A stretch of DNA of 64,000 nucleotides, from positions 32,001 through 96,000 of the IMG/VR virus record IMGVR_UViG_3300011335_000809; one strand, 5' to 3'. Source of the DNA: a virus. This document shows, piece by piece, positions 1-64,000 of this stretch. The notes under the pieces were generated by a model. The model had not been told where the DNA came from and did no database searches. It saw only the letters and a program-made list of their open reading frames with translations. Both the position numbers and the translations under genes were made by a program. How positions within the stretch are numbered: the stretch's first letter is position 1; every line of letters begins with the position of its first letter.

Positions 1-233
1 AAGAAAAATCCACATCGTTTTCATTTGCTGGTTCATTCTTATAATTAAGCGGAACAGTTTGTGGATTTATTTTTTGTTTATAGGCATCTTGTAATTTTAT
101 ATGAGTTTCGTCGAAAATTACATCGACTACTACAGCAAGTTGTATGGGTGAACGAATATCAACCAAATCTTTTATTTGCTGATCATTTAGTTGTGGTGAT
201 TTATTTGATTTGGATACGTCTGTGCTTACCATA

Positions 234-575
234 TTATTCACCTTTACTGATTGTTATAACTTCTTCCATCAATTGTTTACGTTCGTCTTCACTTAATATC
301 ATAGAAGAACCTTCGCCGCTAGCTTCACCTTTAGCCACTAAACGTTGTACAACAGATGCTAACTTAACTAACTGTTCATCGTTTTTAATGCCTACATCAT
401 AGTAATCTTTAATCATAGGAACTATGATAGTAGCGTCATTGATAGTTTTAATCAAACTTCGTAACTCCGATATTAATATATCAATTTGATCCTTTTTACT
501 CTCTGAATTTTTCACTATGTCCTTACAAAGACCCGAAAAATTCTTTCCTTTGTAAATTTCAAAATTTAAGTCCAT
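234..575 (-). CDS. hypothetical protein
   Basis: 113 aa ORF; TATTTATA motif about 6 nt upstream of ATG. Confidence 0.7.
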   Translation of the reverse strand: MDLNFEIYKGKNFSGLCKDIVKNSESKKDQIDILISELRSLIKTINDATIIVPMIKDYYDVGIKNDEQLVKLASVVQRLVAKGEASGEGSSMILSEDERKQLMEEVITISKGE

Positions 576-632
576 ATATCTATAAATAGAAAAACCACTC
601 CGTTTGGAGTGGTTTATTTGTTTTGTTTTGTG

Positions 633-1640
633 TTATACTTTACCGCTGTCTATGTAATTTTTCATAACTACATTTTGATATGATTTCATTTTATTAATGA
701 TTTTAGTAATTTGTTGTGTTTTACAATTACTTAATTCTCTTATATATAAGTACAGTGTTTTTTTATTAAAATTTTCAATTCTATCACTACTACGAAATAG
801 TTCAATTACTGCATATGCTATATTAAGATCTTTTTGTTTGGTGAATATCTTTGTTAGATTTTTTTCCCAATAGTTAATTAACAATTTCATAAACTCCTGG
901 GTTTGAATGGTCTTATGATGTACATCTTCTGTTTGCAAACAAACGCAATCGTCGCCTGGTGTGTCACTGATATCTACGTGTTGATTAAATCTTTTATAAT
1001 TGTTATTATTATGAAATATCAAATAGTTTTTAGCAACAATACTGAAATAACTAAAAGCTTTGCCTTTACCCGCTTCAAATTTGTGCATATTAGAAACCAA
1101 ATGAGTCACAGTTTCTTTTTGAATTTCCAACGGACTATTATCAAAATAAGTAAATTTAAATGTATTGAATATGTTTTCAACTAATTTATCAAAACTATAC
1201 TTTATACGATTTTCATATATTTCGTTTCTTATTACCATATCTGTCGCTAAATTATACTCAATAATTGCTTCTTCTGTCTTTTTAGAAAAATAAATTTTTT
1301 CCTTCTTGTTTCTACCCCGGCGTTTTTTTCTAACATCTGTTAATTCTTCTACTTCTTTATTAATAGCGTTTAAATCATTAATTACTATTATATCTTTACT
1401 GGTAATATTTCTTGGAACATTAATTTCAGATAAGTTTTTAGATTCATATGTAATATCTAATTTTACTTTATTTTTTTTAGCCGGTTGATTTTTAACTACT
1501 TTTTTAAAAGATGTTATTTTAGTTGGTTTTTTGATTTTTTTGTTAACACTATTTACCATAGAAGTAATTTTACGTTTTTTATCTGTTACTACTTTAGTCG
1601 TTTTTTTATTTACAACTTTACTTTTTTTTGTTTGTTTCAT
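633..1640 (-). CDS. T4 gp55-like late sigma factor with Lys-rich N-terminal extension
   Basis: Motifs YFSKKTEEAIIEY, KFEAGKGKAFSYFSIVAKNY resemble region 2 of gp55-type phage sigma factors. Confidence 0.6.
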   Translation of the reverse strand: MKQTKKSKVVNKKTTKVVTDKKRKITSMVNSVNKKIKKPTKITSFKKVVKNQPAKKNKVKLDITYESKNLSEINVPRNITSKDIIVINDLNAINKEVEELTDVRKKRRGRNKKEKIYFSKKTEEAIIEYNLATDMVIRNEIYENRIKYSFDKLVENIFNTFKFTYFDNSPLEIQKETVTHLVSNMHKFEAGKGKAFSYFSIVAKNYLIFHNNNNYKRFNQHVDISDTPGDDCVCLQTEDVHHKTIQTQEFMKLLINYWEKNLTKIFTKQKDLNIAYAVIELFRSSDRIENFNKKTLYLYIRELSNCKTQQITKIINKMKSYQNVVMKNYIDSGKV

Positions 1641-1653
1641 TCAAGTAATAATA

Positions 1654-1935
1654 TCAAACGTTATCGGTTTCTTCTTCTTTCACTTTTTTATTCAAAGAGT
1701 TAATTGTTTGTTTTAAATCTGAAAAAAGAAAACCAACGTCGTCATCTTTTTCAAAGATACCACGGTTATCAACGTCTTTCAATTTATTATAAGTATTTTC
1801 TACCGATTTTTTAAAGTTTATTATCCAGTCTTCCAAAATGTCAATCTGGTTAAATAACTTTTTCAATGTGATTAATAAAAACACATTAACTGCTACCGAT
1901 ATAAACAGTAATATTAATAATAAAATTTCAATCAT
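1654..1935 (-). CDS. membrane-anchored hypothetical protein
   Basis: N-terminal hydrophobic helix followed by coiled coil. Confidence 0.65.
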   Translation of the reverse strand: MIEILLLILLFISVAVNVFLLITLKKLFNQIDILEDWIINFKKSVENTYNKLKDVDNRGIFEKDDDVGFLFSDLKQTINSLNKKVKEEETDNV

Positions 1936-2127
1936 TGTCTGTAGGTAGTTCGTCGTCCACTTCCACGAATTCTGAGATATAATCTAAAGCGTCATTCAAT
2001 GTTTTCCAACACGATTCGTCGTATGATCTTTTGATCAACTTATACAATTCTTTAAGTTCAGTTTCATCCATGCTTATAATTACATATATATGTAATCGTG
2101 ACAAATCGATAAAAAAATTATTTTAAA

Positions 2128-3162
2128 TTAAAAACTAAACATACCTCTTACTCCTGTTTTACTTTTCCGATTAACTATTTTCTCAACCTCAACAGGCTTC
2201 TCCACTATACGTTCAACTATTTTCTCAACCTCAACAGGCTTCTCTACTATACGTTCAACTATTTTCTCAACCTCAACAGGCTTCTCCACTATACGCTCAG
2301 CCGTTGAATGTGTTGGTTTGTTGTCAGACTCATCTGTAGATTTTTCTTGTTTTTTGTATAATTCATAATTTTTGTCTTCTTCGACATAAACCTTTTTTGT
2401 ACTTATATTATACGCCAATAATAATACGACGGCGAGTGGATCAAATACAGTAATAAGCACCACAATGAACCATTTTACCACATTTTGAATGGTTGTATTA
2501 AATTGATCGGCGACGAATTTAAACGTTATAATATCTTTCTTCTGACTATTATCTACTTTTAACTTGAAAATAGCATCATCAACAGCTGTTGATTTAGCAC
2601 TATAGGTTTTGATTTTATCATTTTCGTTTTCTAACTGTTTATTAAGATCTGTAATTTGATCGTTAATTTGATTTTGAATATTTTGTAGTTGAATTGGATT
2701 TCGTGCAATTAGTACATTTGTAAGCACTTCATTTAATCTATTTTCCTGACTACTTCTTAGCGTATACAGTTTTTCTATAGATTTTTTTGTAGACTCAATT
2801 TTACTGATCTCTTCTTTTTTCTGAGATTCCAGTGTTGAAATTTTATTCAATGATAGTTCAGTTTCTAAAGATGATTTTTGAAAAGCCGCCGTTAAAAATC
2901 CAAATACACCCAATGATGTTATAGCCATTAATGAGAATACGGCGGTTATCATATAGATTCTCATTAGAATATTAGCACTATTCCAGTATCTAAATAACCA
3001 AGAAGTTGTTACCAATTTACCAAGTTCTAATGAGGATGCCATTATCATAACAGCAATCGTAGCGCCTGAAAATAATAATCCTATACCATATACGCTAAAA
3101 TAAGCAGCACATCCTGCGATTAAAAGTGATGTAAATATTACCAAATGTTTAAACTGTATCAT
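2128..3162 (-). CDS. multi-TM coiled-coil membrane protein with EKPVEVEKIVERIV repeats
   Basis: 3 N-terminal TM helices, coiled coil, C-terminal TM (FDPLAV), 42-nt tandem repeats at about 2170-2297. Confidence 0.75.
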   Translation of the reverse strand: MIQFKHLVIFTSLLIAGCAAYFSVYGIGLLFSGATIAVMIMASSLELGKLVTTSWLFRYWNSANILMRIYMITAVFSLMAITSLGVFGFLTAAFQKSSLETELSLNKISTLESQKKEEISKIESTKKSIEKLYTLRSSQENRLNEVLTNVLIARNPIQLQNIQNQINDQITDLNKQLENENDKIKTYSAKSTAVDDAIFKLKVDNSQKKDIITFKFVADQFNTTIQNVVKWFIVVLITVFDPLAVVLLLAYNISTKKVYVEEDKNYELYKKQEKSTDESDNKPTHSTAERIVEKPVEVEKIVERIVEKPVEVEKIVERIVEKPVEVEKIVNRKSKTGVRGMFSF

Positions 3163-3235
3163 ATCTATAAATATCTACAAAATAAAAACCCCATTCAATT
3201 AAATGAACGGGGTTTAATATAACCTTGACTGAATA

Positions 3236-3718
3236 TTACTCAATCTTTATTTTTTTGGTTTCTGGAATTGTAGGTTTGATCTTTGACAATGTAACCTTTA
3301 ACAACCCATTTTCAAATTTTGCAGATGGATTTTTTCGATCAATTTGATCGCCTAATGTAAAACTTCGTTTGAAATTGCTATGTTTCAGTTCTCTACGAAT
3401 ATACTTTCCTGTAAATTCCCTATCGTCAACCTTTTTAATCTTTTGACCACTGATAGTAAGAACATTTTCTTGTACATCAACTGAAACGTCTTCTTTAGAA
3501 AGACCAGGAATTTCCGCTAGAATTTCTACACGGTCATTGTAATCAACAACATCTACACGGGGATAACTTTGTTTTTCAAAAAAACCAACGCCCAGTTCTT
3601 TATTTAATTCTGGGAAATGTGCCGCGAATACTTCATCGAATACACGGTCAAATGGCGTTAAAAACTCATCACGATCAACGTGACGTAATGCAAACGGACT
3701 ATATTTAATTACTGACAT
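3236..3718 (-). CDS. small heat-shock protein (Hsp20/alpha-crystallin)
   Basis: YPRVDVVD, AEIPGLSKEDVSV, FKRSFTL, AKFENGLLKVTL motifs. Confidence 0.95.
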   Translation of the reverse strand: MSVIKYSPFALRHVDRDEFLTPFDRVFDEVFAAHFPELNKELGVGFFEKQSYPRVDVVDYNDRVEILAEIPGLSKEDVSVDVQENVLTISGQKIKKVDDREFTGKYIRRELKHSNFKRSFTLGDQIDRKNPSAKFENGLLKVTLSKIKPTIPETKKIKIE

Positions 3719-3850
3719 ATATTTACCTTTCTTTTAATAATTCTATTGAACTTATTAACCTAATAGCCTCACTCGAGCACTATAGTGAATAACACATCTG
3801 TGTCATTCAAGAATATATATGACATAAATTCAGAAAAATGTCAATATTTT

Positions 3851-6736
3851 TTATCCAGCGGACGAAACTCCGCCTGTTTGACATAAATTAATGTAATTTT
3901 CACTATCTACATTATTATTGTTTCTTCTCAAAAATAAGATATAAAAATTTGCATTTCCTAATATAGGATTGGTTGTTGTAACCGTGTAAGTGCCTGAAAA
4001 TTGACCTGATGCACCTGGTGTACACACATATTCTTGTCCACCCGCTGGATCCAAAATCCAATTGATACTAACTGAATAACCATCTTGTGTTATACTTGTT
4101 GGTAATGTACATCCTGAATTTGGCAAAGCATTAACAACTGCTTTGGCAAAAGTTTTATCAGCTGATGTACCAGTTGTATATGCAATTGTTACCACCGTTC
4201 TAAGTTTTATTTGCGTCCAACTTTCCAACATACTGGGATTGTAACTTACACATCCTAAATTACTTGTTACAGGCGTAACTACAGGAGGTGCTACTGGAGT
4301 AACAACTTCTTTTTTACATTTATTTTTATCTGATAAAAATGCAATTGTAATATTTTCAGATGTTTGGTTATATCCTGGTGGAAGAGTGAATACAGCTTCA
4401 TTTTTTATATAAACATATGTTGGTTGATTTGAATTTGAATAATTTACAATTCCGACTCCTATACTTATTTTTTTAGATTTATATGGTTCAATAGAAATAG
4501 GAGATTGAGGATCAATTGTAACAGGCAATAACAAAGAATTTAATACACTACCATCGTAATTTGTCCAATTTTGATTCAACGTAATTGTCATTGAATCGGG
4601 GTTGTTATTTGTAATTACAAAACTTCCTGTATGTTTTATTTGTGTTAAAAGTGTAGGATCACATATTTGTGGAGATGTAGATGTTCCACAAGTACAATTT
4701 ATAGAATTTATTCCATCCCAAGATCCTATATTTCGTGGCCAATTTGGCGTTTTCAATGCGGTGACAACACAACTACTTTTATCAGATGAAAAATAAAAAT
4801 AAGATTGCTGAATTGAGTTTATATAATAATTCGAATCTGTAGTTGCGGTAAATGGACAAATTAAATGTACACTAGTCGGTTGACTTGGATTATTATAATT
4901 GTTTTTTCCAAATGACACTGATATTTTTTTACTTTCGTTTGGTTGTACTATGATCGGTGAATCAGGATTCATCTCAATAGGAGTAAGTAAAGAATCTATA
5001 GCAGTTCCATTTATTTGATTTTTCCAATTATTTTTATCAAATGTAAGTGTCATTGGTTTAATAGACATGTTGTTTGTTATTATAAAACTACCACTATGTC
5101 TCACTTGAGTTGTAGAAGATGGATTTGATACAATCTGAGCTGAATTTGGATTTGAATTGCAAGATAATTCATCTATTGATATATCTTGCCAAAAACTTGG
5201 ATTGGGCAAATATTGTTTGAGAGGCAAACTTATATTACAAGAATTTTTATCAAAACTAGCTATAATCTCGCAATTTTGATATTGTGGAGAATATCCTAAT
5301 GGCAAAGTCAAATTTACAGAACCTTTTACGGTAAAGATTTTTGGTTGAAGTTCATTTTGATAATTAGATAACCCGAAACCAATGCTAATTTTACGTGTAC
5401 TGTTGGCCAAAATAGAAAACATTCCAGTTGGTGCAAAATCAACTGTACTAATTAACGAATTTAAAGGAGTTCCATCTAAGTTAGTCCAAGTCGGACTTAT
5501 AGTAGCTAACATCTCCGCATTGTTATTATTTGTAATTATAAAACTACCACTGTGTTTTATTTGAGTGGTCGAAGTCGGATTACATACTGGCTGAGTATAA
5601 CCATCACCGCAATCTAAATAACCACATCTTGGTCCTGTAAATGAAATATTGGTTGGGAAGTTACCAACTAATGTTGGTGATGTTGCACACGATGATGCAT
5701 TTGAATCTTGGGTGCCTAAAATGTAAAGTGTAATTTGACCAAATGTGGATGTATTTTCAAACGAATACGCGTATGAAGGATTTGTTCCACCTGAACTAGT
5801 AGCGGTTACCAATCCAGTGTAAAAATACCCAAGTGGGCCATCAGGTGTAGCTGATTTTTGTAAAATCAATCCGTCAAAGGACAGTGTTCTATTGTGTCCC
5901 AAATTGTCTTTATAGGATATAACTGGCAAAAGTTGTTCACTCGATTTATAAGTCGTAATATTTGGATTCTGTAATAAACTATTTAAGTTATTTAATATGT
6001 TAGACAAATCTGTTATCTTTGTATTTGTATAACCATTGGATGTTTTATCACTATTGATTTTTTGAAACAATAAAGAACTTGCTATAGATAAATCTGCAGC
6101 CGACATTGTGTATGTATAGGTGGTATTATCAACAACAGTACTTGTACAAGTGCCTATAAACATACTAGATGTAAATGCATTTGACAAACAATCCTTAGAA
6201 ACCAATTTATACGCTTTTGTATTAACCAAATTATAAAATGATTCAATATTATCACCAGATTTAGCGTAAGAAAACATCTTATTCCACCCAGAATCCACAA
6301 TAGGTGTAGTGATATTTGACTTGGAGTATAGTGTATATTGATAAACTTTGTCTTGTATATTATTGGTCAAAAAGTTATTATTTTGTACTACACTAGGAGA
6401 ATAAATTTTAACAGTAGCGACACCAGTTGAAGCGGCTACACTAAAAGAACTACTTATATAAGAGGCGCCATAAAATTCACTAAACTTTATAGGCCGTCTA
6501 TTGTCTTTATTTATAAAACCAACGCCTATAGCCTTTGTTATATTAATCGTACTTGAATCGTTGTTTGAATTTCCGATTCTATTTTCCAATTGATAATAAC
6601 TTTGTGATATAGAAAAATTATTTGAGCCTGGATTATAAAAGTTGCTTAATAAACTATTGATCGAAAGATTTTCGCTATTATTTGTTTCGCTTTTGAAACT
6701 CAATGGGCCAAACCTGTTTAATATATTGACAGACAT
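3851..6736 (-). CDS. large virion structural/tail-associated protein with three internal repeats
   Basis: 961 aa, S/T/N-rich; three copies of TTQ(I/V)(K/R)H(S/T)GSF(I/V)ITNN...KISI module. Confidence 0.6.
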   Translation of the reverse strand: MSVNILNRFGPLSFKSETNNSENLSINSLLSNFYNPGSNNFSISQSYYQLENRIGNSNNDSSTINITKAIGVGFINKDNRRPIKFSEFYGASYISSSFSVAASTGVATVKIYSPSVVQNNNFLTNNIQDKVYQYTLYSKSNITTPIVDSGWNKMFSYAKSGDNIESFYNLVNTKAYKLVSKDCLSNAFTSSMFIGTCTSTVVDNTTYTYTMSAADLSIASSLLFQKINSDKTSNGYTNTKITDLSNILNNLNSLLQNPNITTYKSSEQLLPVISYKDNLGHNRTLSFDGLILQKSATPDGPLGYFYTGLVTATSSGGTNPSYAYSFENTSTFGQITLYILGTQDSNASSCATSPTLVGNFPTNISFTGPRCGYLDCGDGYTQPVCNPTSTTQIKHSGSFIITNNNNAEMLATISPTWTNLDGTPLNSLISTVDFAPTGMFSILANSTRKISIGFGLSNYQNELQPKIFTVKGSVNLTLPLGYSPQYQNCEIIASFDKNSCNISLPLKQYLPNPSFWQDISIDELSCNSNPNSAQIVSNPSSTTQVRHSGSFIITNNMSIKPMTLTFDKNNWKNQINGTAIDSLLTPIEMNPDSPIIVQPNESKKISVSFGKNNYNNPSQPTSVHLICPFTATTDSNYYINSIQQSYFYFSSDKSSCVVTALKTPNWPRNIGSWDGINSINCTCGTSTSPQICDPTLLTQIKHTGSFVITNNNPDSMTITLNQNWTNYDGSVLNSLLLPVTIDPQSPISIEPYKSKKISIGVGIVNYSNSNQPTYVYIKNEAVFTLPPGYNQTSENITIAFLSDKNKCKKEVVTPVAPPVVTPVTSNLGCVSYNPSMLESWTQIKLRTVVTIAYTTGTSADKTFAKAVVNALPNSGCTLPTSITQDGYSVSINWILDPAGGQEYVCTPGASGQFSGTYTVTTTNPILGNANFYILFLRRNNNNVDSENYINLCQTGGVSSAG

Positions 6737-6750
6737 ATATCCTATATATA

Positions 6751-8241
6751 TTAAGATTCGATCTTATTTTTTAGTTCTTGAACTTCTTTGTGTAGTTCTT
6801 GAATAGATTTTAGTAGCAATGCGATAAATGGATTATATTTTACAACTTTATATCCTTCAAGATTTTCAATTACTAAATCAGGATACAATTCCTCAATTTG
6901 TTGTGCAATAACACCAAAGTCTTTTTTTCCATTTGACTTCCAATTAAATTCTATTGGATGTATTTGATTAACTTTGGATAAAGCATTTTCTATAGTTTTA
7001 ATGTTATCTTTAAGTCTTATGTCAGATGAAGCGAATGTGGAAAGTGCAACTATATCACCTCTCACGTCCAATTGACCGCTGCCACTTACACGTAACAATT
7101 TTGTTTGACTGCTACCTGATGTAATTAAAAATACATTAGTATTTGGGTTATAGCTTGTTGGCCAACCAGTGGATCCACTTAAATGTAAGTGTAATTGAGC
7201 ATTTACATAATCAGAACTTACTATATTACCCACACTTAATAGTCTTTGTCTTACGCCTAATACACCCCATCCAGATTTACCGGAGTGCCAAATTACATCT
7301 CTGCCTGGTAAAGCTGATGAATTTATATGAGATCCCGAATAATAAATTGCAAAATTAGCAGCAGTTCTTAAATAATTGTTAGAAGTTTGTAATCCCAATC
7401 CAGACACAGATTGTCCCGATGACGAATATTGAATAATTTGTTCGCCTACTGATGAAAATTGTAGAGGGTTATTAACTGTGATTCTCCCCGCAGGCATACT
7501 TCCGAGGTTATTGATACTTGAATTTCTTACAATATAATTTGTAGAAGTTAAAGCCGATGTGCTTGTCCAATAAGTAAATTGATTTGAAGTGCCTGTTCCA
7601 GATACTAATCCTCCTAAGTTCAAAGCATACGATGCTGTTTTAGCACAACTAGCTGTACCATAAAATGCTACTTTTCTATTGACATTATAATGATTTGAAG
7701 CACTAATATAACCTTTTATACTAGCTGAAACACTTCCTGAAAATTGTCCTTTTAAAATTCCATTAAAACTACCGGTCGATTTGGAGTTTTTACTAATAAT
7801 TGAACCATACAAACTTCCGCTAAAACTGCCACTAGCGTTTGCTTTTTTAGTTAATATATAACCACTGAAACTACCACTCAATGATCCGGAGGTTTTAGAT
7901 TTACCTGTAGTCGATCCGTTAAAGCTGCCTGTAAAACTACCTGTATTACTGCCGTTAAAATTTCCACTAAAACTACCGGAGTGTTTTCCTTTAAAGCTAC
8001 CTGTAAAACTACCTGTAAATTTACCACTTAATGTTTTCGCAGATCCGGAAAAACTTCCTGTGTATGAACCCGTTGTCGATGATAAAAATTTTACAATATC
8101 GCCTAATGTACTTTTTCGAGAGTATAAGTCATTGGACGATCCGGATTCAATTGTTAAGATTAAATCCTTAGCTGTTAATGTGTTGTATCTTACAAGATCA
8201 CTAACTTTTACTTGTTGTATTAAATTACAGGTAGTTGACAT
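6751..8241 (-). CDS. tail fibre protein with C-terminal S74 intramolecular chaperone
   Basis: SDIRLKDNI, FGVIAQQIE, LLKSIQEL motifs; GSF(T/S) repeats. Confidence 0.85.
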   Translation of the reverse strand: MSTTCNLIQQVKVSDLVRYNTLTAKDLILTIESGSSNDLYSRKSTLGDIVKFLSSTTGSYTGSFSGSAKTLSGKFTGSFTGSFKGKHSGSFSGNFNGSNTGSFTGSFNGSTTGKSKTSGSLSGSFSGYILTKKANASGSFSGSLYGSIISKNSKSTGSFNGILKGQFSGSVSASIKGYISASNHYNVNRKVAFYGTASCAKTASYALNLGGLVSGTGTSNQFTYWTSTSALTSTNYIVRNSSINNLGSMPAGRITVNNPLQFSSVGEQIIQYSSSGQSVSGLGLQTSNNYLRTAANFAIYYSGSHINSSALPGRDVIWHSGKSGWGVLGVRQRLLSVGNIVSSDYVNAQLHLHLSGSTGWPTSYNPNTNVFLITSGSSQTKLLRVSGSGQLDVRGDIVALSTFASSDIRLKDNIKTIENALSKVNQIHPIEFNWKSNGKKDFGVIAQQIEELYPDLVIENLEGYKVVKYNPFIALLLKSIQELHKEVQELKNKIES

Positions 8242-8243
8242 AA

Positions 8244-8786
8244 TTACTTCCAGGCGTAAATTTTAATATACCACTTTGACGTATCAATATTGTATTGTGA
8301 TATTACATTAGTACTATTATTGTAATCATATGTGGTAATACTAGTGAAAGTGGGTACTATTACTAATATATTACTTGAATGTGAAACAACACTGCATATT
8401 GGTTTTGTTTCATTATTAAAAAATGAAGTTACATCAACTTCTTGGTTTATAACAAATCTACCGTCATTTGCTTGACAATTTAAAACCACTCTTACTAAAG
8501 ACGGTGTTGAAGAAAAACCATGCGAAAAAGAAAATACATTTCCCAACAAATATGTATAAAAACTATTTGAATCAGTTGTGGTGTTAAATAAAGACGTTGT
8601 ATAACCAGATATACCATCTGAATTAACATAATCTTTTAAATCTGATAAAGTAGATTTTCTGGAATATTTTGATCCACCTGTATTTTCTATAAGCATCAAT
8701 TGATCCGACGCTTTTATATTATTATAGCTCGCAAGATCACTGACTTTTATTAATTGAACATTTAAACTATTACACGGAGTTGCCAT
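8244..8786 (-). CDS. tail-associated protein; N-terminus paralogous to 6751-8241
   Basis: Shared C-N-..Q.IKVSDL..Y...YSRKSTL N-terminal module. Confidence 0.6.
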   Translation of the reverse strand: MATPCNSLNVQLIKVSDLASYNNIKASDQLMLIENTGGSKYSRKSTLSDLKDYVNSDGISGYTTSLFNTTTDSNSFYTYLLGNVFSFSHGFSSTPSLVRVVLNCQANDGRFVINQEVDVTSFFNNETKPICSVVSHSSNILVIVPTFTSITTYDYNNSTNVISQYNIDTSKWYIKIYAWK

Positions 8787-8805
8787 ATTTTATAAATATA
8801 AACTA

Positions 8806-11178
8806 TTAGGAATAAGAAGCTGCGATTCTATTAATAAGAATTTCACTGCCCATCAATACAATGGAATATAGATCTCTGGACCCATTTGATGGATTAGATG
8901 CTGCACCACTTGGCCACTTTAAAGAATTGGTAGTACCAGTGGCCCACGTAAATGATGTTCCGCCACTATTATTATAGAAATATAAATAACACACTTTCTT
9001 CTGTGTGAGATTTACATTAAATGTTTGAGCGGCTGTAGCTGTTAGATAAATCATATCATAATCATCAAAACTCAAATTAGTTGTTGCAGCTGCAATAGTA
9101 GCACTTACAGTTGTTTGATCTTTTTGATAATTGCCTTTAAAAGATCCAGTTATGATAGCACTATCTGTTTTGGAAATAAACGAACCATTATCAACTTTGA
9201 TACTTCCATATGAATATATCTTGCTACCACTGATGGATCCATACGCACGCATATCACCGCTACTGGATACATAAAATGTATTTGCGAAACTACTTGATCC
9301 ATATTGGACTAATATTGCAGTTTGTTTATTTTCTACACCAACTGGTGCTCCGCCAACAAAATTACCAGCTAATACTGATCCAGCAACGTTCGCTGCTTGA
9401 TTACTACCACTAAACATTCTGATTTGCAACTTAGCACGTAAATACTTATTTATAGAACCAGTTGGCTCTGATGGAGGTTGTATGCCTATACCAACTGAAC
9501 CATCTCTTGCAGCTGAATCAGTCTGAATATATGGCCAGAAGTAAAAACCATTACGTACTTGTTTTAGTGCAACCATTACGCCACCTGTATCCGATGTTCT
9601 TGTTGTAATAGTACTATTTTTAAGATGATAGGATCCTGTAGTAATACTCAATGTCAAACTACCACTAGTAACAGATGATATAAACCATTGATCTTGATTT
9701 GGATATTTGGTTGATCTGTTTTTATTTTGTAATACAAATCCAGCTGTACTATATATACCAGATCCTCTATTTACTACAAAAAGATTGGATTGTGCATATT
9801 TAGACGAAGCTGATATATAAAAATTAATTTGTCCAGATTCATTTTTATAAAATAGTGGAGACGTTGTTAATCTATTACCATCAAAATATGGTACAGCACT
9901 TGAACTATTTAAAGATCCTTTTAATAAATAAGAGGATGTTAATGAAGTAGTTGCTGAATCGGCGGATATGGCGTATAAAGCATTATCAACTGTTCCAAGA
10001 ACAGTTGCAGCTCGCAATGCGTATGAAGCACTAGTGGTTCTAGTAGAATAACTACCACTTATAGCTTTACTTGAAGTACGTGCGTAACTACTTGAAAAAG
10101 AAGAATATTTTAAATTGCCATTATAAGAATAACTAGCTGTGCCGTTTGATGTTAAATTAGACCAATTCAAATATGAAGCTGAATCTGCAGTAGTTGACAT
10201 ACACATACTTGAAGTACGTGCGTAACTACTTGAAAAAGATGATAACTTACCCACCCCATTATAAGAATAACTGGATGTGCCTACAAATAATGGAGATTCA
10301 ATATATACACTGGAATATATACTAGCAGCGGATATATTGTTAAATACACTTGTACCTGTTGTAGATGTTACATTGCCTGTTAATTTACCTTTTAAACTAC
10401 CGGTCATTGAAATATTACCACTGCCAGAAAATCTTCCTGAAAATCCATTTACGGAATAAATCTTTGACCCTGATATAATTGAAGGTACTGTTGTTCCAAT
10501 TGAAGAATTGTTAATAGTAACACCTCCAATTGCACCAGCATTTATAGTAATGTTATCTATCTCAGCATTTGTAACGTATAAATTATTATTTATGTCTACA
10601 TTATTAAAAGAACTTTTACCTGTACCAACCGTTACGTTGCCTAATAAACGTCCTTTTAAACTGCCTGTTACACCAATACTAGCTGTAATTTGTTCAATCT
10701 TAAACGGTGTATTTTCAAGATTCAATCCACTTGGATAATCTAAAATTGTTATTTGACTATTTATACCATTTCCTGTAAACGAAATATTACCCCCGCCGCC
10801 AATTGATTGATTAACATCTATCGTCTTTGCATAAATTCCCAAAAACGTTGGTGATGCCGGATTGTATCCAATAGTAAGATAATCGCTTACTATAGCTCTT
10901 TTAAATAAATTTGGTACCTTTTGACTTATGACGGAATAGTTATCACTTTCAAAACTTCTGAATGAACCTGTGTATGTGTTGTTTGGACCTGCAAAATTTA
11001 AACCGTTAAATGATGTTAAAAGATCACCTGTCTTTTGTACGAAACTATTGACAGTAGATTTTTTAGTTGAGTTGCTACTTACACTTTGTATGATTAAATA
11101 ATCATTGTTTCCAATATTACCAGATGTTAATGTTGGTAATTCGGGAACGGTTCTACCTTGATTGGATACTATCGCCAT
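8806..11178 (-). CDS. tail fibre-like protein
   Basis: 790 aa S/G/T-rich with SASY(A)/TAS repeats; in tail gene cluster. Confidence 0.6.
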   Translation of the reverse strand: MAIVSNQGRTVPELPTLTSGNIGNNDYLIIQSVSSNSTKKSTVNSFVQKTGDLLTSFNGLNFAGPNNTYTGSFRSFESDNYSVISQKVPNLFKRAIVSDYLTIGYNPASPTFLGIYAKTIDVNQSIGGGGNISFTGNGINSQITILDYPSGLNLENTPFKIEQITASIGVTGSLKGRLLGNVTVGTGKSSFNNVDINNNLYVTNAEIDNITINAGAIGGVTINNSSIGTTVPSIISGSKIYSVNGFSGRFSGSGNISMTGSLKGKLTGNVTSTTGTSVFNNISAASIYSSVYIESPLFVGTSSYSYNGVGKLSSFSSSYARTSSMCMSTTADSASYLNWSNLTSNGTASYSYNGNLKYSSFSSSYARTSSKAISGSYSTRTTSASYALRAATVLGTVDNALYAISADSATTSLTSSYLLKGSLNSSSAVPYFDGNRLTTSPLFYKNESGQINFYISASSKYAQSNLFVVNRGSGIYSTAGFVLQNKNRSTKYPNQDQWFISSVTSGSLTLSITTGSYHLKNSTITTRTSDTGGVMVALKQVRNGFYFWPYIQTDSAARDGSVGIGIQPPSEPTGSINKYLRAKLQIRMFSGSNQAANVAGSVLAGNFVGGAPVGVENKQTAILVQYGSSSFANTFYVSSSGDMRAYGSISGSKIYSYGSIKVDNGSFISKTDSAIITGSFKGNYQKDQTTVSATIAAATTNLSFDDYDMIYLTATAAQTFNVNLTQKKVCYLYFYNNSGGTSFTWATGTTNSLKWPSGAASNPSNGSRDLYSIVLMGSEILINRIAASYS

Positions 11179-11198
11179 AATATATTAATAATTATTAA

Positions 11199-11909
11199 TC
11201 AACCGAGGTTTTTTAGTTTTTTTAATATAAATTTTACTAAACCACTTCGAACAATGTCTTCTTCATCAAATCTGAATACATAAATTCCATTGTTTCTACT
11301 TTCTTCATCGTCGAAAATGTTCATCGTTGGCACAAATCCACTTTTACCATTAATATCACTTTGATCTGGATCGCCACAGATAAATAACTTACTGAATTCA
11401 CCCACACGTGTGATCAATGTTACTAGTTCTTTTTTAGTCATATTCTGCGCTTCATCTGCTACGATACATTTAGCATTCCAACTTAAACCACGTAAGAAAT
11501 TGATTGGGAATCCATGAATACGTTCCTCTTTTTTCAATTTATCAATGTCGTGTTTTGGCAACAATTCTTCTAATTTATCTATCAATGGTTGGATGTATGG
11601 ACTCATTTTTTCATCCATTTCACCCGGCAAAAATCCTAATTTATTATCGCTGCTTTCAACTATACTTCTAACATATACAATTTCACTCACTCTCTTATGA
11701 TTCAACAAGGTTAAACCTGCTAATATGGACGTATATGTTTTGGCAGTTCCAGCTGGACCGGAAATAAAGACTAGTTTGGTTGTTTTATTTTGTAGTAAAT
11801 TTAATAATTCAATTTGTTTAGGTGTAAGTTGTCGTTCATCTATTCTAACTGATTCCTTAATTTTTTCGTTTTGGTGAACCTTTGGACTTGTGTCTTTTTT
11901 CTTGTTCAT
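11199..11909 (-). CDS. phoH: PhoH family ATPase
   Basis: GPAGTAKT, LGFLPG, FLRGLS, DEAQN, GDPDQSD, DIVRSG motifs. Confidence 0.95.
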   Translation of the reverse strand: MNKKKDTSPKVHQNEKIKESVRIDERQLTPKQIELLNLLQNKTTKLVFISGPAGTAKTYTSILAGLTLLNHKRVSEIVYVRSIVESSDNKLGFLPGEMDEKMSPYIQPLIDKLEELLPKHDIDKLKKEERIHGFPINFLRGLSWNAKCIVADEAQNMTKKELVTLITRVGEFSKLFICGDPDQSDINGKSGFVPTMNIFDDEESRNNGIYVFRFDEEDIVRSGLVKFILKKLKNLG

Positions 11910-12210
11910 TTTTTTGGTTTAGTTGTTGTTTAATATTTAAAACACGTCCGCAATGTTCATATGTCTCAGATGAGATATAGTAATTATAAATATTATTTAA
12001 ATTACTTTCAAATGAATCACGGACTAATACTACTATGAAATCAGAATCTTTAAAATTAAAGACCTCTATCGCATTCAAATTGTTTTTCACCGCATAACAT
12101 ATTGACGAAACAACTTGTTCCATCAATTTAATTTTATTGACTTTAATCAAACTCTCCATCTGACTATAGTCAGATGGCAAAGTTAATGAAGAGTATTTAT
12201 CTATCATCAT
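11857..12210 (-). CDS. hypothetical protein
   Basis: 117 aa ORF upstream of phoH. Confidence 0.6.
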   Translation of the reverse strand: MMIDKYSSLTLPSDYSQMESLIKVNKIKLMEQVVSSICYAVKNNLNAIEVFNFKDSDFIVVLVRDSFESNLNNIYNYYISSETYEHCGRVLNIKQQLNQKNEQEKRHKSKGSPKRKN

Positions 12211-12280
12211 ATATAAGTATATAAAAAAAAATAAAGACGTTACCGAAGTAACGTCTTTTCACAATCAATTTAACCACCTC

Positions 12281-12514
12281 TTACTTTTTCTTTTTCTTCT
12301 TTGTTGGTTTACTGTCGTCGGTTTCGACATTTTCTATTGCTGGTTTGGTTGAATTTAACTGATGTAACTTTTTAGTGGATGAATTTTTCCAAGAACGAAT
12401 TGTTTCCGGAGACGCATCTACGTATGTTTTGCTTAGCTGTAACAAATCTAGTACTTCTTTTTCTGTACTAGCTGCATTAATCTTCTGTTTCAAGCCAAAT
12501 ATATTACCACTCAT
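12281..12514 (-). CDS. hypothetical protein
   Basis: 77 aa ORF coupled to upstream ORF; followed by hairpin at about 12235-12256. Confidence 0.6.
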   Translation of the reverse strand: MSGNIFGLKQKINAASTEKEVLDLLQLSKTYVDASPETIRSWKNSSTKKLHQLNSTKPAIENVETDDSKPTKKKKKK

Positions 12515-12705
12515 TATTTACCTTTCACTTCTACAATTTCAATTTTAGACCCATCTGGCCATCGATTAAGAATCGAAGACCAATGATCATATTCAGTTTT
12601 AGCTTCAACTTTGGATCCATATTCTAAATCTGAAACTCGTCTACCATCACGTAGAATTACGTACTTAATATTGCTATCCATAATACTATCACTTTTAACT
12701 GTCAT
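12514..12705 (-). CDS. hypothetical protein
   Basis: 63 aa ORF. Confidence 0.55.
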   Translation of the reverse strand: MTVKSDSIMDSNIKYVILRDGRRVSDLEYGSKVEAKTEYDHWSSILNRWPDGSKIEIVEVKGK

Positions 12706-12856
12706 ACTAATTTATACTTTAATATTTAAACGTGGTAATATACTCACAAGTTCTAAGATTACCAGCCTTAGAACATAATCTGATAATACATACAAATAAC
12801 ATCTGTGTCAACTTTATTTTAATCAACATTTATTTACATCTATATATTTATTAAAT

Positions 12857-14788
12857 ATGATATCTTTATTGGGGGAAAATCAATGGTTAAATCCGAATTT
12901 ATCTAAACGAGAGATTGATAATTTTAAAAAATCCGAATTTACATTCAATCGAATGCTAAATGAATTAGCTATTCTACACGAATGTATAGAAAATAACACT
13001 TTACATTTAGCAGAATTTAAACTAAGTGTTGGTACTCGTAAAACATTAAGAGAAATATACAAACGCAATCAACAAATTTCAGACATATCACTGTTAGTAG
13101 AAGCCGCTACAGATCCAGTATCAACAGCTGATACTTCAAAAAATATATTATCACTGATCAATAAATTTCACGGTGATAATAAACAATATCTAGATAATGT
13201 TGGCTCCGATGTGAGACTAAAAGACACATCCATACCAAAAAATATTGGAGCCGAACCAAGCATCATTCAAAAGGCTGCATTAAAAACAAAAGAATTAGGT
13301 GGTAAAGCCGGTCAGATTGCAATGAACCTATTTCAATCGATTGTAGTAAATGCATTAAATAGATTTGTAAGTTGGTCGTCTTCATTAAAATCAGATATAT
13401 TGGATGCTAAAAAACAAGGATCAGCTTGGCAAATGATAATGTCCAAATTGGGTCCAAGTATGAAGATTGCAAAAAGAGCATCTGATGGTACCATAACATA
13501 TGAGAATGATTCTTCTGGAAAATCAACTCTTGATCAATTACAAAATTTTACAAAATTAAATCCAAAGTGGACCAATACAATAATCGGTTTGTTAATTAAC
13601 ATCACAAAAATGTTATCGGTATCATTCGCGGGTGCTACTGTAGGCACATCATTGGCAATCGGCGTTTTAGTTGGTTTATTAATAAGAACAATTGCTGGTC
13701 ATTATCTCAAAAAAGAATCTTGGGGAGATGCGTTTAAAAAGGCATTAGTAGTCACAGGTTTATCATTGGTTGGTGGATCACTTACAAAAGGATTATTTAG
13801 TTACTTCAAAGGCGGAGGATTCATTGATGGAGCTAAATCTTACTTTACAGGAGATGCGGCGCCTGCTATATCAGATAAAAATGACGCATCAAGTAGAGAA
13901 ACTGCAGATAATTTCTATAATTCTGTAGGAGAGAGGAAAATGAATCAAGCTATTAATGCAGTAAAAGGCAAAGCTAATTTCGGAGATGTTATAACTCATA
14001 GAGATACTGACTGGAGTAAAAGATTGGAAGATGCTACAGGGCAGGAGGATCCAGATGCATATTTAAAATTTTTAGGGAATGCTGCGGCTCAAGGCGATGA
14101 AGCTTCAAAGAGAGAGCTTTTAGGTCTGTTAAAACAAGCAGGTCCTATGCCTAAAGCTGATTTCGATGAGTTAAGTAACGCCTACGGGTTAGATGATAAT
14201 CAAAAAATGGCTTTTATTAAGTTGTTTAAAGTGAAGAGTGATGTAGCATCACAAGCCGTAACACGCACAGCAACTGGTGCTGCACAATCCCTAAAAGAAC
14301 TTGGAAAACTCGCACTGGGCGGAGATGCAAAAGCAGCAGATGCCTATATGCAAAAGTTTTTGGTAGGGGGTAAAGGAGGCGAAACTCAATATAGAATCTT
14401 GAAGACTGCATTTGATGCTGGCATCATCGACAAAGAAAAGTTTTTCTCAGGTGTTGGAACACAGACACTTAATTTGAGGGCTGAATTAAGAGGATACGTA
14501 CCTGTGAGTATCAACGGTGTGAGTGTTATTGATTATTTAACACCCAAAGAAGCATCAAATGCATATGCAGCTATGAGTGTGGCTAAATCGATGGGAAATG
14601 TAGTTGATGAAGATGCTTTAGCTAAGCTGGCTGCAAAAGCTGGAAAGGCAGTAACAAACGCTGTTAATATGAGTCCGGAAGATGACCTTCGCCTTGAAGG
14701 AAACCAAGTAACAAACGTTGTTGATACAGCTTCTAAGGCAGTAAAAGAATCATTATACAAGACGCTGATTAAAAAACTATATATATAA
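12857..14788 (+). CDS. putative internal virion protein with central hydrophobic helices
   Basis: 643 aa; TATTTAT upstream; LxE motifs; Ala-rich C-terminus. Confidence 0.6.
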   Translation: MISLLGENQWLNPNLSKREIDNFKKSEFTFNRMLNELAILHECIENNTLHLAEFKLSVGTRKTLREIYKRNQQISDISLLVEAATDPVSTADTSKNILSLINKFHGDNKQYLDNVGSDVRLKDTSIPKNIGAEPSIIQKAALKTKELGGKAGQIAMNLFQSIVVNALNRFVSWSSSLKSDILDAKKQGSAWQMIMSKLGPSMKIAKRASDGTITYENDSSGKSTLDQLQNFTKLNPKWTNTIIGLLINITKMLSVSFAGATVGTSLAIGVLVGLLIRTIAGHYLKKESWGDAFKKALVVTGLSLVGGSLTKGLFSYFKGGGFIDGAKSYFTGDAAPAISDKNDASSRETADNFYNSVGERKMNQAINAVKGKANFGDVITHRDTDWSKRLEDATGQEDPDAYLKFLGNAAAQGDEASKRELLGLLKQAGPMPKADFDELSNAYGLDDNQKMAFIKLFKVKSDVASQAVTRTATGAAQSLKELGKLALGGDAKAADAYMQKFLVGGKGGETQYRILKTAFDAGIIDKEKFFSGVGTQTLNLRAELRGYVPVSINGVSVIDYLTPKEASNAYAAMSVAKSMGNVVDEDALAKLAAKAGKAVTNAVNMSPEDDLRLEGNQVTNVVDTASKAVKESLYKTLIKKLYI

Positions 14789-14789
14789 T

Positions 14790-16418
14790 ATGAACGAAAT
14801 AAATTACACCAAAGAGTTGTATAAAGAATTTTTAAATGAAGCTGGTTTTTTAGATAAATTAAAAGGATCAGTGGGCTTAGGTGGAAAAAAAGAATTGTCA
14901 CCTAACGATCTAGAAATTTTGGATAAAAATGTAGATGCTCTTTTAACTAGTATTGCAAGTGAAATAGGATCAACCAAAGAAAATCTTATTAATGATCTCA
15001 CAAATGGGCCAAGTAAAGATTTAATTACCCCCGAAATAATTCAATATGCAACACAGTTAATAGATTTATCAAATAAGATTAAATCGGTAAGAAGTACAAC
15101 AGGCACTGCTGGTACAACAGGCACTGCTGGTACAACAGGCACTGCTGGTACAACAGGTACAACAGGCACAACAGGTACAACAGGTACAACAGGTACAACA
15201 GGTACAACAGGTACAACAGGTACAACAGGTACAACAGGTACAACAGGTACAACAGGTACACAAGGAAGATCTGGATATCAAAGTAAAAGTATTGATGATT
15301 TAAATTTTGGTGATGATATTGGAGATGGTACTATATTAAAACAAATAAATGTAAGTAAAATAAAACAAGATTTTGATAATTTATATAACAGTTTGCCAGT
15401 AGATGCCAAGAATGTTTTAAATAATATAACAAATGATAGTAAAATAATACCTAAAAATATAGAATTGCCTATTAGACCTCCTGTTATAAGAACTCCTCCT
15501 GTTATAACAGAAATAGATGAACTTTCTTATTGGGATGATAATAGTAAAAAAAGTGAATTTATAAAAAAGTTCGAAACAATAATTAATGACATTGCACCGT
15601 CATTAGGTATTAAACCATATGATCTTAAAAAACTTTATATTATTTTACATAAAAATGCCGTCGGTGACATTTTCAATAAATTATTTGCTTCGTATACTAC
15701 ATTAAAAGCTGGCAAACCTATAGAAGATGCTTTTTCAAAGGTACCATCACCAAGTGATCCAGGCACACCAGGCACACCAGGCACACCAGGCACACCAGGC
15801 ACACCAGGCACACCAGGCACACCAGGTGTAGATGAAGATAAATTGACACCGGATGAAATAAATAAATTTGGTGCTTATTATTCACAATTAATAAGAATTC
15901 AATCCGAACTTAAAAAAGGATTGAGCAAAGAATTGCAATTGAATAAAGGTGTAAGTAGATATTTTTCCACTTTACAAAATTCATTGGAATCATTAAGACT
16001 AATTGATTTTATTTCAGTGGAAAATAAACCTATAGCAAAAAAATTAAAGAAAAAATTTATCAAAAGATTTTTATGGGAATTGAATAATACTCCTTCAATT
16101 TCTCAAGTCAAAGATTTAATTGGTAAAATAAATGAACAAGAGTCGCCCGAGAGTCTCGGCAAGGCGGTGGAAACTGGAATCACACCTTCTTCTAATTTAT
16201 TAGCACAATCTACATCTATAATCGAAGCTATAAAGAAAAGTTTACCCTCAATGATAATGTTACTAAAAGAACTCTCAAAAAGTAAAATTTCTTCAAACGA
16301 GGATAAAATGTTAATGGGCGTTTTAAAGAAATTCTTAAAAGCGATAGTTAATAAAAATACACAAGATTTAGTAATAGATCCCAAAGTAAAAAATCCAATA
16401 GATTCTTTATCAAAATAA
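14790..16418 (+). CDS. putative internal virion protein with (TTG)n and (PGT)n linkers
   Basis: 542 aa; FLNEAGFLDKLK start; low-complexity linkers. Confidence 0.65.
   Translation: MNEINYTKELYKEFLNEAGFLDKLKGSVGLGGKKELSPNDLEILDKNVDALLTSIASEIGSTKENLINDLTNGPSKDLITPEIIQYATQLIDLSNKIKSVRSTTGTAGTTGTAGTTGTAGTTGTTGTTGTTGTTGTTGTTGTTGTTGTTGTTGTTGTQGRSGYQSKSIDDLNFGDDIGDGTILKQINVSKIKQDFDNLYNSLPVDAKNVLNNITNDSKIIPKNIELPIRPPVIRTPPVITEIDELSYWDDNSKKSEFIKKFETIINDIAPSLGIKPYDLKKLYIILHKNAVGDIFNKLFASYTTLKAGKPIEDAFSKVPSPSDPGTPGTPGTPGTPGTPGTPGTPGVDEDKLTPDEINKFGAYYSQLIRIQSELKKGLSKELQLNKGVSRYFSTLQNSLESLRLIDFISVENKPIAKKLKKKFIKRFLWELNNTPSISQVKDLIGKINEQESPESLGKAVETGITPSSNLLAQSTSIIEAIKKSLPSMIMLLKELSKSKISSNEDKMLMGVLKKFLKAIVNKNTQDLVIDPKVKNPIDSLSK
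15094..15261 (+). repeat. 9-nt coding tandem repeat ACAACAGGT/ACTGCTGGT (Thr-Thr-Gly)
   Basis: Directly visible tandem array. Confidence 0.95.
15759..15827 (+). repeat. 9-nt coding tandem repeat CCAGGCACA (Pro-Gly-Thr)
   Basis: Directly visible tandem array. Confidence 0.95.
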
Positions 16419-16469
16419 CATAATATAATAATTTACAAAAACAATTATTAGATATGTATCTAAAATATT

Positions 16470-16754
16470 ATGAGTGATGTTACTAAATTTACAGATCAAG
16501 AAATGCAAGAAATCGCAATCGTTCAATCCAAATATCAACAGAAAATATTTGAACTTGGACAATTACAATTGGAAGAAATTGAATTGGAACAAACCAAAAC
16601 TGAATTAACTGATCGTAGATCAGCTATTCTCGTCGAGTGGAAAGATATTCAAAAACTAGAAGAAGGTCTACTTAATAATCTAGCTACAAAATATGGCGAT
16701 GGCAGTCTCAATTTAAAAGACGGTACATTTAAACCCGCCCCCAAACAACAGTAA
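16470..16754 (+). CDS. coiled-coil hypothetical protein
   Basis: 94 aa; ends KYGDGSLNLKDGTF. Confidence 0.7.
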   Translation: MSDVTKFTDQEMQEIAIVQSKYQQKIFELGQLQLEEIELEQTKTELTDRRSAILVEWKDIQKLEEGLLNNLATKYGDGSLNLKDGTFKPAPKQQ

Positions 16755-16756
16755 TA

Positions 16757-16786
16757 AAAAACCCGGTTTTTACACCGGGTTTTGTT
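16757..16786. terminator. bidirectional intrinsic terminator
   Basis: AAAAACCCGGT-TTTTAC-ACCGGGTTTT between convergent genes. Confidence 0.8.
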
Positions 16787-16972
16787 TTATTTAGTTGGGT
16801 CTCCAGACGAAGCTTCTTCTACTATAGCTTTAATTTCAGATTCAATTTCTTTCATTCGGTCTTTGTATCCACTAGCTACATCCTTAAAATCTTTCTTAAC
16901 GTGCAAGAGATCTTCGGTTAATTGATACACTTTTTTTTCGGCTTCGGTCTTTGTTAGTTTAATATTACTCAT
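16787..16972 (-). CDS. hypothetical coiled-coil protein
   Basis: 61 aa ORF. Confidence 0.6.
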   Translation of the reverse strand: MSNIKLTKTEAEKKVYQLTEDLLHVKKDFKDVASGYKDRMKEIESEIKAIVEEASSGDPTK

Positions 16973-17382
16973 AACTTTTTTAAATCTATAATTTTGCTTA
17001 CTGATTCTATCGGTATATAACTAGTAACATAATTGCCAGTATCTACATTTTTTAAATCAGGTAACTTACTTTTATCTATTACAACCACTATACCTTCTCC
17101 CTTGTCTCTGTAGTTGACCAATGCAAACCTAGCTGCCAATTTAAAATCACTTGCTAGATAACTACCCACAATGTTTCTGGTATTTCCCCTACCTTTCGAA
17201 GTAACTTTACCAGTACTCTTTAAAATATTATACTCCTTCTCAGACATTCCTCTATAAAGTTTAGTACTATCTGTAGGAATTTTATCCAATTCATCAGCAA
17301 TATACTTTAACTTTCCCGTTGGATCCCATACTAGATAATCATATATGCTAGATTCGTATAATAAACTATATCTTTTCATCAT
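16969..17382 (-). CDS. ADP-ribosyltransferase-like protein (start revised; the tracked start lies inside the tmRNA)
   Basis: LYRGMS...SYLASDFKLAARFA resembles the ART fold; TATTTATA precedes MMKRYSLLYE. Confidence 0.45.
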   Translation of the reverse strand: MMKRYSLLYESSIYDYLVWDPTGKLKYIADELDKIPTDSTKLYRGMSEKEYNILKSTGKVTSKGRGNTRNIVGSYLASDFKLAARFALVNYRDKGEGIVVVIDKSKLPDLKNVDTGNYVTSYIPIESVSKIIDLKKL

Positions 17383-17424
17383 TATATAAATATACATATT
17401 CAAAATATAAACTTTGAATAAAAA

Positions 17425-17809
17425 TGGTGGAGATGGCGGGGAGTCGCACCCCGCGTCCATAAAAAATTATTACTGCCAGACTACACGTTTATATATTTTA
17501 AATTGTTTGGGGTAATAATAAAAAATATCTAAAAATATTACCCTTAAGATTTACCATTTTCTCAGCCATTTACGCAAATCAAATATTTGGCCCAGTCCAA
17601 TAATTTACACCCAATACAACTATCAGACTTCATTGTATTGAATGTGCAACAACTTAGGCTGCAAGGGCTACAACGTCATCATAAGAGAAGTCATAGCTAA
17701 CTACGTTATCTTCAGCAGTTAATTTTCAATAGAACTTTTAAAGAGGCCAACTATTATCCTCTACGTGCCTAACAATAGATATTTATCTATGTCGAATCTA
17801 CACATCCCC
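17425..17809 (-). ncRNA. ssrA: tmRNA; tag peptide AEDNVVSYDFSYDDVVALAA* (17654-17716)
   Basis: 5' GGGGATGTGTAGATTCGAC; 3' GCGGGGTGCGACTCCCCGCCATCTCCACCA; G3:U pair; tag ORF ends LAA-stop. Confidence 0.95.
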
Positions 17810-17838
17810 ATAAAATTTAAAAGAACTAAATATAAGTA

Positions 17839-19170
17839 TTATCCAAATACTTTATATTTCTCAGAATTAAAAATGTGAGTCTCATATCCTATCACATATT
17901 CACTATAGTGGTTTAACCATCGATGATATCCTTTACCTATCCATAGTTCACACGCCATACGATGGTCTGACATATCTCCATTATACATCGTATCCACAAA
18001 AGTCAAAGATAAATTTGGCAATCGGTTTATATATTCACAATCACTCCACCAAAAGTTTCCGGAATAATAATTTCTATATTCCTTTTGTGGACTAACATAA
18101 TGTGTAACATACAATCCACCCACGACATCATAATTTTTATTCTTTAATGCGTCAACAGATTTTTGCCAATTATCTATATTTAGATATTCTAAACAATCAC
18201 GCCAAGACTTTAAAGAATCAGTTTGTATTACTTTAGATGTTCCTTTTGAGTGATAATATAAAACACATCCATTAGGATTTAGCTTGCAGTAATTCTGCAA
18301 ATTAATTAATGTATTATACTCAAATTTATTTGTGGTATAACGAACAACTTTTACTTTTATATCTTTATCATAAGAATCCACAATCTTAAGAAAGTTATAA
18401 TACTCTTCATCTGATTCTGAATATACACCACAAAAATAATGATCGCACCTATTGTATAATCCAGAGTTTACCACTCTTTCAAATTGATTCTTTATTATAG
18501 ACACCCAATCATTTTTAAGATAATTATGTGAAAATATTGACACAGGATAATTTTTAACTATTCCAATTCCACCCCAAGATTCATATCTTTGGTTCTTCAT
18601 AATCGAATGAAATAAATTATCAGTGGAATAATCGTTCGTAGCTTTATCCGATATAAATTCGTAACTGTCTATATATTGAGTTTTGATCTCATTCCAAAAC
18701 TTGCTCACCAAAATATTGTTACCTTCATTTTCAGGACTTGATACAACATCATGAAATCCCAAATAACCATCTGAATTTAATAATTGTTTAAACTTTAAAT
18801 AATCAGACTTTACACCATCGTATGAATGATCGCCGTCTATAAAAATAAAATCAAACTTAATATTAAGAGATTTTAAATAATTGATTGTATCATTGTTAGT
18901 GGAATCTGAAATTATATATTCGTAGTTTGAATACTTGCTTTTGAGTAAATCAAAATTAGTATTATGCTTTATATCAATCGTTATAACTTTATCAAACAGT
19001 TCACACAATCCAGCTGCAAAACCTCCATAATTAGATCCTATCTCCAACGCGATTCTTTTTTTGGCGTTTGCATTTAAAAAATCCAATAAAGCTTTGAATT
19101 CTTCGGGTTTTTGTTCAATGTTAAATTGTAAACAAGAATCCCATATATTTGGAAAATTATAACCATTCAT
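17839..19170 (-). CDS. class I SAM methyltransferase fused to a glycosyltransferase-like domain
   Basis: LEIGSNYGG, FIFIDGDHSYDGV, FHD; C-terminal YYHSKG, YSGNFWW. Confidence 0.75.
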   Translation of the reverse strand: MNGYNFPNIWDSCLQFNIEQKPEEFKALLDFLNANAKKRIALEIGSNYGGFAAGLCELFDKVITIDIKHNTNFDLLKSKYSNYEYIISDSTNNDTINYLKSLNIKFDFIFIDGDHSYDGVKSDYLKFKQLLNSDGYLGFHDVVSSPENEGNNILVSKFWNEIKTQYIDSYEFISDKATNDYSTDNLFHSIMKNQRYESWGGIGIVKNYPVSIFSHNYLKNDWVSIIKNQFERVVNSGLYNRCDHYFCGVYSESDEEYYNFLKIVDSYDKDIKVKVVRYTTNKFEYNTLINLQNYCKLNPNGCVLYYHSKGTSKVIQTDSLKSWRDCLEYLNIDNWQKSVDALKNKNYDVVGGLYVTHYVSPQKEYRNYYSGNFWWSDCEYINRLPNLSLTFVDTMYNGDMSDHRMACELWIGKGYHRWLNHYSEYVIGYETHIFNSEKYKVFG

Positions 19171-19177
19171 AATAATT

Positions 19178-19251
19178 TGGAGCGGGTAGAGGGAATCGAA
19201 CCCTCACATCAACCTTGGCAAGGTCGAAGGCTACCACTACATCATACCCGC
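19178..19251 (-). tRNA. tRNA-Gly(GCC)
   Basis: Cloverleaf, loop TTGCCAA, CCA. Confidence 0.95.
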
Positions 19252-19303
19252 GATCTGAACATTAATATATAATCGAAACTAATCAACATACATTAATTTA
19301 AAA

Positions 19304-19378
19304 TGGTGGACCGTAAGAGAATCGAACTCTTCCCTAAAGCTTGCAAAGCTCCCGTGCTACCACTATCACTAACAGCCC
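19304..19378 (-). tRNA. tRNA-Ala(TGC)
   Basis: Loop TTTGCAA, G3:U70, CCA. Confidence 0.95.
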
Positions 19379-19673
19379 ATTTAAAAATCTTACACCAATA
19401 TATAGTGTTTGTCAAACTAAAAATCAAATTGTATGACTACGACTTGCGAATATACGAGGATTTCACTATACTTTGTTCCATATGTCTATCTCGTCAACTT
19501 CAGTCTCCTCTACCAGCTAATAGGTAGCGTGCTACAATTCTATACACAAATAGTCAAATCTAAAAATCAACCCTATCCTATCTGGATCAGATTCGTCCGG
19601 GTCAGACATACAGGGGTGTATCGTGTCCCTCACGCTGTTGGACGTTTCCACCCAACACGCACATTTACTAAAA

Positions 19674-19750
19674 TGGTCGGGATGACAGGACTTGCACCTG
19701 CAACTTCCTGACTCCAGATCAGGCCGTCTCCTAATTGACAATACACCCCG
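19674..19750 (-). tRNA. tRNA-Pro(TGG), atypical C33
   Basis: CCTGA-TCTGGAG-TCAGG anticodon arm, C1:G72, A73, CCA. Confidence 0.8.
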
Positions 19751-19754
19751 AAAA

Positions 19755-19862
19755 TGGTCAGCGTAGTGGGATTTTCACCTGTCATATAAACATCTCTTTC
19801 AAGCCACACTCATTGTTCCCGTTTCGTTGGGAAATGACTCTTTAATGTTGGTCTACACGCTG
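19755..19862 (-). ncRNA. tRNA-like RNA with aberrant anticodon/T region
   Basis: Acceptor CAGCGTG/TACGCTG-ACCA intact, interior expanded to about 108 nt. Confidence 0.55.
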
Positions 19863-19871
19863 ATTATAAAT

Positions 19872-19945
19872 TGGTTGGGGATGATGGAATCGAACCACCA
19901 CAAGCAGATTCAAAGTCTGCCGCACTACCATTATGCAAATCCCCA
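19872..19945 (-). tRNA. tRNA-Gln(TTG)
   Basis: GCAGA-CTTTGAA-TCTGC, CCA. Confidence 0.95.
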
Positions 19946-19951
19946 GTTAAA

Positions 19952-20839
19952 TTACTTTTCATAAAGATTGATAAAATCTTTTCCGTATTTTGATGTCACA
20001 TAATCAATATACATCTTAATTTTGTGTTTGTCAATCACATTTAATTTAAATGGAAAAGAATTTATTTTTGCTTTATTTTTATTATCTAAATAACCTTTTA
20101 TTTCAAAATATTCATTTGTTGATTCAAGAATAAAGTCTGGATAAAAATTATAATTGTTATTATTGAACTTATAGGGGAATCCCTCAGTATTTCTTTTAAA
20201 TTTTATATTATGTTCTAAATTGAAAATTACCCACGCCAATTCCCAACTGCTATTACAATAATAACCTTTATACCATCCTTGTTTACCTCTTCCGCCTTTT
20301 TCACGATAACCTCCTCGTTTACCTTTCAAAAGTCCGTTTACTTTTACATATGTATTTCTACAAATTTGAGAACAATATATCTGTTTTGATTTTTCTGTTT
20401 TTAAAAAATTGTAATTACAATGTGGACATAATATAGATTTACGTTTTTTTACTCTAATCTGTTTTTTTGCTAATTCAGATAATCTTTTTTTGCCTTCTAT
20501 GTCCCATTTTTTGTGACCTCCAAACTTTTGGTTTTCAATAGATGCACATTTTGTAGAACAAAATTTATTATTTCTTCTAGAATATTCTAAATCAATATTG
20601 CAATATTCACACTTATTTGGATTTAGATTATATTTTTCTACTCTAAATAGTTTTAAACGTGGTGAAATTGTTTCTCCATTAAACTCTACAGAACATTTAT
20701 TAGAACAAAAATGATTGTTAGTTCTTTTTATTTCACTTTTATATTTTAAAAACTCAATATTACATTTTTTACAATTTACTAATATTTTACTCATACTAAT
20801 AAATAGTAATTTTGGAGCGTAAAATGAATTTTGAATCAA
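19952..20839 (-). CDS. free-standing PD-(D/E)xK endonuclease with Zn-finger repeats (putative homing endonuclease); start probably at 20794
   Basis: CxxC...FCSxxC repeats; SSWE...YPDF...EIKG; lies inside tRNA array. Confidence 0.75.
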   Translation of the reverse strand: MIQNSFYAPKLLFISMSKILVNCKKCNIEFLKYKSEIKRTNNHFCSNKCSVEFNGETISPRLKLFRVEKYNLNPNKCEYCNIDLEYSRRNNKFCSTKCASIENQKFGGHKKWDIEGKKRLSELAKKQIRVKKRKSILCPHCNYNFLKTEKSKQIYCSQICRNTYVKVNGLLKGKRGGYREKGGRGKQGWYKGYYCNSSWELAWVIFNLEHNIKFKRNTEGFPYKFNNNNYNFYPDFILESTNEYFEIKGYLDNKNKAKINSFPFKLNVIDKHKIKMYIDYVTSKYGKDFINLYEK

Positions 20840-20856
20840 AATATTTTGTTTGATTC

Positions 20857-20931
20857 TGGTGCAGTAGGAGAGAATTGAACTCTCATTTCAAGTTTGGAAG
20901 ACTCACGTAATAGCCATTATACCACTACTGC
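20857..20931 (-). tRNA. tRNA-Gly(TCC)
   Basis: Loop CTTCCAA, CCA. Confidence 0.92.
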
Positions 20932-21016
20932 ATTTTAATAAATTATTAGATGTTCAGTCATCAAATATTTGATGTGTACTATGAACCACGGACAGGTAAT
21001 CTAATTTCTCATAGCG

Positions 21017-21106
21017 CGGAGGCGAAGGGTGCTGCCCCCTCAGTGGCTTTTAGACCACGGCAGTTTAGCAAACTGCTGTAGAAACCTGACTATCTACGTC
21101 ACCTCC
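21017..21106 (-). tRNA. tRNA-Ser(GCT), no encoded CCA
   Basis: GCAGT-TTGCTAA-ACTGC, long variable arm, G73. Confidence 0.9.
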
Positions 21107-21194
21107 ATAAAATCTTTTGACAAACTCCGATTTCTTCAAGAGACGATATTATCAGTCTTCGGTTCCATTGTCAAGTGGAGTTGTATTAAAAGAG

Positions 21195-21278
21195 CGGAAG
21201 CAGTAGGACTCGCACCTACGAGGGTTTATGGCCCCAGGCGTTTTCAAGACGCTTTCCTCGACTAACCGGACTACTTCC
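21195..21278 (-). tRNA. tRNA-Ser(TGA), no encoded CCA
   Basis: Loop CTTGAAA, long variable arm, G73. Confidence 0.9.
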
Positions 21279-21293
21279 ATATAAATTAAAAAT

Positions 21294-21378
21294 TGGTGGG
21301 CATAGAGGGACTTGAACCCCCACGGATTTCTCCACGAGCTTCTAAAGCTCGAACGGCTGCCAATTACGTCATATGCCC
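21294..21378 (-). tRNA. tRNA-Leu(TAG)
   Basis: CGAGC-TTTAGAA-GCTCG, variable arm, CCA. Confidence 0.95.
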
Positions 21379-21385
21379 AATAAAA

Positions 21386-21461
21386 TGGTCGGCTCGGTGC
21401 GACTCGAACGCACAATATCTTGTACCCAAAACAAGCGGAATAGCCATTATCCTACGAACCG
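21386..21461 (-). tRNA. tRNA-Pro(TGG)
   Basis: CTTGT-TTTGGGT-ACAAG, CCA. Confidence 0.93.
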
Positions 21462-21471
21462 ATATTAAAAA

Positions 21472-21547
21472 TGGTAGGTGGTATAGGATTTAAACCTATG
21501 ACATTTTGCGTGTAAAGCAAATGCTCTATCAACTGAGCTAACCACCC
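21472..21547 (-). tRNA. tRNA-Val(TAC)
   Basis: TTTGC-TTTACAC-GCAAA, CCA. Confidence 0.93.
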
Positions 21548-21577
21548 GTTTAAAAATTGTTATATACTTTATTTTAA

Positions 21578-21672
21578 TTATCGCCAGATGGGTTCTGTAT
21601 TTCAGCATAACACCCAGTGACCGATCAAATGTTTTAACTTATGTTGGGGACATCAGATAGAGTTTCAACCCC
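21578..21672 (-). ncRNA. conserved tRNA-array 5' leader RNA motif, copy 1
   Basis: Shares GGTGTTATGCTGAAATACAGAACC core and flanks with 31613-31741, with compensatory stem changes. Confidence 0.7.
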
Positions 21673-21687
21673 GTTCGTTATATTTCT

Positions 21688-21715
21688 AATTTACCATACT
21701 TCGTCAAATTGTCAA
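21688..21715 (-). promoter_or_regulatory. sigma70-type promoter for tRNA array 1
   Basis: TTGACA-N16-TAAATT. Confidence 0.7.
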
Positions 21716-21726
21716 CCATTAAAATC

Positions 21727-21760
21727 AAAAACCCGTCATTCTTTTTAAAAGTGACGGGTT
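21727..21760 (-). terminator. attenuator terminator 1
   Basis: ACCCGTCA...TGACGGGT followed by U-rich tail; 5' arm can alternatively pair with 21776-21787. Confidence 0.85.
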
Positions 21761-21787
21761 GTATATTTTTAGCAAACAACCACTCAC

Positions 21788-21841
21788 TCAACTTCCGGAT
21801 GGGAGTTGACTGGCTTGACTAGGTTGTGAAATTAAATTCAT
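21788..21841 (-). CDS. leader peptide 1, MNLISQPSQASQLPSGS
   Basis: 17-codon ORF after late-promoter-like TATATATT, just upstream of antiterminator/terminator; composition matches tRNA array 1. Confidence 0.75.
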   Translation of the reverse strand: MNLISQPSQASQLPSGS

Positions 21842-21919
21842 ATTCGTACTAATATATAGTGTTTGAAATTATAAATCAACAAAATTATTTAATAATTTTC
21901 AAATAAACTTCATTAAATT

Positions 21920-22873
21920 TTAGGATACTTTCTCAAATCCCGTCATATTAATTACGTTCAGGTTTTGACCAATAATAGCCTCTACTTGAGTTTTTCTACT
22001 GAGTAACCAAGCAAATGATCCAACTTTATACCACGCGCCCAATAGTGCCAATTCACTACCTACCTGCACAAATATTGGATTTCCAGAATCACCACCTCTT
22101 TGTGTCTCATAATACGACTGTGATGTGCCAAATACTGAAGCTTCTACATCAGCAACTGCATCAATTAATCGGGTCATATCTCCAATTGAAACTTTTTTGT
22201 CTTGATTGAGGAACAAAACAGGTAACCGTAAAGTTATGAATTGGACCCCCATCACACTATTAATTTCAGTTTTGATGTATTGTTGCCAGTTGTCTGGTAA
22301 TACTGAATATATCTTCAGACTACTATCAATTGATTGATCAAGAGTTCCAATTGCAATATCACTTCCATCAATCTTGTCGATCTTGATGATGTTGTATTTG
22401 AAGGTCACATTGTTATCGTTAACAAAAAAGATTTCTGAATTTGGCAAATAAGGAACGTGTGCAGACAATAAGACATGTTTATTAGTAATAAGAGTTCCAC
22501 CTCCAACACCACCGAGGCCATTTATACCAGCTGCAGTGCCTGTCCATTTATAAGATATCACCCAAGAAGCAGAATTTCGAACCCAAGAAAAAGTAGATTG
22601 GATAAACGCACTGAATAAACTACGGTCTTTGCTGGTCGCCATCATTTTGATCAGTGTGGATTTGATATTAGATACCCAGTTAGTACGTACACTACCACTA
22701 CTACCACTACTACCACCTATACCGCTACTACCAACTGTTTTACTAGATATCACTTTTGGTAACAATGCATTAGATATAAGTTTAGTTACTACAGATGTTG
22801 ATTGAAGAATTATTGTTTTTAATGAGGAAGTGCCTATTCCGCTACTACCACTTGATCCACTTGTCGATGCCAT
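21920..22873 (-). CDS. trypsin-like serine protease
   Basis: LLSAH, DIAIG, GGDSGNP catalytic triad motifs. Confidence 0.85.
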   Translation of the reverse strand: MASTSGSSGSSGIGTSSLKTIILQSTSVVTKLISNALLPKVISSKTVGSSGIGGSSGSSGSVRTNWVSNIKSTLIKMMATSKDRSLFSAFIQSTFSWVRNSASWVISYKWTGTAAGINGLGGVGGGTLITNKHVLLSAHVPYLPNSEIFFVNDNNVTFKYNIIKIDKIDGSDIAIGTLDQSIDSSLKIYSVLPDNWQQYIKTEINSVMGVQFITLRLPVLFLNQDKKVSIGDMTRLIDAVADVEASVFGTSQSYYETQRGGDSGNPIFVQVGSELALLGAWYKVGSFAWLLSRKTQVEAIIGQNLNVINMTGFEKVS

Positions 22874-22964
22874 AAAATAAACCTTTCGTTAATTATAAAT
22901 AGGTCATAAAAATAAAAAACCCGCTTATTTCTAAGCGGGATTATATACACTATTTTAGTTTAGA

Positions 22965-23663
22965 TTAAAATGTCAATCTCAAACCGCCGGAATATACTAC
23001 ATCGCCACTAAGTTCACGGGTAGCCCAATTATATTTAGTAGCATTAAAATTGTTGTCATACCATCCAGCACTTGCAAATGGAGTCAATACACCAAATGAA
23101 GTTTCAAAAGGACGAGTCACTGACAACTTTGCATTTACAGCTGTATAGTCTTCTACCTTACCATATTCAACAGCAGGAGTTACAACAAATCCAAATGGAA
23201 GTTTTTGAGCACGTTCTGCGCCAATAAACACACCACTTTGTTTCAAGTCTACATCATAAAATCCACGAAGATATGGTGTTACAAACTTATTTGGCAAAGC
23301 CAATTTAACACCAAATTCAGTACTATTTGGAATACCAAAGTTACCTGCTTGGTGACGAGTTACAGTTGTATCCAATCGTGCGGAAAATACATCCTTCCAT
23401 ACGTTTACTTCCTTGCCAGCACCCAGCGTCCAATGCGACTGATCTAGATCACCATTAGCCAATAGAGTACCACCCAAGTATACATCTGCATACTTCAGAC
23501 TCTTTACAGCACCTACACCAACAAATGCTGCGCCTTCAGAACGAGATACACCATTGACGATGTATTGGTTGTTATACCCAGCTTCAACTGAGATGTTTGA
23601 GGTGTCGCCTGCAGATACAGCCAAAGCGGCCAATACTGACAATAATACTAATACTTTCTTCAT
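22965..23663 (-). CDS. outer-membrane beta-barrel protein (host-like)
   Basis: Signal peptide, amphipathic beta strands, C-terminal GGLRLTF. Confidence 0.75.
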   Translation of the reverse strand: MKKVLVLLSVLAALAVSAGDTSNISVEAGYNNQYIVNGVSRSEGAAFVGVGAVKSLKYADVYLGGTLLANGDLDQSHWTLGAGKEVNVWKDVFSARLDTTVTRHQAGNFGIPNSTEFGVKLALPNKFVTPYLRGFYDVDLKQSGVFIGAERAQKLPFGFVVTPAVEYGKVEDYTAVNAKLSVTRPFETSFGVLTPFASAGWYDNNFNATKYNWATRELSGDVVYSGGLRLTF

Positions 23664-23819
23664 ATTTAACTATCCTTTATTTTGTTTATTTATGTTTACT
23701 ACCCACGTTAAGAACAGCTTAACGTTTATTTTGAAAAGACACTAAAATGTACTTTTCAGAATAATTTTTTATCAACTAATATATAGTTTTTATAATCTTA
23801 TTATAACTAATTTATTTAG

Positions 23820-24140
23820 TCAAACAGATTTTACCTTCTTGAGACGCTTGTTCAAAATCTTATCTTTTTCAGGCAAATAAACGTAAGAAGCCTTTAAACT
23901 ACGTTTACTTTCACCCAAAATAGACAACGTTTCTTCGTGAACGTCTAATGTTTCTAGTATTGTGCTCTTTACAAATCTAAAACTATCAGTGCCTACAACA
24001 TCAATACAGATACCATATGATAGATCTCTATATTGAACATCTGTTGCACCATACTTTGTACACAATACATCCTTGATTTTAGCCTTCTTGTCATTACTAA
24101 AGACTAAATTCGCCATATCAATTTTACTTAGTTCATTCAT
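23820..24140 (-). CDS. hypothetical protein
   Basis: 106 aa ORF with upstream TTGACA promoter. Confidence 0.6.
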   Translation of the reverse strand: MNELSKIDMANLVFSNDKKAKIKDVLCTKYGATDVQYRDLSYGICIDVVGTDSFRFVKSTILETLDVHEETLSILGESKRSLKASYVYLPEKDKILNKRLKKVKSV

Positions 24141-24243
24141 ACTATACTTTTATTATACTTGTTAACGGTTGATTGTCAATAAAAAATAAAACGATTAATT
24201 TTTACATCAATCGTTTTACTCCATTTAAATTTAAATCTATTTT

Positions 24244-24657
24244 TTACTTCTTTTTAAGCTTACCCATAAGCTTTTTGAGTTTGTCAGGCTGATGTGCTTG
24301 TAACCATTTAAAATAATCTTCCTTCTCTCTACGTGAAAGCTCACTGTCTCTATAAAGACCAGCATACTTCTTTACAATATCTCTAAAAGGATCTCCACTT
24401 TCATTTGTCTTCTTAAGTCTATCTATCTTGGATTTCAACATTTTCTTATAATTATCCAAAGAACCATAATCTTTTGCTCTACTTGGATCTGGATTTTTTA
24501 ACAACTTTTCCAAGTCAGCAATATCTTTATTCTTATCATTTTCAGAAAGATGTGCGGTTAATTCATCACTTTCAACTTCAGCAGCATTATCAAAATCTTC
24601 GTTTAATACTTCTCTTGTCAAACTTTTAATTAACTTCTTTAAATCATTTTTAGTCAT
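24244..24657 (-). CDS. putative head-packaged protein
   Basis: MTKNDLKKLIKSLTREVLNE N-terminal motif; TATTTATA upstream. Confidence 0.6.
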   Translation of the reverse strand: MTKNDLKKLIKSLTREVLNEDFDNAAEVESDELTAHLSENDKNKDIADLEKLLKNPDPSRAKDYGSLDNYKKMLKSKIDRLKKTNESGDPFRDIVKKYAGLYRDSELSRREKEDYFKWLQAHQPDKLKKLMGKLKKK

Positions 24658-24692
24658 ATGTTATAAATATAAATATTATTAATTAGCTACAT

Positions 24693-24863
24693 TTATTTTT
24701 CTTTTATACTATCACTCCAACCATTTCTATGTTTAAACATCCAATCCACTAACGCGGTCTCAAATCCTATATCAGTCCCTCTTTTTTCACTCTCTATCCA
24801 TTTGTGTATTTCTATCTCATTTTTTAATTGAAGAAACTTTTGATAGAGATTTGATTCGTTCAT
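24693..24863 (-). CDS. small protein MNESNLYQKF...EIHKWIESEKRGTDIGFETALVDW (DUF4032-like; not in ORF track)
   Basis: 56 aa ORF translated by hand; TATTTAT upstream; HKW.ESEK.G.DIGF motif. Confidence 0.7.
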   Translation of the reverse strand: MNESNLYQKFLQLKNEIEIHKWIESEKRGTDIGFETALVDWMFKHRNGWSDSIKEK

Positions 24864-24882
24864 ACACAAATAAATAGTATGA

Positions 24883-25353
24883 TTATTTAAGCGGTATATA
24901 CAAATCTCCTGTTAATCCTTTTTGAGTTAAATAATTAGCATCGCTAATCGCTAACGGACTCTTAATATAACCATATTTTTTACTCAATATTTTACGTAGT
25001 TCGTTACCAGCTAATTGTATCAAATCTAATTGTTCTTGTCCACCACTATTTTTAATTTTACCAGCAAGTCCAAACGGTAACATACGTTCATATTGTTTAT
25101 ACAAATTAATTATATCATTATAATGCGGCAACTCCAAGACAGGCCCTTTTAACTTAGTAGTTATTATTTGTTTACCAAATCGTTTAGCTACTTCTAAATT
25201 ATCCGTATGATTTGCTCCCAATGTAGCCACTAACTTGTCACCTGGCTTGGTGCTGTTGATACCCAACCCAACATTACCATACGCAGGATTAACACCTCTA
25301 TACACAGTCAATCCACCTGATTCTTCTTTCAATAAATCTTTTAATAATATCAT
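24883..25353 (-). CDS. putative head-packaged ART-like protein (start revised to MILLKDLLKEE)
   Basis: VYRG...TDNLEVAKRFG; tracked start overlaps tRNA-Cys. Confidence 0.5.
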   Translation of the reverse strand: MILLKDLLKEESGGLTVYRGVNPAYGNVGLGINSTKPGDKLVATLGANHTDNLEVAKRFGKQIITTKLKGPVLELPHYNDIINLYKQYERMLPFGLAGKIKNSGGQEQLDLIQLAGNELRKILSKKYGYIKSPLAISDANYLTQKGLTGDLYIPLK

Positions 25354-25375
25354 ATAGTAATAAATATATAAAAAA

Positions 25376-25466
25376 TGGAGCACGATCAAGGTTACGCTCC
25401 TTGCATATGTACTTTCATACAACGATGTTTTGCAGACATCTCAGTTCTCTAGCTCCGTCATCGTGC
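25376..25466 (-). tRNA. tRNA-Cys(GCA) with long variable arm
   Basis: GATGT-CTGCAAA-ACATC, U73, CCA, TGTA-TGAAAG-TACA variable stem. Confidence 0.8.
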
Positions 25467-25496
25467 TTTAAAAATGGAACCTATATAGGCATTAAA

Positions 25497-26300
25497 TCAT
25501 TCAGTATCATTTGTACCAAAAATACGCTTCCAAATTCCTATTCTTTTAGGTTTTACTTCGGATTTTTCTTCTTTAGGTTGATTATCTTTGTCCAACTTAA
25601 TGTGAACAGTTCGATTAGACATCCGCATCAATACCTCTGCACCTTTTGGCCACTCTCCCAATTTGTTCTTAAATTCATATCCATCTTTTTTCAGATTTAC
25701 TCTCAAATTTTGAGTCAAAAGAGCATTTTCTTTCTTCAACTCTTCTATGATCTTTTCATACTCTACTATCTTGTTCTTCAAAAAATCTCGTTCCTTTGTA
25801 AGCAATTCAATCTTAGATACAAGCTCATTTTGATCTTTATCAGTCTTTGCAACTTTAAGTTCATCACTCAAATCTACAATCTCTTTGGTCATACTAACAA
25901 GCGTATTGCGCAACGACTTTAAATCAGATTCAAGTGCAGATTTTTCTTGTGTCAAATCTTTGATCTTAACATCTTTTTCATCAGATGATACTTTCAACTG
26001 TTCAGTAATACTATTTAATTGAGTCATATTAGTATACAATATACTCAACTTATTATCATAACTCTTCAATAATACAGATAACTCCGTATTCTTTTGATTT
26101 AAATTGGTAATCAATAAACTTTGATTTACAACAATCTCTGTCTGGTTAACAACTTTCTTAGTTAACGCTTTATTATCTATATTCAATGAACTAAATAATG
26201 TATATAATCCAAAAGTTATTAATACAATTACAGCAATTATAACATATAATATCTTTTTATTAGTAACCGAAAATGTTTGGGGAGCGTTTGTAGATTCCAT
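25497..26300 (-). CDS. membrane-anchored coiled-coil protein
   Basis: N-terminal TM helix, long heptad repeats. Confidence 0.7.
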   Translation of the reverse strand: MESTNAPQTFSVTNKKILYVIIAVIVLITFGLYTLFSSLNIDNKALTKKVVNQTEIVVNQSLLITNLNQKNTELSVLLKSYDNKLSILYTNMTQLNSITEQLKVSSDEKDVKIKDLTQEKSALESDLKSLRNTLVSMTKEIVDLSDELKVAKTDKDQNELVSKIELLTKERDFLKNKIVEYEKIIEELKKENALLTQNLRVNLKKDGYEFKNKLGEWPKGAEVLMRMSNRTVHIKLDKDNQPKEEKSEVKPKRIGIWKRIFGTNDTE

Positions 26301-26366
26301 AAATTTATTTTATTATATATATAATCCACTGACATTTAAATATTTTTTTAAAATATAATATCAAAG

Positions 26367-26846
26367 TTACCAAGCCCTACATGACCAATATCTCGCTTTA
26401 GTACGTGGACCAGGATTATCACAATTGTGTCTTGCTCTAAAATTTTTTCTACGTGCTGGATTATTCTTTTTTATGGCCATTCTTTTACCTTTAGCTGAAG
26501 ATCCACCAAATCCAAAATTTACCTTAACCACTTTTCCGTTGGGATTTTTAACGTATACTTTAGATTTCTTAACATCACCTTGCATTGGTTTACCAAGGAT
26601 CACTTTACGACCATGATATTCTGCTTCACATAATGGTTGATTATATTCTCGCATGAATTGAACAAATTCTTTTACATCTCGTTCACTTTCAACATCATAT
26701 TCTTCTATATTGTCTTCATCTACAAAACCTTCTTTTTTAACACAGTTTGGTACCATTCTTCCGCCTTTTTCTTTCATACCAATTTGTTTATAAGAGTCCC
26801 AACACGCCTCTTCAATCTCATTTAAAAGTTCTTTTAACTTAATCAT
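26367..26846 (-). CDS. conserved phage protein (ARYWSC family), putative head-packaged
   Basis: MIKLKELLNE start; CWDSYKQIG..VPNCV; RARHNCD...KARYWSCRAW. Confidence 0.75.
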   Translation of the reverse strand: MIKLKELLNEIEEACWDSYKQIGMKEKGGRMVPNCVKKEGFVDEDNIEEYDVESERDVKEFVQFMREYNQPLCEAEYHGRKVILGKPMQGDVKKSKVYVKNPNGKVVKVNFGFGGSSAKGKRMAIKKNNPARRKNFRARHNCDNPGPRTKARYWSCRAW

Positions 26847-26885
26847 ATCTATAAATATACAAATTAAAATAAAACGTTTTAAAAA

Positions 26886-27081
26886 TGGCGATAGAGTTGG
26901 GAATCAAACCCAAACCTCAAGTTTTATTACCTTACTGGAGTTTATCGACGTGACAATCATAAGAATAATACATCTAAAATATAGGTTATTCCATAGTCGT
27001 CGTTTACATTTACCCAAATAAATTTGGATCATCCCAGCTACAGCTAACCTCTGTAACGTGCTTTCATTACACTACTCTATC
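26886..27081 (-). ncRNA. tRNA-framed RNA with about 120-nt insertion in the anticodon arm
   Basis: Perfect acceptor GATAGAG/CTCTATC-GCCA, D arm and T arm. Confidence 0.7.
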
Positions 27082-27087
27082 ATAAAA

Positions 27088-27164
27088 TGGCGCACCCGGA
27101 GGGACTCTAACCCCCAACCTTTCCGGTAGAAACGGATGGCTCTATACAATTGAGCTACGAGTGC
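27088..27164 (-). tRNA. tRNA-Arg(TCT)
   Basis: Loop TTTCTAC, CCA. Confidence 0.92.
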
Positions 27165-27241
27165 GTTAAAATGGTTAGTAACTGTTCTCACCAGTGATCA
27201 CTGAGTAAAAGGAATTGAACCCAACAATTACTAACAAAAAA

Positions 27242-27319
27242 TGGTTGTCCCGATTGGATTTGAACCAACGACCTTTGTGTTATCAACACACTGCTCTAAA
27301 CCAACTGAGCTACGGGACA
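27242..27319 (-). tRNA. tRNA-Ile(GAT)
   Basis: Loop TTGATAA, CCA. Confidence 0.95.
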
Positions 27320-27336
27320 ATTGAAAAATAATAATT

Positions 27337-28221
27337 TTGGCGATATTAAACATTCTCGTTCATATTTATAATTGTATGAAGAATATAACACCCACAGATA
27401 AAATTGTCAACTTAAAAAGTAGAGATCCAATTGAACTTGAATGTTACGAATGTAAATCAACTTATCAACACGCAAAACATCGTTATTTATGTTATAAACT
27501 TAAAGGAAAATTATCAGGATGTTTTTGCACACAAAAGTGTGCTATGACATACAAAAGTAAATTAAAAAATATAAATACTAACTGTGAATATTGTAAAAAA
27601 GATATTACTAAAAGTTTGAATCAATATAAAAAATCTAAATTGCATTTTTGCTCAACTTCTTGTTCCGCAACACATTGGAATAAAATTCACCATCCTATTA
27701 GGATAACAAAATCAAAAAGAACGGTAAAACTACCTATATTATTAACTTGTACAAATTGTTTAAATCAACATTATAGAAAATATTATAAATCAAGTAAAAG
27801 TGGTACCAATTTTTGTACTAGATCTTGTCAATCAATTTATGCAAATAAGACTTGGAATAAGTCTTCTAGGTTTGGAATAAATAAAAGTCGTTGTGAAACT
27901 ATATTAAAAAATATTATTTTAAATGAATTTCCAAATTTACAAATTATTGAAAATGATAGAACTACAATTAAAGGCGGATTAGAAATAGATTTACACATAC
28001 CAAGCAAAAATGTTGCAATTGAATTAAATGGTCCCTGTCATTATATTCCTATATTTGGTACAAAAGAACTAGAAAAAACACAAAATAAAGATTTATTAAA
28101 AATTGAATATTGTCAAAATAATAACATTAAACTTTTCGTAGTTAATGTGATGGGATTAAAAAATCAAATACAAACATTAACTGATGTATTTAATACTACA
28201 CTAAAATCACATTTAGTGTGA
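27337..28221 (+). CDS. Zn-finger endonuclease of the very-short-patch/DUF559-like PD-(D/E)xK type; start probably at 27376
   Basis: FCSxxC repeats; LEIDLHIP..AIELNGPCHY...DLLK; antisense insertion in tRNA array. Confidence 0.75.
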   Translation: MAILNILVHIYNCMKNITPTDKIVNLKSRDPIELECYECKSTYQHAKHRYLCYKLKGKLSGCFCTQKCAMTYKSKLKNINTNCEYCKKDITKSLNQYKKSKLHFCSTSCSATHWNKIHHPIRITKSKRTVKLPILLTCTNCLNQHYRKYYKSSKSGTNFCTRSCQSIYANKTWNKSSRFGINKSRCETILKNIILNEFPNLQIIENDRTTIKGGLEIDLHIPSKNVAIELNGPCHYIPIFGTKELEKTQNKDLLKIEYCQNNNIKLFVVNVMGLKNQIQTLTDVFNTTLKSHLV

Positions 28222-28224
28222 AAG

Positions 28225-28296
28225 CCCTCCATACGAGACTCGCACTCGTTACTACATCGTGACAGGATGTTATGATAACTCATTCAACAATGGAAG
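28225..28296 (-). tRNA. tRNA-Asp(GTC), no encoded CCA
   Basis: ACATC-CTGTCAC-GATGT, G73. Confidence 0.85.
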
Positions 28297-28460
28297 AAAA
28301 ATAAATTGGTGCTGTGCTCTCCACGCCGTCTCTGTGTTTTACCGAATGTACCGGTCGGCAGTCACTTATGGGGTCAGTTACCCATTACTAAATTGGCAGT
28401 TAGTTTAATGTGTCTTTACAGAAAAGATTTAACTACTAACTGTTCAGTGTTAGCTGAAGA

Positions 28461-28538
28461 TGGTGGATGCGGTGGGATTTGAACCCACAACCTTTCGGGT
28501 AAGAGCCGAATACTCTGATCCAGTTGAGTTACACATCC
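28461..28538 (-). tRNA. tRNA-Lys(CTT)
   Basis: TTCGG-CTCTTAC-CCGAA, CCA. Confidence 0.93.
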
Positions 28539-28765
28539 ATAAAAAATTGTATCTAATATTGTCAACGAACTATAATCATCTTACCACACTTTATTCTTCC
28601 GTCAACAACTTTCTTAAAAAATATTCTGAACAAATCAACTTTATTTGAGTGGTAGCTGCACCCACTCTCCGTATTCCCAAATTAACCGTCTGGCCACATT
28701 CAAGGGCTTTCACTTGGATAGTTGATACCGGAGTATAGTGTTGTCTTCACCTAGTTCAGAAAAAA

Positions 28766-28883
28766 TGGTGGGCTACGACTGGACTTTCACCAGTAAACGA
28801 TACAACCTTTCACTCAGGAACATACCCTCCTTCGGTTATATCAGCGGAGTCATCGCCGTGTCTTATATTTCCACCACACGCCC
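28766..28883 (-). ncRNA. tRNA-framed RNA with expanded anticodon arm
   Basis: GGGC.../GCCC-ACCA ends, D stem GTG/CAC, T arm ACTGG-TGAAAGT-CCAGT. Confidence 0.6.
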
Positions 28884-29154
28884 ATAAAAAAATCTTAATG
28901 TCGCTCACGTACTGCGACTCTCACGGCCTCATAATGCGATGTGCGGGTGGCCGTTGTGCATTCAAACAAATCTACCTCGCCTACTTTTTACGATATTGAA
29001 CTGATTTAGCGACTGTTGTACCTGTTCGGCCCTTCCACCGACTCACGTTTTTTATGGTTGCCCATCGCATTGTTATACAACAGTTTTATTTTCAGCGTTT
29101 ACGTATATCCTTAGTTATCTTGATATGTTTCGTATATACACCAATTAAGAAAAA

Positions 29155-29230
29155 TGGTCCCAGTTGTTGGTTCCGCCCCAACCTCTATTCGTCTTCAGCG
29201 AATCGCTTTCACTAGGTTAGCTTAACTGGG
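29155..29230 (-). tRNA. tRNA-Phe(GAA)
   Basis: ATTCG-CTGAAGA-CGAAT, CCA. Confidence 0.88.
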
Positions 29231-29330
29231 ATTATAAATTAAATTGACAAGTCAAAGGAATCGAACCTTTTCGGCACAGCATCACTGCACCTTTACCACG
29301 CCCTGCGCACTAGCACCTGTCAAAATCACG

Positions 29331-29477
29331 ATGTATGGTTGGATTCGAACCAACGGCTACTTTTACAACCATTAACATATAATTAATGGAATTTTTATTT
29401 ATTACAACCTAACATAAGATTTTTACGGGCTTACCCCATAGTTAGGTACTCTGCTCTGCCAACTGAGCTACATACAA
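29331..29477 (-). ncRNA. tRNA-framed RNA with about 75-nt insertion
   Basis: Canonical D arm GCTCAGTTGGCAGAGC and T arm GTTGG-TTCGAAT-CCAAC; TGTATG/CATACA acceptor. Confidence 0.65.
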
Positions 29478-29486
29478 TGTTTAAAA

Positions 29487-29572
29487 TGGTGGGGTATGTA
29501 GGTAATGCGCCTACCGAGCCTTTCAGCGCCAGATTTACAGTCTGGACCATCTCTTTAATGGTATAATACCCC
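29487..29572 (-). tRNA. tRNA-Tyr(GTA)
   Basis: CCAGA-CTGTAAA-TCTGG, variable arm, CCA. Confidence 0.92.
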
Positions 29573-29703
29573 GAAAAATTTAACGTCATATGTTTGTTTC
29601 ACCATATGACGGTGACTGAGGTTCTTCTTTCACCGTTACGTTCTAGTTATCCTCACCTATGCACAGGTAGAACGGCATTAGTCACTTCAGAAGACTTATA
29701 AAA

Positions 29704-29779
29704 TGGCTCCAAGAGAGGGCAACGATCCCCCAACCTTTCGGGTAACAACCGAATGCTCTACCAATTGAGCTATCTTGGA
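29704..29779 (-). tRNA. tRNA-Asn(GTT)
   Basis: TTCGG-TTGTTAC-CCGAA, CCA. Confidence 0.93.
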
Positions 29780-29894
29780 ATTAAAAATTAAAAATGTTTA
29801 CTGGATTTCAACGAACGTTCCATCTACTAATCATAACCTCGTCAGATTATAACATTCAATGTCTATCAGTGTCAATACATTACTTACTACTTCA

Positions 29895-29968
29895 ACTATT
29901 GATTCAGATTCGAACTGAATTACTCCCGCTTATTCGTGCGGTTGTTTTACCAATTAAACTACGTTCGT
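29895..29968 (-). pseudogene. degenerate tRNA (D and T arms intact, acceptor unpaired)
   Basis: GTTTAATTGGTAAAAC and TTCAG-TTCGAAT-CTGAA; 8-nt anticodon loop. Confidence 0.55.
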
Positions 29969-29995
29969 TGCCTTCACCTAATGTATTTGAAAAAA

Positions 29996-30070
29996 TGGCA
30001 AAGTGGGTGGGTAACGCTCCCACATAAAGCAGTTTTGGAGACTGCTGCATTTCTTGTCTGCCACCACCTT
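29996..30070 (-). tRNA. tRNA-Trp(CCA)
   Basis: GCAGT-CTCCAAA-ACTGC, G73, CCA. Confidence 0.9.
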
Positions 30071-30129
30071 GTTAAAATGGTATCTCCACCGTTAATATTT
30101 CAGTGGCCGTACCTGTTACTCTCTGTAAA

Positions 30130-31200
30130 TTACGAAATTAATGTTGTTGATTCAGATTTTTTCTTTGCTTCTCTAACAGAGACATAATTGATGGTATTTT
30201 CAATTGAAATACCCACTTGTTCCGAAAGACGCAATCCACGATAATATTTTGTAGGAATTCCAACATACTCACTCATAGCTATTTCTTTACGTGTATCCTT
30301 GATAAATTTCATATTTTGAATTGGATACAAATTGTTATATCCAATTGAAGTTAGAATTCCATTACCAAATAAGTTCATATGATAATCCGTAATTACATTG
30401 TAATATTTAACTTCTTCCATCACTACACTCTTTTTTATCAAGATTATTTCTTCACCTTTTACATTAAATGTAATAGTGCCAATCGGTGTATCACTTGTCA
30501 TCGGATAAGTAAATTTACCAGCCTGTTTATTAAAAATACGATGTTGTACAATTGTCTTTAAATAAGAACCATCACTAAATTCCAATAGATTGTATTTGGT
30601 TGTTACTTCTGGCTGCTTTATATACAAAGGTTTTGCCGTATCAAACTTCGCTTCGTCAAAATTCCACACAATAATATCGTCGATATAATCAATGTCTTCA
30701 ATTGCTTTGGTTGTACCATCTGACAATGATACCAAAGTGCCTTCTGCTAAACACACAGAAACATATATCGATATATCTGTACCATATGCTGTTCCATTAA
30801 CATTTGTTGCAAATGCTCTAATATAGACTAGACCATTTGTTGGGCTTATGTTCTGATTGCTACACGAAAATGATCCAATTGAAGCCGTAGGATCCACATA
30901 AGCGGAATCTGTTGGAAGTGTTGGGTTTGGAGAATTGCTTGCTACGAATCCTCTAGATAATATCGGTGAATTTCCATCAGATACTACTGTTCCTACGGCG
31001 CTAAAGTCGTAAAAAGCGCCGCCACTAGCACTATCTGTGGTCACGACTGGCAGTAGCGCCTGTAACGCCGATTCTTCTTGTTGTGCACCACCTGCAATTT
31101 GTTCTTCATATCCTCGCATCATTTTGGAATAATTTTGCATTATTTCGTGTAAGGGTAACTTTTCTTTGTTCTGTTGATAATAAGTCTGCCAATGTATCAT
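30130..31200 (-). CDS. FN3-like plus Hint-domain protein
   Basis: YIRAFATNVNGTAYG; CLAEGTLVSLSDG...YYNVITDYHMNLFGNGILTS. Confidence 0.7.
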   Translation of the reverse strand: MIHWQTYYQQNKEKLPLHEIMQNYSKMMRGYEEQIAGGAQQEESALQALLPVVTTDSASGGAFYDFSAVGTVVSDGNSPILSRGFVASNSPNPTLPTDSAYVDPTASIGSFSCSNQNISPTNGLVYIRAFATNVNGTAYGTDISIYVSVCLAEGTLVSLSDGTTKAIEDIDYIDDIIVWNFDEAKFDTAKPLYIKQPEVTTKYNLLEFSDGSYLKTIVQHRIFNKQAGKFTYPMTSDTPIGTITFNVKGEEIILIKKSVVMEEVKYYNVITDYHMNLFGNGILTSIGYNNLYPIQNMKFIKDTRKEIAMSEYVGIPTKYYRGLRLSEQVGISIENTINYVSVREAKKKSESTTLIS

Positions 31201-31230
31201 ACATATATATATCCACCAACAATACTAAAA

Positions 31231-31305
31231 TGGTAGCCTATGCCGGTGCTGCCCCGGCTACTCTTGGATGAAAGCCAAGTGACTTAGCTGGTTGTCGAAT
31301 AGGCC
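31231..31305 (-). tRNA. tRNA-Glu(TTC)
   Basis: CTTGG-CTTTCAT-CCAAG, CCA. Confidence 0.9.
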
Positions 31306-31312
31306 ATTAAAT

Positions 31313-31390
31313 TGGTGCTTCAGTGAGGATTCGAACCCCAAACTCAATGTCCGTAGCATTGCGTGATATATCCATTTTCACCACTGAAGC
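31313..31390 (-). tRNA. tRNA-Arg(ACG)
   Basis: CAATG-CTACGGA-CATTG, CCA. Confidence 0.93.
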
Positions 31391-31396
31391 ATAAAT

Positions 31397-31472
31397 TGGG
31401 GTGATATACGAGTGCTGCCCTCGTTCCGTGAGTTTCACAAACTCAAATGCTAACTGTTACACCAATATCACC
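31397..31472 (-). tRNA. tRNA-His(GTG)
   Basis: TGAGT-TTGTGAA-ACTCA, G-1:C73, CCA. Confidence 0.92.
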
Positions 31473-31484
31473 ATTACTATAAAT

Positions 31485-31560
31485 TGGAGCCGAAGACAGG
31501 ACTTGAACCTGCAACCTGAACTTTACAAAAGTCCTGCTCTGCCAATTGAGCTACTTCGGC
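31485..31560 (-). tRNA. tRNA-Thr(TGT)
   Basis: Loop TTTGTAA, CCA. Confidence 0.95.
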
Positions 31561-31612
31561 GGTCTAAATTTTCTTTGCTTATTTACTTATAACAATAACC
31601 TCAGTTATGTTA

Positions 31613-31741
31613 TTATCGCCCTATAGGTTCTGTATTTCAGCATAACACCTACGGACCAATCAATTGATTTTCCCAGTTCTCACCTTATCATCGGTCTTTC
31701 CGACTCACTGGCGGAGGCTCAACAGATGGAGTTTCAAGCCC
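31613..31741 (-). ncRNA. conserved tRNA-array 5' leader RNA motif, copy 2
   Basis: Homologous to 21578-21672, with an inserted hairpin. Confidence 0.7.
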
Positions 31742-31758
31742 TTCCTTTATCTTCTATC

Positions 31759-31876
31759 AGTCTATCATAACTTTCGTCATTGTCAACCGACTTTTAAAAT
31801 TTCTTTTTCATCATCCAATGAACTACTACCTTCGTTCACTGTTTAACTACTTTACCACACCTTCAAAGAACGTCAA
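31759..31876 (-). promoter_or_regulatory. two tandem sigma70-type promoters for tRNA array 2
   Basis: TTGACA-N16-TAGACT (31759-31786) and TTGACG-N16-TAAAGT (31849-31876). Confidence 0.7.
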
Positions 31877-31886
31877 CCACAAAAAT

Positions 31887-31917
31887 AAAAAAACCGTCAC
31901 TTTTTAGTGTGACGGTT
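31887..31917 (-). terminator. attenuator terminator 2
   Basis: AACCGTCAC-loop-GTGACGGTT plus U tract; 5' arm can alternatively pair with 31953-31966. Confidence 0.85.
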
Positions 31918-31948
31918 GATATTGTTTTGAAGTTACCTAAGTTTGAGT

Positions 31949-32026
31949 CTATACAATATCACCGCCAACACATTCACAATTCGTAAATGTATCCCAACGT
32001 TTAATATGTGTATACTGTACTCTCAT
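31949..32026 (-). CDS. leader peptide 2, MRVQYTHIKRWDTFTNCECVGGDIV
   Basis: 25-codon ORF after TATATATT; contains all 12 amino acids of tRNA array 2; last codons form the antiterminator strand. Confidence 0.8.
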   Translation of the reverse strand: MRVQYTHIKRWDTFTNCECVGGDIV

Positions 32027-32306
32027 TATATTAATATATATTATCAAATTTACTAAACGTCAAGAATTTTTATTGCTAAAATTCTTTATAACTTTATACA
32101 AACTATAAAAACAATATGTTGTTAATACTGTCAAAGCACTAACTCCTAGACTCATTCCTATAGTCACTACCCACCCAATTATATTACGTTGTTCTTCACT
32201 CAATGTAAACATATCTCAGAATATATACTCGATCATTAATCATTAAACTTAATATATTAAATTAAAATTATAACCACTTATTACATCAATTCTATCTATA
32301 TTAGTT

Positions 32307-32975
32307 ATGCATAATTTTACAATAGATTACACAGACGGCCTCAAAATAGACAACAACTTTTATGACACAGAATTTGCCGCCGGAAAAGAATCTCACTATA
32401 TGGTCAAAACTTATTTTTGTCACAAAAAAATAAAACGTAGCCTGCAAACACATCCAGATCAATTGGGCATAACCGCAACAATCGAAGAACTAGAATCCAC
32501 TTCAAACAAAACAATACTCACATCAAACAATTGCAATTTGGGATGTTGGCTTATACCAAGTTTCTCAAAATTCTTTGTGCCATATCACATAGACATTTAT
32601 TATAACAAAGAATTGTATCAATCAGATACACTCGACTGTAAATTCAAATTGGTCAACTTCACTCTTCATCCAAAAGATGATCGTGAACTATACACATGGA
32701 TGAATGTTATAGAAAATTTTAAAAAACAAATGCAATGCGACATATCCATAAAAAATGATACAGTCGCTTCTACCACAGAATTTGACCACATCGCAGATGT
32801 AAAATATAAAACCGATGATGTAAATAAACAATACTATCTGGGCCTACACATAGGCAGATTCTACCAACCCAATACCAATATGCCAGATATAAACTATCAC
32901 CCAGATCAATTACATAACAAAAATTCGCTGGACATCATCAATGATATACTATACTACTACACTACCATAATTTAA
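32307..32975 (+). CDS. hypothetical protein
   Basis: 222 aa ORF. Confidence 0.65.
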   Translation: MHNFTIDYTDGLKIDNNFYDTEFAAGKESHYMVKTYFCHKKIKRSLQTHPDQLGITATIEELESTSNKTILTSNNCNLGCWLIPSFSKFFVPYHIDIYYNKELYQSDTLDCKFKLVNFTLHPKDDRELYTWMNVIENFKKQMQCDISIKNDTVASTTEFDHIADVKYKTDDVNKQYYLGLHIGRFYQPNTNMPDINYHPDQLHNKNSLDIINDILYYYTTII

Positions 32976-32985
32976 AATATACCAT

Positions 32986-33666
32986 ATGCACAATACAGTA
33001 TTAATGATACTATCAGTCAGAAATTCCAAAAGCTTCGAAGAATCAGTTAATAAACTACAGTGTGAAAAAATTTGGTTCAAAGGATATAGAGAACACGAAT
33101 TGTCCCCAATAGTAAACGATTTCGTACGAAATTCAAATTTCGAAAATTATTTTATCACACCAGATGACTTGATAATAAAACCTCACCAATTCGAAAAATT
33201 AAAATTATCATTAAATCACAATGACATAGTATCAGGATGGGGAGTGATACGCCAAAATTGTACACACACCACTATCACCAAACCACACAACTTTTTACAA
33301 ACAAATATATTCAAACACCAATTCACATCACACGGTTTCAAAAATCAACAATACAACTTTTCATACAAAACTCACGAAATTAACTCGCTTCCAAACGAAA
33401 TAGAAACCGCATTCACAGGATGGTTTTATACAGGTATGAAAAAACACATATGGACTCAATATCCATACGAATGCCTAAACCCTCCATTCGCAAGCTCAGA
33501 CCTGATGTTTAGTAGACGAGTTTTATTCGATAACAAATATAAACAAATTTGCATCAAAAGCGCAAACGTTATACACCTGTCCAACTCAACCACAATGCCA
33601 ACCGATAAATCATTCTTCGATATGTCTACATGCTTCTCAAATAAATCAATAACCAAAACCTTCTAA
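32986..33666 (+). CDS. glycosyltransferase-like protein
   Basis: YFITPDD (DxD-like), DIVSGW, SDLMFS, HL. Confidence 0.5.
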   Translation: MHNTVLMILSVRNSKSFEESVNKLQCEKIWFKGYREHELSPIVNDFVRNSNFENYFITPDDLIIKPHQFEKLKLSLNHNDIVSGWGVIRQNCTHTTITKPHNFLQTNIFKHQFTSHGFKNQQYNFSYKTHEINSLPNEIETAFTGWFYTGMKKHIWTQYPYECLNPPFASSDLMFSRRVLFDNKYKQICIKSANVIHLSNSTTMPTDKSFFDMSTCFSNKSITKTF

Positions 33667-33679
33667 TTAACACCACACG

Positions 33680-34342
33680 ATGATACCAAATACCATATCC
33701 ACCTTTCTACAATCAAACCCAAACGCCACCATTCTGCAAATAGGCGGCAACGATGGCACTCAAGACGATTTTATAAAACCTATAATATATCAATATCCCA
33801 ATACCACCCTACACACACTGGAACCCATACCTCAATACTACAAGGAACTACTCAATACCTACAAAGATTATAAAAATGTGCACTGCCACAACTACGCAAT
33901 CACTAATACCTCAGGCACAGATTTTATAAACTATATTCCCTACAACCACTCTATGCCAACTTGGCTAAAAGGTTGCTCCAGCTTTTTCACCAACAAAAAT
34001 ATCATCGACCCATATTGGCAAAATATAGTAAATAACCACAATGTTAACAATTACCTAAAAAATAACATAATCAAACTGCAAGTAAATACCCTAACCTTCA
34101 ATCACTTTGTAACACAACACAATATTAATAACATAGACATTTTGGTAATAGACACAGAAGGATACGAATGTGAAATACTAAAACAAATAAATCTATCACA
34201 ATTTACACCACACATAATAATACTAGAATTTCATAACCACTCCGACCAAGACAAAAATACAATCACCAATATCCTAAAATCAAATAACTACACTTACAAC
34301 ATCCTACCAATGGACATCGTCGCCACAAAAATAATACCATAA
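33680..34342 (+). CDS. FkbM family methyltransferase
   Basis: QIGGNDG, LEPIP, NYAI, IDILVIDTEGYECEIL. Confidence 0.85.
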   Translation: MIPNTISTFLQSNPNATILQIGGNDGTQDDFIKPIIYQYPNTTLHTLEPIPQYYKELLNTYKDYKNVHCHNYAITNTSGTDFINYIPYNHSMPTWLKGCSSFFTNKNIIDPYWQNIVNNHNVNNYLKNNIIKLQVNTLTFNHFVTQHNINNIDILVIDTEGYECEILKQINLSQFTPHIIILEFHNHSDQDKNTITNILKSNNYTYNILPMDIVATKIIP

Positions 34343-34688
34343 AACATATACAACTTTCCCCATAAAAAAATTACCACCATGGTTTTTTAACACCATTTCA
34401 AACATAAACCAAAACTATACCACCAAAAATACCCTTTATCCCCACTTTTATAAGCACATCAAACAAATGTACATATGTGCTTTTCCCAAGTAAAAAACCT
34501 CCCTGTGTGACATGCGTACCTCCGCGAGGGTACCGCGGGGCTGTTTTGTATGTTCAGAACCACTTCGGTAGGGTGCTGCATACCCCCTCCCCCCTATTAT
34601 AACAAAAAGAGGTAGGGAGCTATACCCCCTACCCCGTCAAGTTAATAAATAGGCTAAATGTGACATAGCCCCCCTACTGGCTCCCCTA

Positions 34689-35216
34689 TTAGTGCCACTC
34701 AGTGAATGTGTTGGTTTTACCGTTCCACTTAAAGGCAGTACTGAAGCTGTTGATCTTGAGGCACACATTGTTGCCATCTTTGGTGTTATAGCTATTGATA
34801 CGTTTGGTGTATCGTTTGGTACCTACCTTAGTAGGATCAGGCACACATTCGCCTTGCATATCACCAGTGTAGTTTCTGGTTTGACCGATAGGAGCAATGA
34901 CTACTGATTTATTTAGTACTTCGATTACCTTGTAGTAATCCACATTGGTTTGACCGTAGCCCCAGCTACATACGAAGATTTCGCCGGCGTTAACAGTAGG
35001 CAACGGTTTATTGACTAGAGTGACATCGATAGCGTTGACAGCGATATTGCCGCTTATGTTGATTGTGCGATCAACTGGAGTACAATAGAGGATGCCTGTA
35101 CGAGTAGTTTTCCAGACTTTGAGTTCGGTGCCTACTGGTATGACAGTGATTCGATTGTAACTACCGAGTACGATCTGAATGTTATTAACAACTGTATCGT
35201 TCTTTTTAATAGCCAT
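34689..35216 (-). CDS. conserved early phage hypothetical protein
   Basis: GEIFVCSWGYGQTNVDYYKV motif. Confidence 0.7.
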   Translation of the reverse strand: MAIKKNDTVVNNIQIVLGSYNRITVIPVGTELKVWKTTRTGILYCTPVDRTINISGNIAVNAIDVTLVNKPLPTVNAGEIFVCSWGYGQTNVDYYKVIEVLNKSVVIAPIGQTRNYTGDMQGECVPDPTKVGTKRYTKRINSYNTKDGNNVCLKINSFSTAFKWNGKTNTFTEWH

Positions 35217-35471
35217 AGTGTAGTAGATTATTATTGTTGATGTATTACCCAGACCAAATTACTGATAGTCCTCCATACAAGCACTTTCACAGCGGTCCTC
35301 GTAGGCACTATCTAAATAAGCATCTTCGTTGGGAGCCACTTCCCGATAATCGGGAGCATACAGATCGGAGGTTTCGTTTTGCGGATCGATCACGTAAGAG
35401 TCAGCGTTCATTGTTTAAATATCTTATACTACCCAGACCAAACCTCAAGCTTTTTCCTAAGCTTTTTTTGA

Positions 35472-38400
35472 TTACTCAGCTTGGTGAAGTCCCCAGTACT
35501 TGTCCTGACAGGGTTGACAAGTGGCAGCGATCTTATACTCTTTTGCACTAAGAGCGTCACGAAAGTATGTTGCTGATTTACCACATTCAACACATTGATT
35601 ACCGGCTTGTGCTAGTATGACACTACGGCCAAATAGCTTCATACTGAGGTTTTCTTTGAATGATTCCATACTAGTTACTTTACCACGGATTTTTCTGAAA
35701 GTCCTGACTTAAATTCAAAATAATCTTGATATACTTTATTTTGATCCGCATGATTTCTTGAACAGATATTGCCTAGTTCCCATTTTACAATACCTTGTTC
35801 TGTAAAATACTTATCTATCAATACGGCAGCATCAATAATTTCTTTTGGAATATCATCCATACTACTCATAATATTACTTATTGGCTAAATATTGATCAAA
35901 GTCATCTACATTGATGTTGGTGATATTGATAGTGTATCCTTTATCAGTCATAGCTTTGTAGAAGGTGTATAGATCACAATCTTCTTCCAGATAGAACTTA
36001 TGACGTTTAAGTGGGGAATAAGTAGTAATATCATCCCAAACCCCAGCAATATCTCGTACATCTTTGATAGGCACTTCTAACCAACTATGACCAGGATCAT
36101 AAATACGAGTGTAGTTGCGGACCATAGTATCATTGCTGTATCGTTCGGTGAGAGTCATATTATTATTATTTATTCGTTGTAATAGTCACCCGCTTCGTTT
36201 TGATTGTAGTCTTGAAAGTCATCTTCACCACTACCATTACCCGTATAACTGGATGCATCACCACTAACACGATCTTCGTAAGCAATATCTTCTGGGTCAA
36301 TCATATTATTATTGTTTAGAGAGTAATTTTGAATTTACCAATAGTATTACCGTTAGTATCCACTATCTTATGACCTTTATTGTTATTACGTTCCAGCTGG
36401 TAATTGGGATACAACATATGTTCATAAGCATAATCCCCAACCTGTTGTAGAATACGATTCACTTCCCCGAATTGGTTGTCCTCGAAAGCGGCGGTATCAG
36501 TGTCGAACTCAATAGTGATTTTCATCGTGTAAATAGAATACCAGAGTTTTAGAGAAAGTCAACAGCTTTTTTTAATTACTTGAAATGCTCACAACACCGA
36601 TTCGGTTGCCATTGGTATCCTTAATCGGACGGCGGATTCCAGTATTGTTTTCGCTGTCGATGATGGCGGCCTTGGCTTGCTGAACCGCCTTGGTGACCTC
36701 CATCAGAAAGTTATCTTCGAAAGCGGCGTTGTCGGTATCGAACTCAATTACAATCTTCATCGTGTAAATAGAATATCAGCTTTTTATCGAAAGTCAACAG
36801 CTTTTTTTAACTATCCTCGATTACTTAATCAGCGGGTTGTCGATTTGTTCCAACATATGGCCACCGTCAATGTAAGTAAACTCAGCTTCTGTAATCTTAT
36901 GGATATTATTAACATCAATTGCCTGATTGCGATAACCAACCATTGTACCAGTAAGAGGAACCAGTGACACACGGTGCCAACCACCATAACTCATAAGAAT
37001 GTAAATAGTGCCTAACGTGGGATGACGATAATAATTACCAACCTTATGAGTCCTAACAGGCTTAGCAATACCTGCCTTAATTGCCACATCAATATCAATA
37101 TTGAATTCAACACCGTTGATATTGACACTAACCGTCTGAGTCTTAATAGCGATCATTTGTTTTTTATTTATTACGGAGATTAGTCTACAGTATTTTTACA
37201 AGAAAGTCAACAACTATTTTTAATTACCCTCGATTACCGAATCGAAGCGACGAAGCTGGGTCCATTGACCAAGCGAACAAAGTAGCACTCATTGCGGTCG
37301 CTGTTCCAGCCGCTGAAGGTGAAATCCTTGCTGTTGTGGGTCAACACCTTGTTGGTGAGCAGCTTAACATCATCCCAGCCGTTCGGCACCTTGAAGGTGA
37401 GAAACTCACGGTTGTCACCCGGCATAGCGGAATACTCAACCTGGATCTTGTTGGAGGCGATAGAAGCAACGTTCATTGTGTAAATACTATACATCCACCA
37501 GGTGAAAACCTCAAGCTTTTTTTAAAACTTTTTGCGTTAATGTTAACGTAATCAGCGCACTCTCCGGTCCCCCACCCTGGCTTTGTCAGCCGATCTATAA
37601 AGACTATACACTACCCAGTCAGGAAGTCAACACTTAGATGCAAAAAAATTGGGAGGATGTGTTGACCCTCCCAACCAATCAAAGTGTCTGTATGAGGCCC
37701 CTAGGGCGTTCTGGCTACCCTTTAGAAGACATCTATTCCGTCCAACGTAGCCTCAGCGCCATCTGGACTGCGACTGTACATCACATCACTTAGAGCAAAC
37801 CAGGCACCTTCAGACCGTCGAGGACTGTTAGCAACATTTTGTTCCAATTGATAAACATATTCATCGGTCACTAGTTTCCAACCAACGGATTGACACTGAA
37901 AATACTTACCATTAACACACACGATGTCATTTACACTCAGTGAACGCTTATTGGATTTGATAAACATTTCACACTCCATACAACTACCATTGTTCCACTC
38001 AGCAAATACACGTTCCAGATTGTCTTCCACTGACATATCATTAGTGGCAACATAAGAATATGTGGCTTCGTCAGGATAGATAACGTGAATTAGGTTCTTT
38101 TTCATTACCCCAATAGAATAAACCCTTGATCGTTCAAAGTCAAGAGTTTTTTGACAAAAAACCAGATAGAGTACTTTGACCCTATCTGGTTGTTAAATGC
38201 TTAACCGTGATACTTTAAACCACAATGTACTCAGTAGCAGGCCTTCCTTTACCTTCACCTTTCACACTACCATTAACCTTGATACTACCTTCCTTTTCCC
38301 ACTGTTTGATAATAGGAAACAACACAGGTTGAGTAACACCCAACACACTCATAAGAAACTTAGCTGTAAATTTGGTACCCGACTTGAGAGTCATATCTAA

Positions 38401-39723
38401 CTTGATCTTAGTACCAGAGCCACGACGGCCACGATTACGTACACCGGTCTTAGCAGCTTCTTCCTTAGCATCAGCACTATCCTTAGCTTTAATCACAAGT
38501 TGATCAAATCGTTCCTCTGCCTGACCAATATCACGACAATCAAAAGCAGTCTTACCAAATGCATTAGCGCCTGGATACTGTTCATACGATTCTTCTACAA
38601 ACTTACCATTAGGCAACGGAGCTCCCTTAGGCACAACTTTCACAATAAACACTTCGTAGCTACGAGGAGTGCCATCGGTATTGAATCGTTGATAGATAGC
38701 CACGCCATTTTCCTTGCGGATTTGAACGAACTTGTTCATACCGACTTTGTCGTAGTTACCGGTGAATTCTTTTTGGAGCTTTTTCATTACGAGATACAGT
38801 CTACAGGAGTTTTGGTGAAAGTCAACTAAATTTTCAAATTATTCTGAACGCATGTCACGTTGGCTGATGCTATAAGTCATTTCTTGATATTTGCCTAGAT
38901 CTTGATTACATACAGAGTCTGTGGATGTATCATAGATAGGCATAAAGTCTGGGTACTTGGCTCTAATTTCTGTATGAATATCTTCTAGGTTACTTAGTTT
39001 GGCACTATATAGAGCTACACTTTCTGCACTTGGAGTAGCTAAAGTATTTACGTAGTGATTTAGTTCTGTTAGGTACTTAGCATCTTCCAGCTGTTCTACT
39101 TGCAATTCAGGATCAATATTATTAGAATTCATATATTATAATATTTTAAATTTAGTTTAAGTCACCCCAGCTATAATTTGAAAAACTAAACTTATTGCTA
39201 CTGCGCTTGTAGATCTTACTTGAGTCAATCCGCTTAGTGACTGGCTTAGTTGCGCCCCAGGTCTTACGAATCTTAATTTTAACTTTCATATTTTATTTAT
39301 TATAAATTTATCAGGAAATTTTCAGGAGTCAAGACTTATTTTAGCCGCTTTCAGCGCTAATAACTAGTCTTTTTATAAAACTACGATATTATTTTAATTT
39401 AGAAATATCGAGAGTTATTTCCAATTAGACTTAATTTTCTTAGGTTTATGTACTGACAGACTAATGATTTGGTTATTGCCTTTATTATCAACAAATGTAA
39501 TTTCATCCTTACTAATAGTAGCTTTATCCAAAGCACCCTCGGTAATATTGATCATTTTAGTACCATAGTTTTTAACGACTTCAAGAAGAATCACTGAATT
39601 ATTCGGATTACCAGTGATAGTTTCGTCGTAATAAAAATTACAAACGCCGCAATATTTTTGGGAATAGATTTCTGAAGCAGTAGCAATAGCTTCAAGCAAA
39701 TAATCAACCTTTTTTGTATTCAT
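35472..39723 (-). other. series of short early ORFs (35472-35669, 35675-35869, 35874-36158, 36316-36525, 36572-36760, 36821-37156, 37234-37476, 37722-38105, 38215-38787, 38839-39132, 39415-39723)
   Basis: Co-oriented short ORFs, most directly behind their own promoter; 36316 and 36572 are paralogues (MKIxIEFDTDxAAFEDN). Confidence 0.7.
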
Positions 39724-40958
39724 CGTGGATATATCCTACAGGATTTTTAGAGAAAGTCAACAGCTTTTTTCAGAAAAGTTGACCGGAGAATCGTTTAACG
39801 TTTTTATCAATCACTGTAATATTACCACGGGTAATGCTAATATTAACAGTTAATAGTTGTTCCATTTTACCAAAATTACAAACAGTTTCAATATCAAGAA
39901 TTTCATAGATATGAGACCAAAGTTCATTGCCGAAGCGGTACATACAGCTGCCTCGGATATTGTCCCCAACACTGTAGTTCGTTGTCATCGTGAAAATACT
40001 ATACCCTACCCCCACCCTAAAGTCAACCGAAATTTTAAAAAAAGTGAAAAAACAAGTTTTCAGGATCTCACTCACATTACCTTTGTGGTATAGCGATGTG
40101 TTCCCTATAAGCAATTGGGAGTTGAACCCAATCTCCAGTATTACCAGCGCATTGACCGAATGCTTTGCCTACGTGTCTATCTGTTACTTGTTATTGAATA
40201 ACACATAGAGGATTTGAACCTCTCATTCACCACTGGTGATCAGTTCAGTTTAGAATGACCGCCTGTATATATTATTCGAAAATTGGTGGACATTATCGTA
40301 GCCCATACGTCGGATTTATACCGAAGCATTTCCTTTTACAGTCGTGCATACTATTGATAACCAAGCAAAAAATCTTTAAATAATGTTTCCGTTTGCTTCT
40401 ACTATTTTATAGGCGCCAGCAACGCTGTTATCATATTTATTTGATTTTATTGTCAAGATAGCTATTCTCTATGCTTGATTAAAAGAACTAAAAAATTGTT
40501 TTGTTAGCTTCGATGTCCGCATATAACTGCCTGTATTATACCCCTACTGGTCGATTACTGACGGTAACATCAGCATCATTCTTCATCTACTCATATAATA
40601 CCATCTATAACTAACAAATTGTAGAATTGGGAAACACTGATTAAACTTCCACGCCTCCCGGCTTTCACCGATCACAGGTAGCACGTTCCTTGTTTCCCAA
40701 CTCTGTAAATATCTTATCAGACTTTTCTGACTTGTAAAGAACTTTTTCTAAAAATCTTTAAGATTGAGAGCGTGGATTCTCTTACCACTACTTAGGGCGG
40801 ATTCCGCTTCCGTTCGGACTTCAACCGACTCTCTCTCAACCTTGAAACTAGTCTATCCTACCACCCACCAAAAGTCAAGCCCTACCTCAAACTTTTTTCA
40901 ACTTTTCCTAACTTTTTATTTCCTAACGAACTATTTATTTATTGACAAGAGAATACTT

Positions 40959-41717
40959 ATGACTAATACTGAAATATTAAACGAATACTTTATATGGGAA
41001 GAAAACAACTCAATAGAACCAAAGATGAAATCCGAGAACAAAACAGAATCAGAGCAAAAAGATTCTATGACAAACATAAAGATAGTGAACGAGCCAGAAA
41101 ATTGGCGGACTATCACAGATCCAAAGTTGAGAAAGAAAATGAAGGAAAAATCGTGGAGGACAAAAAATAAAGATAGAGCAAATTTGCTAGCAAGAAATTG
41201 GGTAACCCGTAATAAAGATAAAGTAAAAATGCAACAAAAAATCTGGCGAGAACAGAATCGTGATCGTCTTAAAGATTATCATAAAGATTACCAAAAAAAT
41301 TATAGAAGAAAAAAACAATCAAGAAAACCATCAACTCCTGAAAGTAGACAAAAGAGAAATATTCATATAAATAATTGTAAAAAGAATGATCCCAACTTTA
41401 AATTACAAGGATCTTTGAGAAGTAGGCTTAGAAACGCATTAAAAGGTAATTACAAATCAGGTAGTGCTGTGCGAGATTTAGGGTGTTCTATAGAATCTTT
41501 TAAAGCTTATTTAGAAAGTAAATTTCAGACTGGTATGACTTGGGATAACCACGGACAATATGGTTGGCACATTGATCACATCAAGCCATTATCATCATTT
41601 GATTTGACTGATAGAAAACAATTGTTGGAGGCTTGTCATTACACAAACCTCCAACCACTTTGGGCAGCTGATAATTTATCTAAATATAATAAAAGTATCA
41701 CCGATACAATTGTTTAA
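40959..41717 (+). CDS. HNH-type homing endonuclease (WHIDH...CHYTNLQPLW family)
   Basis: LGCSIESFKAYLESKF, WHIDHIKPL, HYTNLQPLWAADNLSK. Confidence 0.85.
   Translation: MTNTEILNEYFIWEENNSIEPKMKSENKTESEQKDSMTNIKIVNEPENWRTITDPKLRKKMKEKSWRTKNKDRANLLARNWVTRNKDKVKMQQKIWREQNRDRLKDYHKDYQKNYRRKKQSRKPSTPESRQKRNIHINNCKKNDPNFKLQGSLRSRLRNALKGNYKSGSAVRDLGCSIESFKAYLESKFQTGMTWDNHGQYGWHIDHIKPLSSFDLTDRKQLLEACHYTNLQPLWAADNLSKYNKSITDTIV
40994..41170 (+). CDS. overprinted small basic ORF MGRKQLNRTKDE... (58 aa)
   Basis: Hand translation; homologous to 44958-45122 and 50278-50454. Confidence 0.65.
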   Translation: MGRKQLNRTKDEIREQNRIRAKRFYDKHKDSERARKLADYHRSKVEKENEGKIVEDKK

Positions 41718-42129
41718 ACAATACTAAAAAATTATCCAGATTTCATTGTTGTCAGCAGGCCTGGTTCTCCATTTCCTCAGCGGCATCACCAGTCGCCCCA
41801 TGCTCGGCCCATTGATTGACTGGCACTCTCTGAGTTAGCTGTCAGTTGATAGGTTGCCAGTCGTATTCCTTCCGGTCCCATCAACTGAAAATACTTTACC
41901 ATCACCCCACCCGAAAGTCAACCCTTTTTCTTGATTTTCACGCTGCAAATTTCGGTTTTCCAAGTCATTGCTTCAATGGCGAAGGTCAAAATTTGATCTT
42001 CGGTCAAGCCAGCTTCAGCTTGAAATTCAACGTAAAAGTCAGGGTGATCAAGTTGAACTTCGTAAGTAACAATTTCGTTTTTCATTGTGAATATATCCTA
42101 CACTATTTCTTTGGGGAAGTCAACAACTT

Positions 42130-44854
42130 TTACAGAGAAAAAATGCTTTTACCCAAGAAAAAAGATAGGTCACGACCTTGCAATTTATTAGAGATTTGAC
42201 GAAGTTGATTTTCGTCTCGCTGAAAGTTTTTAGCATCTTCCAACCGATTTTCCCGATAAGCTTGAGACTTTTGGTTTTTGATCCAACGAATTTGTTCAGA
42301 AACTTGATTGAATGATTTCTTTTCTTGTTCGTTCATCGTGGATATATCCTACACCAAGCCTCAGCAGAAGTCAACAGCTTTTTTCAAAAAGCCGTGATTT
42401 TGATTCCCATTGCGGAAAGCTCTATTGCAGCTTTTGCTCTACGCTTCTCATCATCAATCAACTCTTTAACCGACTTGTTAACAATCTTGTCGTTAACGAT
42501 TTTGTGGATACGAGCGTCATACTTGTCATACTTGAGCTTCATCGTGGATATATACTACACCAGAGATTGATGGAAGTCAACAGCTTTTTTCAAAATTTTC
42601 CAATCCGTTCGTCTTTTTCCAAGCCGCTCGTCTTTTTCCTTGATGAACATTTCAGCCAGTTTGGAAGCATTACCACGATCCTTTTTAATCGCATTGCGTT
42701 GTCTATAACTCAAACGACTCCAAGTTTTCTTGCCAATATGGCCTGTTGTTCTTTCACCAATATATTTCATCGTGGGTATATTTAGTTATTCTTCAACAAT
42801 GATATAATGAAACTTTCTAGCTTCATTCATCAAACAACAATAACATCTATGAACACACCAATTTGGAATATAATGCATATCAACATCAGTATCACCACAA
42901 TTAGGACATTCATCATTCCAACTATCTTCAATCGTCAACTCTTCGTTATCGTTAGTGAAAATCTTCATCGTGGATATATCCTACACCAGAGCTTGAGGAA
43001 AGTCAACAGCTTTTTTTAGAAAAGTTGACCACTCCAACGCCTCACCTTGTGATCAACCACAAAACCATTGGTTGTAGTGATCTTGACGGTCAGCAGTTGA
43101 TCCGGCTTACCAAAACGATTGGCGTTCTCAATGGCTAACACCTCATAAACATTCATCCAAGTATCACCGCCAAACCGATAAACATCCTTACCCATCACCA
43201 TATCGCCAACTTTGAAATTCATTGTGGATATATCCTACACCAGAGCTTGAGGAAAGTCAACAGCTTTTTTCAAGAAATTTTGAGGGTTTTAGAGGCTCAC
43301 CCACAACCTTTTCATCAATTAATAGTGTACAATGTACGTAGTATGAAAGAACCAATACATTGTCAAACATTACCAAACATTACATTTAAAAGAGAGTGTC
43401 ACAATAAGTGTAACAAAAAATGTTGTCACGATGTTCCACTAATTAATTCTTATCTTTATTCAGAATATTAACATTATGAGTCTTAAACAAATAACTGCAA
43501 ATCATATACAATCCAAACAACTGCCAATAGCCAATAGGCTTAAAACCATACATTTCAGGCAATATACTATTATACACCCACATAATAATACCATTACCAA
43601 CAAATACTCCAATCACATATCCAATCAACTTATAAATCGGGTTAGTCATATATTTTATATTAATTACCCACAAAATCAATCACATCCGCATTATCAACAA
43701 GACATTCATCATTTAGTAAATGAAATTCCCGAACACTTTCAGTAAAATCACTTTCACTAACAATAAACTCCTCACCATTGATAATAATCACCGTCCGTCG
43801 AATAACAGATTCAATATTCATATTATTATTTATTTACAGAACCTCGTAGTTGTAACCACTAACACACCATCCAGTTGTATCACTAATAGCATCAGCAATC
43901 TCTGACTCAATATCAATAATACCATCAACCTCCACAATCATCTCACTCGGTAAATCCGAATTAAGCACAAACGTAGTGCTATCATCATCAATATCAGTAT
44001 CGTAAACAATGTCGGTAACTTTGATTTTCATCGTGGGTAATACTTTATCAGCTTTTTACAAAATGTCAACAACTATTTTTGATTAGTCAAGTTCTTCAAC
44101 ATCAAATTGATGTAACATCAACCTCAAAACTACCCTCAATGTATTCACCATCCATAGGTAATGGCATATCACCACCACCATCCTCCACTTCCTTCACTGC
44201 CTCCTCCAAACTATTAGCCTCAACATCAACATAACCATACATCTGCCACACAACACCAATCTTGTAAGTTTTCATCGTGGGTAATACTATATCAGCTTTT
44301 TAGAAAAAGTCAACAACTATTTTTAGTTACTCACCGTGATCATATCCAAGCTGAGCATTTCGGTACTTATCCAAAACCTCCTTGGTAGGCGGCTTGTATC
44401 CAGCCACACTACGGCCACACATCAACATCATATCAATAGTAGCAGATATCTTAATACCACTATCACGAAGCGCCTGTACATACACAGCCTCCAATAACTT
44501 ACCCTGCTTGCTTCCAACCTTAACCTCAGCCTCACCAAGTACCTTCAACAACCGTTCCTGTAGAGTTTCAAATGTAATAGCCATATGTTTTATTTACGAG
44601 ATTAGTCTACCAGCTTTTTTCAAAATGTCAACAACTATTTTTAATTACTTAACCGACTCGGTTACCCAGTTTTTACATTCAGACTTGGTACCTGTAAATA
44701 CAGGAGTTTGATAAGAAGGACTTCCAACTGATTCATAAACCGTGTACGTTGAAAGCATATTGACTTTGGTATTAGCCCACTTTGTGTTCTGGTTTATCCA
44801 TTCTCCAGAGTAGCCTCGGTCCTGTTCAATGTGAAAACGTCGTTCTGTATTCAT
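42130..44854 (-). other. series of short early ORFs (42130-42336, 42555-42770, 42786-42968, 43016-43222, 43443-43649, 43834-44031, 44327-44584, 44645-44854)
   Basis: One promoter per ORF in most cases; 43016 is paralogous to 39770-39988. Confidence 0.7.
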
Positions 44855-44957
44855 CGTGGAAATATCCTACCAGCTTTTTTCAAAATGTCAAGCCCCAACC
44901 AAACTTTTTTCAACTTTTTCTAATGTTTTATATTCTAATGTACTATTTATTAATGTT

Positions 44958-45122
44958 ATGGGTAGAAAGAAATTAAATAGAACAAAAGAAGAACTAGATG
45001 AACTCAATAGAATCAGACTCCGAAGATATTACGAAAAACATCGTGATGAAGTCAAACAAAAAAACCTCAAACGATACTTTGAATCCAAAGAGCGGAATCT
45101 ACAAGATAGTAAACAAAGTTGA
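44958..45122 (+). CDS. small basic ORF MGRKKLNRTKEE... overlapping GIY-YIG gene
   Basis: TATTTAT directly upstream; paralogues precede both HNH genes. Confidence 0.7.
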   Translation: MGRKKLNRTKEELDELNRIRLRRYYEKHRDEVKQKNLKRYFESKERNLQDSKQS

Positions 45123-45789
45123 CGGCAAATATTATGTGGGTAGTTCTAAAAATATTATTAAAAGATGGAGTACTCATACAAATAAATTAATTAGAGGAGT
45201 TCACAAAAACCAAAAATTGCAATCTGCGTGGAACAAACATAAAGAGTCATCGTTTGATTTTTTAATCGTAGAAGAAACAATACAGAGTCAGTTGTTAACT
45301 AATGAACAGAAATATTTAGACATTGCTAAATCAGAACAAGATAAATGTTATAATCTAATATTTGATTCTACTGGAGGAAATCTTGAACCTGATTCAATTG
45401 AAAAGATACGTCAAAAAGCAATCGGAAGAAAACCATCGGTTGAAACTAGAGATAAAATGTCAAAGAAAAGGCATTCGGAAGAAAACAAAAAACATCTACG
45501 AGATATTAATTTAGGAGAAAATAATCATTTCTATGGTAAAACCCACACCACAGAAACTAAAAGTAGAATTGGTACATTAGCAAAATCAAGATATATTATA
45601 CCGGAGAAAAATCCAAATTATGATCATAAATTATACCATTTCATCAACGATATAACCAATGAATCATTTAACGGATCCAGATATGATTTCTGTGAAAAGT
45701 TTAATCTAAACAGAACTACTATATCTGATTTAATATATGGTAGAAGTGTAAAAACAAGATCTGGTTGGAGATTAGACACCCATCAGTGA
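44998..45789 (+). CDS. GIY-YIG homing endonuclease with NUMOD3-like repeats
   Basis: SGIYKIVN..YYVGSS..KRW; NHFYGKTHTTETK. Confidence 0.9.
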   Translation: MNSIESDSEDITKNIVMKSNKKTSNDTLNPKSGIYKIVNKVDGKYYVGSSKNIIKRWSTHTNKLIRGVHKNQKLQSAWNKHKESSFDFLIVEETIQSQLLTNEQKYLDIAKSEQDKCYNLIFDSTGGNLEPDSIEKIRQKAIGRKPSVETRDKMSKKRHSEENKKHLRDINLGENNHFYGKTHTTETKSRIGTLAKSRYIIPEKNPNYDHKLYHFINDITNESFNGSRYDFCEKFNLNRTTISDLIYGRSVKTRSGWRLDTHQ

Positions 45790-46080
45790 ATCCAACTTCC
45801 AATATTCAACTTCCTTTTCAGGAGGAGACCAAAACAAGTCTCTCTCAATCTTCATTTGAAATGGGCCACGAATTGATTCCATCTCTTCAATAGTAGCAAT
45901 AGAACCGTGTTCAACACATCCCATTCCAAGATCCGCCCATCCAATAATGATATTATTCTCAATTCCCGTCACAAGCCACGTAGCTTTGCCCCACGGAGTG
46001 AACAGCTTGCAAATCGGGGTTTCGTTGTCATAACCAGCCTTGGTCAACGTCTTCTTGAGTTCAGCAGTCAGTAGCTTCAT
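45772..46080 (-). CDS. DUF2958-like protein
   Basis: KLFTPWGKATWL, DLGMGCVEHG, IERDL. Confidence 0.75.
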   Translation of the reverse strand: MKLLTAELKKTLTKAGYDNETPICKLFTPWGKATWLVTGIENNIIIGWADLGMGCVEHGSIATIEEMESIRGPFQMKIERDLFWSPPEKEVEYWKLDSLMGV

Positions 46081-46958
46081 CGTTCAAATAGAATACCACA
46101 GCCAACCACAAAGTCAACACCTTTTTTTTAATTACTGAGGCTTTTCAGGAAAATTGATGTCGGTAATCCAACCAAGGCTGCAAATACCTAAAATGAACAT
46201 AGCATCCCCAACCAACGTGCCATTGAACACCAATGCCGACCCAAACATCAAAATTGATGGGGTAAACACCTTAACAAGAGCTGCGGTAACCAAAATCCAA
46301 TACTTGAGTTTATTCATCCCCACCATCCTACCATACCCCAGCCAAATGTCAAGCCCCCAATCTTTTTCGCACTTTTAGCTTGTGGTCTGCGCCAGGCCTG
46401 GTACAGTATACACAAGATCGGCTAACAGCCAGGGTAGGGGACCAAACCCTACCCAAATTGCGTTATAACGTTAGCGTTACAGAATCGATTATAGGCGATC
46501 TTGATTTCCCAAGCCATATCTACGCTGCAGCCTCTCAATCAAACCATCACCTAGCAGCCTTTCTGCGCAACCAAAGAGGCTGGAAGATTGCTCCTCCAGC
46601 CTCAATACAATGAACAACCAACCAATCGTTTTTGTTGTTGTGGATGTAGATGTACGATAACACCTACGAAGATCAAATCATATGTTGCAACGGATGATAC
46701 TCAACTTGCTTACGTACATATGTACACTTAGTCAAATCAACCGGTTCAATCACATACATCTTGTTGTCAAATCGCACCAAACAATAATTGTATCGATACA
46801 ATGCACTATCATTAAACAACAACGATCCAAACATATCCTTGATCGTAGATACATCAGGTACATCAAATACCTGACGCAAATGATCAAAACTTTGTCGAAC
46901 ACGATCCACACTGGATGGATACTTTACTGCGAGTACTTTAGTCATATATTTTATATAA

Positions 46959-48317
46959 TTAAGCAATACGAACACTATAAGTCAAATCACCATCATTAAG
47001 ACATTCCAAGTTATTAAGCTTAGACTGTACACGTTTACAAGCATCTTCCTCAATTGTACCAGCAGCAAACATAACCTTCTGTATACACTTAGTCTTACCC
47101 TCAGCACGATGAATACGTCCAAGTGCCTGAAGAAGATTAATAGCACTGTAACTAGGACTGATGATAGCACCCCGAGCAAAATTACCATTCAAATCGTGTA
47201 AACTAACACCAGCATTACCAGCAGCCAAATTAGCAATCATAATTCGCTTAACATCACTCTGAAACAATTCAATGTCCTTCTGTCTAACTTTATCAGATTG
47301 TCCCCCAACAATCCTAGCAATCTTACCCTCAAACTTCCGGTTCTTAGCCAATTGTTTCTCAATAGCCTCTACAGTATCAGTGAAATTCACAAACACCACA
47401 GGACTGATACCCTCATCATACCAATCTTCAATCATTTCAACCATAGTGGGTACCTTCAACAATTCAGCCATACGACGAGCTTTAGTCATAATAGCAAAGT
47501 GATGTTGACTATAATTGACACTGGATTCCTCCAAAGCAGCCAATTCAGACTCCATCTGAAGATATACCCGATTGATTTTATCGGTATTGGTACCCATATC
47601 AAAACATTCAGCCATCACGTGATTGTCAGGAAAGATCTTGTCAAACATCTTTCGGGTCATACGGCTACTAACCTTATACAGATTAAATAGCTTATCGTGA
47701 ATGTTAGACATAGCCTCTACAGTCTTTTGACTCTGTAGATCAATTTGAAATCCACCATATCGTCCAACATAAGCACCACTATCAGTGATAAACTGACGAT
47801 AGCTAGTGAGATTGTGAAGAGTAGTAGCAAAACCAAACGCTTTCATCTCCAATGGATTGGTAGCAGCACTAGCACTAAGCAACAATGACTTGTAACCATC
47901 CATCTTCAACTTAATAAGAAAATCACTGTTCTTGCTGGTACTAGACTTACACTTATGTACTTCATCTAGAATCACAAGACTATTCTTGGGGAAGTTAATA
48001 GTATAATCACTAGGACCATTATCTTTACCATCTTTAAATGATAAATGTTCAGTGTTACCCCGAATCAATTTCTCATAGTTAATCAAACAATGAGCCTTAA
48101 TACCAAAATAACTCAAGACCGTGGTCCAAGCAGGTATCATAATCTTGGGACACACAATAACCACTGGACTATTAAGATTCTTAGCAATCCAAGCAGCCAC
48201 ATAAGTCTTGCCAGTACCAGTCTCACTCTGATCACAAGCAACACCATTGATATACAAACTGTTAAGCATATTAACAGCGTGCTCCCGTTGGGGAGGAAGT
48301 AGAAGTTCAACGTTCAT
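46959..48317 (-). CDS. SF2 (SNF2-like) helicase
   Basis: TGTGKT, DEVH, SASA, AGVSLHD, QALGRIHR. Confidence 0.9.
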   Translation of the reverse strand: MNVELLLPPQREHAVNMLNSLYINGVACDQSETGTGKTYVAAWIAKNLNSPVVIVCPKIMIPAWTTVLSYFGIKAHCLINYEKLIRGNTEHLSFKDGKDNGPSDYTINFPKNSLVILDEVHKCKSSTSKNSDFLIKLKMDGYKSLLLSASAATNPLEMKAFGFATTLHNLTSYRQFITDSGAYVGRYGGFQIDLQSQKTVEAMSNIHDKLFNLYKVSSRMTRKMFDKIFPDNHVMAECFDMGTNTDKINRVYLQMESELAALEESSVNYSQHHFAIMTKARRMAELLKVPTMVEMIEDWYDEGISPVVFVNFTDTVEAIEKQLAKNRKFEGKIARIVGGQSDKVRQKDIELFQSDVKRIMIANLAAGNAGVSLHDLNGNFARGAIISPSYSAINLLQALGRIHRAEGKTKCIQKVMFAAGTIEEDACKRVQSKLNNLECLNDGDLTYSVRIA

Positions 48318-48607
48318 TGTGTAAATAGACTATCACGACCCCCTAGAAACCTCAAGCACTTTTTTGAATTATTTTTCAGTGTCGCTGCCATCACGGATCT
48401 TGAATTCAACCGGAGCACGAGCAGCCAACACCACCTTGACCACATTGTCACTCAATGTCTTCACAAATGCTACACACAGTGAATAACCCAACACAATTAA
48501 TATAATAAACATAATATAATTGGGTACACTCTCGGTAATAGTCTTAAACAATACAGTCAAATCAGTATTCATCTTATTATAAATTATAGGGGACAATCCC
48601 CCATTTG

Positions 48608-48940
48608 TCAAGCAACAACCGCTTTCTTCTCAATCTCACTCAGTTTATCAGCGGGTATTTCACTGATAATCTGTTTACTATACTTGGGAAGCTTCTTAAA
48701 AGCAATAGTCAACTGTTTAGGACTAAGAGTTCTACCCTTGTTGATTTGTTCAGCAAACGAACTAAGAATAAAAGCATCAGTACCATTAAACCCAATACCA
48801 TTATCGTGACCCGTGGTTTGAGCAGCCTGCTCATCAGCCGTTTGACGTTCCCACAGCTTCACGATGGCTCGTTGAGCCCAAGCGGGATTGGTTGAGAGTT
48901 GAACCTTGACGTACTCGGTAACAGCGGAGGAAATCTTCAT
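48608..48940 (-). CDS. conserved early phage hypothetical protein
   Basis: RQTADEQ...NGIGF motif; own promoter. Confidence 0.7.
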   Translation of the reverse strand: MKISSAVTEYVKVQLSTNPAWAQRAIVKLWERQTADEQAAQTTGHDNGIGFNGTDAFILSSFAEQINKGRTLSPKQLTIAFKKLPKYSKQIISEIPADKLSEIEKKAVVA

Positions 48941-49042
48941 CGTGGAAACAGTATAGACCAGCCTGGGCCAAAGTCAACGGATTTTTGCAACTTTTTTCGA
49001 GGGTTTTCAGGATCACCCACAACCTTTCTTATTTATAAACAG

Positions 49043-49480
49043 TTACTTACAAATCTCTGGGGTCAAATCACTCCATCCACCCTCATAGGTACTACGATAC
49101 ATCCACTTACCATTGTCATACAAATACTGATAATCAACACCACTACCAAAGTGTTCATACTCACCCAGATCTTCAAAAGTCCTACTATCAGATCCAGTAT
49201 CACCACGATCCCTTCCATAAGCAACACACACTCCCTCTTGAGGATTATTAAAAGTGTGACGATTGTTATCACTATACAGATTAATTCCTGTAGTACTATA
49301 CAGACTTTCAGAAAGAATACTCAAATCACCCAAATCCAACAGTTCATTAATAATACCAACGTTATTGTAGTGATTCAACAACATCTTACCAACATACTCA
49401 GGATAACCATCCCAATGACAATAGATACCAGTGATAGACTTATCTAGATTGACAATACCAATATTAGAACGAGTAGCCAT
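49043..49480 (-). CDS. conserved phage hypothetical protein
   Basis: MATRSNIG...IYCHWDGYP motif. Confidence 0.75.
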   Translation of the reverse strand: MATRSNIGIVNLDKSITGIYCHWDGYPEYVGKMLLNHYNNVGIINELLDLGDLSILSESLYSTTGINLYSDNNRHTFNNPQEGVCVAYGRDRGDTGSDSRTFEDLGEYEHFGSGVDYQYLYDNGKWMYRSTYEGGWSDLTPEICK

Positions 49481-50242
49481 ATATTTAGTTATTATTGTTA
49501 TTTACTTAACCGCCAATTGTACCGCCTCCATAGCATCATTCATATCCCACGTATGATACAAAAACTTAGCCTTATCACCAAACCCCACATAACTACGCCA
49601 AGCATTTCTATCACTCTTGCTATCAGTAGGCTTATAGATAAACCCAACAATCTCACCATTAATCGTTCCACTATACAAATTGGGAAGACTTTGCATCTTC
49701 ACTCGGGTAAAAGTAACCTTATTCATTGTTTTAATATCTTATCAGAGTTTCACCAAATGTCAAGCCTCAATTCGAACATCCCGACCATTTTCGAACCGAT
49801 AATTCACCGGATCCTCACTCTCAGTAGCACGCCCATCCGTAGGCACCCACCAGCGCATCCGCAACAGCATCACGCTGCCAAACGCTTCCTCCGCCGTAGC
49901 AAACCGAAGGCCGTTCGTTGACCATTGACCATCCACCAGCACTTCGGGCTTAAATGATTTGTTCTTCATCGTGGACAATAGTCTATCATCGATTCCGGGA
50001 ATCGTCAAGCCCCATCACACTTTATTCTTTTTTTAATTTAAAGCTTGAGGTCCTGGCTGGCTCTGGTAACCTAGTTCTGTCCTGAGGGATGCTACGGGCC
50101 GACAGCTACAAGGCCGAACCGCTGATAAACCAGCCAGGGTAGGGGACCAGAGAGTGCGTTGATTACGTTAACGATATCGCAAATTGTTGCAAATAAAGCT
50201 TGACTTTCTCACTTTTTATTTTCTCACTCACTATTTATTAAT

Positions 50243-50899
50243 ATGACTAACACTAAAGTATTAGAGGAATATTTTATATGGGAAGAAAAAAACTTAATAG
50301 AACCGAAGATGAAATCAAAGAACAATGGCGTAACAGATCAAGAAGATATTACGAAAAACACAAAGACATTGAACGAATCAGAAAATTGGAGAGATATCAC
50401 AGATCCAAAGTTGAGAAAGAAAATGAGATTGAAAGAAAAGTCAATAAAACGTAAATCTTACTTTAAAGCTTATCGTGAAGCCAATAAAGATAAAAGAAAA
50501 GATTATGCTAGAATTTATATGAAAACTTATCATTCTATCAATAAAGAAAAAATTTATTATTATCGTAATAACAAATTAAAAACAGATATACAATTTAAGC
50601 TTTCGTGTATATTAAGAAACAGATTAAACACCGCTATTAAAGAAAATTTTAAAATTGGTAGTGCAGTGAGAGATCTTGGATGTACTATTGATGAACTTAA
50701 GATTTATTTAGAGTCTAAGTTTCAAAATGGTATGTGTTGGAGTAATTATGGTAAAGATGGTTGGCACATAGATCATATAATACCTTTAGCTAGTTTTGAC
50801 TTAACTGATAGAAATCAATTGTTAGAGGCTTGTCATTATACTAACCTGCAACCTCTATGGGCTAAAGATAACTTATCTAAAGGCGACAGAATATGTTAA
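50243..50899 (+). CDS. HNH-type homing endonuclease, paralogue of 40959-41717
   Basis: WHIDHIIPL, HYTNLQPLWAKDNLSK. Confidence 0.85.
   Translation: MTNTKVLEEYFIWEEKNLIEPKMKSKNNGVTDQEDITKNTKTLNESENWRDITDPKLRKKMRLKEKSIKRKSYFKAYREANKDKRKDYARIYMKTYHSINKEKIYYYRNNKLKTDIQFKLSCILRNRLNTAIKENFKIGSAVRDLGCTIDELKIYLESKFQNGMCWSNYGKDGWHIDHIIPLASFDLTDRNQLLEACHYTNLQPLWAKDNLSKGDRIC
50278..50454 (+). CDS. overprinted small basic ORF MGRKKLNRTEDE... (58 aa)
   Basis: Hand translation; paralogue family. Confidence 0.65.
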   Translation: MGRKKLNRTEDEIKEQWRNRSRRYYEKHKDIERIRKLERYHRSKVEKENEIERKVNKT

Positions 50900-51990
50900 C
50901 ATATCCAATACACCCCACCTGCACCCATTGCGTTAACGGTAACGCATTTAATCGCTTTTTTTTGCAGAATTTGCTTGAGGTTTGACTGGCTCTGTGGTAA
51001 AGTATTTACAAGATCGGCTGACAAAGCTAGGGTAGGGCACCGGACCCTGCACTGATTACGTTACCGTTAACGCTTTCAATTGGACCTACGTCATTGGTTT
51101 AGGTAGTATCGTTACCTAATAGTACTGTGTATATACATTAAATTAAGCGTAATAGCAGTGTGTTAACGTTAGTGTTAAATACTATCGTGTAACATACACA
51201 ACGATGTTATCCCCCTATTATATCATAACACGCTTTGGACGCATGTCAAATCACGTAACTTATTATAATTTGGGGATGACAGCCTGTGGAACAAGTAGAG
51301 GCACTTATGATGTGTAGTATAGTAGACGATCTTATGACAAAACTAAATAACTTGACAAAAGGCGAATTGGTGTTGTCAAGTGTTATATTTGATGTGGGTA
51401 ATCAAGACGAAACAAAAACAGCACCAACCATAGCTAACCACATATGAGCAGCTAACCACATATGAGCATATGTTGCATCACTATAAAAAAAGCACAACAG
51501 CGCTACAAAAACGTACTATAGTGCTTAGTGTGCTTATAAATGTAACAATTATGCACTTAATCACTTAACACATATGTAAATATGTACATATGTTGTGGTA
51601 TGGTGTATTGGTGGCAATACAATGAATATGAGTAAAATGAGTAAAAAGTGTTATTAATGGATAATAGTTGAATAAAGGGAGGATTTGGGAGAAATAGGGA
51701 TAAATAGTATTTAGTAAGCGATATTGGTGTATGTGTGATGTTAGTGTGATGCTAGTGATGTTTAGGATAGTGTAGGTAGTATATGTGGTGAGGTTAGTGG
51801 TTAATGGTTTAGGGTAGTGAGTGATATATGTGGTAGTGGTACACTGTGTGATGTTAAGTAGGGGTAGGGGGGGTGTTGTTATAAAAAAGAGAGGGGGGGG
51901 CTTAAATAGCCTATGTAGTGGGGGGGGCTATATGAAAAACCCCTCTTGGTATAGAGGGGGTACTTGTAGGAGATAAAGGTTGATGTGTGT
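50900..51990. other. long non-coding region; candidate replication origin or terminal-repeat boundary
   Basis: No ORFs; C-to-G skew switch; gene orientation switch; tandem AGCTAACCACATATGAGC, CATATG repeats, G runs. Confidence 0.5.
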
Positions 51991-52437
51991 TTATTTGTAT
52001 ATCAATATGTTGCGTACTGTGCCTGGTGACCATTTTTTACCTGTTCTGGTTGGTATGTTATTATTATTTAAATAGTCTGCGATACTTTGCAGAGTAGTGA
52101 ATCCATTATTTTTTAGATTATGCATAACAGGCAACAGTTTGTTTTTAAAGTCTTGTTTGGCTTTAGCTGCGCCTATGTTCATGTCTTTAACTGATTTTTC
52201 TGGATTTGGTCCGCCGAGTTTGACACCACGATGTTTTGCACGTTGAATACCTTTTTTGGTTAATTCTGATATAGAGATGTTTCTGGGTTTGTTGATATGG
52301 TGTACTTTATCGTGGCAAGATTGGCAGAGAGGTATGGTATTTTTGCCACCTAGAGATGTTGGAACTACGTGGTGATATACTATATTGGTAGTACTATTGC
52401 AATCAAAGCAACAGTTAGTGTGTATAGATGTGATCAT
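51991..52437 (-). CDS. HNH plus recombinase-like DNA-binding domain protein
   Basis: HHVVPTSLGG..LCQSCHDKVH; RGVKLG...SIADYLN..IPTRTGKKWSPGTV. Confidence 0.7.
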   Translation of the reverse strand: MITSIHTNCCFDCNSTTNIVYHHVVPTSLGGKNTIPLCQSCHDKVHHINKPRNISISELTKKGIQRAKHRGVKLGGPNPEKSVKDMNIGAAKAKQDFKNKLLPVMHNLKNNGFTTLQSIADYLNNNNIPTRTGKKWSPGTVRNILIYK

Positions 52438-52574
52438 AGTATACTACTATAGTGTATGGTAGTATATTGGTCAATTTTATAATATGATGTATATACTGTA
52501 TTAATATATCCCCCGAGCAAATATGGGAGGGGGGTGCTTTACAAGTTGGAGAGTATGTGGTATGATGGTGATAT

Positions 52575-53150
52575 ATGGCGAATGAAACTAAGAAGCTCAA
52601 TGGGTATAGGTTAAAGAACAAGTATGATGAATATTTTAGGGGATGTGGTATAGACATTGGGTGTGGTGGTGATGTTTTGAGTAAGATGATATTTAAGAAT
52701 ATTGATAGTGTAGTTGTTTATGATAAGCAGTTTGATGTTAGCAATGATGCTATGTATTGTGGTAATATAGGTGATGGTGTGTTTGATTTTGTGTATAGTT
52801 CACATTGTTTGGAGCATATGGACAATCCGTATGAGGCGTTTAGTAATTGGTTGAGGATATGTAAGGTGGGTGGATATGTGATAGTTGCGATACCGCATGA
52901 GATTTTTTATGAAAAGTGTAAATGGCCATCTGTGTATAATGGTGATCATAAGACTAGTTGGACATTGGAATTTGCGTCTAATTTACCCAAGTCAATTAAT
53001 GTGATAGATTTTTTGAAGCATTTTGATGATGATATTGAGTTAATTAGGTGTAATAGTATAGTTAGCGATTTTGATTTTAATAGATTTGATGAAGATCAAA
53101 CTAGAGCAGATGCTATTTGTCAGATAGAATTTGTAGTGCGTAAGAAGTAA
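52575..53150 (+). CDS. class I SAM methyltransferase
   Basis: GIDIGCGG, FDFVYSSHCLEH, KVGG. Confidence 0.85.
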   Translation: MANETKKLNGYRLKNKYDEYFRGCGIDIGCGGDVLSKMIFKNIDSVVVYDKQFDVSNDAMYCGNIGDGVFDFVYSSHCLEHMDNPYEAFSNWLRICKVGGYVIVAIPHEIFYEKCKWPSVYNGDHKTSWTLEFASNLPKSINVIDFLKHFDDDIELIRCNSIVSDFDFNRFDEDQTRADAICQIEFVVRKK

Positions 53151-53244
53151 ATAGTAATACCCCGCGCAAATATGAAGAGGGGGGCTATATGATTAAGCGG
53201 GTATATATAGGGGGGTGGTTGTTAGGATGTTATAGTGTTGACAG

Positions 53245-54848
53245 ATGGTGAAGTGTGTGGTATTATGGGTATATATGAATGTGGTGAAGATGAATAATAA
53301 TCATACTGAGTATGATATAGTTAATGGTGAGTGGGTACGTAATGATAGTGACGATACGTTGTGTGTATATTTGTCGATACGATTAGATATAAGAGGAGTT
53401 ATGGGCAGTCTTGATTTTGGTAGGTTTGGTGGAATACGAGATTATTATGTGCGTAATTGTTATGGGGTGGGGTATACTAGTTGTAGCAGCAAGTGTGTGG
53501 GTGGAGTGTTGACTAATAGGGCTGTATTGGATCCTTGGAATAGATGTTTCAAGGTATTTCCTTATAAATATGTGAAAAATGTGAAGTACAGTTATGAGGG
53601 ATATTATAGTGATGTGGTGTATGGGACGGTGTATGGAGATGAAGATAAATGTAAGTTATCAGAGATTAGGCACAATGTGATATTATTGACTACTACGGTA
53701 AATGGTTGTATGGTGTATTGTGTTGATATATTGGCAGGAGTGTATAATTGTGTGTGATTGTTAATATATTTAATATCTTTATAATTACCCCACACAAATA
53801 TGAAGAGGGGGGCTTATAAATTATAATTTGGGTTTTAATCTTGACAAACTCTAGTGAAGTGGTGTAATATGGTTCAATAAATGATGGCAACGATTAAATA
53901 TCAAGCTGAATTGTTAAAGACTCACACTGATTATCCTATTACTAATAATCAATGGAAGTTAATGAGCATAATGAGCAATGGTTTAGGGTTATGGGATTAT
54001 TTGGATACATTACAATTGGCTCCAATTAATGTCACAACGCAATTTTCACGTTGTGGTACAGCACGATTTGCGGGTATCAAAGAATTTTACTTACGGGAAA
54101 GGTATCCTAATTGGATAGGTTATGATCTTGACCCTTGGGGACGTAAATTTGTAGTTATGCCAATGAATAAACGGACACATACATCAATGTATCAGTATTA
54201 TTGTTACGGTAGTATTAATCTTAATTTGAATGTGGATGTAATTGTAACCACTGTAAATAAATGCAGAGTTTACTGTGTGGATGTAACAAAAGATATATGA
54301 ATGATATTGATTTATATACAAAGTATAGTATAACCAACAAATATTGGAATTTGAGTAAACAAACCAATGTACATTATGTGGGTATTGGTGCGCTTATAAG
54401 GGGGTTGTATGCAATACAAAAATTGGGTAGCAATGTTGGATTGCCTCCATATGGCAATAGCAAGCTATTACCATTTGATGTGGAGTTTGAGTGTGCTAAG
54501 TTGGATGATAAGATACGTAATTATTATTATAGAACTATTATTCCCCAGTGTTTATTTAGCAACGATGATTATAAGAATTTAGGCATATATAATACAGATC
54601 CGTGGCTACGTGCATTTCCAATTTATATGACTGGTGATTATAACAATAGATATGTTGATGCATATGCATCAATTGATGCATTGAAGAATAATAGTTCTTG
54701 TGTATATAGTTATGTGCTATTTTATAAGGACAGGTTAATACGAAGTAATAGTAGATCTAATTTGATGAGTGGCAGTGTACCATTGGCTATAATGCATGTA
54801 ACAACATTGGAGGGTAAACCTATAGTTTGCGTGGATATTACTCATTAA
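53245..54848 (+). CDS. three tandem paralogues of a DPWxR...TTVxG family (53245-53757, 53881-54300, about 54297-54848)
   Basis: Shared Y.I.N..W, DPW.R.F and TT(V/L).G...CVD motifs. Confidence 0.65.
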
Positions 54849-54999
54849 TATGGGTGGGGGGTATAAATGTGACGAAGTTGTTACGAATGGGGCAAATTGA
54901 ATTTTATGGTATACTTGCGTGAATATCTATGGTAGATTGGGTTACATAGTTTCATAGTGTTTTCTGAGTGGAAAGTTGTTTATGAAATTGTGTGGTATA

Positions 55000-55050
55000 T
55001 AATAAATAAGATAATAAATAAGATAATAAATAAGATAATAAATAAGATAA
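55000..55050 (+). repeat. 12-nt tandem repeat AATAAATAAGAT, about 4 copies
   Basis: Directly upstream of the ATG at 55052. Confidence 0.9.
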
Positions 55051-55051
55051 T

Positions 55052-57202
55052 ATGAAGATTGTAAAAAATATGAAGTTTGGGTTATTGATTGCGTGTGTGA
55101 CATTATTAATGTCAGTGTTTACCGGCGTAAATGTGAGGGGGGATACCAATTATGTTAGTGGTTATTTGTATGGAAACCACAACTGGGTAGCTACCAATAC
55201 ATATATTTTGACTGGATTTACTTATGTGATGAGCAATGCGGTATTAAATATTGAAGCTGGTACTGTGGTTAAGGGATCGTCTGGAACAGGCACTAGTGGT
55301 ACTGCGGCAAATGACTTTGGTTGTTTGTTTGTGTGTAGGGGGGGTAAAGCAAATGCTAGTGGTACTGCTAGCAAGCCTATTATCTTTACTGCTGAGGTGG
55401 ATGATGTGACTGATAGTGGTGATTTACCATTTCCAAGCAGAGGTTTGTGGGGTGGAGTGGTATTGTTTGGTAATGCTAGGCTAAACAATGCTGGGTGGAC
55501 TACTAATAATGTGAATTATGAAATTTATGAAGGATTGCCTGATTTGTGTGTAACTAATGGTGTTACTGGACAGGTTGATTATCTGCATAGATTTGGTGGT
55601 AGTGATGATAATGATAGTTCGGGTGTATATCGTTATGTATCAGTTCGTCATGGTGGCAAGAAGTTGACAACGGATAAGGAGATTAATGGATGGTCATTGG
55701 GTACAATTGGCAGAGGTACAACTATGGAGTATTTGGAAGCATATTGCATTGCTGATGATGGATTTGAGTTCTTTGGTGGATGTGTAAATACAAAGTATTT
55801 GGTATCGGCGTTTAATGATGATGATGGATTTGATACTGATATGGGATATAATGGATCAAATCAATTTTGGTTTGGTATTCAAGAACCAGGCGCAAAAGAT
55901 AGTGGTGCTGAACAAAATGGTCAACCACAACCACCTGATGTGAGAGTAAGTGGTGCTTTGCCATTGGCTAATTATACGGTTGTTAATGCTACATTGATTG
56001 GAGCTGGTGTTGGTACTAGTGCTAATGATGCTTTGCGTTTTCGTCAAGAGAACAAGTCACGTTGGTACAACAGTATTTTTACTGATTTTGGTGGTGTACG
56101 AGTACGTATTGATGATGATGGAGTATCTACGCCTGAATTGAAGAACAATATTTTCTGGGGTTACAAGGTTGGATCTAATGAAGATTATGGTGGTACTTAT
56201 GTATCTGCTACTAGCAATCCTACGATTGATCCTAGGTTAGTTAGTATTAGTCGTAGTCCGGATGGCAAGTTGGATCCTACATTGCGTAGTGATAGTCCTG
56301 TTTATAATGAACCACATACATATCCTGTTGGATTTGACAATGTGAATTTTACAGGAGCGTTTGGTACACGTAATTGGGCACAGGGATGGACAGCATTGAG
56401 TGACGAGGGATTTTTTGCTGAATATGTACCCCAAGCAAAGTCTCCAGTATTAAGTGTATCATCTACTGCAACTGCATTGAAGATTAATTTTGTGTCTGAG
56501 TTGGGCAGAACATATAGTATTCAAAGCAGTGTGGTACCTGATCAGACTACTAATGATAGGCAGGTTGTGAGTCAGAATATTGTGGGTTATGTTCGTTTGA
56601 ATCTTACCCAGGGATATAATTTGATTGGTAACCAGCTAAATAATGGTAATAATCTAATTGGTAATGTATTGAATGTACCAGATGGCACTACCATTTATAA
56701 GTTTGATGGTAAGTATTCAGCCAATTCATATGTTGATGGTGCTTGGGATCTACCAACTATGACATTACCAGTTGGTGAAGGATTCTTTATTAATGTTCCT
56801 AGTGCTACTACCATTACATTGATTGGTGAAGTTAGTCAGAACAATAACAAGACATTGGCTAATGGAATTAGTTTGTTGTCGGTTCCAATGGCAGTGGGTG
56901 GTAGTTTGACTGATGTGGCTGGATTGGTAGCTAATGAGGGAGATGTTGTGTATCAATGGACTGGCACTGGATTTGGTGCTAAGGAATTTGTTGATGGTGT
57001 TTGGTCTCCATCTGTTCCTATTGTTAAAGTTGGTGAAGGTTTCTTTTTGAAGGGAAGTGGACGTAGTTATGTATTGAACAATGGTGGTAACAATAACAAT
57101 TGGAAGGTTGTACAATCAGGTGTGGTGGGTACTGGATCTGAATTGAGTGTGAATGTGAGTGTTGTTGATAGTGTTGGCTTTATTAGAGTTGTGGTTGAGT
57201 GA
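55052..57202 (+). CDS. secreted beta-helix surface protein with Verrucomicrobia-like C-terminal domain
   Basis: Signal peptide; LNIEAGTVVKG, WGGVVLFG, DDGFEFFGG, DDDGFDTD; SQNIVGYV.L.L..GYNLIGNQL. Confidence 0.7.
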   Translation: MKIVKNMKFGLLIACVTLLMSVFTGVNVRGDTNYVSGYLYGNHNWVATNTYILTGFTYVMSNAVLNIEAGTVVKGSSGTGTSGTAANDFGCLFVCRGGKANASGTASKPIIFTAEVDDVTDSGDLPFPSRGLWGGVVLFGNARLNNAGWTTNNVNYEIYEGLPDLCVTNGVTGQVDYLHRFGGSDDNDSSGVYRYVSVRHGGKKLTTDKEINGWSLGTIGRGTTMEYLEAYCIADDGFEFFGGCVNTKYLVSAFNDDDGFDTDMGYNGSNQFWFGIQEPGAKDSGAEQNGQPQPPDVRVSGALPLANYTVVNATLIGAGVGTSANDALRFRQENKSRWYNSIFTDFGGVRVRIDDDGVSTPELKNNIFWGYKVGSNEDYGGTYVSATSNPTIDPRLVSISRSPDGKLDPTLRSDSPVYNEPHTYPVGFDNVNFTGAFGTRNWAQGWTALSDEGFFAEYVPQAKSPVLSVSSTATALKINFVSELGRTYSIQSSVVPDQTTNDRQVVSQNIVGYVRLNLTQGYNLIGNQLNNGNNLIGNVLNVPDGTTIYKFDGKYSANSYVDGAWDLPTMTLPVGEGFFINVPSATTITLIGEVSQNNNKTLANGISLLSVPMAVGGSLTDVAGLVANEGDVVYQWTGTGFGAKEFVDGVWSPSVPIVKVGEGFFLKGSGRSYVLNNGGNNNNWKVVQSGVVGTGSELSVNVSVVDSVGFIRVVVE

Positions 57203-57224
57203 AGTAGAATAAAGTTATAGATAA

Positions 57225-57260
57225 GATCCCCGTTGATATTTTTATTGACGGGGATTTTTT
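57225..57260 (+). terminator. intrinsic terminator
   Basis: ATCCCCGTTGAT...ATTGACGGGATTTTTT. Confidence 0.7.
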
Positions 57261-57300
57261 ATTGTGGTAAACTTGGTCTAGATTTTATATTTATTAAGAT

Positions 57301-57885
57301 ATGACTAAAAACGAACTTAAACAATTGATCAAAGAAGTGCTTGCTGAACAAAATGCACTTACAACACTACAAATTTCTACAGTTGGTGGGGGTACTACAC
57401 TATTACTATATAGAGGAGATGCTAGACAAACTGAAAGATCATCTGATAAGCATTATAAGACTCCAACAAAATTTAAAGATTTGATTGCATCATTGAATAC
57501 TACAGGTGGTATGACTAGTGATGAATCAATTAAAAAGATATTGAAAAAGTTGACCCCAGCACAATTAAAAGAGTTGGCGAGAGAAAAGATTGTGGTTAGT
57601 GATAAAGTATCTATAGATGAAGCTAGTATCAATGAAGTACAAGGATATGTATTTGGTCCAATGGAGACTCCAAGCAATTGGATATCAACAAATGCTAAGC
57701 CCAAGATGAAGAATGGTACCAAGAAGTGGGTTGTATCAGCTGTTGATTTTCAAAAAGCATTTCCAAATATTCAAATGAAACAATTGCCAACTACGCCAAG
57801 TAAATATTCCAATTATTATGTGGTTGACAATGAAGGTGACTTGATTGCTTATTCACAATCAAATATTGGTAGTAGTTTAGATTAA
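57301..57885 (+). CDS. putative head-packaged protein
   Basis: MTKNELKQLIKEVLAE; TATTTAT upstream. Confidence 0.6.
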   Translation: MTKNELKQLIKEVLAEQNALTTLQISTVGGGTTLLLYRGDARQTERSSDKHYKTPTKFKDLIASLNTTGGMTSDESIKKILKKLTPAQLKELAREKIVVSDKVSIDEASINEVQGYVFGPMETPSNWISTNAKPKMKNGTKKWVVSAVDFQKAFPNIQMKQLPTTPSKYSNYYVVDNEGDLIAYSQSNIGSSLD

Positions 57886-57944
57886 TTAGAATATATTAAA
57901 TGTACCCCAACACTAAATGGTGTGGGGGTTTCTATTTATAAGAT

Positions 57945-58851
57945 AATGAGACGCATAGTAACTACAGATAAAAACGGCAAAAAGAAATTAGTAAATGTTC
58001 CTAGTTATGACAACGCATATGTCAATAATCAACTAGGTCAACCAGCATATGATGTAGGTACATTTAGCAATGGTGATGGATTTGTACCCAGTGAATTATT
58101 TGCTGCTGGTGAAAAGGGTGTTTGGTATGATATCAGTGATTTGTCTACATTGTTTCAAGATTCAGCTGGAACTATACCTGTTACTGGTGATGGTCAAACA
58201 GTGGGTAAAATATTGGATAAATCAGGCAACAATATTCACGCTACACAAGCTACTGCTGCAAATCGTCCTACATATAGAGTTGATGTTAATGGTTTATCTT
58301 ATTTACAATTTGATGGGGTTAATGATAGTTTAGTGAGTAGTACCTTGAATTTGAGTACCACAGATAAAGTAACGTGGTCGTCTGGATTGTATGTTGATAG
58401 TGCTGCCGCTGGAGCAGTAGTAATGGAATTTAGTGCAAATACAAATACAAATGCAGGAACTTTCTATTTGTCAGCTCCAAGTAGTGTTTTGGATCACGGT
58501 TTTGGATTAAGAGGAAGTAGTGCATCACCTGTATTTGCTGTAGTTTCAAATGTTCCTATCAATAATCAAAATTCGGATATTGCTACAGGTATATTGGATA
58601 TTGGACAAGCTACAAAAGAATTGGAATTGATTCCTAGATTGAATCAAACCACTATAACAAATATTAACTGGTCAGGTGCAGCAAATGCTGGTACTGGTAA
58701 TTTTGGTAGTTATCCATTGTATCTTGGTGCCCGTGCTGGCACATCATTATTCTTTAATGGACACGTATATCAAGTAATCATTAGGGGTGTTACATCAACC
58801 ACTGATGAAATATATAAGACAGAACGATATATTATAGATCGTATGCCTTAA
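57945..58851 (+). CDS. tail-associated LamG/ConA-like protein
   Basis: WYDISDLSTLFQDSAGT..V..DGQTVG.ILDKSGN; FDGVND. Confidence 0.7.
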
Positions 58852-58854
58852 TGT

Positions 58855-59688
58855 TTACATAACGAATATATCGCCTACACTAGCTCCTAAAACATCTTCA
58901 ATTAGATATGGTATTGTATTTGCAATACTATCTAATTTTTCTTGTGCTTCCTCTAAGTTTTGTGTAGTTGCGATAGTTTTGTTACCATAAGGACCAAATC
59001 CTACCAAAAGATTTTTAGTAAGTGGATTGAATGTAATTTTACCATCTTTTAAATATTGTACAAACAGTTCATAGTAAAATTCAAAGTATCTACGAGATAG
59101 TTTACCGTCTCTTGCACTGCGCATTGTACCGATGTGATTAAACAATCTACCTTTGGCTAAGTCGAATGTTCTTGATTTTTTGTAATCACTATTACCGTAT
59201 CTTGTACTTTCTTTGCTTTTGCCGTAAATCTTTAATAGTTCGTCAAATTCATTATCTAACCATTTGGTATAGTCTTGAAATTGAGGCGTTCTATTCATTG
59301 CGTGGCCTACTCTATGAATTATAGTCCAAGCTGTCATTGGAATTTTATCAGCAGCAGTATTACCCACGAAGAACACCGTGATGTTATTGTTATTGATTTC
59401 GATTTGATTAGGATTTAGGCCTAATCCTTCTGGATATGGTTTTACAATGAAATCGTAGGGTACTTTGCCTTTTTCACTAAATTTTCTGAGACCTGGTTTA
59501 TTAACAAAGTAAAAGTCAAAGTCAACTGATGTATTTTTTAACATATCTTTGACTTTTTGAATTGTTACAGGATGATTTAAAGCTGCTCGATCTCTTGGAT
59601 CTTTGTATGAAGCGCCTTTGTCAAATCCGCCTATGGCTGTGTATGTGCCTAGTGGCGCTTCGTTTAGTATGTCTTTAAGTTTAATCAT
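58855..59688 (-). CDS. putative head-packaged protein with degenerate zincin-like HRxxH motif
   Basis: MIKLKDILNE; WTIIHRVGHA...EFYYE. Confidence 0.55.
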   Translation of the reverse strand: MIKLKDILNEAPLGTYTAIGGFDKGASYKDPRDRAALNHPVTIQKVKDMLKNTSVDFDFYFVNKPGLRKFSEKGKVPYDFIVKPYPEGLGLNPNQIEINNNNITVFFVGNTAADKIPMTAWTIIHRVGHAMNRTPQFQDYTKWLDNEFDELLKIYGKSKESTRYGNSDYKKSRTFDLAKGRLFNHIGTMRSARDGKLSRRYFEFYYELFVQYLKDGKITFNPLTKNLLVGFGPYGNKTIATTQNLEEAQEKLDSIANTIPYLIEDVLGASVGDIFVM

Positions 59689-60680
59689 AGTGATTTAATA
59701 TAAATATCAGTTTCCCGCTTTAATTCATCTTCTGGTACATTATCTAGTTGATCGCCATACTTTTGTGTCCAGAATTGTTTGATCTTGCCTAAGATTGGAC
59801 CTGGCTTAATATCAAAGTTTTGCATAATCCATTCACCACCATATTTAGATTTAACTGGGGTAAATGATTCAATTTCTTTGATCTTATCCAAATAAGATTG
59901 ATATTTGTCTGGAAATAGTTTCTTTAGAAAATAATCTGGGTCATTTATAGTTTTATGTTTATTTAGATTTATCAATGATGTTCTAATATAATCCGCACTT
60001 GGTCTACCAGCTCTGACACGTTTTCTATCACTATGATTCATTGTTTGACCTTTATAGTCATTGATATCAAACATTGGACTGCTACTAATAAACTTTACAA
60101 CATCATCATTGTTTTGAATATCATCATAATCATTTAGTACATTACCATAACCAAGTATCTTCAAACCATCTTTTAGATTCTTGGTTATTAGTATATCGTG
60201 ATGTCTACCACTTTTATCTACATAAATCTTTAGGAAACCTGTTGTAGCATATTTGTAACCATTTTGTCTGGCCATTACGCCTAATATACCACTAAAGTCT
60301 CCTAGTGCTAAATAAGTCTTTTGTGCGTCAAAGTCTTCATCATTATCAGTGTGTATAAAGTCTATGTGTACATCTTTACCTAAATTAGATTTATAAAGCA
60401 CACTATAGATATTACCATTACGACTATACTCTTTAGCTTTGTTACCAAGTACGTTTAATAATGTATTCTTAACATCATTTCCCCCGGTTAATACAATGTC
60501 TATATCTCCGTGATCTTGTTTGGATGGTAATGATTTGCTTAATTCAAACTTATTGAATTTGTTACCCAGACGATTTTGTAGTTCGTCATAGATACTATTC
60601 ATTTCAGATGTGGTAACTCTACTGGCTTTAGTGCCAAATAGCTTACCGCCTTCTTTTAATAGATCCATTAATTTGATCAT
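59685..60680 (-). CDS. Pol-beta-family nucleotidyltransferase with CCA-enzyme-like C-terminal tail
   Basis: KQDHGDIDIVL, HIDFI; GEWIMQNFDIKPGPILGKI. Confidence 0.65.
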   Translation of the reverse strand: MIKLMDLLKEGGKLFGTKASRVTTSEMNSIYDELQNRLGNKFNKFELSKSLPSKQDHGDIDIVLTGGNDVKNTLLNVLGNKAKEYSRNGNIYSVLYKSNLGKDVHIDFIHTDNDEDFDAQKTYLALGDFSGILGVMARQNGYKYATTGFLKIYVDKSGRHHDILITKNLKDGLKILGYGNVLNDYDDIQNNDDVVKFISSSPMFDINDYKGQTMNHSDRKRVRAGRPSADYIRTSLINLNKHKTINDPDYFLKKLFPDKYQSYLDKIKEIESFTPVKSKYGGEWIMQNFDIKPGPILGKIKQFWTQKYGDQLDNVPEDELKRETDIYIKSL

Positions 60681-60681
60681 A

Positions 60682-61101
60682 TTATTTAAAAAATAATCTA
60701 TAGTCTGTTAATGATGTATAGTCTATTGATTTTGTGATATTATTTAATATGTAGTTATTAATAAAATATTCACACAATCCACATCCCAATATCCATTCCC
60801 ACATTTTATGTAAAATTATTTTATTATCGTTTAATTGGTACATAAAAAATGCTTCTGTATAATCACTATTAACCAATGTTGTTATTGTATAATCTCCGGC
60901 GGTATATTCATAAATATCGAATTTTTCAAAAGTTCCTATTTTTCTAGCAACTTCTTTTACGCCTATCGTAAACAAATAAGTGCCACTAAAGCTATTTAGT
61001 TTATTGGGATCAAAATCAAGTGGCGATATTTTAAGAGGAGTTTCAAATAAAGACACTAGATCTTTATGAGAAGATTCAAATACTTCACACAAAGTAATCA
61101 T
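60682..61101 (-). CDS. hypothetical protein
   Basis: 139 aa, coupled in operon. Confidence 0.55.
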   Translation of the reverse strand: MITLCEVFESSHKDLVSLFETPLKISPLDFDPNKLNSFSGTYLFTIGVKEVARKIGTFEKFDIYEYTAGDYTITTLVNSDYTEAFFMYQLNDNKIILHKMWEWILGCGLCEYFINNYILNNITKSIDYTSLTDYRLFFK

Positions 61102-61613
61102 AGGTTTATAAAGTACTTGCCATTCGGACCACTATATTTGAATCGGGTAATTGGTAGAGCTATATTTAGATTATCTTTGATATGTGGAAAAGTACCTTTC
61201 TTTACATAAGCTAGAGTCATATGGGGATTGTATGTAGGATAACTATCATTATTAGGATAACCATCACATCTACGTCTTAGTTCTGTGAGTGTAGGACATT
61301 TTTGTACTTCAAATTTTACCACATCGTACTTTTCATTTTCAAATAAGTTGAGTGCTTTTAATACAATATTGAATGGTTTCATTCCTTGTAGTATTTTAGC
61401 CACGTTCATTTTACTTAAATCGGGTTCAAAACCATATTTTAGTGAAACGTGTGGTTCAGTATCATAACCGTATGTAGGATCGTTTGGATCTGTATATAGT
61501 ATTTGTGGAGGTATTGCAGTTCTACCTAATCTAATAACGTGTGGTCCATAGGTAGGACTCACTTGTGCCATTAGACATCCTTTTTCAACGTGACGATTTT
61601 CTGAAAGTATCAT
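61098..61613 (-). CDS. 2H phosphoesterase, T4 gp57B/Acb1-like
   Basis: EPHVSLKYG and YNPHMTLAY two-His motifs. Confidence 0.8.
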   Translation of the reverse strand: MILSENRHVEKGCLMAQVSPTYGPHVIRLGRTAIPPQILYTDPNDPTYGYDTEPHVSLKYGFEPDLSKMNVAKILQGMKPFNIVLKALNLFENEKYDVVKFEVQKCPTLTELRRRCDGYPNNDSYPTYNPHMTLAYVKKGTFPHIKDNLNIALPITRFKYSGPNGKYFINL

Positions 61614-61694
61614 ATCTTATAAATATACCACGAACAAAGATACAGATCAAGAAAGTACTTGACTTTGTTTGGGGAAGCTGTTAATATAAATTAT

Positions 61695-63783
61695 ATGACT
61701 ATTGAAAAGACTTATAAACTAACAATTAAAGACACCGCATATTTTCTTACTGAAGAAGAAGTATCAGCTTTGTATACAGAGTGTGGTAAGGCATTGAAGA
61801 TTAGTGCAACCAATCCAAATTGGCCTACTTATCCTCCGGGTGTAAGAAAGCTTGATGATAACACTTCGACAGGAAACCCGCAATGGCCTACTTATCCATA
61901 CACACAGTGTGGAGATGTGCCTTTTGGTACTACTACAAGTGGTACTACTGACAATTCAGTGATGGATTGGCATAACTATCATAGTGTTACTGGTGGCATT
62001 AAATCTGCCAATGTACCATCATCTAAGGGTATTAATTTTCTTTCAGATGATATGACGACTATCAAAGACAATAACAACTGGCGTTCATCTGTACAACAAG
62101 CACTTGATAAGCTTAGTGCTAAAACTAATGTTACTACGAGTGACGGCACTACAATTAGATAATATATGAGCAAACAGATTTATATTGAGAAGTTGGCAGA
62201 AGTGACGGGCGGATTACCTGCAATAAAGATGGAAGAACATATTGCGGGTGAATCTCAAGGTGATAATTACAGCATTCCGATTGAATATAACTTAGAGGGT
62301 TATCTACTATATGAAATTGAAGTGGGTAAGAATGTGATTATTGATAGACTCAAGCGTAATGGTGTAGAGGTGCGTGGTGTGTTTACTACATCCAGAGTGA
62401 CTGAGGTGGGTGATAAGTATTTTAAAACACAAAATTCTGTATATAAATATTCATTTCTGTGAGTTCTATTAAAATTACACAATTACCAAATGGACCGTGG
62501 CGTGAATATGCGTTAGAAGCGCAACGTCGTGGACTTGAAAAGATTAGTGATTGTCGTTTAAGTGGTACTGATGTAATTTTAATTGGTGCTATTGATATGA
62601 TACGAGAATTAAATGAAAAGATAACAAAGTTAGAATCTAAATCAGAATAAATTTTTGTGAATGTTACCGCAGCAATAAATGTTCCGTGTGTAAGTCAGAC
62701 CAACTTATGGAAAGGATGCTTTGAAGATCATTTTTTAAGTGGTAAAGAAATTGATGCTAAGTATCCTATTTTAAATACTAAGTGGAAATACTCACATCAT
62801 AAATTGCGAGATGGCTATGATGGATATTATTATGCTTATGAAAAAGACATTGGCACAGGAATAATGTTTGACCCGTGGCTTAGAGAGTTTAAAGTTAATA
62901 TGCCTATTGCTGACGATGTATATAAATCAAAAATGTATTATACCACTGTGGAAAGTAATCTGATATTGTTGGTAGTATATAAAAAGAAAGATTGATATGA
63001 ATGTTACCGCAACAAAAATTTCTGGTGAAGAAATACACAAAAAGTATCCTATAACAAATACTAAGTGGAAATATTCAAATAGAGAGTATGATTGGAATGA
63101 TAATAATGGATATTACTATTCCAATTATAAAGATTGGATTACAGAAATAATCACAGATCCATGGCGTAGAAATCTTATTAATAATGACAATCCGATTAAT
63201 AGAACTGAATTATACTCTATTTTTTCTACAACCGTGGAGGGTAATAAGATTATATTGATAATTTATTTAAAGACATATCGCTGACGATGTATATAAATCA
63301 AAAATTGATATGAATAATGAAAATACTGAACATAAAGTGGATGTAACATTCACAACTGGTGAAGCAACTAACGAATATTTAAAAAATAAAATAATACCTA
63401 TTATCTATATGAATGAAGAAGAATTTGATATAAAGGACGATAGACGGACATATTATTACAACATTCGTGGTACGATGGAACCAGACTATGAAAGTATGGC
63501 GGCTTATCTATTGGATGTAGGTATATTGTTTGTAAGTTCAGCAATCAGTAAACACAATGGTAAAGATTGTTTGGCATTGTATGTATTAATTAATGATTAT
63601 TTTGTACCCGCTTCAGATGGTGAAGAAGTAACATATGATGAATTGCCAAAGTTGTATGAATTGTATAAAGAAAGAAAACACGATGGTGTTTCTCAATTTG
63701 TAGCAGATAAACGAGGTATACCAAACATTTATTGGAAGGATGAAGGTAGTGACTTTCAGAAAAGAGTTAAAGAAAAGAGTTGA
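61695..63783 (+). other. operon of short hypothetical ORFs (61695-62162, 62166-62462, 62459-62650, 62657-62995, 62997-63284, 63310-63783)
   Basis: TTGACT promoter at about 61659; 62657 and 62997 belong to the DPWxR family. Confidence 0.65.
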
Positions 63784-64000
63784 CTTGTTATAAAGTGTGT
63801 GGTAGACTGATTAAGTAAAGTAAAAAACAAATGAAAAACTTTTGGGAAACACAAGAGCCTAATTTTGTCAATGAACTTGGAATCAAGTGGTATATTGATG
63901 AATTGGTTACACAGTATTGTTTGAAAGAAAACATTAGTGGTGTATTTCTTGACAATGTTCTTGCCTATGTAGTTGTATTGCCCGATGGTAATACTGATAG

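Follow-up and report, generated by a model that had tools for sequence, protein, structure and literature searches.

Candidate ribosome-mediated attenuators with codon contents matched to two phage tRNA arrays

The two minus-strand tRNA arrays of a freshwater phage (IMGVR_UViG_3300011335_000809:32001-96000, a window of 64,000 nt analysed here with the region of interest at 19178-32306) appear to be headed by ribosome-mediated attenuators of the trp/his/ilv kind, each reporting the supply of the tRNAs encoded in its own array. This function, to which we assign a probability of roughly 0.6, is read from sequence; the parts themselves, their conservation, the frame-specific split in composition and the co-varying complementarity between the stop-codon segment (segment 2) and the terminator 5′ strand (segment 3) are established by sequence and comparison. 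The phage would thus probably transcribe extra tRNA when ribosomes slow at the matched codons. A search of the literature found no published account of leader-peptide attenuation for tRNA genes.

Two cassettes with a common order of parts

Direct reading of both upstream regions bore out the proposal of an earlier sequence-only reading that the arrays share one upstream order of parts, namely a promoter, a short ORF lacking a Shine-Dalgarno sequence, an intrinsic terminator, a sigma70-type promoter, a two-hairpin leader RNA and then the tRNAs. The features are:

21851..21879, minus strand: promoter of leader 1, read directly (TTGATT, 17 nt, TATATT, within TATATATT)
21788..21841, minus strand: leader ORF 1, 17 codons and TGA
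21822..21827, minus strand: segment 1 of leader 1 (ACAACC, codons 5-7), which can pair with GGTTGT of segment 2
21775..21790, minus strand: segment 2 of leader 1, beginning at the stop codon and pairing with the terminator 5′ strand (antiterminator 2:3)
21721..21762, minus strand: segment 3, intrinsic terminator 1 and T-run (ACAACC and the stem 5′ strand; hairpin of 8-9 bp with a 13-nt loop; the terminator itself at 21759-21721)
21688..21715, minus strand: array 1 promoter, sigma70-type (TTGACA, 16 nt, TAAATT, TG before the -10 box)
21576..21673, minus strand: two-hairpin leader RNA, copy 1, between the array 1 promoter and tRNA-Val
19178..21547, minus strand: array 1, with Val, Pro, Leu, Ser(TGA), Ser(GCT), Gly(TCC), an HNH ORF, Gln, a tRNA-like RNA, a weak Pro, Ala and Gly(GCC)
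32033..32063, minus strand: promoter of leader 2 (TTGACG, 17 nt, TATATA, within TATATATT)
31949..32026, minus strand: leader ORF 2, 25 codons and TAG
31953..31968, minus strand: segment 2 of leader 2, the last six codons, pairing with segment 3
31885..31925, minus strand: segment 3, terminator 2 and T-run (ACAATATC-A-ACCGTCAC; hairpin of 9 bp with an 8-nt loop; the terminator itself at 31917-31885)
31759..31876, minus strand: two array 2 promoters, sigma70-type (TTGACG..TAAAGT and TTGACA..TAGACT, both with TG)
31611..31742, minus strand: two-hairpin leader RNA, copy 2, with an extra hairpin inserted
27088..31560, minus strand: array 2, with Thr, His, Arg(ACG), Glu, an ORF, Trp, a tRNA-like RNA, Asn, Tyr, a tRNA-like RNA, an Ile(GAT)-like gene, Phe, Lys(CTT), Asp, an HNH ORF on the plus strand, Ile and Arg(TCT)
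25376..25466, minus strand: tRNA-Cys(GCA), 91 nt, 1.6 kb downstream of array 2

The arrays begin with tRNA-Val at 21547 and tRNA-Thr at 31560. ARAGORN at default settings called 16 tRNAs only; those for His, Glu, Tyr, Phe and Cys were recovered by Rfam, a relaxed ARAGORN run and a custom cloverleaf scan, and Ser(TGA) and Ser(GCT) by eye. The contents first proposed, V,P,L,S,S,G,Q,(P),A,G for array 1 and T,H,R,E,W,N,Y,F,K,D,I,R,C for array 2, were thereby recovered, with the reservations that the second Pro tRNA of array 1 scores 25.9 bits, under the Rfam cut-off, and that tRNA-Cys lies apart, past Arg(TCT) and behind two ORFs, in a place whose equivalent is kept in relatives. Array 2 additionally contains the second Ile(GAT)-like gene and several tRNA-like RNAs.

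The ATG lies 9 nt past the -10 box in leader 1 and 6-8 nt past it in leader 2, with no Shine-Dalgarno sequence in either case. The long ORFs of this phage, tail-fibre-like genes included, are likewise mostly devoid of such a sequence and start 5-9 nt past a TATTTATA or TATATATT box, and the leader ORFs share this context in all relatives, which points to a usable start signal. In the relatives the leader 1 promoter has a constant -35/-10 spacing and an 8-9 nt gap to the ATG with a variable spacer sequence, and the leader 2 promoter retains TTGAYR and a TG right before the -10 box. The label late-promoter-like, originally given to these elements, finds no support, as TATATATT is no more than mildly enriched (20 matches versus 13.4 expected) and both leader promoters also have a TTGA-type -35 box 17 nt upstream; by sequence they resemble extended -10 promoters of the sigma70 type and not late ones in particular.

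The sigma70-type promoters predicted between terminator and tRNAs are found ahead of both arrays, at 21715-21688 for array 1, where the promoter is present in all relatives, and at 31876-31849 and 31786-31759 for array 2, where both are conserved. They are consensus-grade, and this departs from the expectation that no promoter intervenes between an attenuator and its genes. Since strong promoters stand between each terminator and its tRNAs, the arrays are transcribed regardless of the attenuator, which can only add to array transcription and not gate it alone. The suggestion that the phage induces the matching array is supported as to the matching of cassette to array, and any induction would be additive only. 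The conserved leader RNA, likewise anticipated, is present in both cassettes and supported by covariation, with compensatory changes in 6 of 18 pairs (alignment A2 and consensus fold), and matched no Rfam family. The terminator stems of leaders 1 and 2 differ by one base pair, so that the two cassettes look like paralogues; this suggests that one cassette was duplicated and that the leaders then diverged towards their own arrays.

Composition of the leader ORFs and content of the arrays

The codon contents of the two leaders mirror the division of the tRNAs. After Met, 14 of the 16 residues of leader ORF 1 belong to {V,P,L,S,G,Q,A}, those present being L,S,Q,P,A,G, so the description of this peptide as almost entirely L,S,Q,P,A,G stands for these 14, the other two falling outside the set. 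Codons 2-19 of leader ORF 2 hold all 12 of {T,H,R,E,W,N,Y,F,K,D,I,C}, with both Arg codon families (AGA, CGT), and the ORF has no S, P, L or A, exactly as had been claimed. Windows of 24 residues with all 12 amino acids number 3 of 22,883 among the proteins of this phage, and of its small ORFs (15-30 aa, six frames, n=522) one reaches 12/12 and two reach at least 87.5% set-1 residues. Random 7+12 partitions of the amino acids equal the observed match in 0.55% of cases by summed share and 0.14% by coverage. At codon level there is one mismatch, the leader codon AAA against the CTT anticodon of the array tRNA-Lys.

The comparison was extended to relatives from IMG/VR and metagenomes, which supplied some 55 distinct leader peptides, type 1 preceding array 1 and type 2 preceding array 2. 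In more than 100 metagenomic relatives the short ORFs are conserved together with their start context and the position of the stop codon, leader ORF 1 being 17 codons long throughout the close cluster and 17-24 codons in divergent clusters, where type-1 leaders as a rule contain all seven set-1 amino acids; type-2 leaders keep all 12 of theirs in 31 of 37 distinct variants. The split between the two types is maintained over 5 and 10 sequence clusters. When the 19 amino acids are ranked by the leader type that carries them, they separate perfectly by array (1 in 50,388 partitions), which is the leader-versus-array concordance that a scan of relatives had been proposed to look for. Cluster-weighted presence of own-set residues in type 1 is 1.0 for P, S and Q,.98 for L,.90 for V,.80 for G and.78 for A, and of the other set 0 for H and W,.05 for F and.2 for T, D and C. 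In type 2 the own-set values are 1.0 for T, N, Y, F and K,.98 for C,.95 for R, D and I,.90 for H and E and.85 for W, and those of the other set.05 for P,.06 for Q,.22 for A,.25 for L and.32 for S.

The signal is confined to the ORF frame. The own-set share is.84 in frame versus.44 and.43 in the other frames for type 1 and.79 versus.51 and.63 for type 2, coverage is 11.8 versus 6.5 and 6.3, and the split is absent from nucleotide shuffles and from the two alternative reading frames. Single-copy residues (His, Tyr, Asn, Asp, Cys, Glu, Arg) shift position between lineages yet persist, with simulation p values for retention of relocated residues of 6e-4 (L249), 7e-4 (L366), 0.015 (L245) and 0.016 (L210). 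These features together lend support to the core of the initial proposal, an attenuator with codons matched to its own array.

The division of tRNAs between the arrays is constant in 15 type-1 and 26 type-2 leader/array combinations from the relatives and the window, and in lineages with decayed arrays the leaders have lost residues too: the L345 array is reduced to T,N,Y,H and its leader is without R, W, D and I, the L286 array to T,Y and its leader is without H and W, and in L243 both tRNA-Glu and the Glu codon are missing. Strict matching has exceptions, as L006 has a Glu codon without tRNA-Glu, L327 has tRNA-His and a leader without His, and the L185 type has tRNA-Cys and a leader without Cys. 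Off-set residues also recur: almost every type-2 leader contains Val and Gly, and many leaders of type 1 contain Asn or Lys. L339 and L294 have the leader RNA and array with no short ORF, and in some relatives the type-1 leader is the tail of an ORF of 35-98 aa.

Pairing of the stop-codon segment with the terminator

The alternative antiterminator and terminator structures proposed for the window recur throughout the relatives. Among 88 distinct leader DNAs in which the segment at the stop codon was compared with the terminator 5′ strand and flank, the 2:3 duplex was found in all 88, at -10.2 to -25.4 kcal/mol and in all but one at or below -12.6; it mostly equals or beats the terminator hairpin (-7 to -15), with shuffle p mostly at or below 0.01. 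In the window the duplex amounts to -16.4 kcal/mol for leader 1 (shuffle p 0.015) and -17.9 kcal/mol for leader 2 (as good in 0 of 200 shuffles). Type-1 relatives carry at least four unrelated terminator classes, with stems starting CCCGTCA, CCGTTGG, CCCATCA and CCCACCA, and segment 2 changes sequence along with the class, its best or near-best fit being to the terminator of the same leader. In every case the duplex is close enough to the stop codon for a ribosome there to reach it (0 to +15 for type 1, and -19 to -2 or -11 to +8 for type 2), and in other lineages the nucleotides of the leader 2 segment are read in a second frame with the stop inside the segment.

Folding under ribosome masks gave switching in 5 of 8 leaders tested. 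In these five relatives masking of early codons brings the terminator probability down to 0-0.26; four of them retain values of 0.8-1.0 when unmasked or masked at the stop codon, and L071 gives 0.27 without a mask and 0.99 with a stop-codon mask. The two leaders of the window keep the terminator under every mask at equilibrium (P 0.6-1.0), so that their switch would have to be kinetic, as in trp. Segment 1 of leader 1, invariant in relatives, pairs with 21775-21780 in the MFE fold; the 1:2 (anti-antiterminator) duplex is not above shuffles in most lineages (p 0.03-0.7), segment 2 is mostly paired in MFE folds, and an inner leader hairpin is retained through compensatory changes (CAAC/GTTG versus CAAT/ATTG). 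The N, C and E codons of leader 2 lie within about five codons of segment 2, so a ribosome stalled there may itself mask the segment. Metatranscriptome contigs span both terminators; contigs do not show RNA ends or levels.

Proposed function, alternatives and known systems

In the model suggested by these parts, the sigma70-type leader promoter would start the mRNA at the ATG or within 1-2 nt of it, giving a leaderless message, as seems usual in this phage, for an ORF of 17 or 25 codons. If the ORF is translated, a ribosome reaching the stop codon would cover segment 2 at or just before the stop, the terminator would fold and the transcript would end about 30-40 nt farther downstream. A ribosome stalled early at a codon whose tRNA is scarce would leave segment 2 free to pair with the emerging terminator 5′ strand, and RNA polymerase would continue past the downstream promoter, across the leader RNA and into the tRNA genes, so that read-through in vivo would rise when a tRNA is short. 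Since leader 1 draws on V/P/L/S/G/Q/A codons and leader 2 on T/H/R/E/W/N/Y/F/K/D/I/C codons, the two cassettes would each monitor how well the amino acids served by their own array can be decoded, and a fall in this capacity would add transcription of that array as negative feedback on tRNA supply. The physiological trigger may be decay of the host tRNA pool in infection, starvation, or host defences that cleave tRNAs, anticodon nucleases among them.

The geometry and the 2:3 covariation would suit any ribosome-dependent switch, and the cassettes could instead sense general translation capacity or infection timing (ribosome availability, ribosome-polymerase coupling), the codon bias serving merely to have phage-encoded tRNAs decode the leader. 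Most of the codons are single and not in runs, which implies weak sensitivity to any one tRNA, and the promoters downstream are constitutive; a general sensor, however, needs no array-specific composition, and the paralogous cassettes have diverged to opposite, array-matching sets with full coverage despite relocation, so we consider this explanation unlikely. That the ORFs are ordinary tiny genes for functional micropeptides with their own promoter and terminator, the latter merely insulating the arrays, agrees with their gene-like start context, with the 35-98 aa ORFs sharing the same tail and with the conservation of peptide motifs, the I-K-R-W and T-F-T cores for example. It is nevertheless quite improbable given that the C-terminal part is conserved as RNA and not as peptide, with two frames in different lineages, that the inventory is kept while residue order changes, that segment 2 co-varies with the terminator and that composition mirrors the adjoining array in both cassettes.

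The units might also be small non-coding RNAs or RNA-only switches with incidental frames, as the strong structure of the transcripts (z about -4), the very high nucleotide conservation of the type-1 core and the compensated inner hairpin could indicate. Constancy of frame, ATG and stop positions across lineages differing in length and insertions, restriction of the composition signal to the annotated frame and third-position variation at Ser, Ala and Gly codons make this very improbable. Long-ORF forms (L015, L251, L336, L356) would also be expected if the short ORFs were decaying remnants of a longer upstream gene ending at a normal terminator, with a coincidental concordance amplified by shared ancestry; all variants of one type are indeed homologous, so that the counts are not independent. 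The two leader types are, however, unrelated in sequence to each other and yet each matches its own array, a promoter directly precedes the short ATG in dozens of lineages, the window-only tests are independent of the relatives, and relocation with retention argues for continuing selection, which makes a remnant origin highly improbable.

As putative attenuators, the phage cassettes resemble those of enterobacteria, among which trp, his, leu, pheA and pheST (a synthetase) are joined by multivalent leaders such as thr (Thr and Ile) and ilvGMEDA (Ile/Leu/Val). The likeness extends to a short ORF rich in the relevant codons with an intrinsic terminator, an upstream helix that uses the terminator 5′ strand and cannot coexist with the terminator, a stop codon at which the terminating ribosome would mask segment 2, and a terminator more stable than the antiterminator, which makes the choice kinetic. 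In contrast, the phage cassettes precede tRNA genes and not biosynthetic enzymes, cover 7 or 12 amino acids with one or two codons apiece in place of runs for one to three, have an apparently leaderless mRNA and strong promoters between terminator and genes, and form two paralogous units that split the code between two arrays, in a phage setting; they matched no Rfam leader family. T-box riboswitches of Gram-positive bacteria, which control synthetase and amino-acid genes, similarly report tRNA status through a terminator/antiterminator choice, but bind uncharged tRNA directly and without translation, whereas in the phage leaders an ORF overlaps the switch. A T-box identity was rejected, as Rfam RF00230 gave no match over 17000-34000 at E up to 1-10.

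In Anabaena sp. PCC 7120 the long tRNA operon (trn) stays silent under standard culture conditions and is switched on by translational stress (PMC8421152), and thus shares with the proposed phage control an accessory tRNA array whose transcription rises when translation is impaired. It differs in being cellular and plasmid-borne and in its control by a protein, the ribbon-helix-helix repressor TrcR, at the promoter (PMC10272220, which mentions no leader peptide, attenuation or terminator). Phage tRNAs have been treated as an escape from host tRNA-cleaving defences in a paper on their anticodon-loop changes (PMC10264068) and in the abstracts of two others (PMC11555353, PMC12409363); these defences provide a plausible reason for a phage to watch its tRNA supply. 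The text of the first has no mention of attenuation, leader, terminator or promoter, and the abstracts of the other two describe no regulation of phage tRNA genes.

In a broader and tentative reading, whose components taken jointly we would put at somewhat less than even odds, large phages split their tRNA genes into blocks, each homeostatically controlled by a "codon-inventory" leader peptide, duplicated cassettes evolve leader codons mirroring the tRNAs behind them, and the two-hairpin RNA forms a second layer, for example in processive antitermination or processing of the array transcript. If this reading is true, the phage would detect and repair loss of decoding capacity block by block, as under host shut-off or tRNA-cleaving defences.

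Architecture of the two tRNA arrays

Both tRNA arrays of the window lie on the minus strand, and on direct reading each is preceded at its 5′ side by the same order of elements that the sequence-only reading had described: a promoter, a short ORF (leader 1 or leader 2), a terminator, one or more sigma70-type promoters, a conserved RNA and the first tRNA. The label of the leader promoters as late-promoter-like proved to be unsupported and has been dropped. Throughout the genome the long ORFs mostly lack a Shine-Dalgarno sequence and start 5-9 nt past a TATTTATA or TATATATT box (e.g. 12841-12859 and 32212-32227), which makes leaderless or near-leaderless mRNAs the apparent norm; early-looking genes carry a TTGACTTT..TATTCT promoter, equally near the ATG.

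With default settings ARAGORN finds 16 tRNAs and misses several genes owing to odd T-loops (e.g. GGCAGCA) or the lack of an encoded CCA. The tRNAs for His, Glu, Tyr, Phe, Cys, Ser(TGA) and Ser(GCT) were recovered by Rfam, relaxed ARAGORN, a simple cloverleaf scanner and reading of the sequence, and the two tRNA lists drawn up earlier turned out to be right: array 1 serves V, P, L, S, G, Q and A (set 1) and array 2 serves T, H, R, E, W, N, Y, F, K, D, I and C (set 2), with tRNA-Cys located 1.6 kb past array 2 and the second tRNA-Pro of array 1 scoring below threshold.

Features of the arrays and their surroundings, in window positions
21576-21673, minus, two-hairpin RNA, array 1
31611-31742, minus, two-hairpin RNA, array 2
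31400-31471, minus, tRNA-His with non-canonical T-loop (GGCAGCA or GCAGCAC, not TTCRANY)
31231-31306, minus, tRNA-Glu, T-loop likewise
21011-21097, minus, tRNA-Ser(GCT), T-loop likewise
29245-29321, minus, second Ile(GAT)-like tRNA with unusual D arm, 88-94% conserved in relatives
29330-29477, minus, tRNA-like RNA
26883-27079, minus, tRNA-like RNA
19755-19862, minus, tRNA-like RNA
29900-29972, minus, tRNA-like RNA
19952-20839, minus, ORF interrupting an array
27337-28221, plus, ORF interrupting an array
30130-31200, minus, ORF interrupting an array
19387-19415, minus, consensus-grade sigma70-type promoter inside an array
21146-21174, minus, the same
28578-28605, minus, the same
29846-29875, minus, the same
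17425-17809, minus, phage tmRNA gene (Rfam RF00023, 106 bits)

The non-canonical T-loops account for the failure of standard finders to detect the tRNA-His, tRNA-Glu and tRNA-Ser(GCT) genes. Array 2 additionally contains extra tRNA-like RNAs; the four tRNA-like RNAs listed have acceptor and T arms together with large insertions or with an acceptor stem or anticodon arm that is unclear. Three of the four have a CCA or ACCA end, and those at 29900-29972 and 29330-29477 are 77-100% conserved in relatives. Two of the three interrupting ORFs resemble HNH or homing endonucleases in PHROGs, and the third, of 356 aa, has no family match. The several internal promoters suggest that the arrays comprise several transcription units. 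The tmRNA gene just downstream of array 1 was not called by ARAGORN, and a related contig, L243, also has one (123 bits).

The two-hairpin RNA, which in both arrays follows the sigma70-type promoter and precedes the first tRNA, is present in all relatives; its loops are invariant, and 6 of its 18 predicted pairs have changed on both sides among 34 sequences. It has no family match in Rfam, and a processive antitermination signal or a processing signal are guesses as to its role. Rfam likewise gave no leader, riboswitch or T-box family, the sole hits being sub-threshold STnc240 matches on the terminators.

Leader composition in the window and its relatives

The virus record, of which the window is bases 32001-96000, is 115.6 kb long with a G+C content of about 33% and may be a fragment of a larger phage genome, since related contigs reach 250-296 kb. 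PHROGs and Pfam identified only HNH endonucleases, tail-fibre-like domains, a methyltransferase and a helicase. Among the GenBank phages of INPHARED no close relative was found, the DNA matches being tRNA-sized only and a tblastn search with a 961-aa protein giving no match, and relatives were therefore sought through DNA motifs. The family was located in IMG/VR with a 22-mer from the conserved leader RNA and then with further motifs; shorter motif scans gave mostly chance matches, for which nhmmer served as a filter. Freshwater metagenomes and some marine ones contain the family in abundance (at least 120 stretches). The resulting leader dataset comprises 88 distinct DNAs, with 18 short peptides in 5 clusters corresponding to leader 1 (type-1) and 37 peptides in 10 clusters corresponding to leader 2 (type-2).

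The leaders of the window closely follow the division of amino acids between the arrays. In leader 1 (21841-21788) 14 of the 16 residues belong to set 1, and leader 2 (32026-31949) contains all 12 amino acids of array 2 while lacking S, P, L and A. Both Arg codon families occur in leader 2, AGA (anticodon TCT) and CGT (anticodon ACG), and 15 of its codons 2-19 are readable by tRNA-Cys or the tRNAs of array 2. The codons left over are GTA and CAG, for which array 1 has the tRNAs, and AAA, the tRNA-Lys of array 2 having the anticodon CTT. When the amino acids are partitioned at random into 7+12, the observed match is equalled in 0.55% of cases by summed share and in 0.14% by coverage. All 12 set-2 amino acids occur in only 3 of 22,883 windows of 24 residues in the phage's own proteins, and of the genome's 522 small ORFs one reaches 12/12 and two reach the set-1 share of leader 1.

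In the relatives the split between arrays is kept, and in the 15 type-1 leader/array combinations, the window's included, the array tRNAs are only those for V, P, L, S, G, Q and A. When presence is weighted by cluster, the difference between leader types has a lowest set-1 value (Gly, -0.08) above the highest set-2 value (Asn, -0.22), a perfect separation that corresponds to one partition in 50,388. Neither the two alternative reading frames of the leader DNA nor nucleotide shuffles show the split. In divergent type-2 leaders (L249/L355, L366, L245 and L071) His, Tyr, Asn, Asp, Cys, Glu or Arg have been relocated and all are kept; when non-conserved positions are filled from the phage's amino-acid usage, simulated peptides attain as much coverage as was observed at p = 6e-4, 7e-4, 0.015 and 0.016 in four lineages (L249, L366, L245 and L210, respectively). 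Type-2 variants in which AGA at codon 2 is replaced usually have, by reading, another AGA further on, and the type-1 leaders of L267, L299, L310 and L108 are quite different sequences, each with all seven set-1 amino acids. Judged from these comparisons, leader composition is conserved, frame-specific and independent of residue order.

The putative RNA switch and its interpretation

In every variant the stretch at the leader stop codon (segment 2) pairs with the 5′ strand of the terminator and a few preceding bases. The pairing stretch extends from the stop codon to +15 in type-1 leaders and covers the last six codons or crosses the stop in type-2. Duplex energies lie between -10.2 and -25.4 kcal/mol, and with a single exception they are no weaker than -12.6 kcal/mol. 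Type-1 lineages have at least four unrelated terminator sequences, and segment 2 is complementary to whichever of these is present. The segment-2 nucleotides of type-2 leaders are read in two frames across lineages, so that the peptide ends in D-I-V or in G-G, and the stop codon always lies within or adjoining the segment. This stretch is therefore kept as RNA, with the constraint placed on the point at which translation ends. The residues of leader 2 foreign to array 2 (V, G, A and M) are mostly found in this RNA-constrained tail, the own-set share being.90 before the tail and.63 within it.

In equilibrium folds a ribosome mask over the early codons abolished or lowered the terminator in five relatives, while the two leaders of the window and L249 did not switch. 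In the window's leaders the terminator is the more stable helix, so that any switch would need to be kinetic. Classical energy estimates give a similar picture for the trp leader of E. coli, with the terminator the more stable helix and a kinetic choice. A helix of segment 2 with the segment preceding it, which would act as anti-antiterminator, was not significant when tested and is weakly supported. River and lake metatranscriptome assemblies contain parts of the arrays, including contigs across each terminator, promoter and leader RNA:

21468-21814, X16 record 7
31587-31934, X17 record 21

As assembled contigs neither show RNA ends nor exclude DNA carry-over, those spanning the terminators only hint at read-through, and uncovered parts carry no meaning.

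The system departs from a textbook attenuator in having strong conserved promoters 3′ of each terminator, in the absence of the short ORF from a few relatives (L339, L294) that retain the leader RNA and array, and in a leader/array match that is not strict in every phage. Presence and absence across phages offer too little variation and imperfect tRNA calls, with examples both for matching (Glu in L243; Trp and others in L345 and L286) and against it (Glu in L006, His in L327, Cys in L185). The leaders of L345 and L286, lineages with decayed arrays, have lost residues, which fits relaxed constraint. A further departure is that in some relatives (L015:~8800-9000, L251, L336 and L356) an ORF of 35-98 aa with tandem 18-nt repeats has the type-1 leader as its C-terminal end, in the same frame; in L251 the 18-nt unit codes for V-T-V-S-Q-P and is present in at least six tandem copies. 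Ribosome-mediated attenuation with leader codons mirroring the downstream tRNA set is the best explanation, at a probability of about 0.6, and a less specific translation-coupled switch appears unlikely. The underlying observation of two leader-headed tRNA arrays stands on re-reading and in the relatives.

Relation to known systems and significance

Full-text literature searches, together with a term search within PMC10264068, gave no description of tRNA genes, whether of phages or of cells, being under the control of attenuation or of any leader peptide. The nearest case is the trn operon of Anabaena, which translational stress induces through a protein repressor, TrcR (PMC8421152, PMC10272220). 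What is proposed here is a known mechanism, attenuation, applied to a new class of genes, tRNA genes.

If true, this would be the first known attenuation system controlling tRNA genes, closing a direct loop in which tRNA shortage leads to ribosome stalling and this to more tRNA transcription. Such attenuators would read 7-12 amino acids via single codons, unlike the textbook run-of-codons design, and may find use in synthetic biology as compact natural sensors of decoding capacity. The leader codon list would represent the decoding capacities that the phage itself treats as limiting, providing a testable handle on the 50-year-old question of the purpose of phage tRNAs and the circumstances that call for them.

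Follow-up and report, generated by a model that had tools for sequence, protein, structure and literature searches.

Two tRNA arrays in this virus are headed by related stretches of sequence, which raises the question of whether these stretches work as RNA and, if so, what they do for the arrays. Giant phages carry dozens of tRNAs, and to our knowledge the expression of such arrays is essentially unstudied. The initial annotation of the window, by which we mean the whole 64,000-nucleotide stretch analyzed, placed two copies of a structured RNA motif on the minus strand, and reading of the sequence located them at the same sites, 21672-21578 (copy A) and 31741-31613 (copy B). For copy B the start at 31741 stood, but the end did not, as the element runs on to 31590 and takes in an additional hairpin, P4. 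Each copy lies 3' of a sigma70-type promoter and 5' of the first tRNA of its array, with the tRNAs on the same strand. The sequence blocks described as common were present in both copies, and alignment of copy A with copy B gave 77% identity. The 115,569-base virus record contains a 24-mer common to both exactly twice (its reversed control, 0 times), and a covariance model matched exactly two sites in the same record, which are copies A and B. The features of the two array heads are as follows.

21721-21760, minus strand: terminator-like hairpin with a U-run, directly upstream of the array 1 promoter (sequence reading)
21688-21715, minus strand: array 1 promoter, TTGACA-N14-TGn-TAAATT (TTGACA 21715-21710, TG 21696-21695, TAAATT 21693-21688)
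21578-21672, minus strand: copy A (type A; 95 nt), comprising the pseudoknot, a small hairpin P2, the P3 hairpin and a GAUAA tail (sequence, alignment A2; model R1, 98.5 bits)
21472-21547, minus strand: tRNA-Val(UAC), first tRNA of array 1, 30 nt 3' of copy A
31917-31882, minus strand: array 2 counterpart of the upstream terminator-like hairpin (terminator prediction listing)
31876-31849, minus strand: second, upstream promoter of array 2, in tandem with the proximal one
31759-31786, minus strand: proximal promoter of array 2, TTGACA-N14-TGa-TAGACT
31590-31741, minus strand: copy B (type B), 152 nt including P4 (alignment A4, pair counts; model R1, 95.6 bits)
31485-31560, minus strand: tRNA-Thr(UGU), first tRNA of array 2, 29 nt after P4 and 52 nt after 31613

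The distance from promoter to element is 15-17 nt for both copies, and copy A starts at about +10 for the array 1 promoter. The promoter hexamers are kept in relatives and the spacers vary; the tandem promoter arrangement of array 2 recurs in one related genome, G003. No intrinsic terminators were predicted inside array 1 or array 2.

We compared the element with described RNA families. Searching both copies with the covariance models of Rfam 15, a collection assumed to include the EAR element, gave no match at the gathering threshold or at E values up to 10, and no match was obtained for the type D and G003 loci at E values up to 1. This was the comparison proposed in the initial annotation, and its outcome indicates a previously undescribed RNA, which matches no described family in Rfam 15. 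No match to copy A was found by blastn among GenBank phage records. Sequences resembling boxA (GCUCUUUAACAA-like, up to 2 mismatches) occur 3 times in the window, where 9.1 are expected by chance, and not once in either leader.

The fold of the element is an H-type pseudoknot abutting a long hairpin, P3, and not two plain hairpins. The 5' half had been taken for a hairpin; RNAalifold and pair counts showed that it is structured, but as one strand of the pseudoknot. Stem S1 of the pseudoknot is formed by GGGN/NCCC and encloses the invariant loop L1, UUGAAACU, and stem S2 pairs CYAUCUGNUGN with NCANUUGAUYG. P3, which abuts S2, is roughly 17 bp long and carries an invariant GUUA/GA internal loop. 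P2 is variable and present only in some types, and P4 is an extra hairpin of type B. The parts of the two copies are as follows.

21646-21672, minus strand: copy A, 5' half of the pseudoknot (pseudoknot-model pair counts, RNAalifold)
21672-21669, minus strand: copy A, S1 5' strand GGGG, pairing with CCCC at 21649-21646
21668-21661, minus strand: copy A, loop L1
21660-21650, minus strand: copy A, S2 5' strand CUAUCUGAUGU, pairing with 21622-21632
21622-21632, minus strand: copy A, S2 3' strand ACAUUUGAUCG (pair counts at 31-90 and 34-87)
21636-21645, minus strand: copy A, P2, 3-bp AAC/GUU with the 4-nt loop AUAA (read from alignment A2)
21583-21621, minus strand: copy A, P3 hairpin with a variable apical loop (covarying pairs 101-137, 103-134, 104-133 and 113-126)
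21611-21608 opposite 21595-21594, minus strand: copy A, invariant 4x2 internal loop of P3, GUUA opposite GA
31741-31738 with 31718-31715, minus strand: copy B, S1
31729-31719 with 31667-31657, minus strand: copy B, S2
31711-31673, minus strand: copy B, P2
31656-31618, minus strand: copy B, P3
31590-31612, minus strand: copy B, P4, type B-specific 9-bp hairpin with a bulged U and a UGAG loop (alignment A4 pair counts)

Covariation in this fold is strong, and the fold is well supported by compensatory mutations. Under the pseudoknot model 93.2% of the cells pair, compared with 31-45% when the partners are slid, and its covariation score of 0.247 was reached in 0 of 500 shuffles. Within S2, pair 31-90 occurs as three pair types (UA17/GC12/AU7) and pair 34-87 as two (UA21/AU17), with base-pair swaps also at 4-35 and at the four P3 pairs listed above. 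The swap first described from the two copies, UGGGU/ACCCA in one and UAGGU/ACCUA in the other, is seen in their pairwise alignment. In the type B alignment (A4), 95% of the cells are paired and 20 pairs are changed on both sides, with P2 and P4 both covarying; in P4, which lacks a U-run, all nine pairs have changes on both sides and 100% of the cells are paired. The pair counts, the shuffles and the double-sided changes in type B thus bear out the proposal of a covarying structured RNA. Invariant or frequent G.U pairs (30-91, 99-139 and 102-135) are workable only in RNA of the minus strand, indicating a strand-specific RNA signal and arguing against a DNA palindrome. Single-sequence folding energies are ordinary, with z-scores of 0.42 and -0.37.

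Some details of the motif were revised at the family level. The P3 loop region described as an invariant loop is the same in copies A and B but not across the family, in which its apical part, GCUGAAAUAC, varies in sequence and length and only GGUG(U/A)UAU...AGAACC is conserved (alignment A2). The second of two UGAAA motifs read as T-loops lies in this variable part and is therefore not conserved, and the T-loop readings were not supported as stated. Nor was the loop-E reading of GUUA/GA, owing to a mismatch with the consensus; judged by sequence reading, this loop does not fit the K-turn, sarcin-ricin/loop-E or 11-nt-receptor motifs. In relatives of copy A the P2 loop is GAAA or GUAA, and in L243 the stem is UC/GA instead (alignment A2).

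Several other pairings were tried and rejected. A plain P1 hairpin with inner pairs 5-8/31-34 loses these inner pairs in about half of the sequences, and the pseudoknot model fits instead. An outer P3 helix, in which UGAUYG would pair with CGAUAA, is disrupted in L307, L310 and L313, and pairing of YAUC with the 3' GAUR tail meets seven C.A mismatches in alignment A2. In type D an upstream GAGUU could pair with the conserved loop, but L307 does not retain this pairing, and CUCUAUC, which is complementary to the D-arm of tRNA-Val, loses its match where the first tRNA is a different one.

Homologous loci, 85-152 nt long, number more than 140 in viral and metagenome contigs (about 45 distinct sequences) and fall in several lineages, mostly uncultured giant phages of 200-300 kb, mostly derived from lakes. 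All real matches among these loci lie upstream of tRNA genes on the same strand, and the association with tRNA arrays described for the two copies holds for all homologues found. Two copies are present in the virus record studied here and in complete or near-complete genomes of about 300 kb; a complete 202-kb phage has one, which heads a 20-kb tRNA region. Types A, B and D sit directly 3' of conserved promoters. Type C and L365 are not promoter-proximal, being preceded by a tRNA and a small ORF or by ORF-like sequence, and in G003 tRNA-Thr lies about 1.4 kb beyond the element, with two ORFs in between. The complete related genome G004 has a third tRNA array, which shares the promoter type but has an unstructured leader of only 22 nt and gives no model match. 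A match in a Bryobacterales genome scored 12 bits inside an ORF and was set aside as chance, as were nearly all matches from two 14-mer scans.

Phages whose helicases share only 54-65% identity have almost the same RNA core, and the element is also found in the complete 202-kb phage, in which no homologue of that helicase was detectable. Conservation of the element is comparable to that of the tRNAs themselves, whereas identity between phage proteins falls to about 55%. A helicase-based search for relatives recovered only close kin.

Contigs from four freshwater or lake metatranscriptome studies span tRNA-Val, the element and the promoter region; presence in these RNA libraries is consistent with transcription but no proof of it, and contigs provide no transcript ends and may reflect DNA carry-over. 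In one RNA-library contig that carries adapter sequence, the end falls at 21804, on the upstream side of the terminator-like hairpin.

What the folded RNA does was weighed among several readings. Conserved structure between a promoter and downstream genes usually acts in cis, and we tentatively favor a cis-acting leader module that would bind some factor. In this reading two conserved tRNA operons would have as their 5' leader (5' external transcribed spacer) a folded RNA domain, about 85-150 nt long and specific to phages. Transcription by host-type sigma70 RNA polymerase would probably begin about 9-13 nt upstream of it, and the nascent RNA would fold into the H-type pseudoknot, with S2 adjoining P3 and its GUUA/GA internal loop. 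The invariant unpaired nucleotides may form the surface on which a factor of the host or the phage docks. Acting on its own transcript, the element could either make the polymerase processive, so that it resists pausing and termination, or set the maturation of the precursor, and RNase P would then remove it by cutting at the first tRNA. Neither version is likely when taken singly; control of elongation is slightly favored over control of processing, which is the more doubtful of the two.

By analogy, the element might be grouped with the rrn and lambda nut (boxA/boxB) leaders and EAR as a leader of long, largely untranslated or special operons that acts on the elongating polymerase; unlike those, the present leaders contain no boxA-like sequence and have no Rfam match. 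HK022 putL/putR are similar in being phage-encoded, in occurring as two paralogous copies per genome, in being small folded RNAs with conserved unpaired bases and in being transcribed shortly after an early promoter of host type, where a long operon begins. However, put consists of two stem-loops without a pseudoknot, whereas the present element is a pseudoknot plus one long hairpin, and put precedes known terminators, whereas none are predicted within the tRNA arrays, which leaves no evident target for antitermination. The put RNAs bind the beta-prime subunit of RNA polymerase and act in cis only. An RNase P cut at the first tRNA would also sever the tether used by put-type elements, which counts against antitermination. 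This version is weakened by the lack of predicted internal terminators and of boxA, by the non-put architecture, by the G004 third array without an element and by the placement of type C and L365. A processing signal that works only locally fits poorly with the 1.4-kb gap and its two ORFs in G003.

A stable, trans-acting small RNA, transcribed as the first "gene" of the tRNA operon and binding or sequestering a host or phage factor, is a possible but less probable explanation, and the cis-acting leader is favored over it. Its 5' end would be the transcription start, its 3' end an RNase P or RNase E cut before the first tRNA, and P4 a 3' stabilizer in type B. The invariant single-stranded loops resemble a binding surface, P4 is a stable hairpin without a U-run, and in one RNA library the element-carrying contig is the deepest in the region. 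This explanation also accommodates an element that is dispensable at some arrays, as in G004, and that tolerates positions within a transcript (type C, L365) or 1.4 kb from a tRNA (G003). On the other hand, the element has no terminator of its own, and a discrete RNA species is not visible from contigs. The complement of conserved L1 is only mildly enriched in the window (3 non-element sites, 0.76 expected) and is unconvincing as a trans seed; moreover, two paralogues are kept at two different array heads across deep divergence, for which a cis role is simpler.

Precedents for such a small RNA include stable RNAs C and D of T4 and the 3'ETS-leuZ sponge, as well as GOLLD and ROOL near phage tRNA islands. 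RNAs C and D (species 1 and 2) of the T4 tRNA cluster and 3'ETS-leuZ of E. coli are non-tRNA RNAs that are co-transcribed with tRNAs and freed by tRNA-processing enzymes. They differ from the present element in lying inside or 3' of the cluster, and the likeness is one of genomic setting, no relation in sequence or structure being known. GOLLD and ROOL are structured phage ncRNAs whose function is not known and which often lie beside tRNA islands (10.1101/2024.12.08.627333). Like them, the present element is found in phages next to tRNA genes; unlike it, they are roughly at least 500 nt long (GOLLD often exceeds 800 nt), assemble into multimeric cages and show no specific placement at array heads, and the 85-152-nt element does not match their Rfam models.

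It is improbable that the pseudoknot is the aptamer of a riboswitch-like sensor that tunes array expression to a metabolite, an alarmone or a tRNA. A pseudoknot with an invariant loop is compatible with a conserved aptamer fold, and the preQ1, SAM-II and fluoride riboswitches likewise present small H-type pseudoknots with an invariant loop just after a promoter. The conserved internal loops fit such a compact aptamer, and the array heads, with their tandem promoters and upstream terminator-like hairpins, look heavily regulated. In those riboswitches, however, an expression platform follows, whereas here neither a terminator nor a ribosome-binding site lies between element and tRNA and the downstream genes are tRNAs; the sole alternative pairing found is the broken outer P3 helix, and no Rfam riboswitch matches.

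That the element is a new self-cleaving ribozyme, trimming the array precursor at its 5' end, is very improbable: a small, pseudoknotted, highly conserved RNA adjoining RNAs that need processing would suit that role, but no known class matches at E values up to 10, the sequence points to no cleavage site and RNase P already removes tRNA leaders. Least credible is a DNA-level site (operator or recombination site) or a syntenic remnant without RNA function, since, although all members come from related phages with syntenic arrays, compensatory changes keep RNA pairs, including the strand-specific G.U pairs and a long-range helix needless in a DNA palindrome, and the element is present in a phage without the common helicase.

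The element is widespread in lake metagenomes and, at 85-150 nt, easily synthesized, offering a concrete handle on phage tRNA operons and on the question of whether a dedicated RNA serves elongation control, processing or host-factor sequestration. Small and tractable, it complements the large RNAs GOLLD and ROOL, which likewise cluster with phage tRNAs. It is possible, though less likely than not, that it is the first RNA device to serve tRNA gene arrays specifically, one without a protein of its own that reprograms host transcription or processing on tRNA super-operons, or else a new class of aptamer or ribozyme. If so, giant phages would directly control how much of their own tRNA set is made.

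ARAGORN called 16 tRNAs in the window, all on the minus strand and grouped in two arrays. Each array head carried, in order, a terminator-like hairpin, a promoter (TTGACA-N14-TGn-TAAATT before copy A, TTGACA-N14-TGn-TAGACT before copy B) and one copy of the element. The features of the region were as follows:

17425-17809, minus strand: phage-encoded tmRNA (Rfam, 106 bits), downstream of array 1
19178-21547, minus strand: array 1, first tRNA Val(UAC)
19952-20839, minus strand: 295-aa ORF with an HNH endonuclease PHROG match, inside array 1
21672-21578, minus strand: copy A
21721-21760, minus strand: terminator-like hairpin upstream of the array 1 promoter
21788-21841, minus strand: 17-codon ORF upstream of the array 1 promoter
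27088-31560, minus strand: array 2, first tRNA Thr(UGU)
29846-29875, minus strand: perfect-consensus TTGACA-18-TATAAT, within array 2
31400-31471, minus strand: tRNA-His(GUG)-like gene (Rfam, 37 bits), uncalled by ARAGORN
31741-31613, minus strand: copy B
31849-31876, minus strand: second promoter of array 2, ~90 nt 5' of the proximal one

Copies A and B were 77% identical, and the blocks that the initial annotation described as shared were present in their alignment. A 24-mer common to both occurred exactly twice in the 115,569-base virus record holding the window (34% complete by CheckV), and its reversed control did not occur. Array 1 had a further promoter-like site at ~21880-21850, 5' of its promoter, and the tandem promoter pair of array 2 recurred in G003, a relative's genome. 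The T-arm of the tRNA-His(GUG)-like gene had a non-canonical look. tmRNAs were also found in relatives, with tag peptides ending in ALAA or VAA.

Homologues were sought by scanning with an exact 22-mer, by searching viral contigs three times with degenerate patterns and by a single scan of metagenome contigs, and more than 140 homologous loci (L-numbers) were confirmed with R1, the covariance model built for the element. Most of the contigs came from lake or other freshwater samples, and the carriers included two complete genomes, of 295,831 and 202,704 bases (the latter with terminal repeats), and a near-complete genome of 303,564 bases. Among 185,579 prokaryote genomes, only two short phage contigs, evidently misbinned, carried the element; a third match (12 bits, within an ORF) was dismissed as chance. 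All real matches with enough flank lay upstream of same-strand tRNAs, and the lineages differed in their hairpins (P1 to P4) and spacing:

Type A: ~94 nt, small P2 hairpin; 17-30 nt upstream of tRNA-Val or tRNA-Pro
Type C: 85 nt, without P2; 17-30 nt upstream of tRNA-Val or tRNA-Pro
Type B: core of 112-130 nt, large P2, with P4 as an additional hairpin on the 3' side; 46-51 nt upstream of tRNA-Thr
B2: loci L310, L311 and L327
L365: without P2; 25 nt upstream of tRNA-Trp
Type D: loci L261, L281, L307, L313 and L387, extended P1; 5 nt before a tRNA-like RNA, read by eye (L307), 11 nt before tRNA-Lys (L387), and elsewhere 75 nt (L281), ~165 nt (L292) or 273 nt (L313) from the first called tRNA

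Several unusual tRNAs were noted in these relatives. The tRNA-like RNA of L307 (235-315, minus strand), with a GGGUCCG...CGGACCC-A-CCA acceptor, was uncalled by ARAGORN. In type B arrays, the second to fourth position was taken by a conserved tRNA whose anticodon loop is enlarged (L004:2645-2720; also L085, L246, L251 and L276; ARAGORN anticodon 'ctct'), and related phages encoded a CUA-anticodon tRNA of the amber-suppressor type (L243:661-736 and L255:3788-3863; labelled Pyl by ARAGORN).

The first fold model, in which P1 was a hairpin closing a large conserved loop and P3 a second hairpin, paired 89% of cells. In the RNAalifold consensus the P1 'loop' was instead paired to the segment immediately 5' of P3; with the outer P1 stem retained, this gives an H-type pseudoknot, which was adopted. 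Its stem S1 joins alignment columns 1-4 with 35-38 (GGGG/CCCC, GGGC/GCCC, GGCU/AGCC or GGUU/AACC); loop L1, UUGAAACU, is invariant across types A to C; S2 pairs CYAUCUGNUGN with NCANUUGAUYG over 11 positions, including two pyrimidine-pyrimidine oppositions; and L3 consists of P2 and/or an A-rich linker. P3 directly adjoins S2. In this model 93.2% of cells paired, compared with 31-45% when the partners were slid, and its covariation score of 0.247 was reached by none of 500 shuffles.

Covariation within S2 was seen at pair 31-90 (U-A, n=17; G-C, n=12; A-U, n=7) and pair 34-87 (U-A, n=21; A-U, n=17), and L365 presented a new S2 combination, GUUGU with ACAAU. The opposed pyrimidines 14/96 were always U/C (types A and C) or C/U (types B and D), with B2 having U/C though otherwise B-like. 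Type D retained only CCAUC(A) with (U)GAUUGG of S2, the remainder being replaced by a local stem that itself covaries (AAGCA/UGCUU vs AAGUA/UACUU). In P3, pairs 101-137 (A-U, n=19; C-G, n=17), 113-126 (G-C, n=32; C-G, n=6), 103-134 and 104-133 covaried, and in L307 and L310, both divergent lineages, pair 100-138 changed from C-G to U-A; the P3 4x2 internal loop, G(U/A)UA opposite GA, was invariant, and the apical loop varied in sequence and length. Both the outer and inner stems of the type B P2 covaried, the inner often capped by GAAA or GUAA. In P4 (9 bp, bulged U, UGAG loop) all nine pairs showed changes on both sides, and 100% of cells paired. Invariant or frequent G.U pairs are possible on the minus-strand RNA only. 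The evidence for the fold is comparative, since single-sequence folding energies were not unusual.

The window helicase (46959-48317) had only 54-65% identity in the relatives' genomes G003, G004 and G005 and no detectable homologue in G001 and G002, yet the element was present in all five with its core almost unchanged. Parts of array 1 were present in 23 RNA libraries from ~19 studies, and in four of these, from freshwater or lake studies, unbroken contigs ran from tRNA-Val across element and promoter through the upstream hairpin. These contigs are consistent with transcription of the element region, although they give neither transcript ends nor abundance and DNA carry-over is possible. RNA contigs also continued through the region of the 17-codon ORF and terminator-like hairpin, and those of relatives skipped or replaced the HNH ORF region, consistent with a mobile insertion.

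Conserved promoters immediately preceded the element in types A, B and D. The exceptions were type C, preceded by tRNA-Val and a conserved 53-codon ORF (L288:2901-3062, plus strand; also in L019), and L365, preceded by ORF-like sequence. The 53-codon ORF is probably translated, because the L288/L019 differences fall mostly at third codon positions. In G003, the element and tRNA-Thr are ~1.4 kb apart, with two ORFs in between. Copy number was one per array head: the window's record and both ~300-kb genomes (the one complete, the other 89% complete) carry two, and the 202-kb genome carries a single copy, heading a 20-kb stretch of dispersed tRNAs. The complete genome G004 has a third tRNA array (277.3-281 kb, opposite strand; locus L434, G004:276300-277450) with a leader of just 22 nt; its promoter, TTGACT-N14-TGgTAAATT, is of the same type as in element-bearing arrays, and R1 found no match there, even with filters off.

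The simplest reading of a conserved pseudoknot that has invariant unpaired bases and is present once at the head of a non-coding operon is a cis-acting leader that would bind a factor. Translational control is impossible, as the downstream genes are tRNAs, and a classic termination switch is unlikely because no terminator is predicted 3' of the element. Such a leader could then act on elongation, by anti-pausing or antitermination, or on maturation. A strong rival, judged less probable than the leader, is a trans-acting RNA set free by tRNA processing; it fits well the third array without an element, the variable distance to the tRNA and the RNase P cut. An antitermination signal, as the initial annotation had proposed, is opposed by the absence of predicted terminators within the arrays, by the third array of G004 and by RNase P cleavage, which would sever the tether between element and polymerase. 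A purely local processing signal is difficult to reconcile with element-to-first-tRNA distances of 5 nt to 1.4 kb. It is less likely that the element is a riboswitch, a ribozyme or a DNA-level site.

The novelty of the motif, left by the initial annotation to depend on Rfam, was upheld: neither copy matched any Rfam 15 family, whether the gathering threshold or a limit of E up to 10 was applied, and blastn of copy A with its flanks against 50,697 GenBank phage records gave no match. In genomic context it comes closest to GOLLD and ROOL, likewise phage ncRNAs near tRNA islands, and to the stable RNAs that T4 encodes within its tRNA cluster. HK022 put is the closest comparison in position and copy pattern. 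The element belongs to none of these. Both leaders lack a boxA-like sequence. The element is a new RNA family, and its fold is well supported.

Follow-up and report, generated by a model that had tools for sequence, protein, structure and literature searches.

A 64-kb stretch of viral DNA (hereafter, the window), part of a 115.6-kb IMG/VR virus record with identical sequence found in river and lake metagenomes, carries ahead of an array of tRNA genes (array 1) a short module, attenuator 1, which is probably a ribosome-mediated (leader-peptide) transcription attenuator gating read-through from the promoter P1 into the array. According to this reading, the phage would probably make more array-1 tRNAs when ribosomes read the codons of the leader slowly. 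The reading is supported by comparative and statistical data, which show the elements themselves and how they are conserved, the competing pairings, the match in amino-acid composition and, in metatranscriptome contigs, RNA across the terminator; translation of the leader, stalling and the switch itself are inferred. All parts lie on the minus strand (Table 1). The coordinates and counts that a first-pass annotation had given for attenuator 1 were all correct where checked by direct reading of that strand, including the 17 sense codons of the leader ORF (ORF1), which are exactly those listed, and the TCAACT/AGTTGA hairpin at its end.

Table 1. Coordinates of attenuator 1, array 1, the sister attenuator of array 2 and the leader ORFs of distant lineages (the last in the coordinates of their own sequences).
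Feature	Position	Strand	Remarks
317-aa upstream gene	3' end at 21920	(-)	
Promoter P1	21851..21879	(-)	TTGATT (21879..21874) + 17-nt spacer + TATATT (21856..21851); read from sequence
Leader ORF1	21788..21841	(-)	17 codons + TGA; ATG 21841-21839, TGA 21790-21788
Segment 1	21822..21827	(-)	ACAACC within codons 5-7; partner of segment 2 GGTTGT without ribosome in MFE folds
Inner hairpin	21788..21809	(-)	TCAACT (21809..21804) / AGTTGA (21793..21788), 10-nt loop; stop codon within 3' strand
Segment 2	21776..21787	(-)	GTGAGTGGTTGT; antiterminator 5' strand, directly after stop
Segment 3	21751..21762	(-)	ACAACCCGTCAC (ACAACC + CGTCAC); overlaps terminator 5' arm
Intrinsic terminator (segments 3:4)	21727..21759	(-)	ACCCGTCA (21759..21752) / TGACGGGT (21738..21731); 8-9 bp stem + T run
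Promoter P2	21688..21715	(-)	TTGACA + 16 nt + TAAATT, upstream TG; between attenuator and array
Structured leader RNA	21570..21681	(-)	P2 to tRNA-Val; second copy 31612..31760
tRNA array 1	19178..21547	(-)	Val, Pro, Leu, Ser(TGA), Ser(GCT), Gly(TCC), [HNH endonuclease gene], Gln, Ala, Gly(GCC)
tRNA-Ser(TGA)	21278..21196	(-)	Rfam tRNA-clan match, anticodon loop CUUGAAA
tRNA-Ser(GCT)	~21104..21020	(-)	Anticodon loop UUGCUAA, read from sequence
Attenuator 2	31881-32045	(-)	ORF2 + terminator, then two sigma70 promoters
Leader ORF2	31949-32026	(-)	25 codons, leaderless, unrelated to ORF1; ATG 6 nt past -10 hexamer
Distant leader ORF, L063	13047-13118	(-)	
Distant leader ORF, L019	10477-10584	(+)	
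Distant leader ORF, L105	5386-5487	(+)	
Distant leader ORF, L016	1587-1721	(-)	
Distant leader ORF, L078	259-351	(-)	
Distant leader ORF, L103	3049-3180	(+)	
Distant leader ORF, L102	3906-4007	(+)	
Distant leader ORF, L095	580-687	(-)	

Transcription from P1 is predicted to start at approximately position 21844, leaving a 5' UTR of just ~3 nt, with the ATG located nine bases past the -10 hexamer. The P1 hexamers are kept in relatives while the spacer and the upstream gene differ, and the -10 context of this promoter is also present at 23787..23777 and ahead of ORF2, the leader ORF of a second array described below. Directly after the stop codon of ORF1, segment 2 is composed of a hypervariable hexamer and a near-invariant GGTTGT (AGTTGT in L109/L110), and it is separated by 13 nt from segment 3.

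The region of attenuator 1 folds better than its shuffles (z = -3.9). As had been proposed, GTGAGTGGTTGT can pair with ACAACCCGTCAC at 10 of 12 positions (4 + 6 pairs, -11.2 kcal/mol), and the duplex between segment 2 and the terminator arm reaches -13.2 kcal/mol, with P = 0.016 vs shuffles in the window and marginal values of P = 0.04-0.24 in several variants. The antiterminator hairpin was the MFE structure of its segment in all 14 sequences folded, the window included. Nevertheless, when the isolated hairpins are compared, 2:3 (-11.2 kcal/mol) is slightly weaker than the terminator (-12.5 kcal/mol), and the attenuator 1 antiterminator is the weakest in the family. Folding with and without a ribosome footprint, the check that the first-pass annotation had put forward for its model, gave two different outcomes. 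Without a ribosome, segments 1 and 2 pair by nt 70 (-18.8 kcal/mol) and the full-length MFE structure combines 1:2 with the terminator (-32.7 kcal/mol); when a footprint is placed anywhere from codon 4 to codon 14, 2:3 is formed in each case before segment 4 has been made. At nt 94, when segment 3 has been made and segment 4 has not, 2:3 is the MFE structure (-20.7 kcal/mol). In the full-length RNA, the conformer with the terminator has the lowest free energy in every case, whatever the position of the ribosome; stalls at codons 7-13 narrow the energy gap to it the most (1.9-4.2 kcal/mol), and the gap is widest without a ribosome or with a ribosome at the stop (~10 kcal/mol), a pattern that fits a kinetically controlled attenuator. 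An antiterminator unable to compete energetically had been named in advance as evidence against the model; the antiterminator turned out to be competitive, but barely, and it loses to the terminator once the whole leader has been made. Segment 2 spans positions +3 to +14 from the first base of the UGA, 0-12 nt past the stop and inside the footprint of a terminating ribosome, and as far as geometry is concerned this agrees with the earlier suggestion that a ribosome at the stop would mask segment 2 and a stalled one would free it.

Conservation is unevenly distributed over these elements. The sequences forming the 1:2 pairing (ACAACC/GGUUGU) and the inner hairpin are kept, with no covariation: segment 1 is invariant in the relatives except in the L013/L077 lineage, the stems of the inner hairpin, a candidate pause site, are invariant, and most changes to the last eight codons of the ORF lie in its loop. 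Nowhere does the module vary more than in the six bases that follow the stop. Every version of this hexamer still pairs partly with CGUCAC, in differing registers, and the observed hexamers rank at 5-39% among all 4096 hexamers, which by itself lends weak support; the outer four pairs of the antiterminator have no fixed register. In L109, GGUUGU is weakened and a 6-bp UGACGG/CCGUCA match appears, and a C>T change found in the terminator 3' arm of some relatives still gives a G-U pair.

In the proposed mechanism, P1 would give rise to an almost leaderless transcript on which a ribosome translates the 17-codon ORF. If decoding were fast, the ribosome would have reached the UGA during the synthesis of segments 3 and 4, segment 2 would be covered, and the terminator would form, ending transcription at approximately position 21727. 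If aminoacyl-tRNAs for Ser, Gln, Pro, Ala, Leu or Gly were scarce, a lagging ribosome would cover segment 1 and leave segment 2 free to pair with segment 3, sequestering the terminator 5' arm, and the polymerase would go on past P2 and the leader RNA to transcribe the tRNA genes. On a leader free of ribosomes, segment 1 would pair first with segment 2, leading to termination. The outcome would be a feedback in which limiting array-1 tRNAs are made in greater amounts, on top of a basal supply from P2.

The amino-acid composition of ORF1 matches the array that follows it. Indeed, 14 out of 16 residues fall within the array-1 amino-acid set (P = 1.2e-4 by simulation), a level that only two out of 522 small ORFs in this genome attain, and membership in this set differs between ORF1 and ORF2 (14/2 vs 6/18; Fisher P = 2.4e-4). 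The array tRNAs that had been said to read leader codons, Ser-TGA, Ser-GCT, Gln-TTG, Pro-TGG and Gly-TCC, are all present. Val is, as previously observed, the sole array-1 amino acid absent from ORF1 in the window; in four relatives (L044, L065, L112 and L114), codon 4 is GTT (Val), so that all seven kinds are present and 15 of 16 residues belong to the set. The match between roster and array is imperfect in some relatives, and in the L013/L014/L077 lineage the ORF has 66 codons, with 55% of residues in the array-1 set. Unlike classical leaders, ORF1 contains no tandem runs of one regulatory codon, and for its codons TTA, GCC, CTC and TCC the array has no Watson-Crick cognate anticodon.

The start, frame and stop of ORF1 are kept in 20 distinct sequences. 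Changes in the core comprise five synonymous (CCT>CCA, GCC>GCA, CTC>CTT, TCC>TCA/TCT) vs two replacement substitutions (TCC>TTG, GGA>GAA), while replacements in codons 2-4 lead to S, V, L or Q. Four of the six variable core sites are third positions (P ~0.1), thin evidence for coding in a core with little variation. ORF1 is predicted to be translated. The missing Shine-Dalgarno motif was considered as an argument against translation and rejected, since the absence of such a motif is the norm in this genome: only 12 of 66 long ORFs in the whole record (G000) are preceded by a Shine-Dalgarno-like motif. Many ORFs of the record also have their start codon only a few bases from a preceding TATATATT-like -10 element. 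Both features suggest that mRNAs with a short leader or none are widespread and that the host does not rely on Shine-Dalgarno pairing.

Relatives of the module were gathered by protein-anchored and pattern scans of IMG/VR, which provided 20 distinct module versions. The unit formed by P1, the ORF, segment 2 and the terminator is kept behind at least four unrelated upstream genes; a module that has its own P1 and remains intact in such different contexts is thus not the terminator of the upstream gene. A Val-Pro-Leu-Ser-Ser-Gly-Gln-Ala-Gly array is always found 3' of the module, even in L107 and L114, which have an unrelated leader of ~110 nt in place of the leader RNA. In a phage GenBank collection, tRNA-Val alone was matched and no relatives of the module were found. 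Rfam assigned no family to the ORF1 unit or to the leader RNA, giving only noise matches to STnc240, sau-41 and Thr_leader at 16-24 bits, and neither a T-box riboswitch nor any other family was matched (E <= 10) at 21540-21900.

A sister attenuator, attenuator 2, lies before the second tRNA array of the window (array 2). The start, frame and stop of its ORF2 are kept in 12 relatives despite two 6-nt indels, independent of each other and both in frame, and numerous synonymous substitutions, and this pattern of sequence change clearly indicates that ORF2 is coding. In codons 2-19, every replacement remains within the amino acids of array 2, and all 12 sequences have the His codon, at position 4 or at position 7. 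Every one of the 12 amino-acid kinds of array 2 occurs in ORF2 (P = 3.6e-4), a completeness seen in 1 of 522 small ORFs; this 12-kind set was derived from the relatives, in which Glu tRNAs are present. In array 2 of the window itself, no Glu tRNA was found and Tyr is represented only by an insert-bearing tRNA-like gene. The last codons of ORF2 (GGCGG, one base, GATATTGT) pair with ACAATATC and the terminator arm (-15.4 kcal/mol, P = 0.0015), forming a 14-bp antiterminator that overlaps the final codons of the ORF. The GGCGG core of this pairing is kept even where an indel shifts the reading frame, and in L083 both terminator arms have changed and there is a perfect 11-nt match. This clade offers a natural two-way control in one genome, with ~19 amino acids divided over two arrays and two matching leaders. 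A proposal that Cys codons track tRNA-Cys across ORF2 relatives failed: both Cys codons are lost in L072 and L097, and L072 has a tRNA-Cys 5 kb downstream. Within array 2 of relatives, between His and Arg(acg), ARAGORN called tRNAs with four-base anticodons (ctct in L021, L024, L032, L052, L061 and L098, ~630 nt after ORF2; cgga in L083), which may be tRNAs with eight-membered anticodon loops.

The structured leader RNA, which the first-pass annotation had listed as a finding of its own, also occurs in eight distant lineages and ~35 closer loci, ahead of the first tRNA and behind the attenuator or P2. It has an invariant core (GGTGTTATG, a hairpin and CAGAACC), closing stems with compensatory changes (TGGGT/ACCCA vs TAGGT/ACCTA), and a 5' hairpin domain, to which the distant lineages optionally add inserted hairpins; a hammerhead or RNase P-like reading, based on motif resemblance only, was dropped as no tool supported it. 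Each of the eight distant lineages, which were reached through this motif, begins with a sigma70 promoter, followed by a small ORF (23-44 codons) different from ORF1, a terminator and the leader RNA. In all eight, a segment within -18 to +15 of the stop is complementary to the terminator 5' arm and its flank (duplex P vs shuffles from <0.0005 to 0.11). The leader ORFs hold 15-20 amino-acid kinds, and three of them hold all 20 (simulated P = 0.0005-0.009 each); out of 643 small ORFs in these sequences, four contain the full set of 20, and all but one of the four are distant leaders. In a broader proposal, to which we give an even chance of being right, large phages would regulate each tRNA block separately through a roster-type leader, with the transit time over one codon of each kind reporting the supply of the tRNAs encoded downstream and setting read-through. 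Such a leader would be a homeostatic sensor of the tRNA pool, able also to answer host defences that cut or deplete tRNAs. The leader peptides of L102, L105, L063 and L095 share (H)WF(K) and YNRPE or IDNRPE, and by sequence these four are homologous at the peptide level; they loosely resemble the W...D...P pattern of the TnaC arrest peptide.

Attenuator 1 is not the sole gate of its array. Across the relatives, P2 keeps its -35 hexamer and its TG, with a -10 hexamer that is almost unchanged and a spacer that differs. Since a conserved sigma70 promoter is located between the terminator and the array, the attenuator could gate P1-started transcripts only: P2 bypasses it, and array tRNAs can be obtained without read-through. 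P2 weakens the idea of a sole gate and not that of a working attenuator, a device that in this clade would only add to a basal level. RNA data consisted of assembled contigs from four freshwater metatranscriptome studies, a type of data that gives no 3' ends, strand or level. The ORF1 unit is covered by contigs, with a depth of 80-174 at 21720-21786 in one run (X18), and two contigs, 21468-21793 and 21468-21831, bridge the terminator and P2. The stretch 22157-22607 in the upstream gene had cover in 0 of 4 runs, which is not proof of its silence. The contigs are compatible with transcription from P1 and some read-through, and are to be taken as a weak hint.

The conserved P2 directly downstream is also what would be expected if the module were an independent short unit, in which P1 yields a ~115-nt small RNA or serves the remnant of a micro-protein gene, the array is driven by P2 only, and neither the composition of ORF1 nor the 2:3 complementarity is regulatory. 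The near-invariance of the 44-nt ORF core in most relatives, wobble positions too, points in this direction, as do the place of this frame at the end of a 66-codon ORF in L013/L077 and the abundance of the ORF1 unit in RNA contigs, expected of a stable small RNA, although an attenuator too would yield abundant terminated RNA. We consider this explanation unlikely, since it leaves unexplained the array-specific composition of ORF1 and ORF2, the richness in amino-acid kinds of the distant leaders, and the ten independent cases in which a stop adjoins a segment complementary to the terminator 5' arm. It does not account either for the lineages L102, L105, L016 and L103, where inspection by eye revealed nothing resembling a pair of promoter hexamers from the terminator to the leader RNA. 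The comparative data from the relatives, array 2 and the distant lineages are the reason why a plain terminator followed by a separate promoter is treated here as a rival.

A second possibility is that attenuator 1 is a real attenuator that senses general coupling between ribosome and polymerase, such as ribosome availability or host shut-off, and not particular tRNAs, its amino-acid make-up being secondary. The lack of tandem regulatory codons, the presence of nearly all amino acids in the distant leaders, and the ORF2 of L072, devoid of Cys even though its array has a tRNA-Cys, would all be in line with such a general sensor. However, the split of amino acids between the two leaders of this clade parallels that between its two arrays, replacements in codons 2-19 of ORF2 stay within the array-2 set, and its His codon has been relocated and not lost, all of which renders this possibility improbable. 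Finally, 17-codon ORFs are common in AT-rich DNA and genes normally end in terminators, but a chance ORF beside an ordinary terminator of the 317-aa upstream gene is very hard to believe in view of a module with its own promoter, intact behind four different upstream genes, with start, frame and stop conserved in 20 distinct sequences and a composition of P ~1e-4.

Leader-peptide attenuators are known from the amino-acid operons of enterobacteria, with trpL, hisL, pheL and leuL as examples and with thrL and ilvGMEDA as multivalent cases. The leader-peptide attenuator reading proposed for attenuator 1 shares with the trp, his, thr and ilv leaders a short ORF (its translation is predicted here), an intrinsic terminator, and an antiterminator that uses the terminator 5' arm. 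As in the enterobacterial leaders, the ribosome at the stop codon is predicted to mask segment 2, and a 1:2 hairpin to lead to termination without translation; as in thr and ilv, one leader would read several amino acids. Of the enterobacterial cases, pheL is described in PMC3082878. Unlike the enterobacterial leaders, attenuator 1 is phage-borne and would gate tRNA genes and not biosynthetic enzymes, ORF1 is a one-of-each roster of the downstream amino acids in place of a run of a single codon, the ORF starts almost leaderless with no Shine-Dalgarno motif, and the terminator is followed by a constitutive promoter and then by a conserved structured leader RNA. T-box riboswitches likewise involve a terminator/antiterminator decision that reports the state of tRNAs, but they bind uncharged tRNA directly and control aminoacyl-tRNA synthetase and amino-acid genes.

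The nearest case in print is the trn operon of Anabaena sp. PCC 7120, a silent tRNA array induced by translational stress via promoter repeats and the repressor TrcR (PMC8421152, PMC10272220). As would be the case here, impaired translation leads in Anabaena to the expression of an accessory tRNA array, whereas the two Anabaena trn papers make no mention of a leader peptide, an attenuator or a terminator. In Sinorhizobium meliloti, rnTrpL is a small RNA derived from an attenuator (PMC6614838), and similarly to this case the ORF1 unit is abundant in RNA contigs, as a terminated attenuator transcript can accumulate. Full-text literature searches found no published trp-operon-style leader-peptide control of tRNA genes. 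Why phages carry tRNA genes, and how these are controlled, has been debated for decades (PMC10264068, PMC13015707). If the attenuator reading is true, classical attenuation would be extended to a new class of targets, tRNA genes, and phages would have a direct mechanism for sensing translational stress or a tRNA-targeting defence. The ~115-nt module would constitute a compact, testable sensor with a clear prediction for each tRNA.

Downstream of attenuator 1, ARAGORN identified tRNA-Val(TAC), Pro(TGG), Leu(TAG), Gly(TCC), Gln(TTG), Ala(TGC) and Gly(GCC). The two Ser tRNAs of array 1 are real, though missed by this program. Between Gly(TCC) and Gln, a 295-aa HNH endonuclease-like ORF (19952-20839, minus strand; PHROG 1271, E = 4e-10) is inserted in the array, recalling the homing endonucleases of phage tRNA regions; a PHROGs search on the neighbouring proteins gave nothing beyond HNH endonuclease families for this 295-aa protein and one weak methyltransferase match for a 443-aa protein. 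Between Trp and Asn, a tRNA-like element (29903-29961, Rfam tRNA, 23.6 bits) lies within 29790-29988 (minus strand), a stretch with contig depths of 516 and 689 in two metatranscriptome runs, well above those of the neighbouring tRNAs. Just downstream of array 1, the phage encodes a full-length tmRNA at 17425-17809 on the minus strand, which was not called by ARAGORN and was recognized by Rfam (RF00023, 106 bits).

Follow-up and report, generated by a model that had tools for sequence, protein, structure and literature searches.

A putative leader-peptide attenuator reading tRNA supply ahead of a phage tRNA array

Why should a short ORF and an intrinsic terminator stand ahead of an array of phage tRNA genes, and what might they sense? 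The role and expression of phage tRNA genes have been debated for decades, with proposals including codon supplementation and the replacement of tRNAs lost to host defence or shut-off. The locus analyzed here lies in the 115,569-base IMG/VR record IMGVR_UViG_3300011335_000809, of which bases 32001–96000 form the window (64,000 nucleotides) whose numbering is used throughout. The record is ~34% complete as estimated by CheckV and therefore represents only part of a large, probably giant, phage. It has a G+C content of 27–41%, few recognizable proteins (tail fibres, helicase and methyltransferases), and two tRNA arrays and a tmRNA gene, all on the minus strand. Metagenomes with matching sequence come from river, lake and sediment, and blastn of the region against phages in GenBank recovers tRNA-Thr similarity only and no relatives. 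Here we propose that array 2 is preceded by a ribosome-mediated, trp-style transcription attenuator that reads tRNA supply, an interpretation that we consider likely but that no experiment has yet addressed.

Array 2 (25376–31560, minus strand) is interrupted by ORFs and tRNA-like elements, and was delineated using ARAGORN, Rfam, direct reading and a scanner of our own, which looks for an acceptor stem, a T arm, an anticodon arm and an encoded CCA. The order of its genes is Thr, His, Arg-ACG, Glu, Trp, Asn, Tyr, Phe, Lys-CTT, Asp, Ile, Arg-TCT and Cys. Just 9–10 of these are detected by ARAGORN and Rfam. Five minus-strand tRNAs were identified by reading and with our scanner, namely tRNA-His GTG (31471–31397), tRNA-Glu TTC (31305–31231), tRNA-Tyr GTA (29572–29487), tRNA-Phe GAA (29230–29155) and tRNA-Cys GCA (25466–25376). 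They combine an encoded CCA with non-standard T-loops (GGCAGCA in tRNA-His and tRNA-Glu, with CGCATTA, GGCGGAA and AGCGTAA also present among the five), and most are missed by default ARAGORN and at the Rfam gathering score. BLAST of the relatives' tRNAs against the window likewise missed Tyr, Glu, His and Phe. The amino acids served by array 1 are V, P, L, S, G, Q and A, none of which belongs to the array-2 set. A full-length tmRNA gene (17425–17809, minus strand; Rfam score of 106 bits) lies just past array 1.

The leader ORF ahead of array 2 (31949–32026, minus strand; ATG at 32026, TAG at 31949) comprises 25 codons followed by TAG, and is conserved in 25 peptide variants. Codons 2–19 contain all 12 amino acids served by array 2, each represented in the ORF by one to three codons, and S, P, L and A are absent over its full length. 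The two Arg codons, AGA and CGT, match the array-2 anticodons TCT and ACG. The Lys codon is AAA, which the sole array-2 Lys tRNA (CTT) is unable to read, and codons 3–4 (V, Q) specify array-1 amino acids. A preliminary description of this DNA had given the identical translation and a downstream array of 13 tRNAs, had placed all of the array-2 amino acids within the first 19 codons, and had assigned both Arg codons to the Arg tRNAs present. All of this holds, the count of 13 tRNAs for 12 amino acids being reached after the additional tRNAs were found, and the reservations that it attached concerning Lys (AAA versus tRNA CTT) and V/Q (array-1 amino acids) are correct.

The roster of the leader ORF is unlikely to arise by chance under each of the null models applied. 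Under a proteome-composition null (amino-acid usage taken from the 66 long ORFs of the record), the probability of finding all 12 amino acids is P = 1.5e-5 for residues 2–19 and P = 3e-4 for residues 2–25 (24 residues). Random codons at the genome base composition contain all 12 in 24 codons with P = 1e-3, and contain all 12 with no S, P, L or A with P = 4e-6, while shuffling of the ORF's own letters gives P = 2.4e-3. The preliminary description had named the last two comparisons (the joint chance, here under a nucleotide-composition null, and concordance against shuffled ORFs) as tests of the roster, which withstands both. Among the 792 ATG ORFs of 18–40 codons in all six frames of the 115-kb record, the leader ORF is the only one to reach 12 array-2 amino acids, and one other reaches 11.

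The intrinsic terminator (31880–31917, minus strand) begins ~30 nt beyond the leader ORF and consists of a 9-bp G+C-rich stem (31917–31892) with an 8-nt loop, followed by a T-run (−13.8 kcal/mol, z −5.4). An alternative helix is formed by codons 21–25 of the ORF. The 5′ strand of this antiterminator (31953–31966, GGCGG followed by TGATATTGT) ends 1 nt before the stop codon, and its 3′ strand (31911–31925, ACAATATCA followed by A and CCGTC) shares its last 7 nt with the beginning of the terminator 5′ arm. In the resulting helix (31966–31953/31925–31911), 14 bp are interrupted by a single bulged A (−15.3 kcal/mol, z −4.1), and since the 7 nt are common to both helices, the two are mutually exclusive. 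This is the pairing of the final codons that had been put forward earlier, with about 14 bp and an overlap with the terminator stem, which here amounts to 7 nt. The accompanying suggestion that the C-terminal residues G-G-D-I-V serve RNA structure is borne out by the relatives described below, which have four C-terminal versions whose nucleotides still pair with the terminator 5′ arm.

Relatives of the locus were collected from viral and metagenome collections using an exact 24-mer and two related motifs, giving about 100–110 loci. The 24-mer belongs to a conserved two-hairpin leader RNA without an Rfam family (31600–31745, minus strand), which lies between the promoter P2 (see below) and the first tRNA of array 2. 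It is shared by a second copy of this RNA (21680–21585, minus strand), which likewise follows a sigma-70-like promoter and precedes the first tRNA of array 1, and by ~90 metagenome loci. Two further candidates (L056 and L066) were rejected as unrelated chance matches to a 20-mer. At least 36 different nucleotide sequences of the array-2-type leader are represented, and 30 of these, encoding 25 distinct peptides, were aligned. The cassette is always found directly ahead of the array, regardless of the upstream gene.

Conservation in the 30 leaders supports both helices. Terminator cells are paired in 98% of cases, with compensatory changes at 3 pairs, and the 9-bp core of the antiterminator is ~98% paired, with wobble-type changes and two double changes. 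The antiterminator is present in 30 of 30 leaders (13–15 bp, −9.4 to −20.4 kcal/mol), alongside terminators of −9.6 to −16.1 kcal/mol. In three loci (L021, L097 and L114), a three-way change affects all of the competing strands at once (G to A in the terminator 5′ arm, C to T in the terminator 3′ arm, and C to T in the antiterminator strand). Both antiterminator strands are conserved and the sequence between them varies freely. The last five or six leader codons differ between lineages in the amino acids that they specify, and their bases remain paired.

Additional structure is present within the leader. A hairpin spanning codons 12–20 (31967–31993, minus strand; −9.8 kcal/mol, z −4.7) has 90% of its cells paired in the 30 leaders, with double changes at 3 pairs, and is a possible pause or anti-antiterminator element. 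The z-score of the full leader structure is −4.5. In the full-length minimum-energy fold, codons 3–7 pair with the antiterminator strand, resembling regions 1:2 of the trp leader, but covariation for this pairing is not above that of shuffles. Nucleotide conservation is highest in codons 5–8, which could also form pairs with the antiterminator strand. RNA pairing thus also constrains codons 12–19, and possibly codons 5–8, so not every codon is a free choice. No Rfam family covers the leader, and none of the amino-acid leaders (His, Thr, Leu or Trp) gives a match at the gathering score or at E ≤1. A weak Rfam match to STnc240 (E 0.38) was rejected since it comprises the terminator only, and Rfam scans of the region gave no T-box match.

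The reading frame is open in 30 of 30 leaders, and most length differences between them are whole codons. In some relatives (L030, L044 and L097/L114), a one-base difference moves the stop onto the TGA of TGATATTGT, and in 30 of 30 leaders the stop codon starts 0–10 nt from the start of the antiterminator core strand. In the 23 ungapped relatives, synonymous changes occur at 5 of codons 2–18, and 16 of 17 replacement states over the same codons stay inside the array-2 set (P ~6e-4 to 2e-3). Translation of the ORF is inferred from the preserved frame, the synonymous changes and the start context, which offer indirect support only.

The composition of the leader follows that of the array in those relatives where the array differs. 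Locus L114, of which L097 is a fragment, has a hybrid cassette with a different array of 13 tRNAs (Thr, Ala, Ile, Gly, Pro, Tyr, Ser, Gln, Met, Glu, His, Cys and Asp, found with standard ARAGORN). Its 22-codon leader contains all 13 of these amino acids, and R, K, W and F are absent from leader and array alike (P = 4e-5); the leader includes N and L as extras beyond the array. The leader of locus L032 lacks Arg and Glu codons, and no Arg or Glu tRNA is found in the 6.9 kb downstream, Arg-ACG being third in all other such arrays. A paralogous cassette ahead of array 1 (21727–21858, minus strand) consists of a 17-codon ORF with many S, Q, P, A, L and G residues, followed by an antiterminator and a terminator. 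Of the residues in this leader, 14/16 are array-1 amino acids, and a divergent array-1 leader (L019) has another sequence with the same S, V, Q, A, G, P and L make-up. Clearly independent classes of roster–array composition number only three.

The correspondence is not complete in every respect. The Lys codon among the 30 leaders (AAG in 15, AAA in 10) is unrelated to the Lys anticodon present. Matching at the level of isoacceptors was rejected because it fails for Lys, and a match is therefore claimed only at the level of amino acids, plus the two Arg families. In the L008 group, the Glu codon is kept though no Glu tRNA is detected in those arrays. In six relatives (L016, L017, L062, L091, L092 and L113), the array-1 leader ORF carries ~45 additional, ordinary codons at its 5′ end and retains the last ~16 codons, the antiterminator and the terminator, an arrangement compatible with the proposed mechanism only if distant codons do not count. 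Locus L050 (oriented on the minus strand, ~3500–4080) retains the promoter, the leader RNA and tRNA-Thr, and lacks the ORF and terminator. The array of L050 is reduced to one nearby tRNA.

The position at which a ribosome would affect the choice between the two helices was modelled by folding every transcript in a truncated, co-transcriptional form that ends at the terminator loop, with 28 nt masked to represent the ribosome. With the A site at codons 2–17 the antiterminator is the best fold, and from codon 18 onwards it is blocked. Full-length equilibrium folding with the same type of mask was discarded as uninformative, the terminator winning in most states once its 3′ arm exists. Array-2 amino acids account for 366/398 residues (92%) within the sensing range, and for 325/329 (98.8%) when counted from codon 5. 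Beyond this range they account for 76/163 (47%), the background share being 58%. These residue counts are not phylogenetically independent. The break in the roster at this position is what the mechanism predicts. Exceptions to the roster (V, Q, S and M) are located at codons 2–4, which are exempt from the rule. When no ribosome is included, the antiterminator is the favoured fold of the truncated RNA in 25 of 30 leaders, and the default state in the absence of translation would therefore, in this folding model, probably be read-through.

A promoter-like element on the minus strand (32033–32063) consists of TTGACG (32063–32058), a 17-nt spacer and TATATATT (32040–32033), with the leader ATG 6 nt further on. 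It was not listed by the promoter scan, but the arrangement of TTGAYG and TATATATT is kept in relatives. From this layout, transcription is predicted to start 1–3 nt from the leader ATG, which would make the mRNA nearly leaderless. The leader ATG lacks a Shine-Dalgarno sequence, as do most genes of this phage (present in 7/85). The motif TATATAT[TA] occurs 2–15 nt before the ATG of ~10 of its long genes, including tail-fibre genes, and it was also observed that many gene starts lie 2–9 nt after TATTTATA- or TATATATT-like motifs (e.g. 32219–32212 of the window, minus strand). The scarcity of Shine-Dalgarno sequences, together with the many gene starts following such motifs, suggests a phage-specific promoter giving leaderless or near-leaderless mRNAs. 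Since a motif of the TATATAT[TA] type also precedes structural genes, the transcription that enters the leader from upstream may come from a late promoter.

Downstream of the terminator are two sigma-70-like promoters on the minus strand, both with extended −10 elements. P1 (31849–31876; TTGACG, 16 nt, TG-TAAAGT) and P2 (31759–31786; TTGACA, 16 nt, TG-TAGACT) were both identified by the promoter scan and are conserved in relatives. Every relative read has at least one sigma-70-like promoter between the terminator and the tRNAs. Given the position of P1 and P2 after the terminator, the attenuator could gate only transcription arriving from the upstream promoter, and these two promoters could express array 2 regardless of it. 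Metatranscriptome contigs from four runs cover parts of the region but, being assembled sequences, cannot show starts, ends or levels. A contig from a close relative (run X17, record 16) corresponding to 31934–31587 spans the terminator, P1, P2 and the leader RNA, and could represent either read-through RNA or DNA carry-over.

In the proposed mechanism, transcripts from the TTGACG/TATATATT promoter would start at or near the leader ATG. Rapid translation of the 25 codons would bring the terminating ribosome over GGCGG-TGATATTGT, and with this strand covered, the terminator would form and transcription would end ahead of the tRNAs. If a matching charged tRNA were scarce, the ribosome would wait at any of codons ~2–17, leaving GGCGG-TGATATTGT free to pair with ACAATATCA-A-CCGTC; this would take up 7 nt of the terminator 5′ arm and allow the polymerase to enter the array. 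With 1–3 codons in the leader for each of the 12 array amino acids, any single shortage should raise the output of the whole of array 2, as in an OR gate, and negative feedback would result if the tRNAs being sensed are those of the phage itself. Computation supports the ORF with its roster, the conserved and covarying pair of exclusive helices, and the point along the leader beyond which the roster no longer holds, whereas ORF translation, stalling, the transcription start, the biological trigger and the read-through response to scarce charged tRNA are inferred. A stall signal made of one codon per amino acid is weaker than that given by the runs in the his, leu and thr leaders. The attenuator first suggested in the preliminary description gains support from the frame being kept open, the structural C-terminus, the roster following the array in L114 and L032, and its positional limit.

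An unlikely, though not negligible, alternative is that the attenuator is real but responds to the overall capacity for translation (ribosome supply, host shut-off or translation inhibitors) or to amino-acid starvation, rather than to the level of the tRNAs encoded downstream. This would accommodate the Lys AAA codon that tRNA-Lys(CTT) cannot read and the independence of codon choice from the Lys anticodon across loci, as well as the weak species-specific stalling to be expected from single codons per amino acid. The preference of the ribosome-free truncated RNA for the antiterminator in 25 of 30 leaders also fits, so that any loss of translation would open the gate. However, a sensor of general capacity leaves unexplained why the roster equals the array set, shifts with the array in L114 and L032 and complements the array-1 leader, and why each of the two Arg anticodons has its codon family represented in the leader.

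Two other explanations dispense with attenuation by a translating ribosome, and we regard both as improbable. The ORF could be a gene in its own right, with a protein product of 25 residues and its own terminator; agreement with the tRNA set would then be coincidental, and the terminator would merely insulate the tRNA promoters from upstream transcription. The start context usual for this phage, the strong terminator and the new promoters immediately downstream are all in keeping with such a gene, but it is membership of the set that is conserved, individual amino acids being only poorly so, and the C-terminal residues vary freely while their nucleotides remain paired. Nor would an independent protein account for a roster that tracks the array in L114 and L032, or have reason to obey a positional rule. 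Alternatively, the leader could be a non-coding RNA or structured 5′ element (e.g. a processing or decoy RNA), with the open frame as a by-product of conserved structure; this possibility, also given very little weight, draws on the largely structured leader (z −4.5), the covarying internal hairpin, the absence of a Shine-Dalgarno sequence, and the location of the most conserved nucleotides in codons 5–8, which may pair with the antiterminator strand. It is opposed by a frame that stays open in 30/30 distinct leaders despite indels, by synonymous third-position changes at 5 codons, and by a stop codon that is always on the antiterminator strand, and RNA structure predicts no amino-acid roster matching tRNAs.

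The attenuator reading has its closest counterparts in logic, by analogy, in the multivalent thr and ilvGMEDA leaders and in pheST. Enterobacterial amino-acid operons with leader peptides include trp, his, leu and phe, and the multivalent thr (Thr and Ile) and ilvGMEDA (Ile, Leu and Val). These leaders resemble the phage cassette in having a short ORF with regulatory codons, an intrinsic terminator, and an antiterminator that shares the terminator 5′ arm, with the stop codon placed such that a finishing ribosome blocks the antiterminator, and in that a single leader may read more than one amino acid. In contrast, amino-acid operon leaders control biosynthetic enzymes and contain runs of 1–3 amino acids, whereas the phage cassette would control tRNA genes and has a roster of 12–13 amino acids with 1–3 codons each. 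The phage cassette also differs in being nearly leaderless and without a Shine-Dalgarno sequence, in having constitutive-looking promoters after the terminator, in the lack of clear support for a region 1:2 hairpin, and in showing no sequence similarity to these leaders. To our knowledge, no known leader reads nearly as many inputs as 12–13.

In E. coli, the phenylalanyl-tRNA synthetase genes pheST are under attenuation by the pheM leader. As would be the case for the phage array, leader attenuation there acts on genes of the translation apparatus, with feedback on the decoding capacity for the leader codons; however, pheM reads one amino acid and controls protein genes, whereas the phage leader lists a whole array and the products are tRNAs. 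T-box riboswitches recognize uncharged tRNA by direct contact with a specifier codon and the T-box sequence, and need no translation. They likewise use transcription antitermination to report the state of specific tRNAs and control genes of the translation apparatus, but in the phage cassette the reading would be done by a translating ribosome.

The nearest published inducible tRNA array is the trn operon of Anabaena sp. PCC 7120, a mobile (horizontally transferred) array of extra tRNAs that is induced when translation is impaired (PMC8421152, PMC10272220). It is controlled by the repressor TrcR through tandem direct repeats that overlie the −10 box and the transcription start, and neither attenuation nor a leader peptide is mentioned for it (PMC8421152, PMC10272220). 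Control of the Anabaena array thus relies on a repressor at promoter repeats, in contrast to the leader ORF and alternative RNA helices of the phage. No description of tRNA genes controlled by leader-peptide attenuation was recovered in full-text literature searches.

If the attenuator reading is true, the phage measures the decoding of exactly the codons that its array serves and adjusts its tRNA output, giving functional evidence on phage tRNAs that is written in the genome. It would extend leader-peptide attenuation to RNA genes as targets, and provide a sensor with 12–13 inputs. The cassette is compact (~150 nt) and directly testable, and the covariation of roster and array across relatives offers a ready set of predictions.

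A more tentative proposal, which we consider possible but doubtful, is that the phage carries two separate sensors of the tRNA pool (one to several in relatives), with each leader listing the tRNAs of the array behind it, such that loss of one tRNA species would switch on exactly the array able to replace it. Such a loss might be caused by e.g. host anticodon nucleases. The known targets of anticodon nucleases are Lys, Tyr, His, Asn, Asp, Arg and Glu tRNAs, and these fall in the array-2 set. If the two-sensor proposal is true, the tRNA supply of the phage is an inducible counter-defence and not a constitutive codon supplement.

Several further elements were observed in the arrays. The tRNA-like elements within array 2 (29477–29330, 28883–28766 and 27081–26886, minus strand) have acceptor and T arms and CCA ends, with large insertions in place of the anticodon arm, and two of them are called as intron-containing tRNAs by the intron mode of ARAGORN. 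A 294-residue Cys-rich ORF on the opposite strand (27337–28221, plus strand), with weak matches to the zinc-finger FCS family, lies between tRNA-Asp and tRNA-Ile, and is possibly a mobile or homing-endonuclease-like insertion in array 2. In the relative L028, a tRNA with the anticodon CTA (3788–3863, minus strand) is of the amber-reading suppressor type, and is labelled 'Pyl' by ARAGORN.
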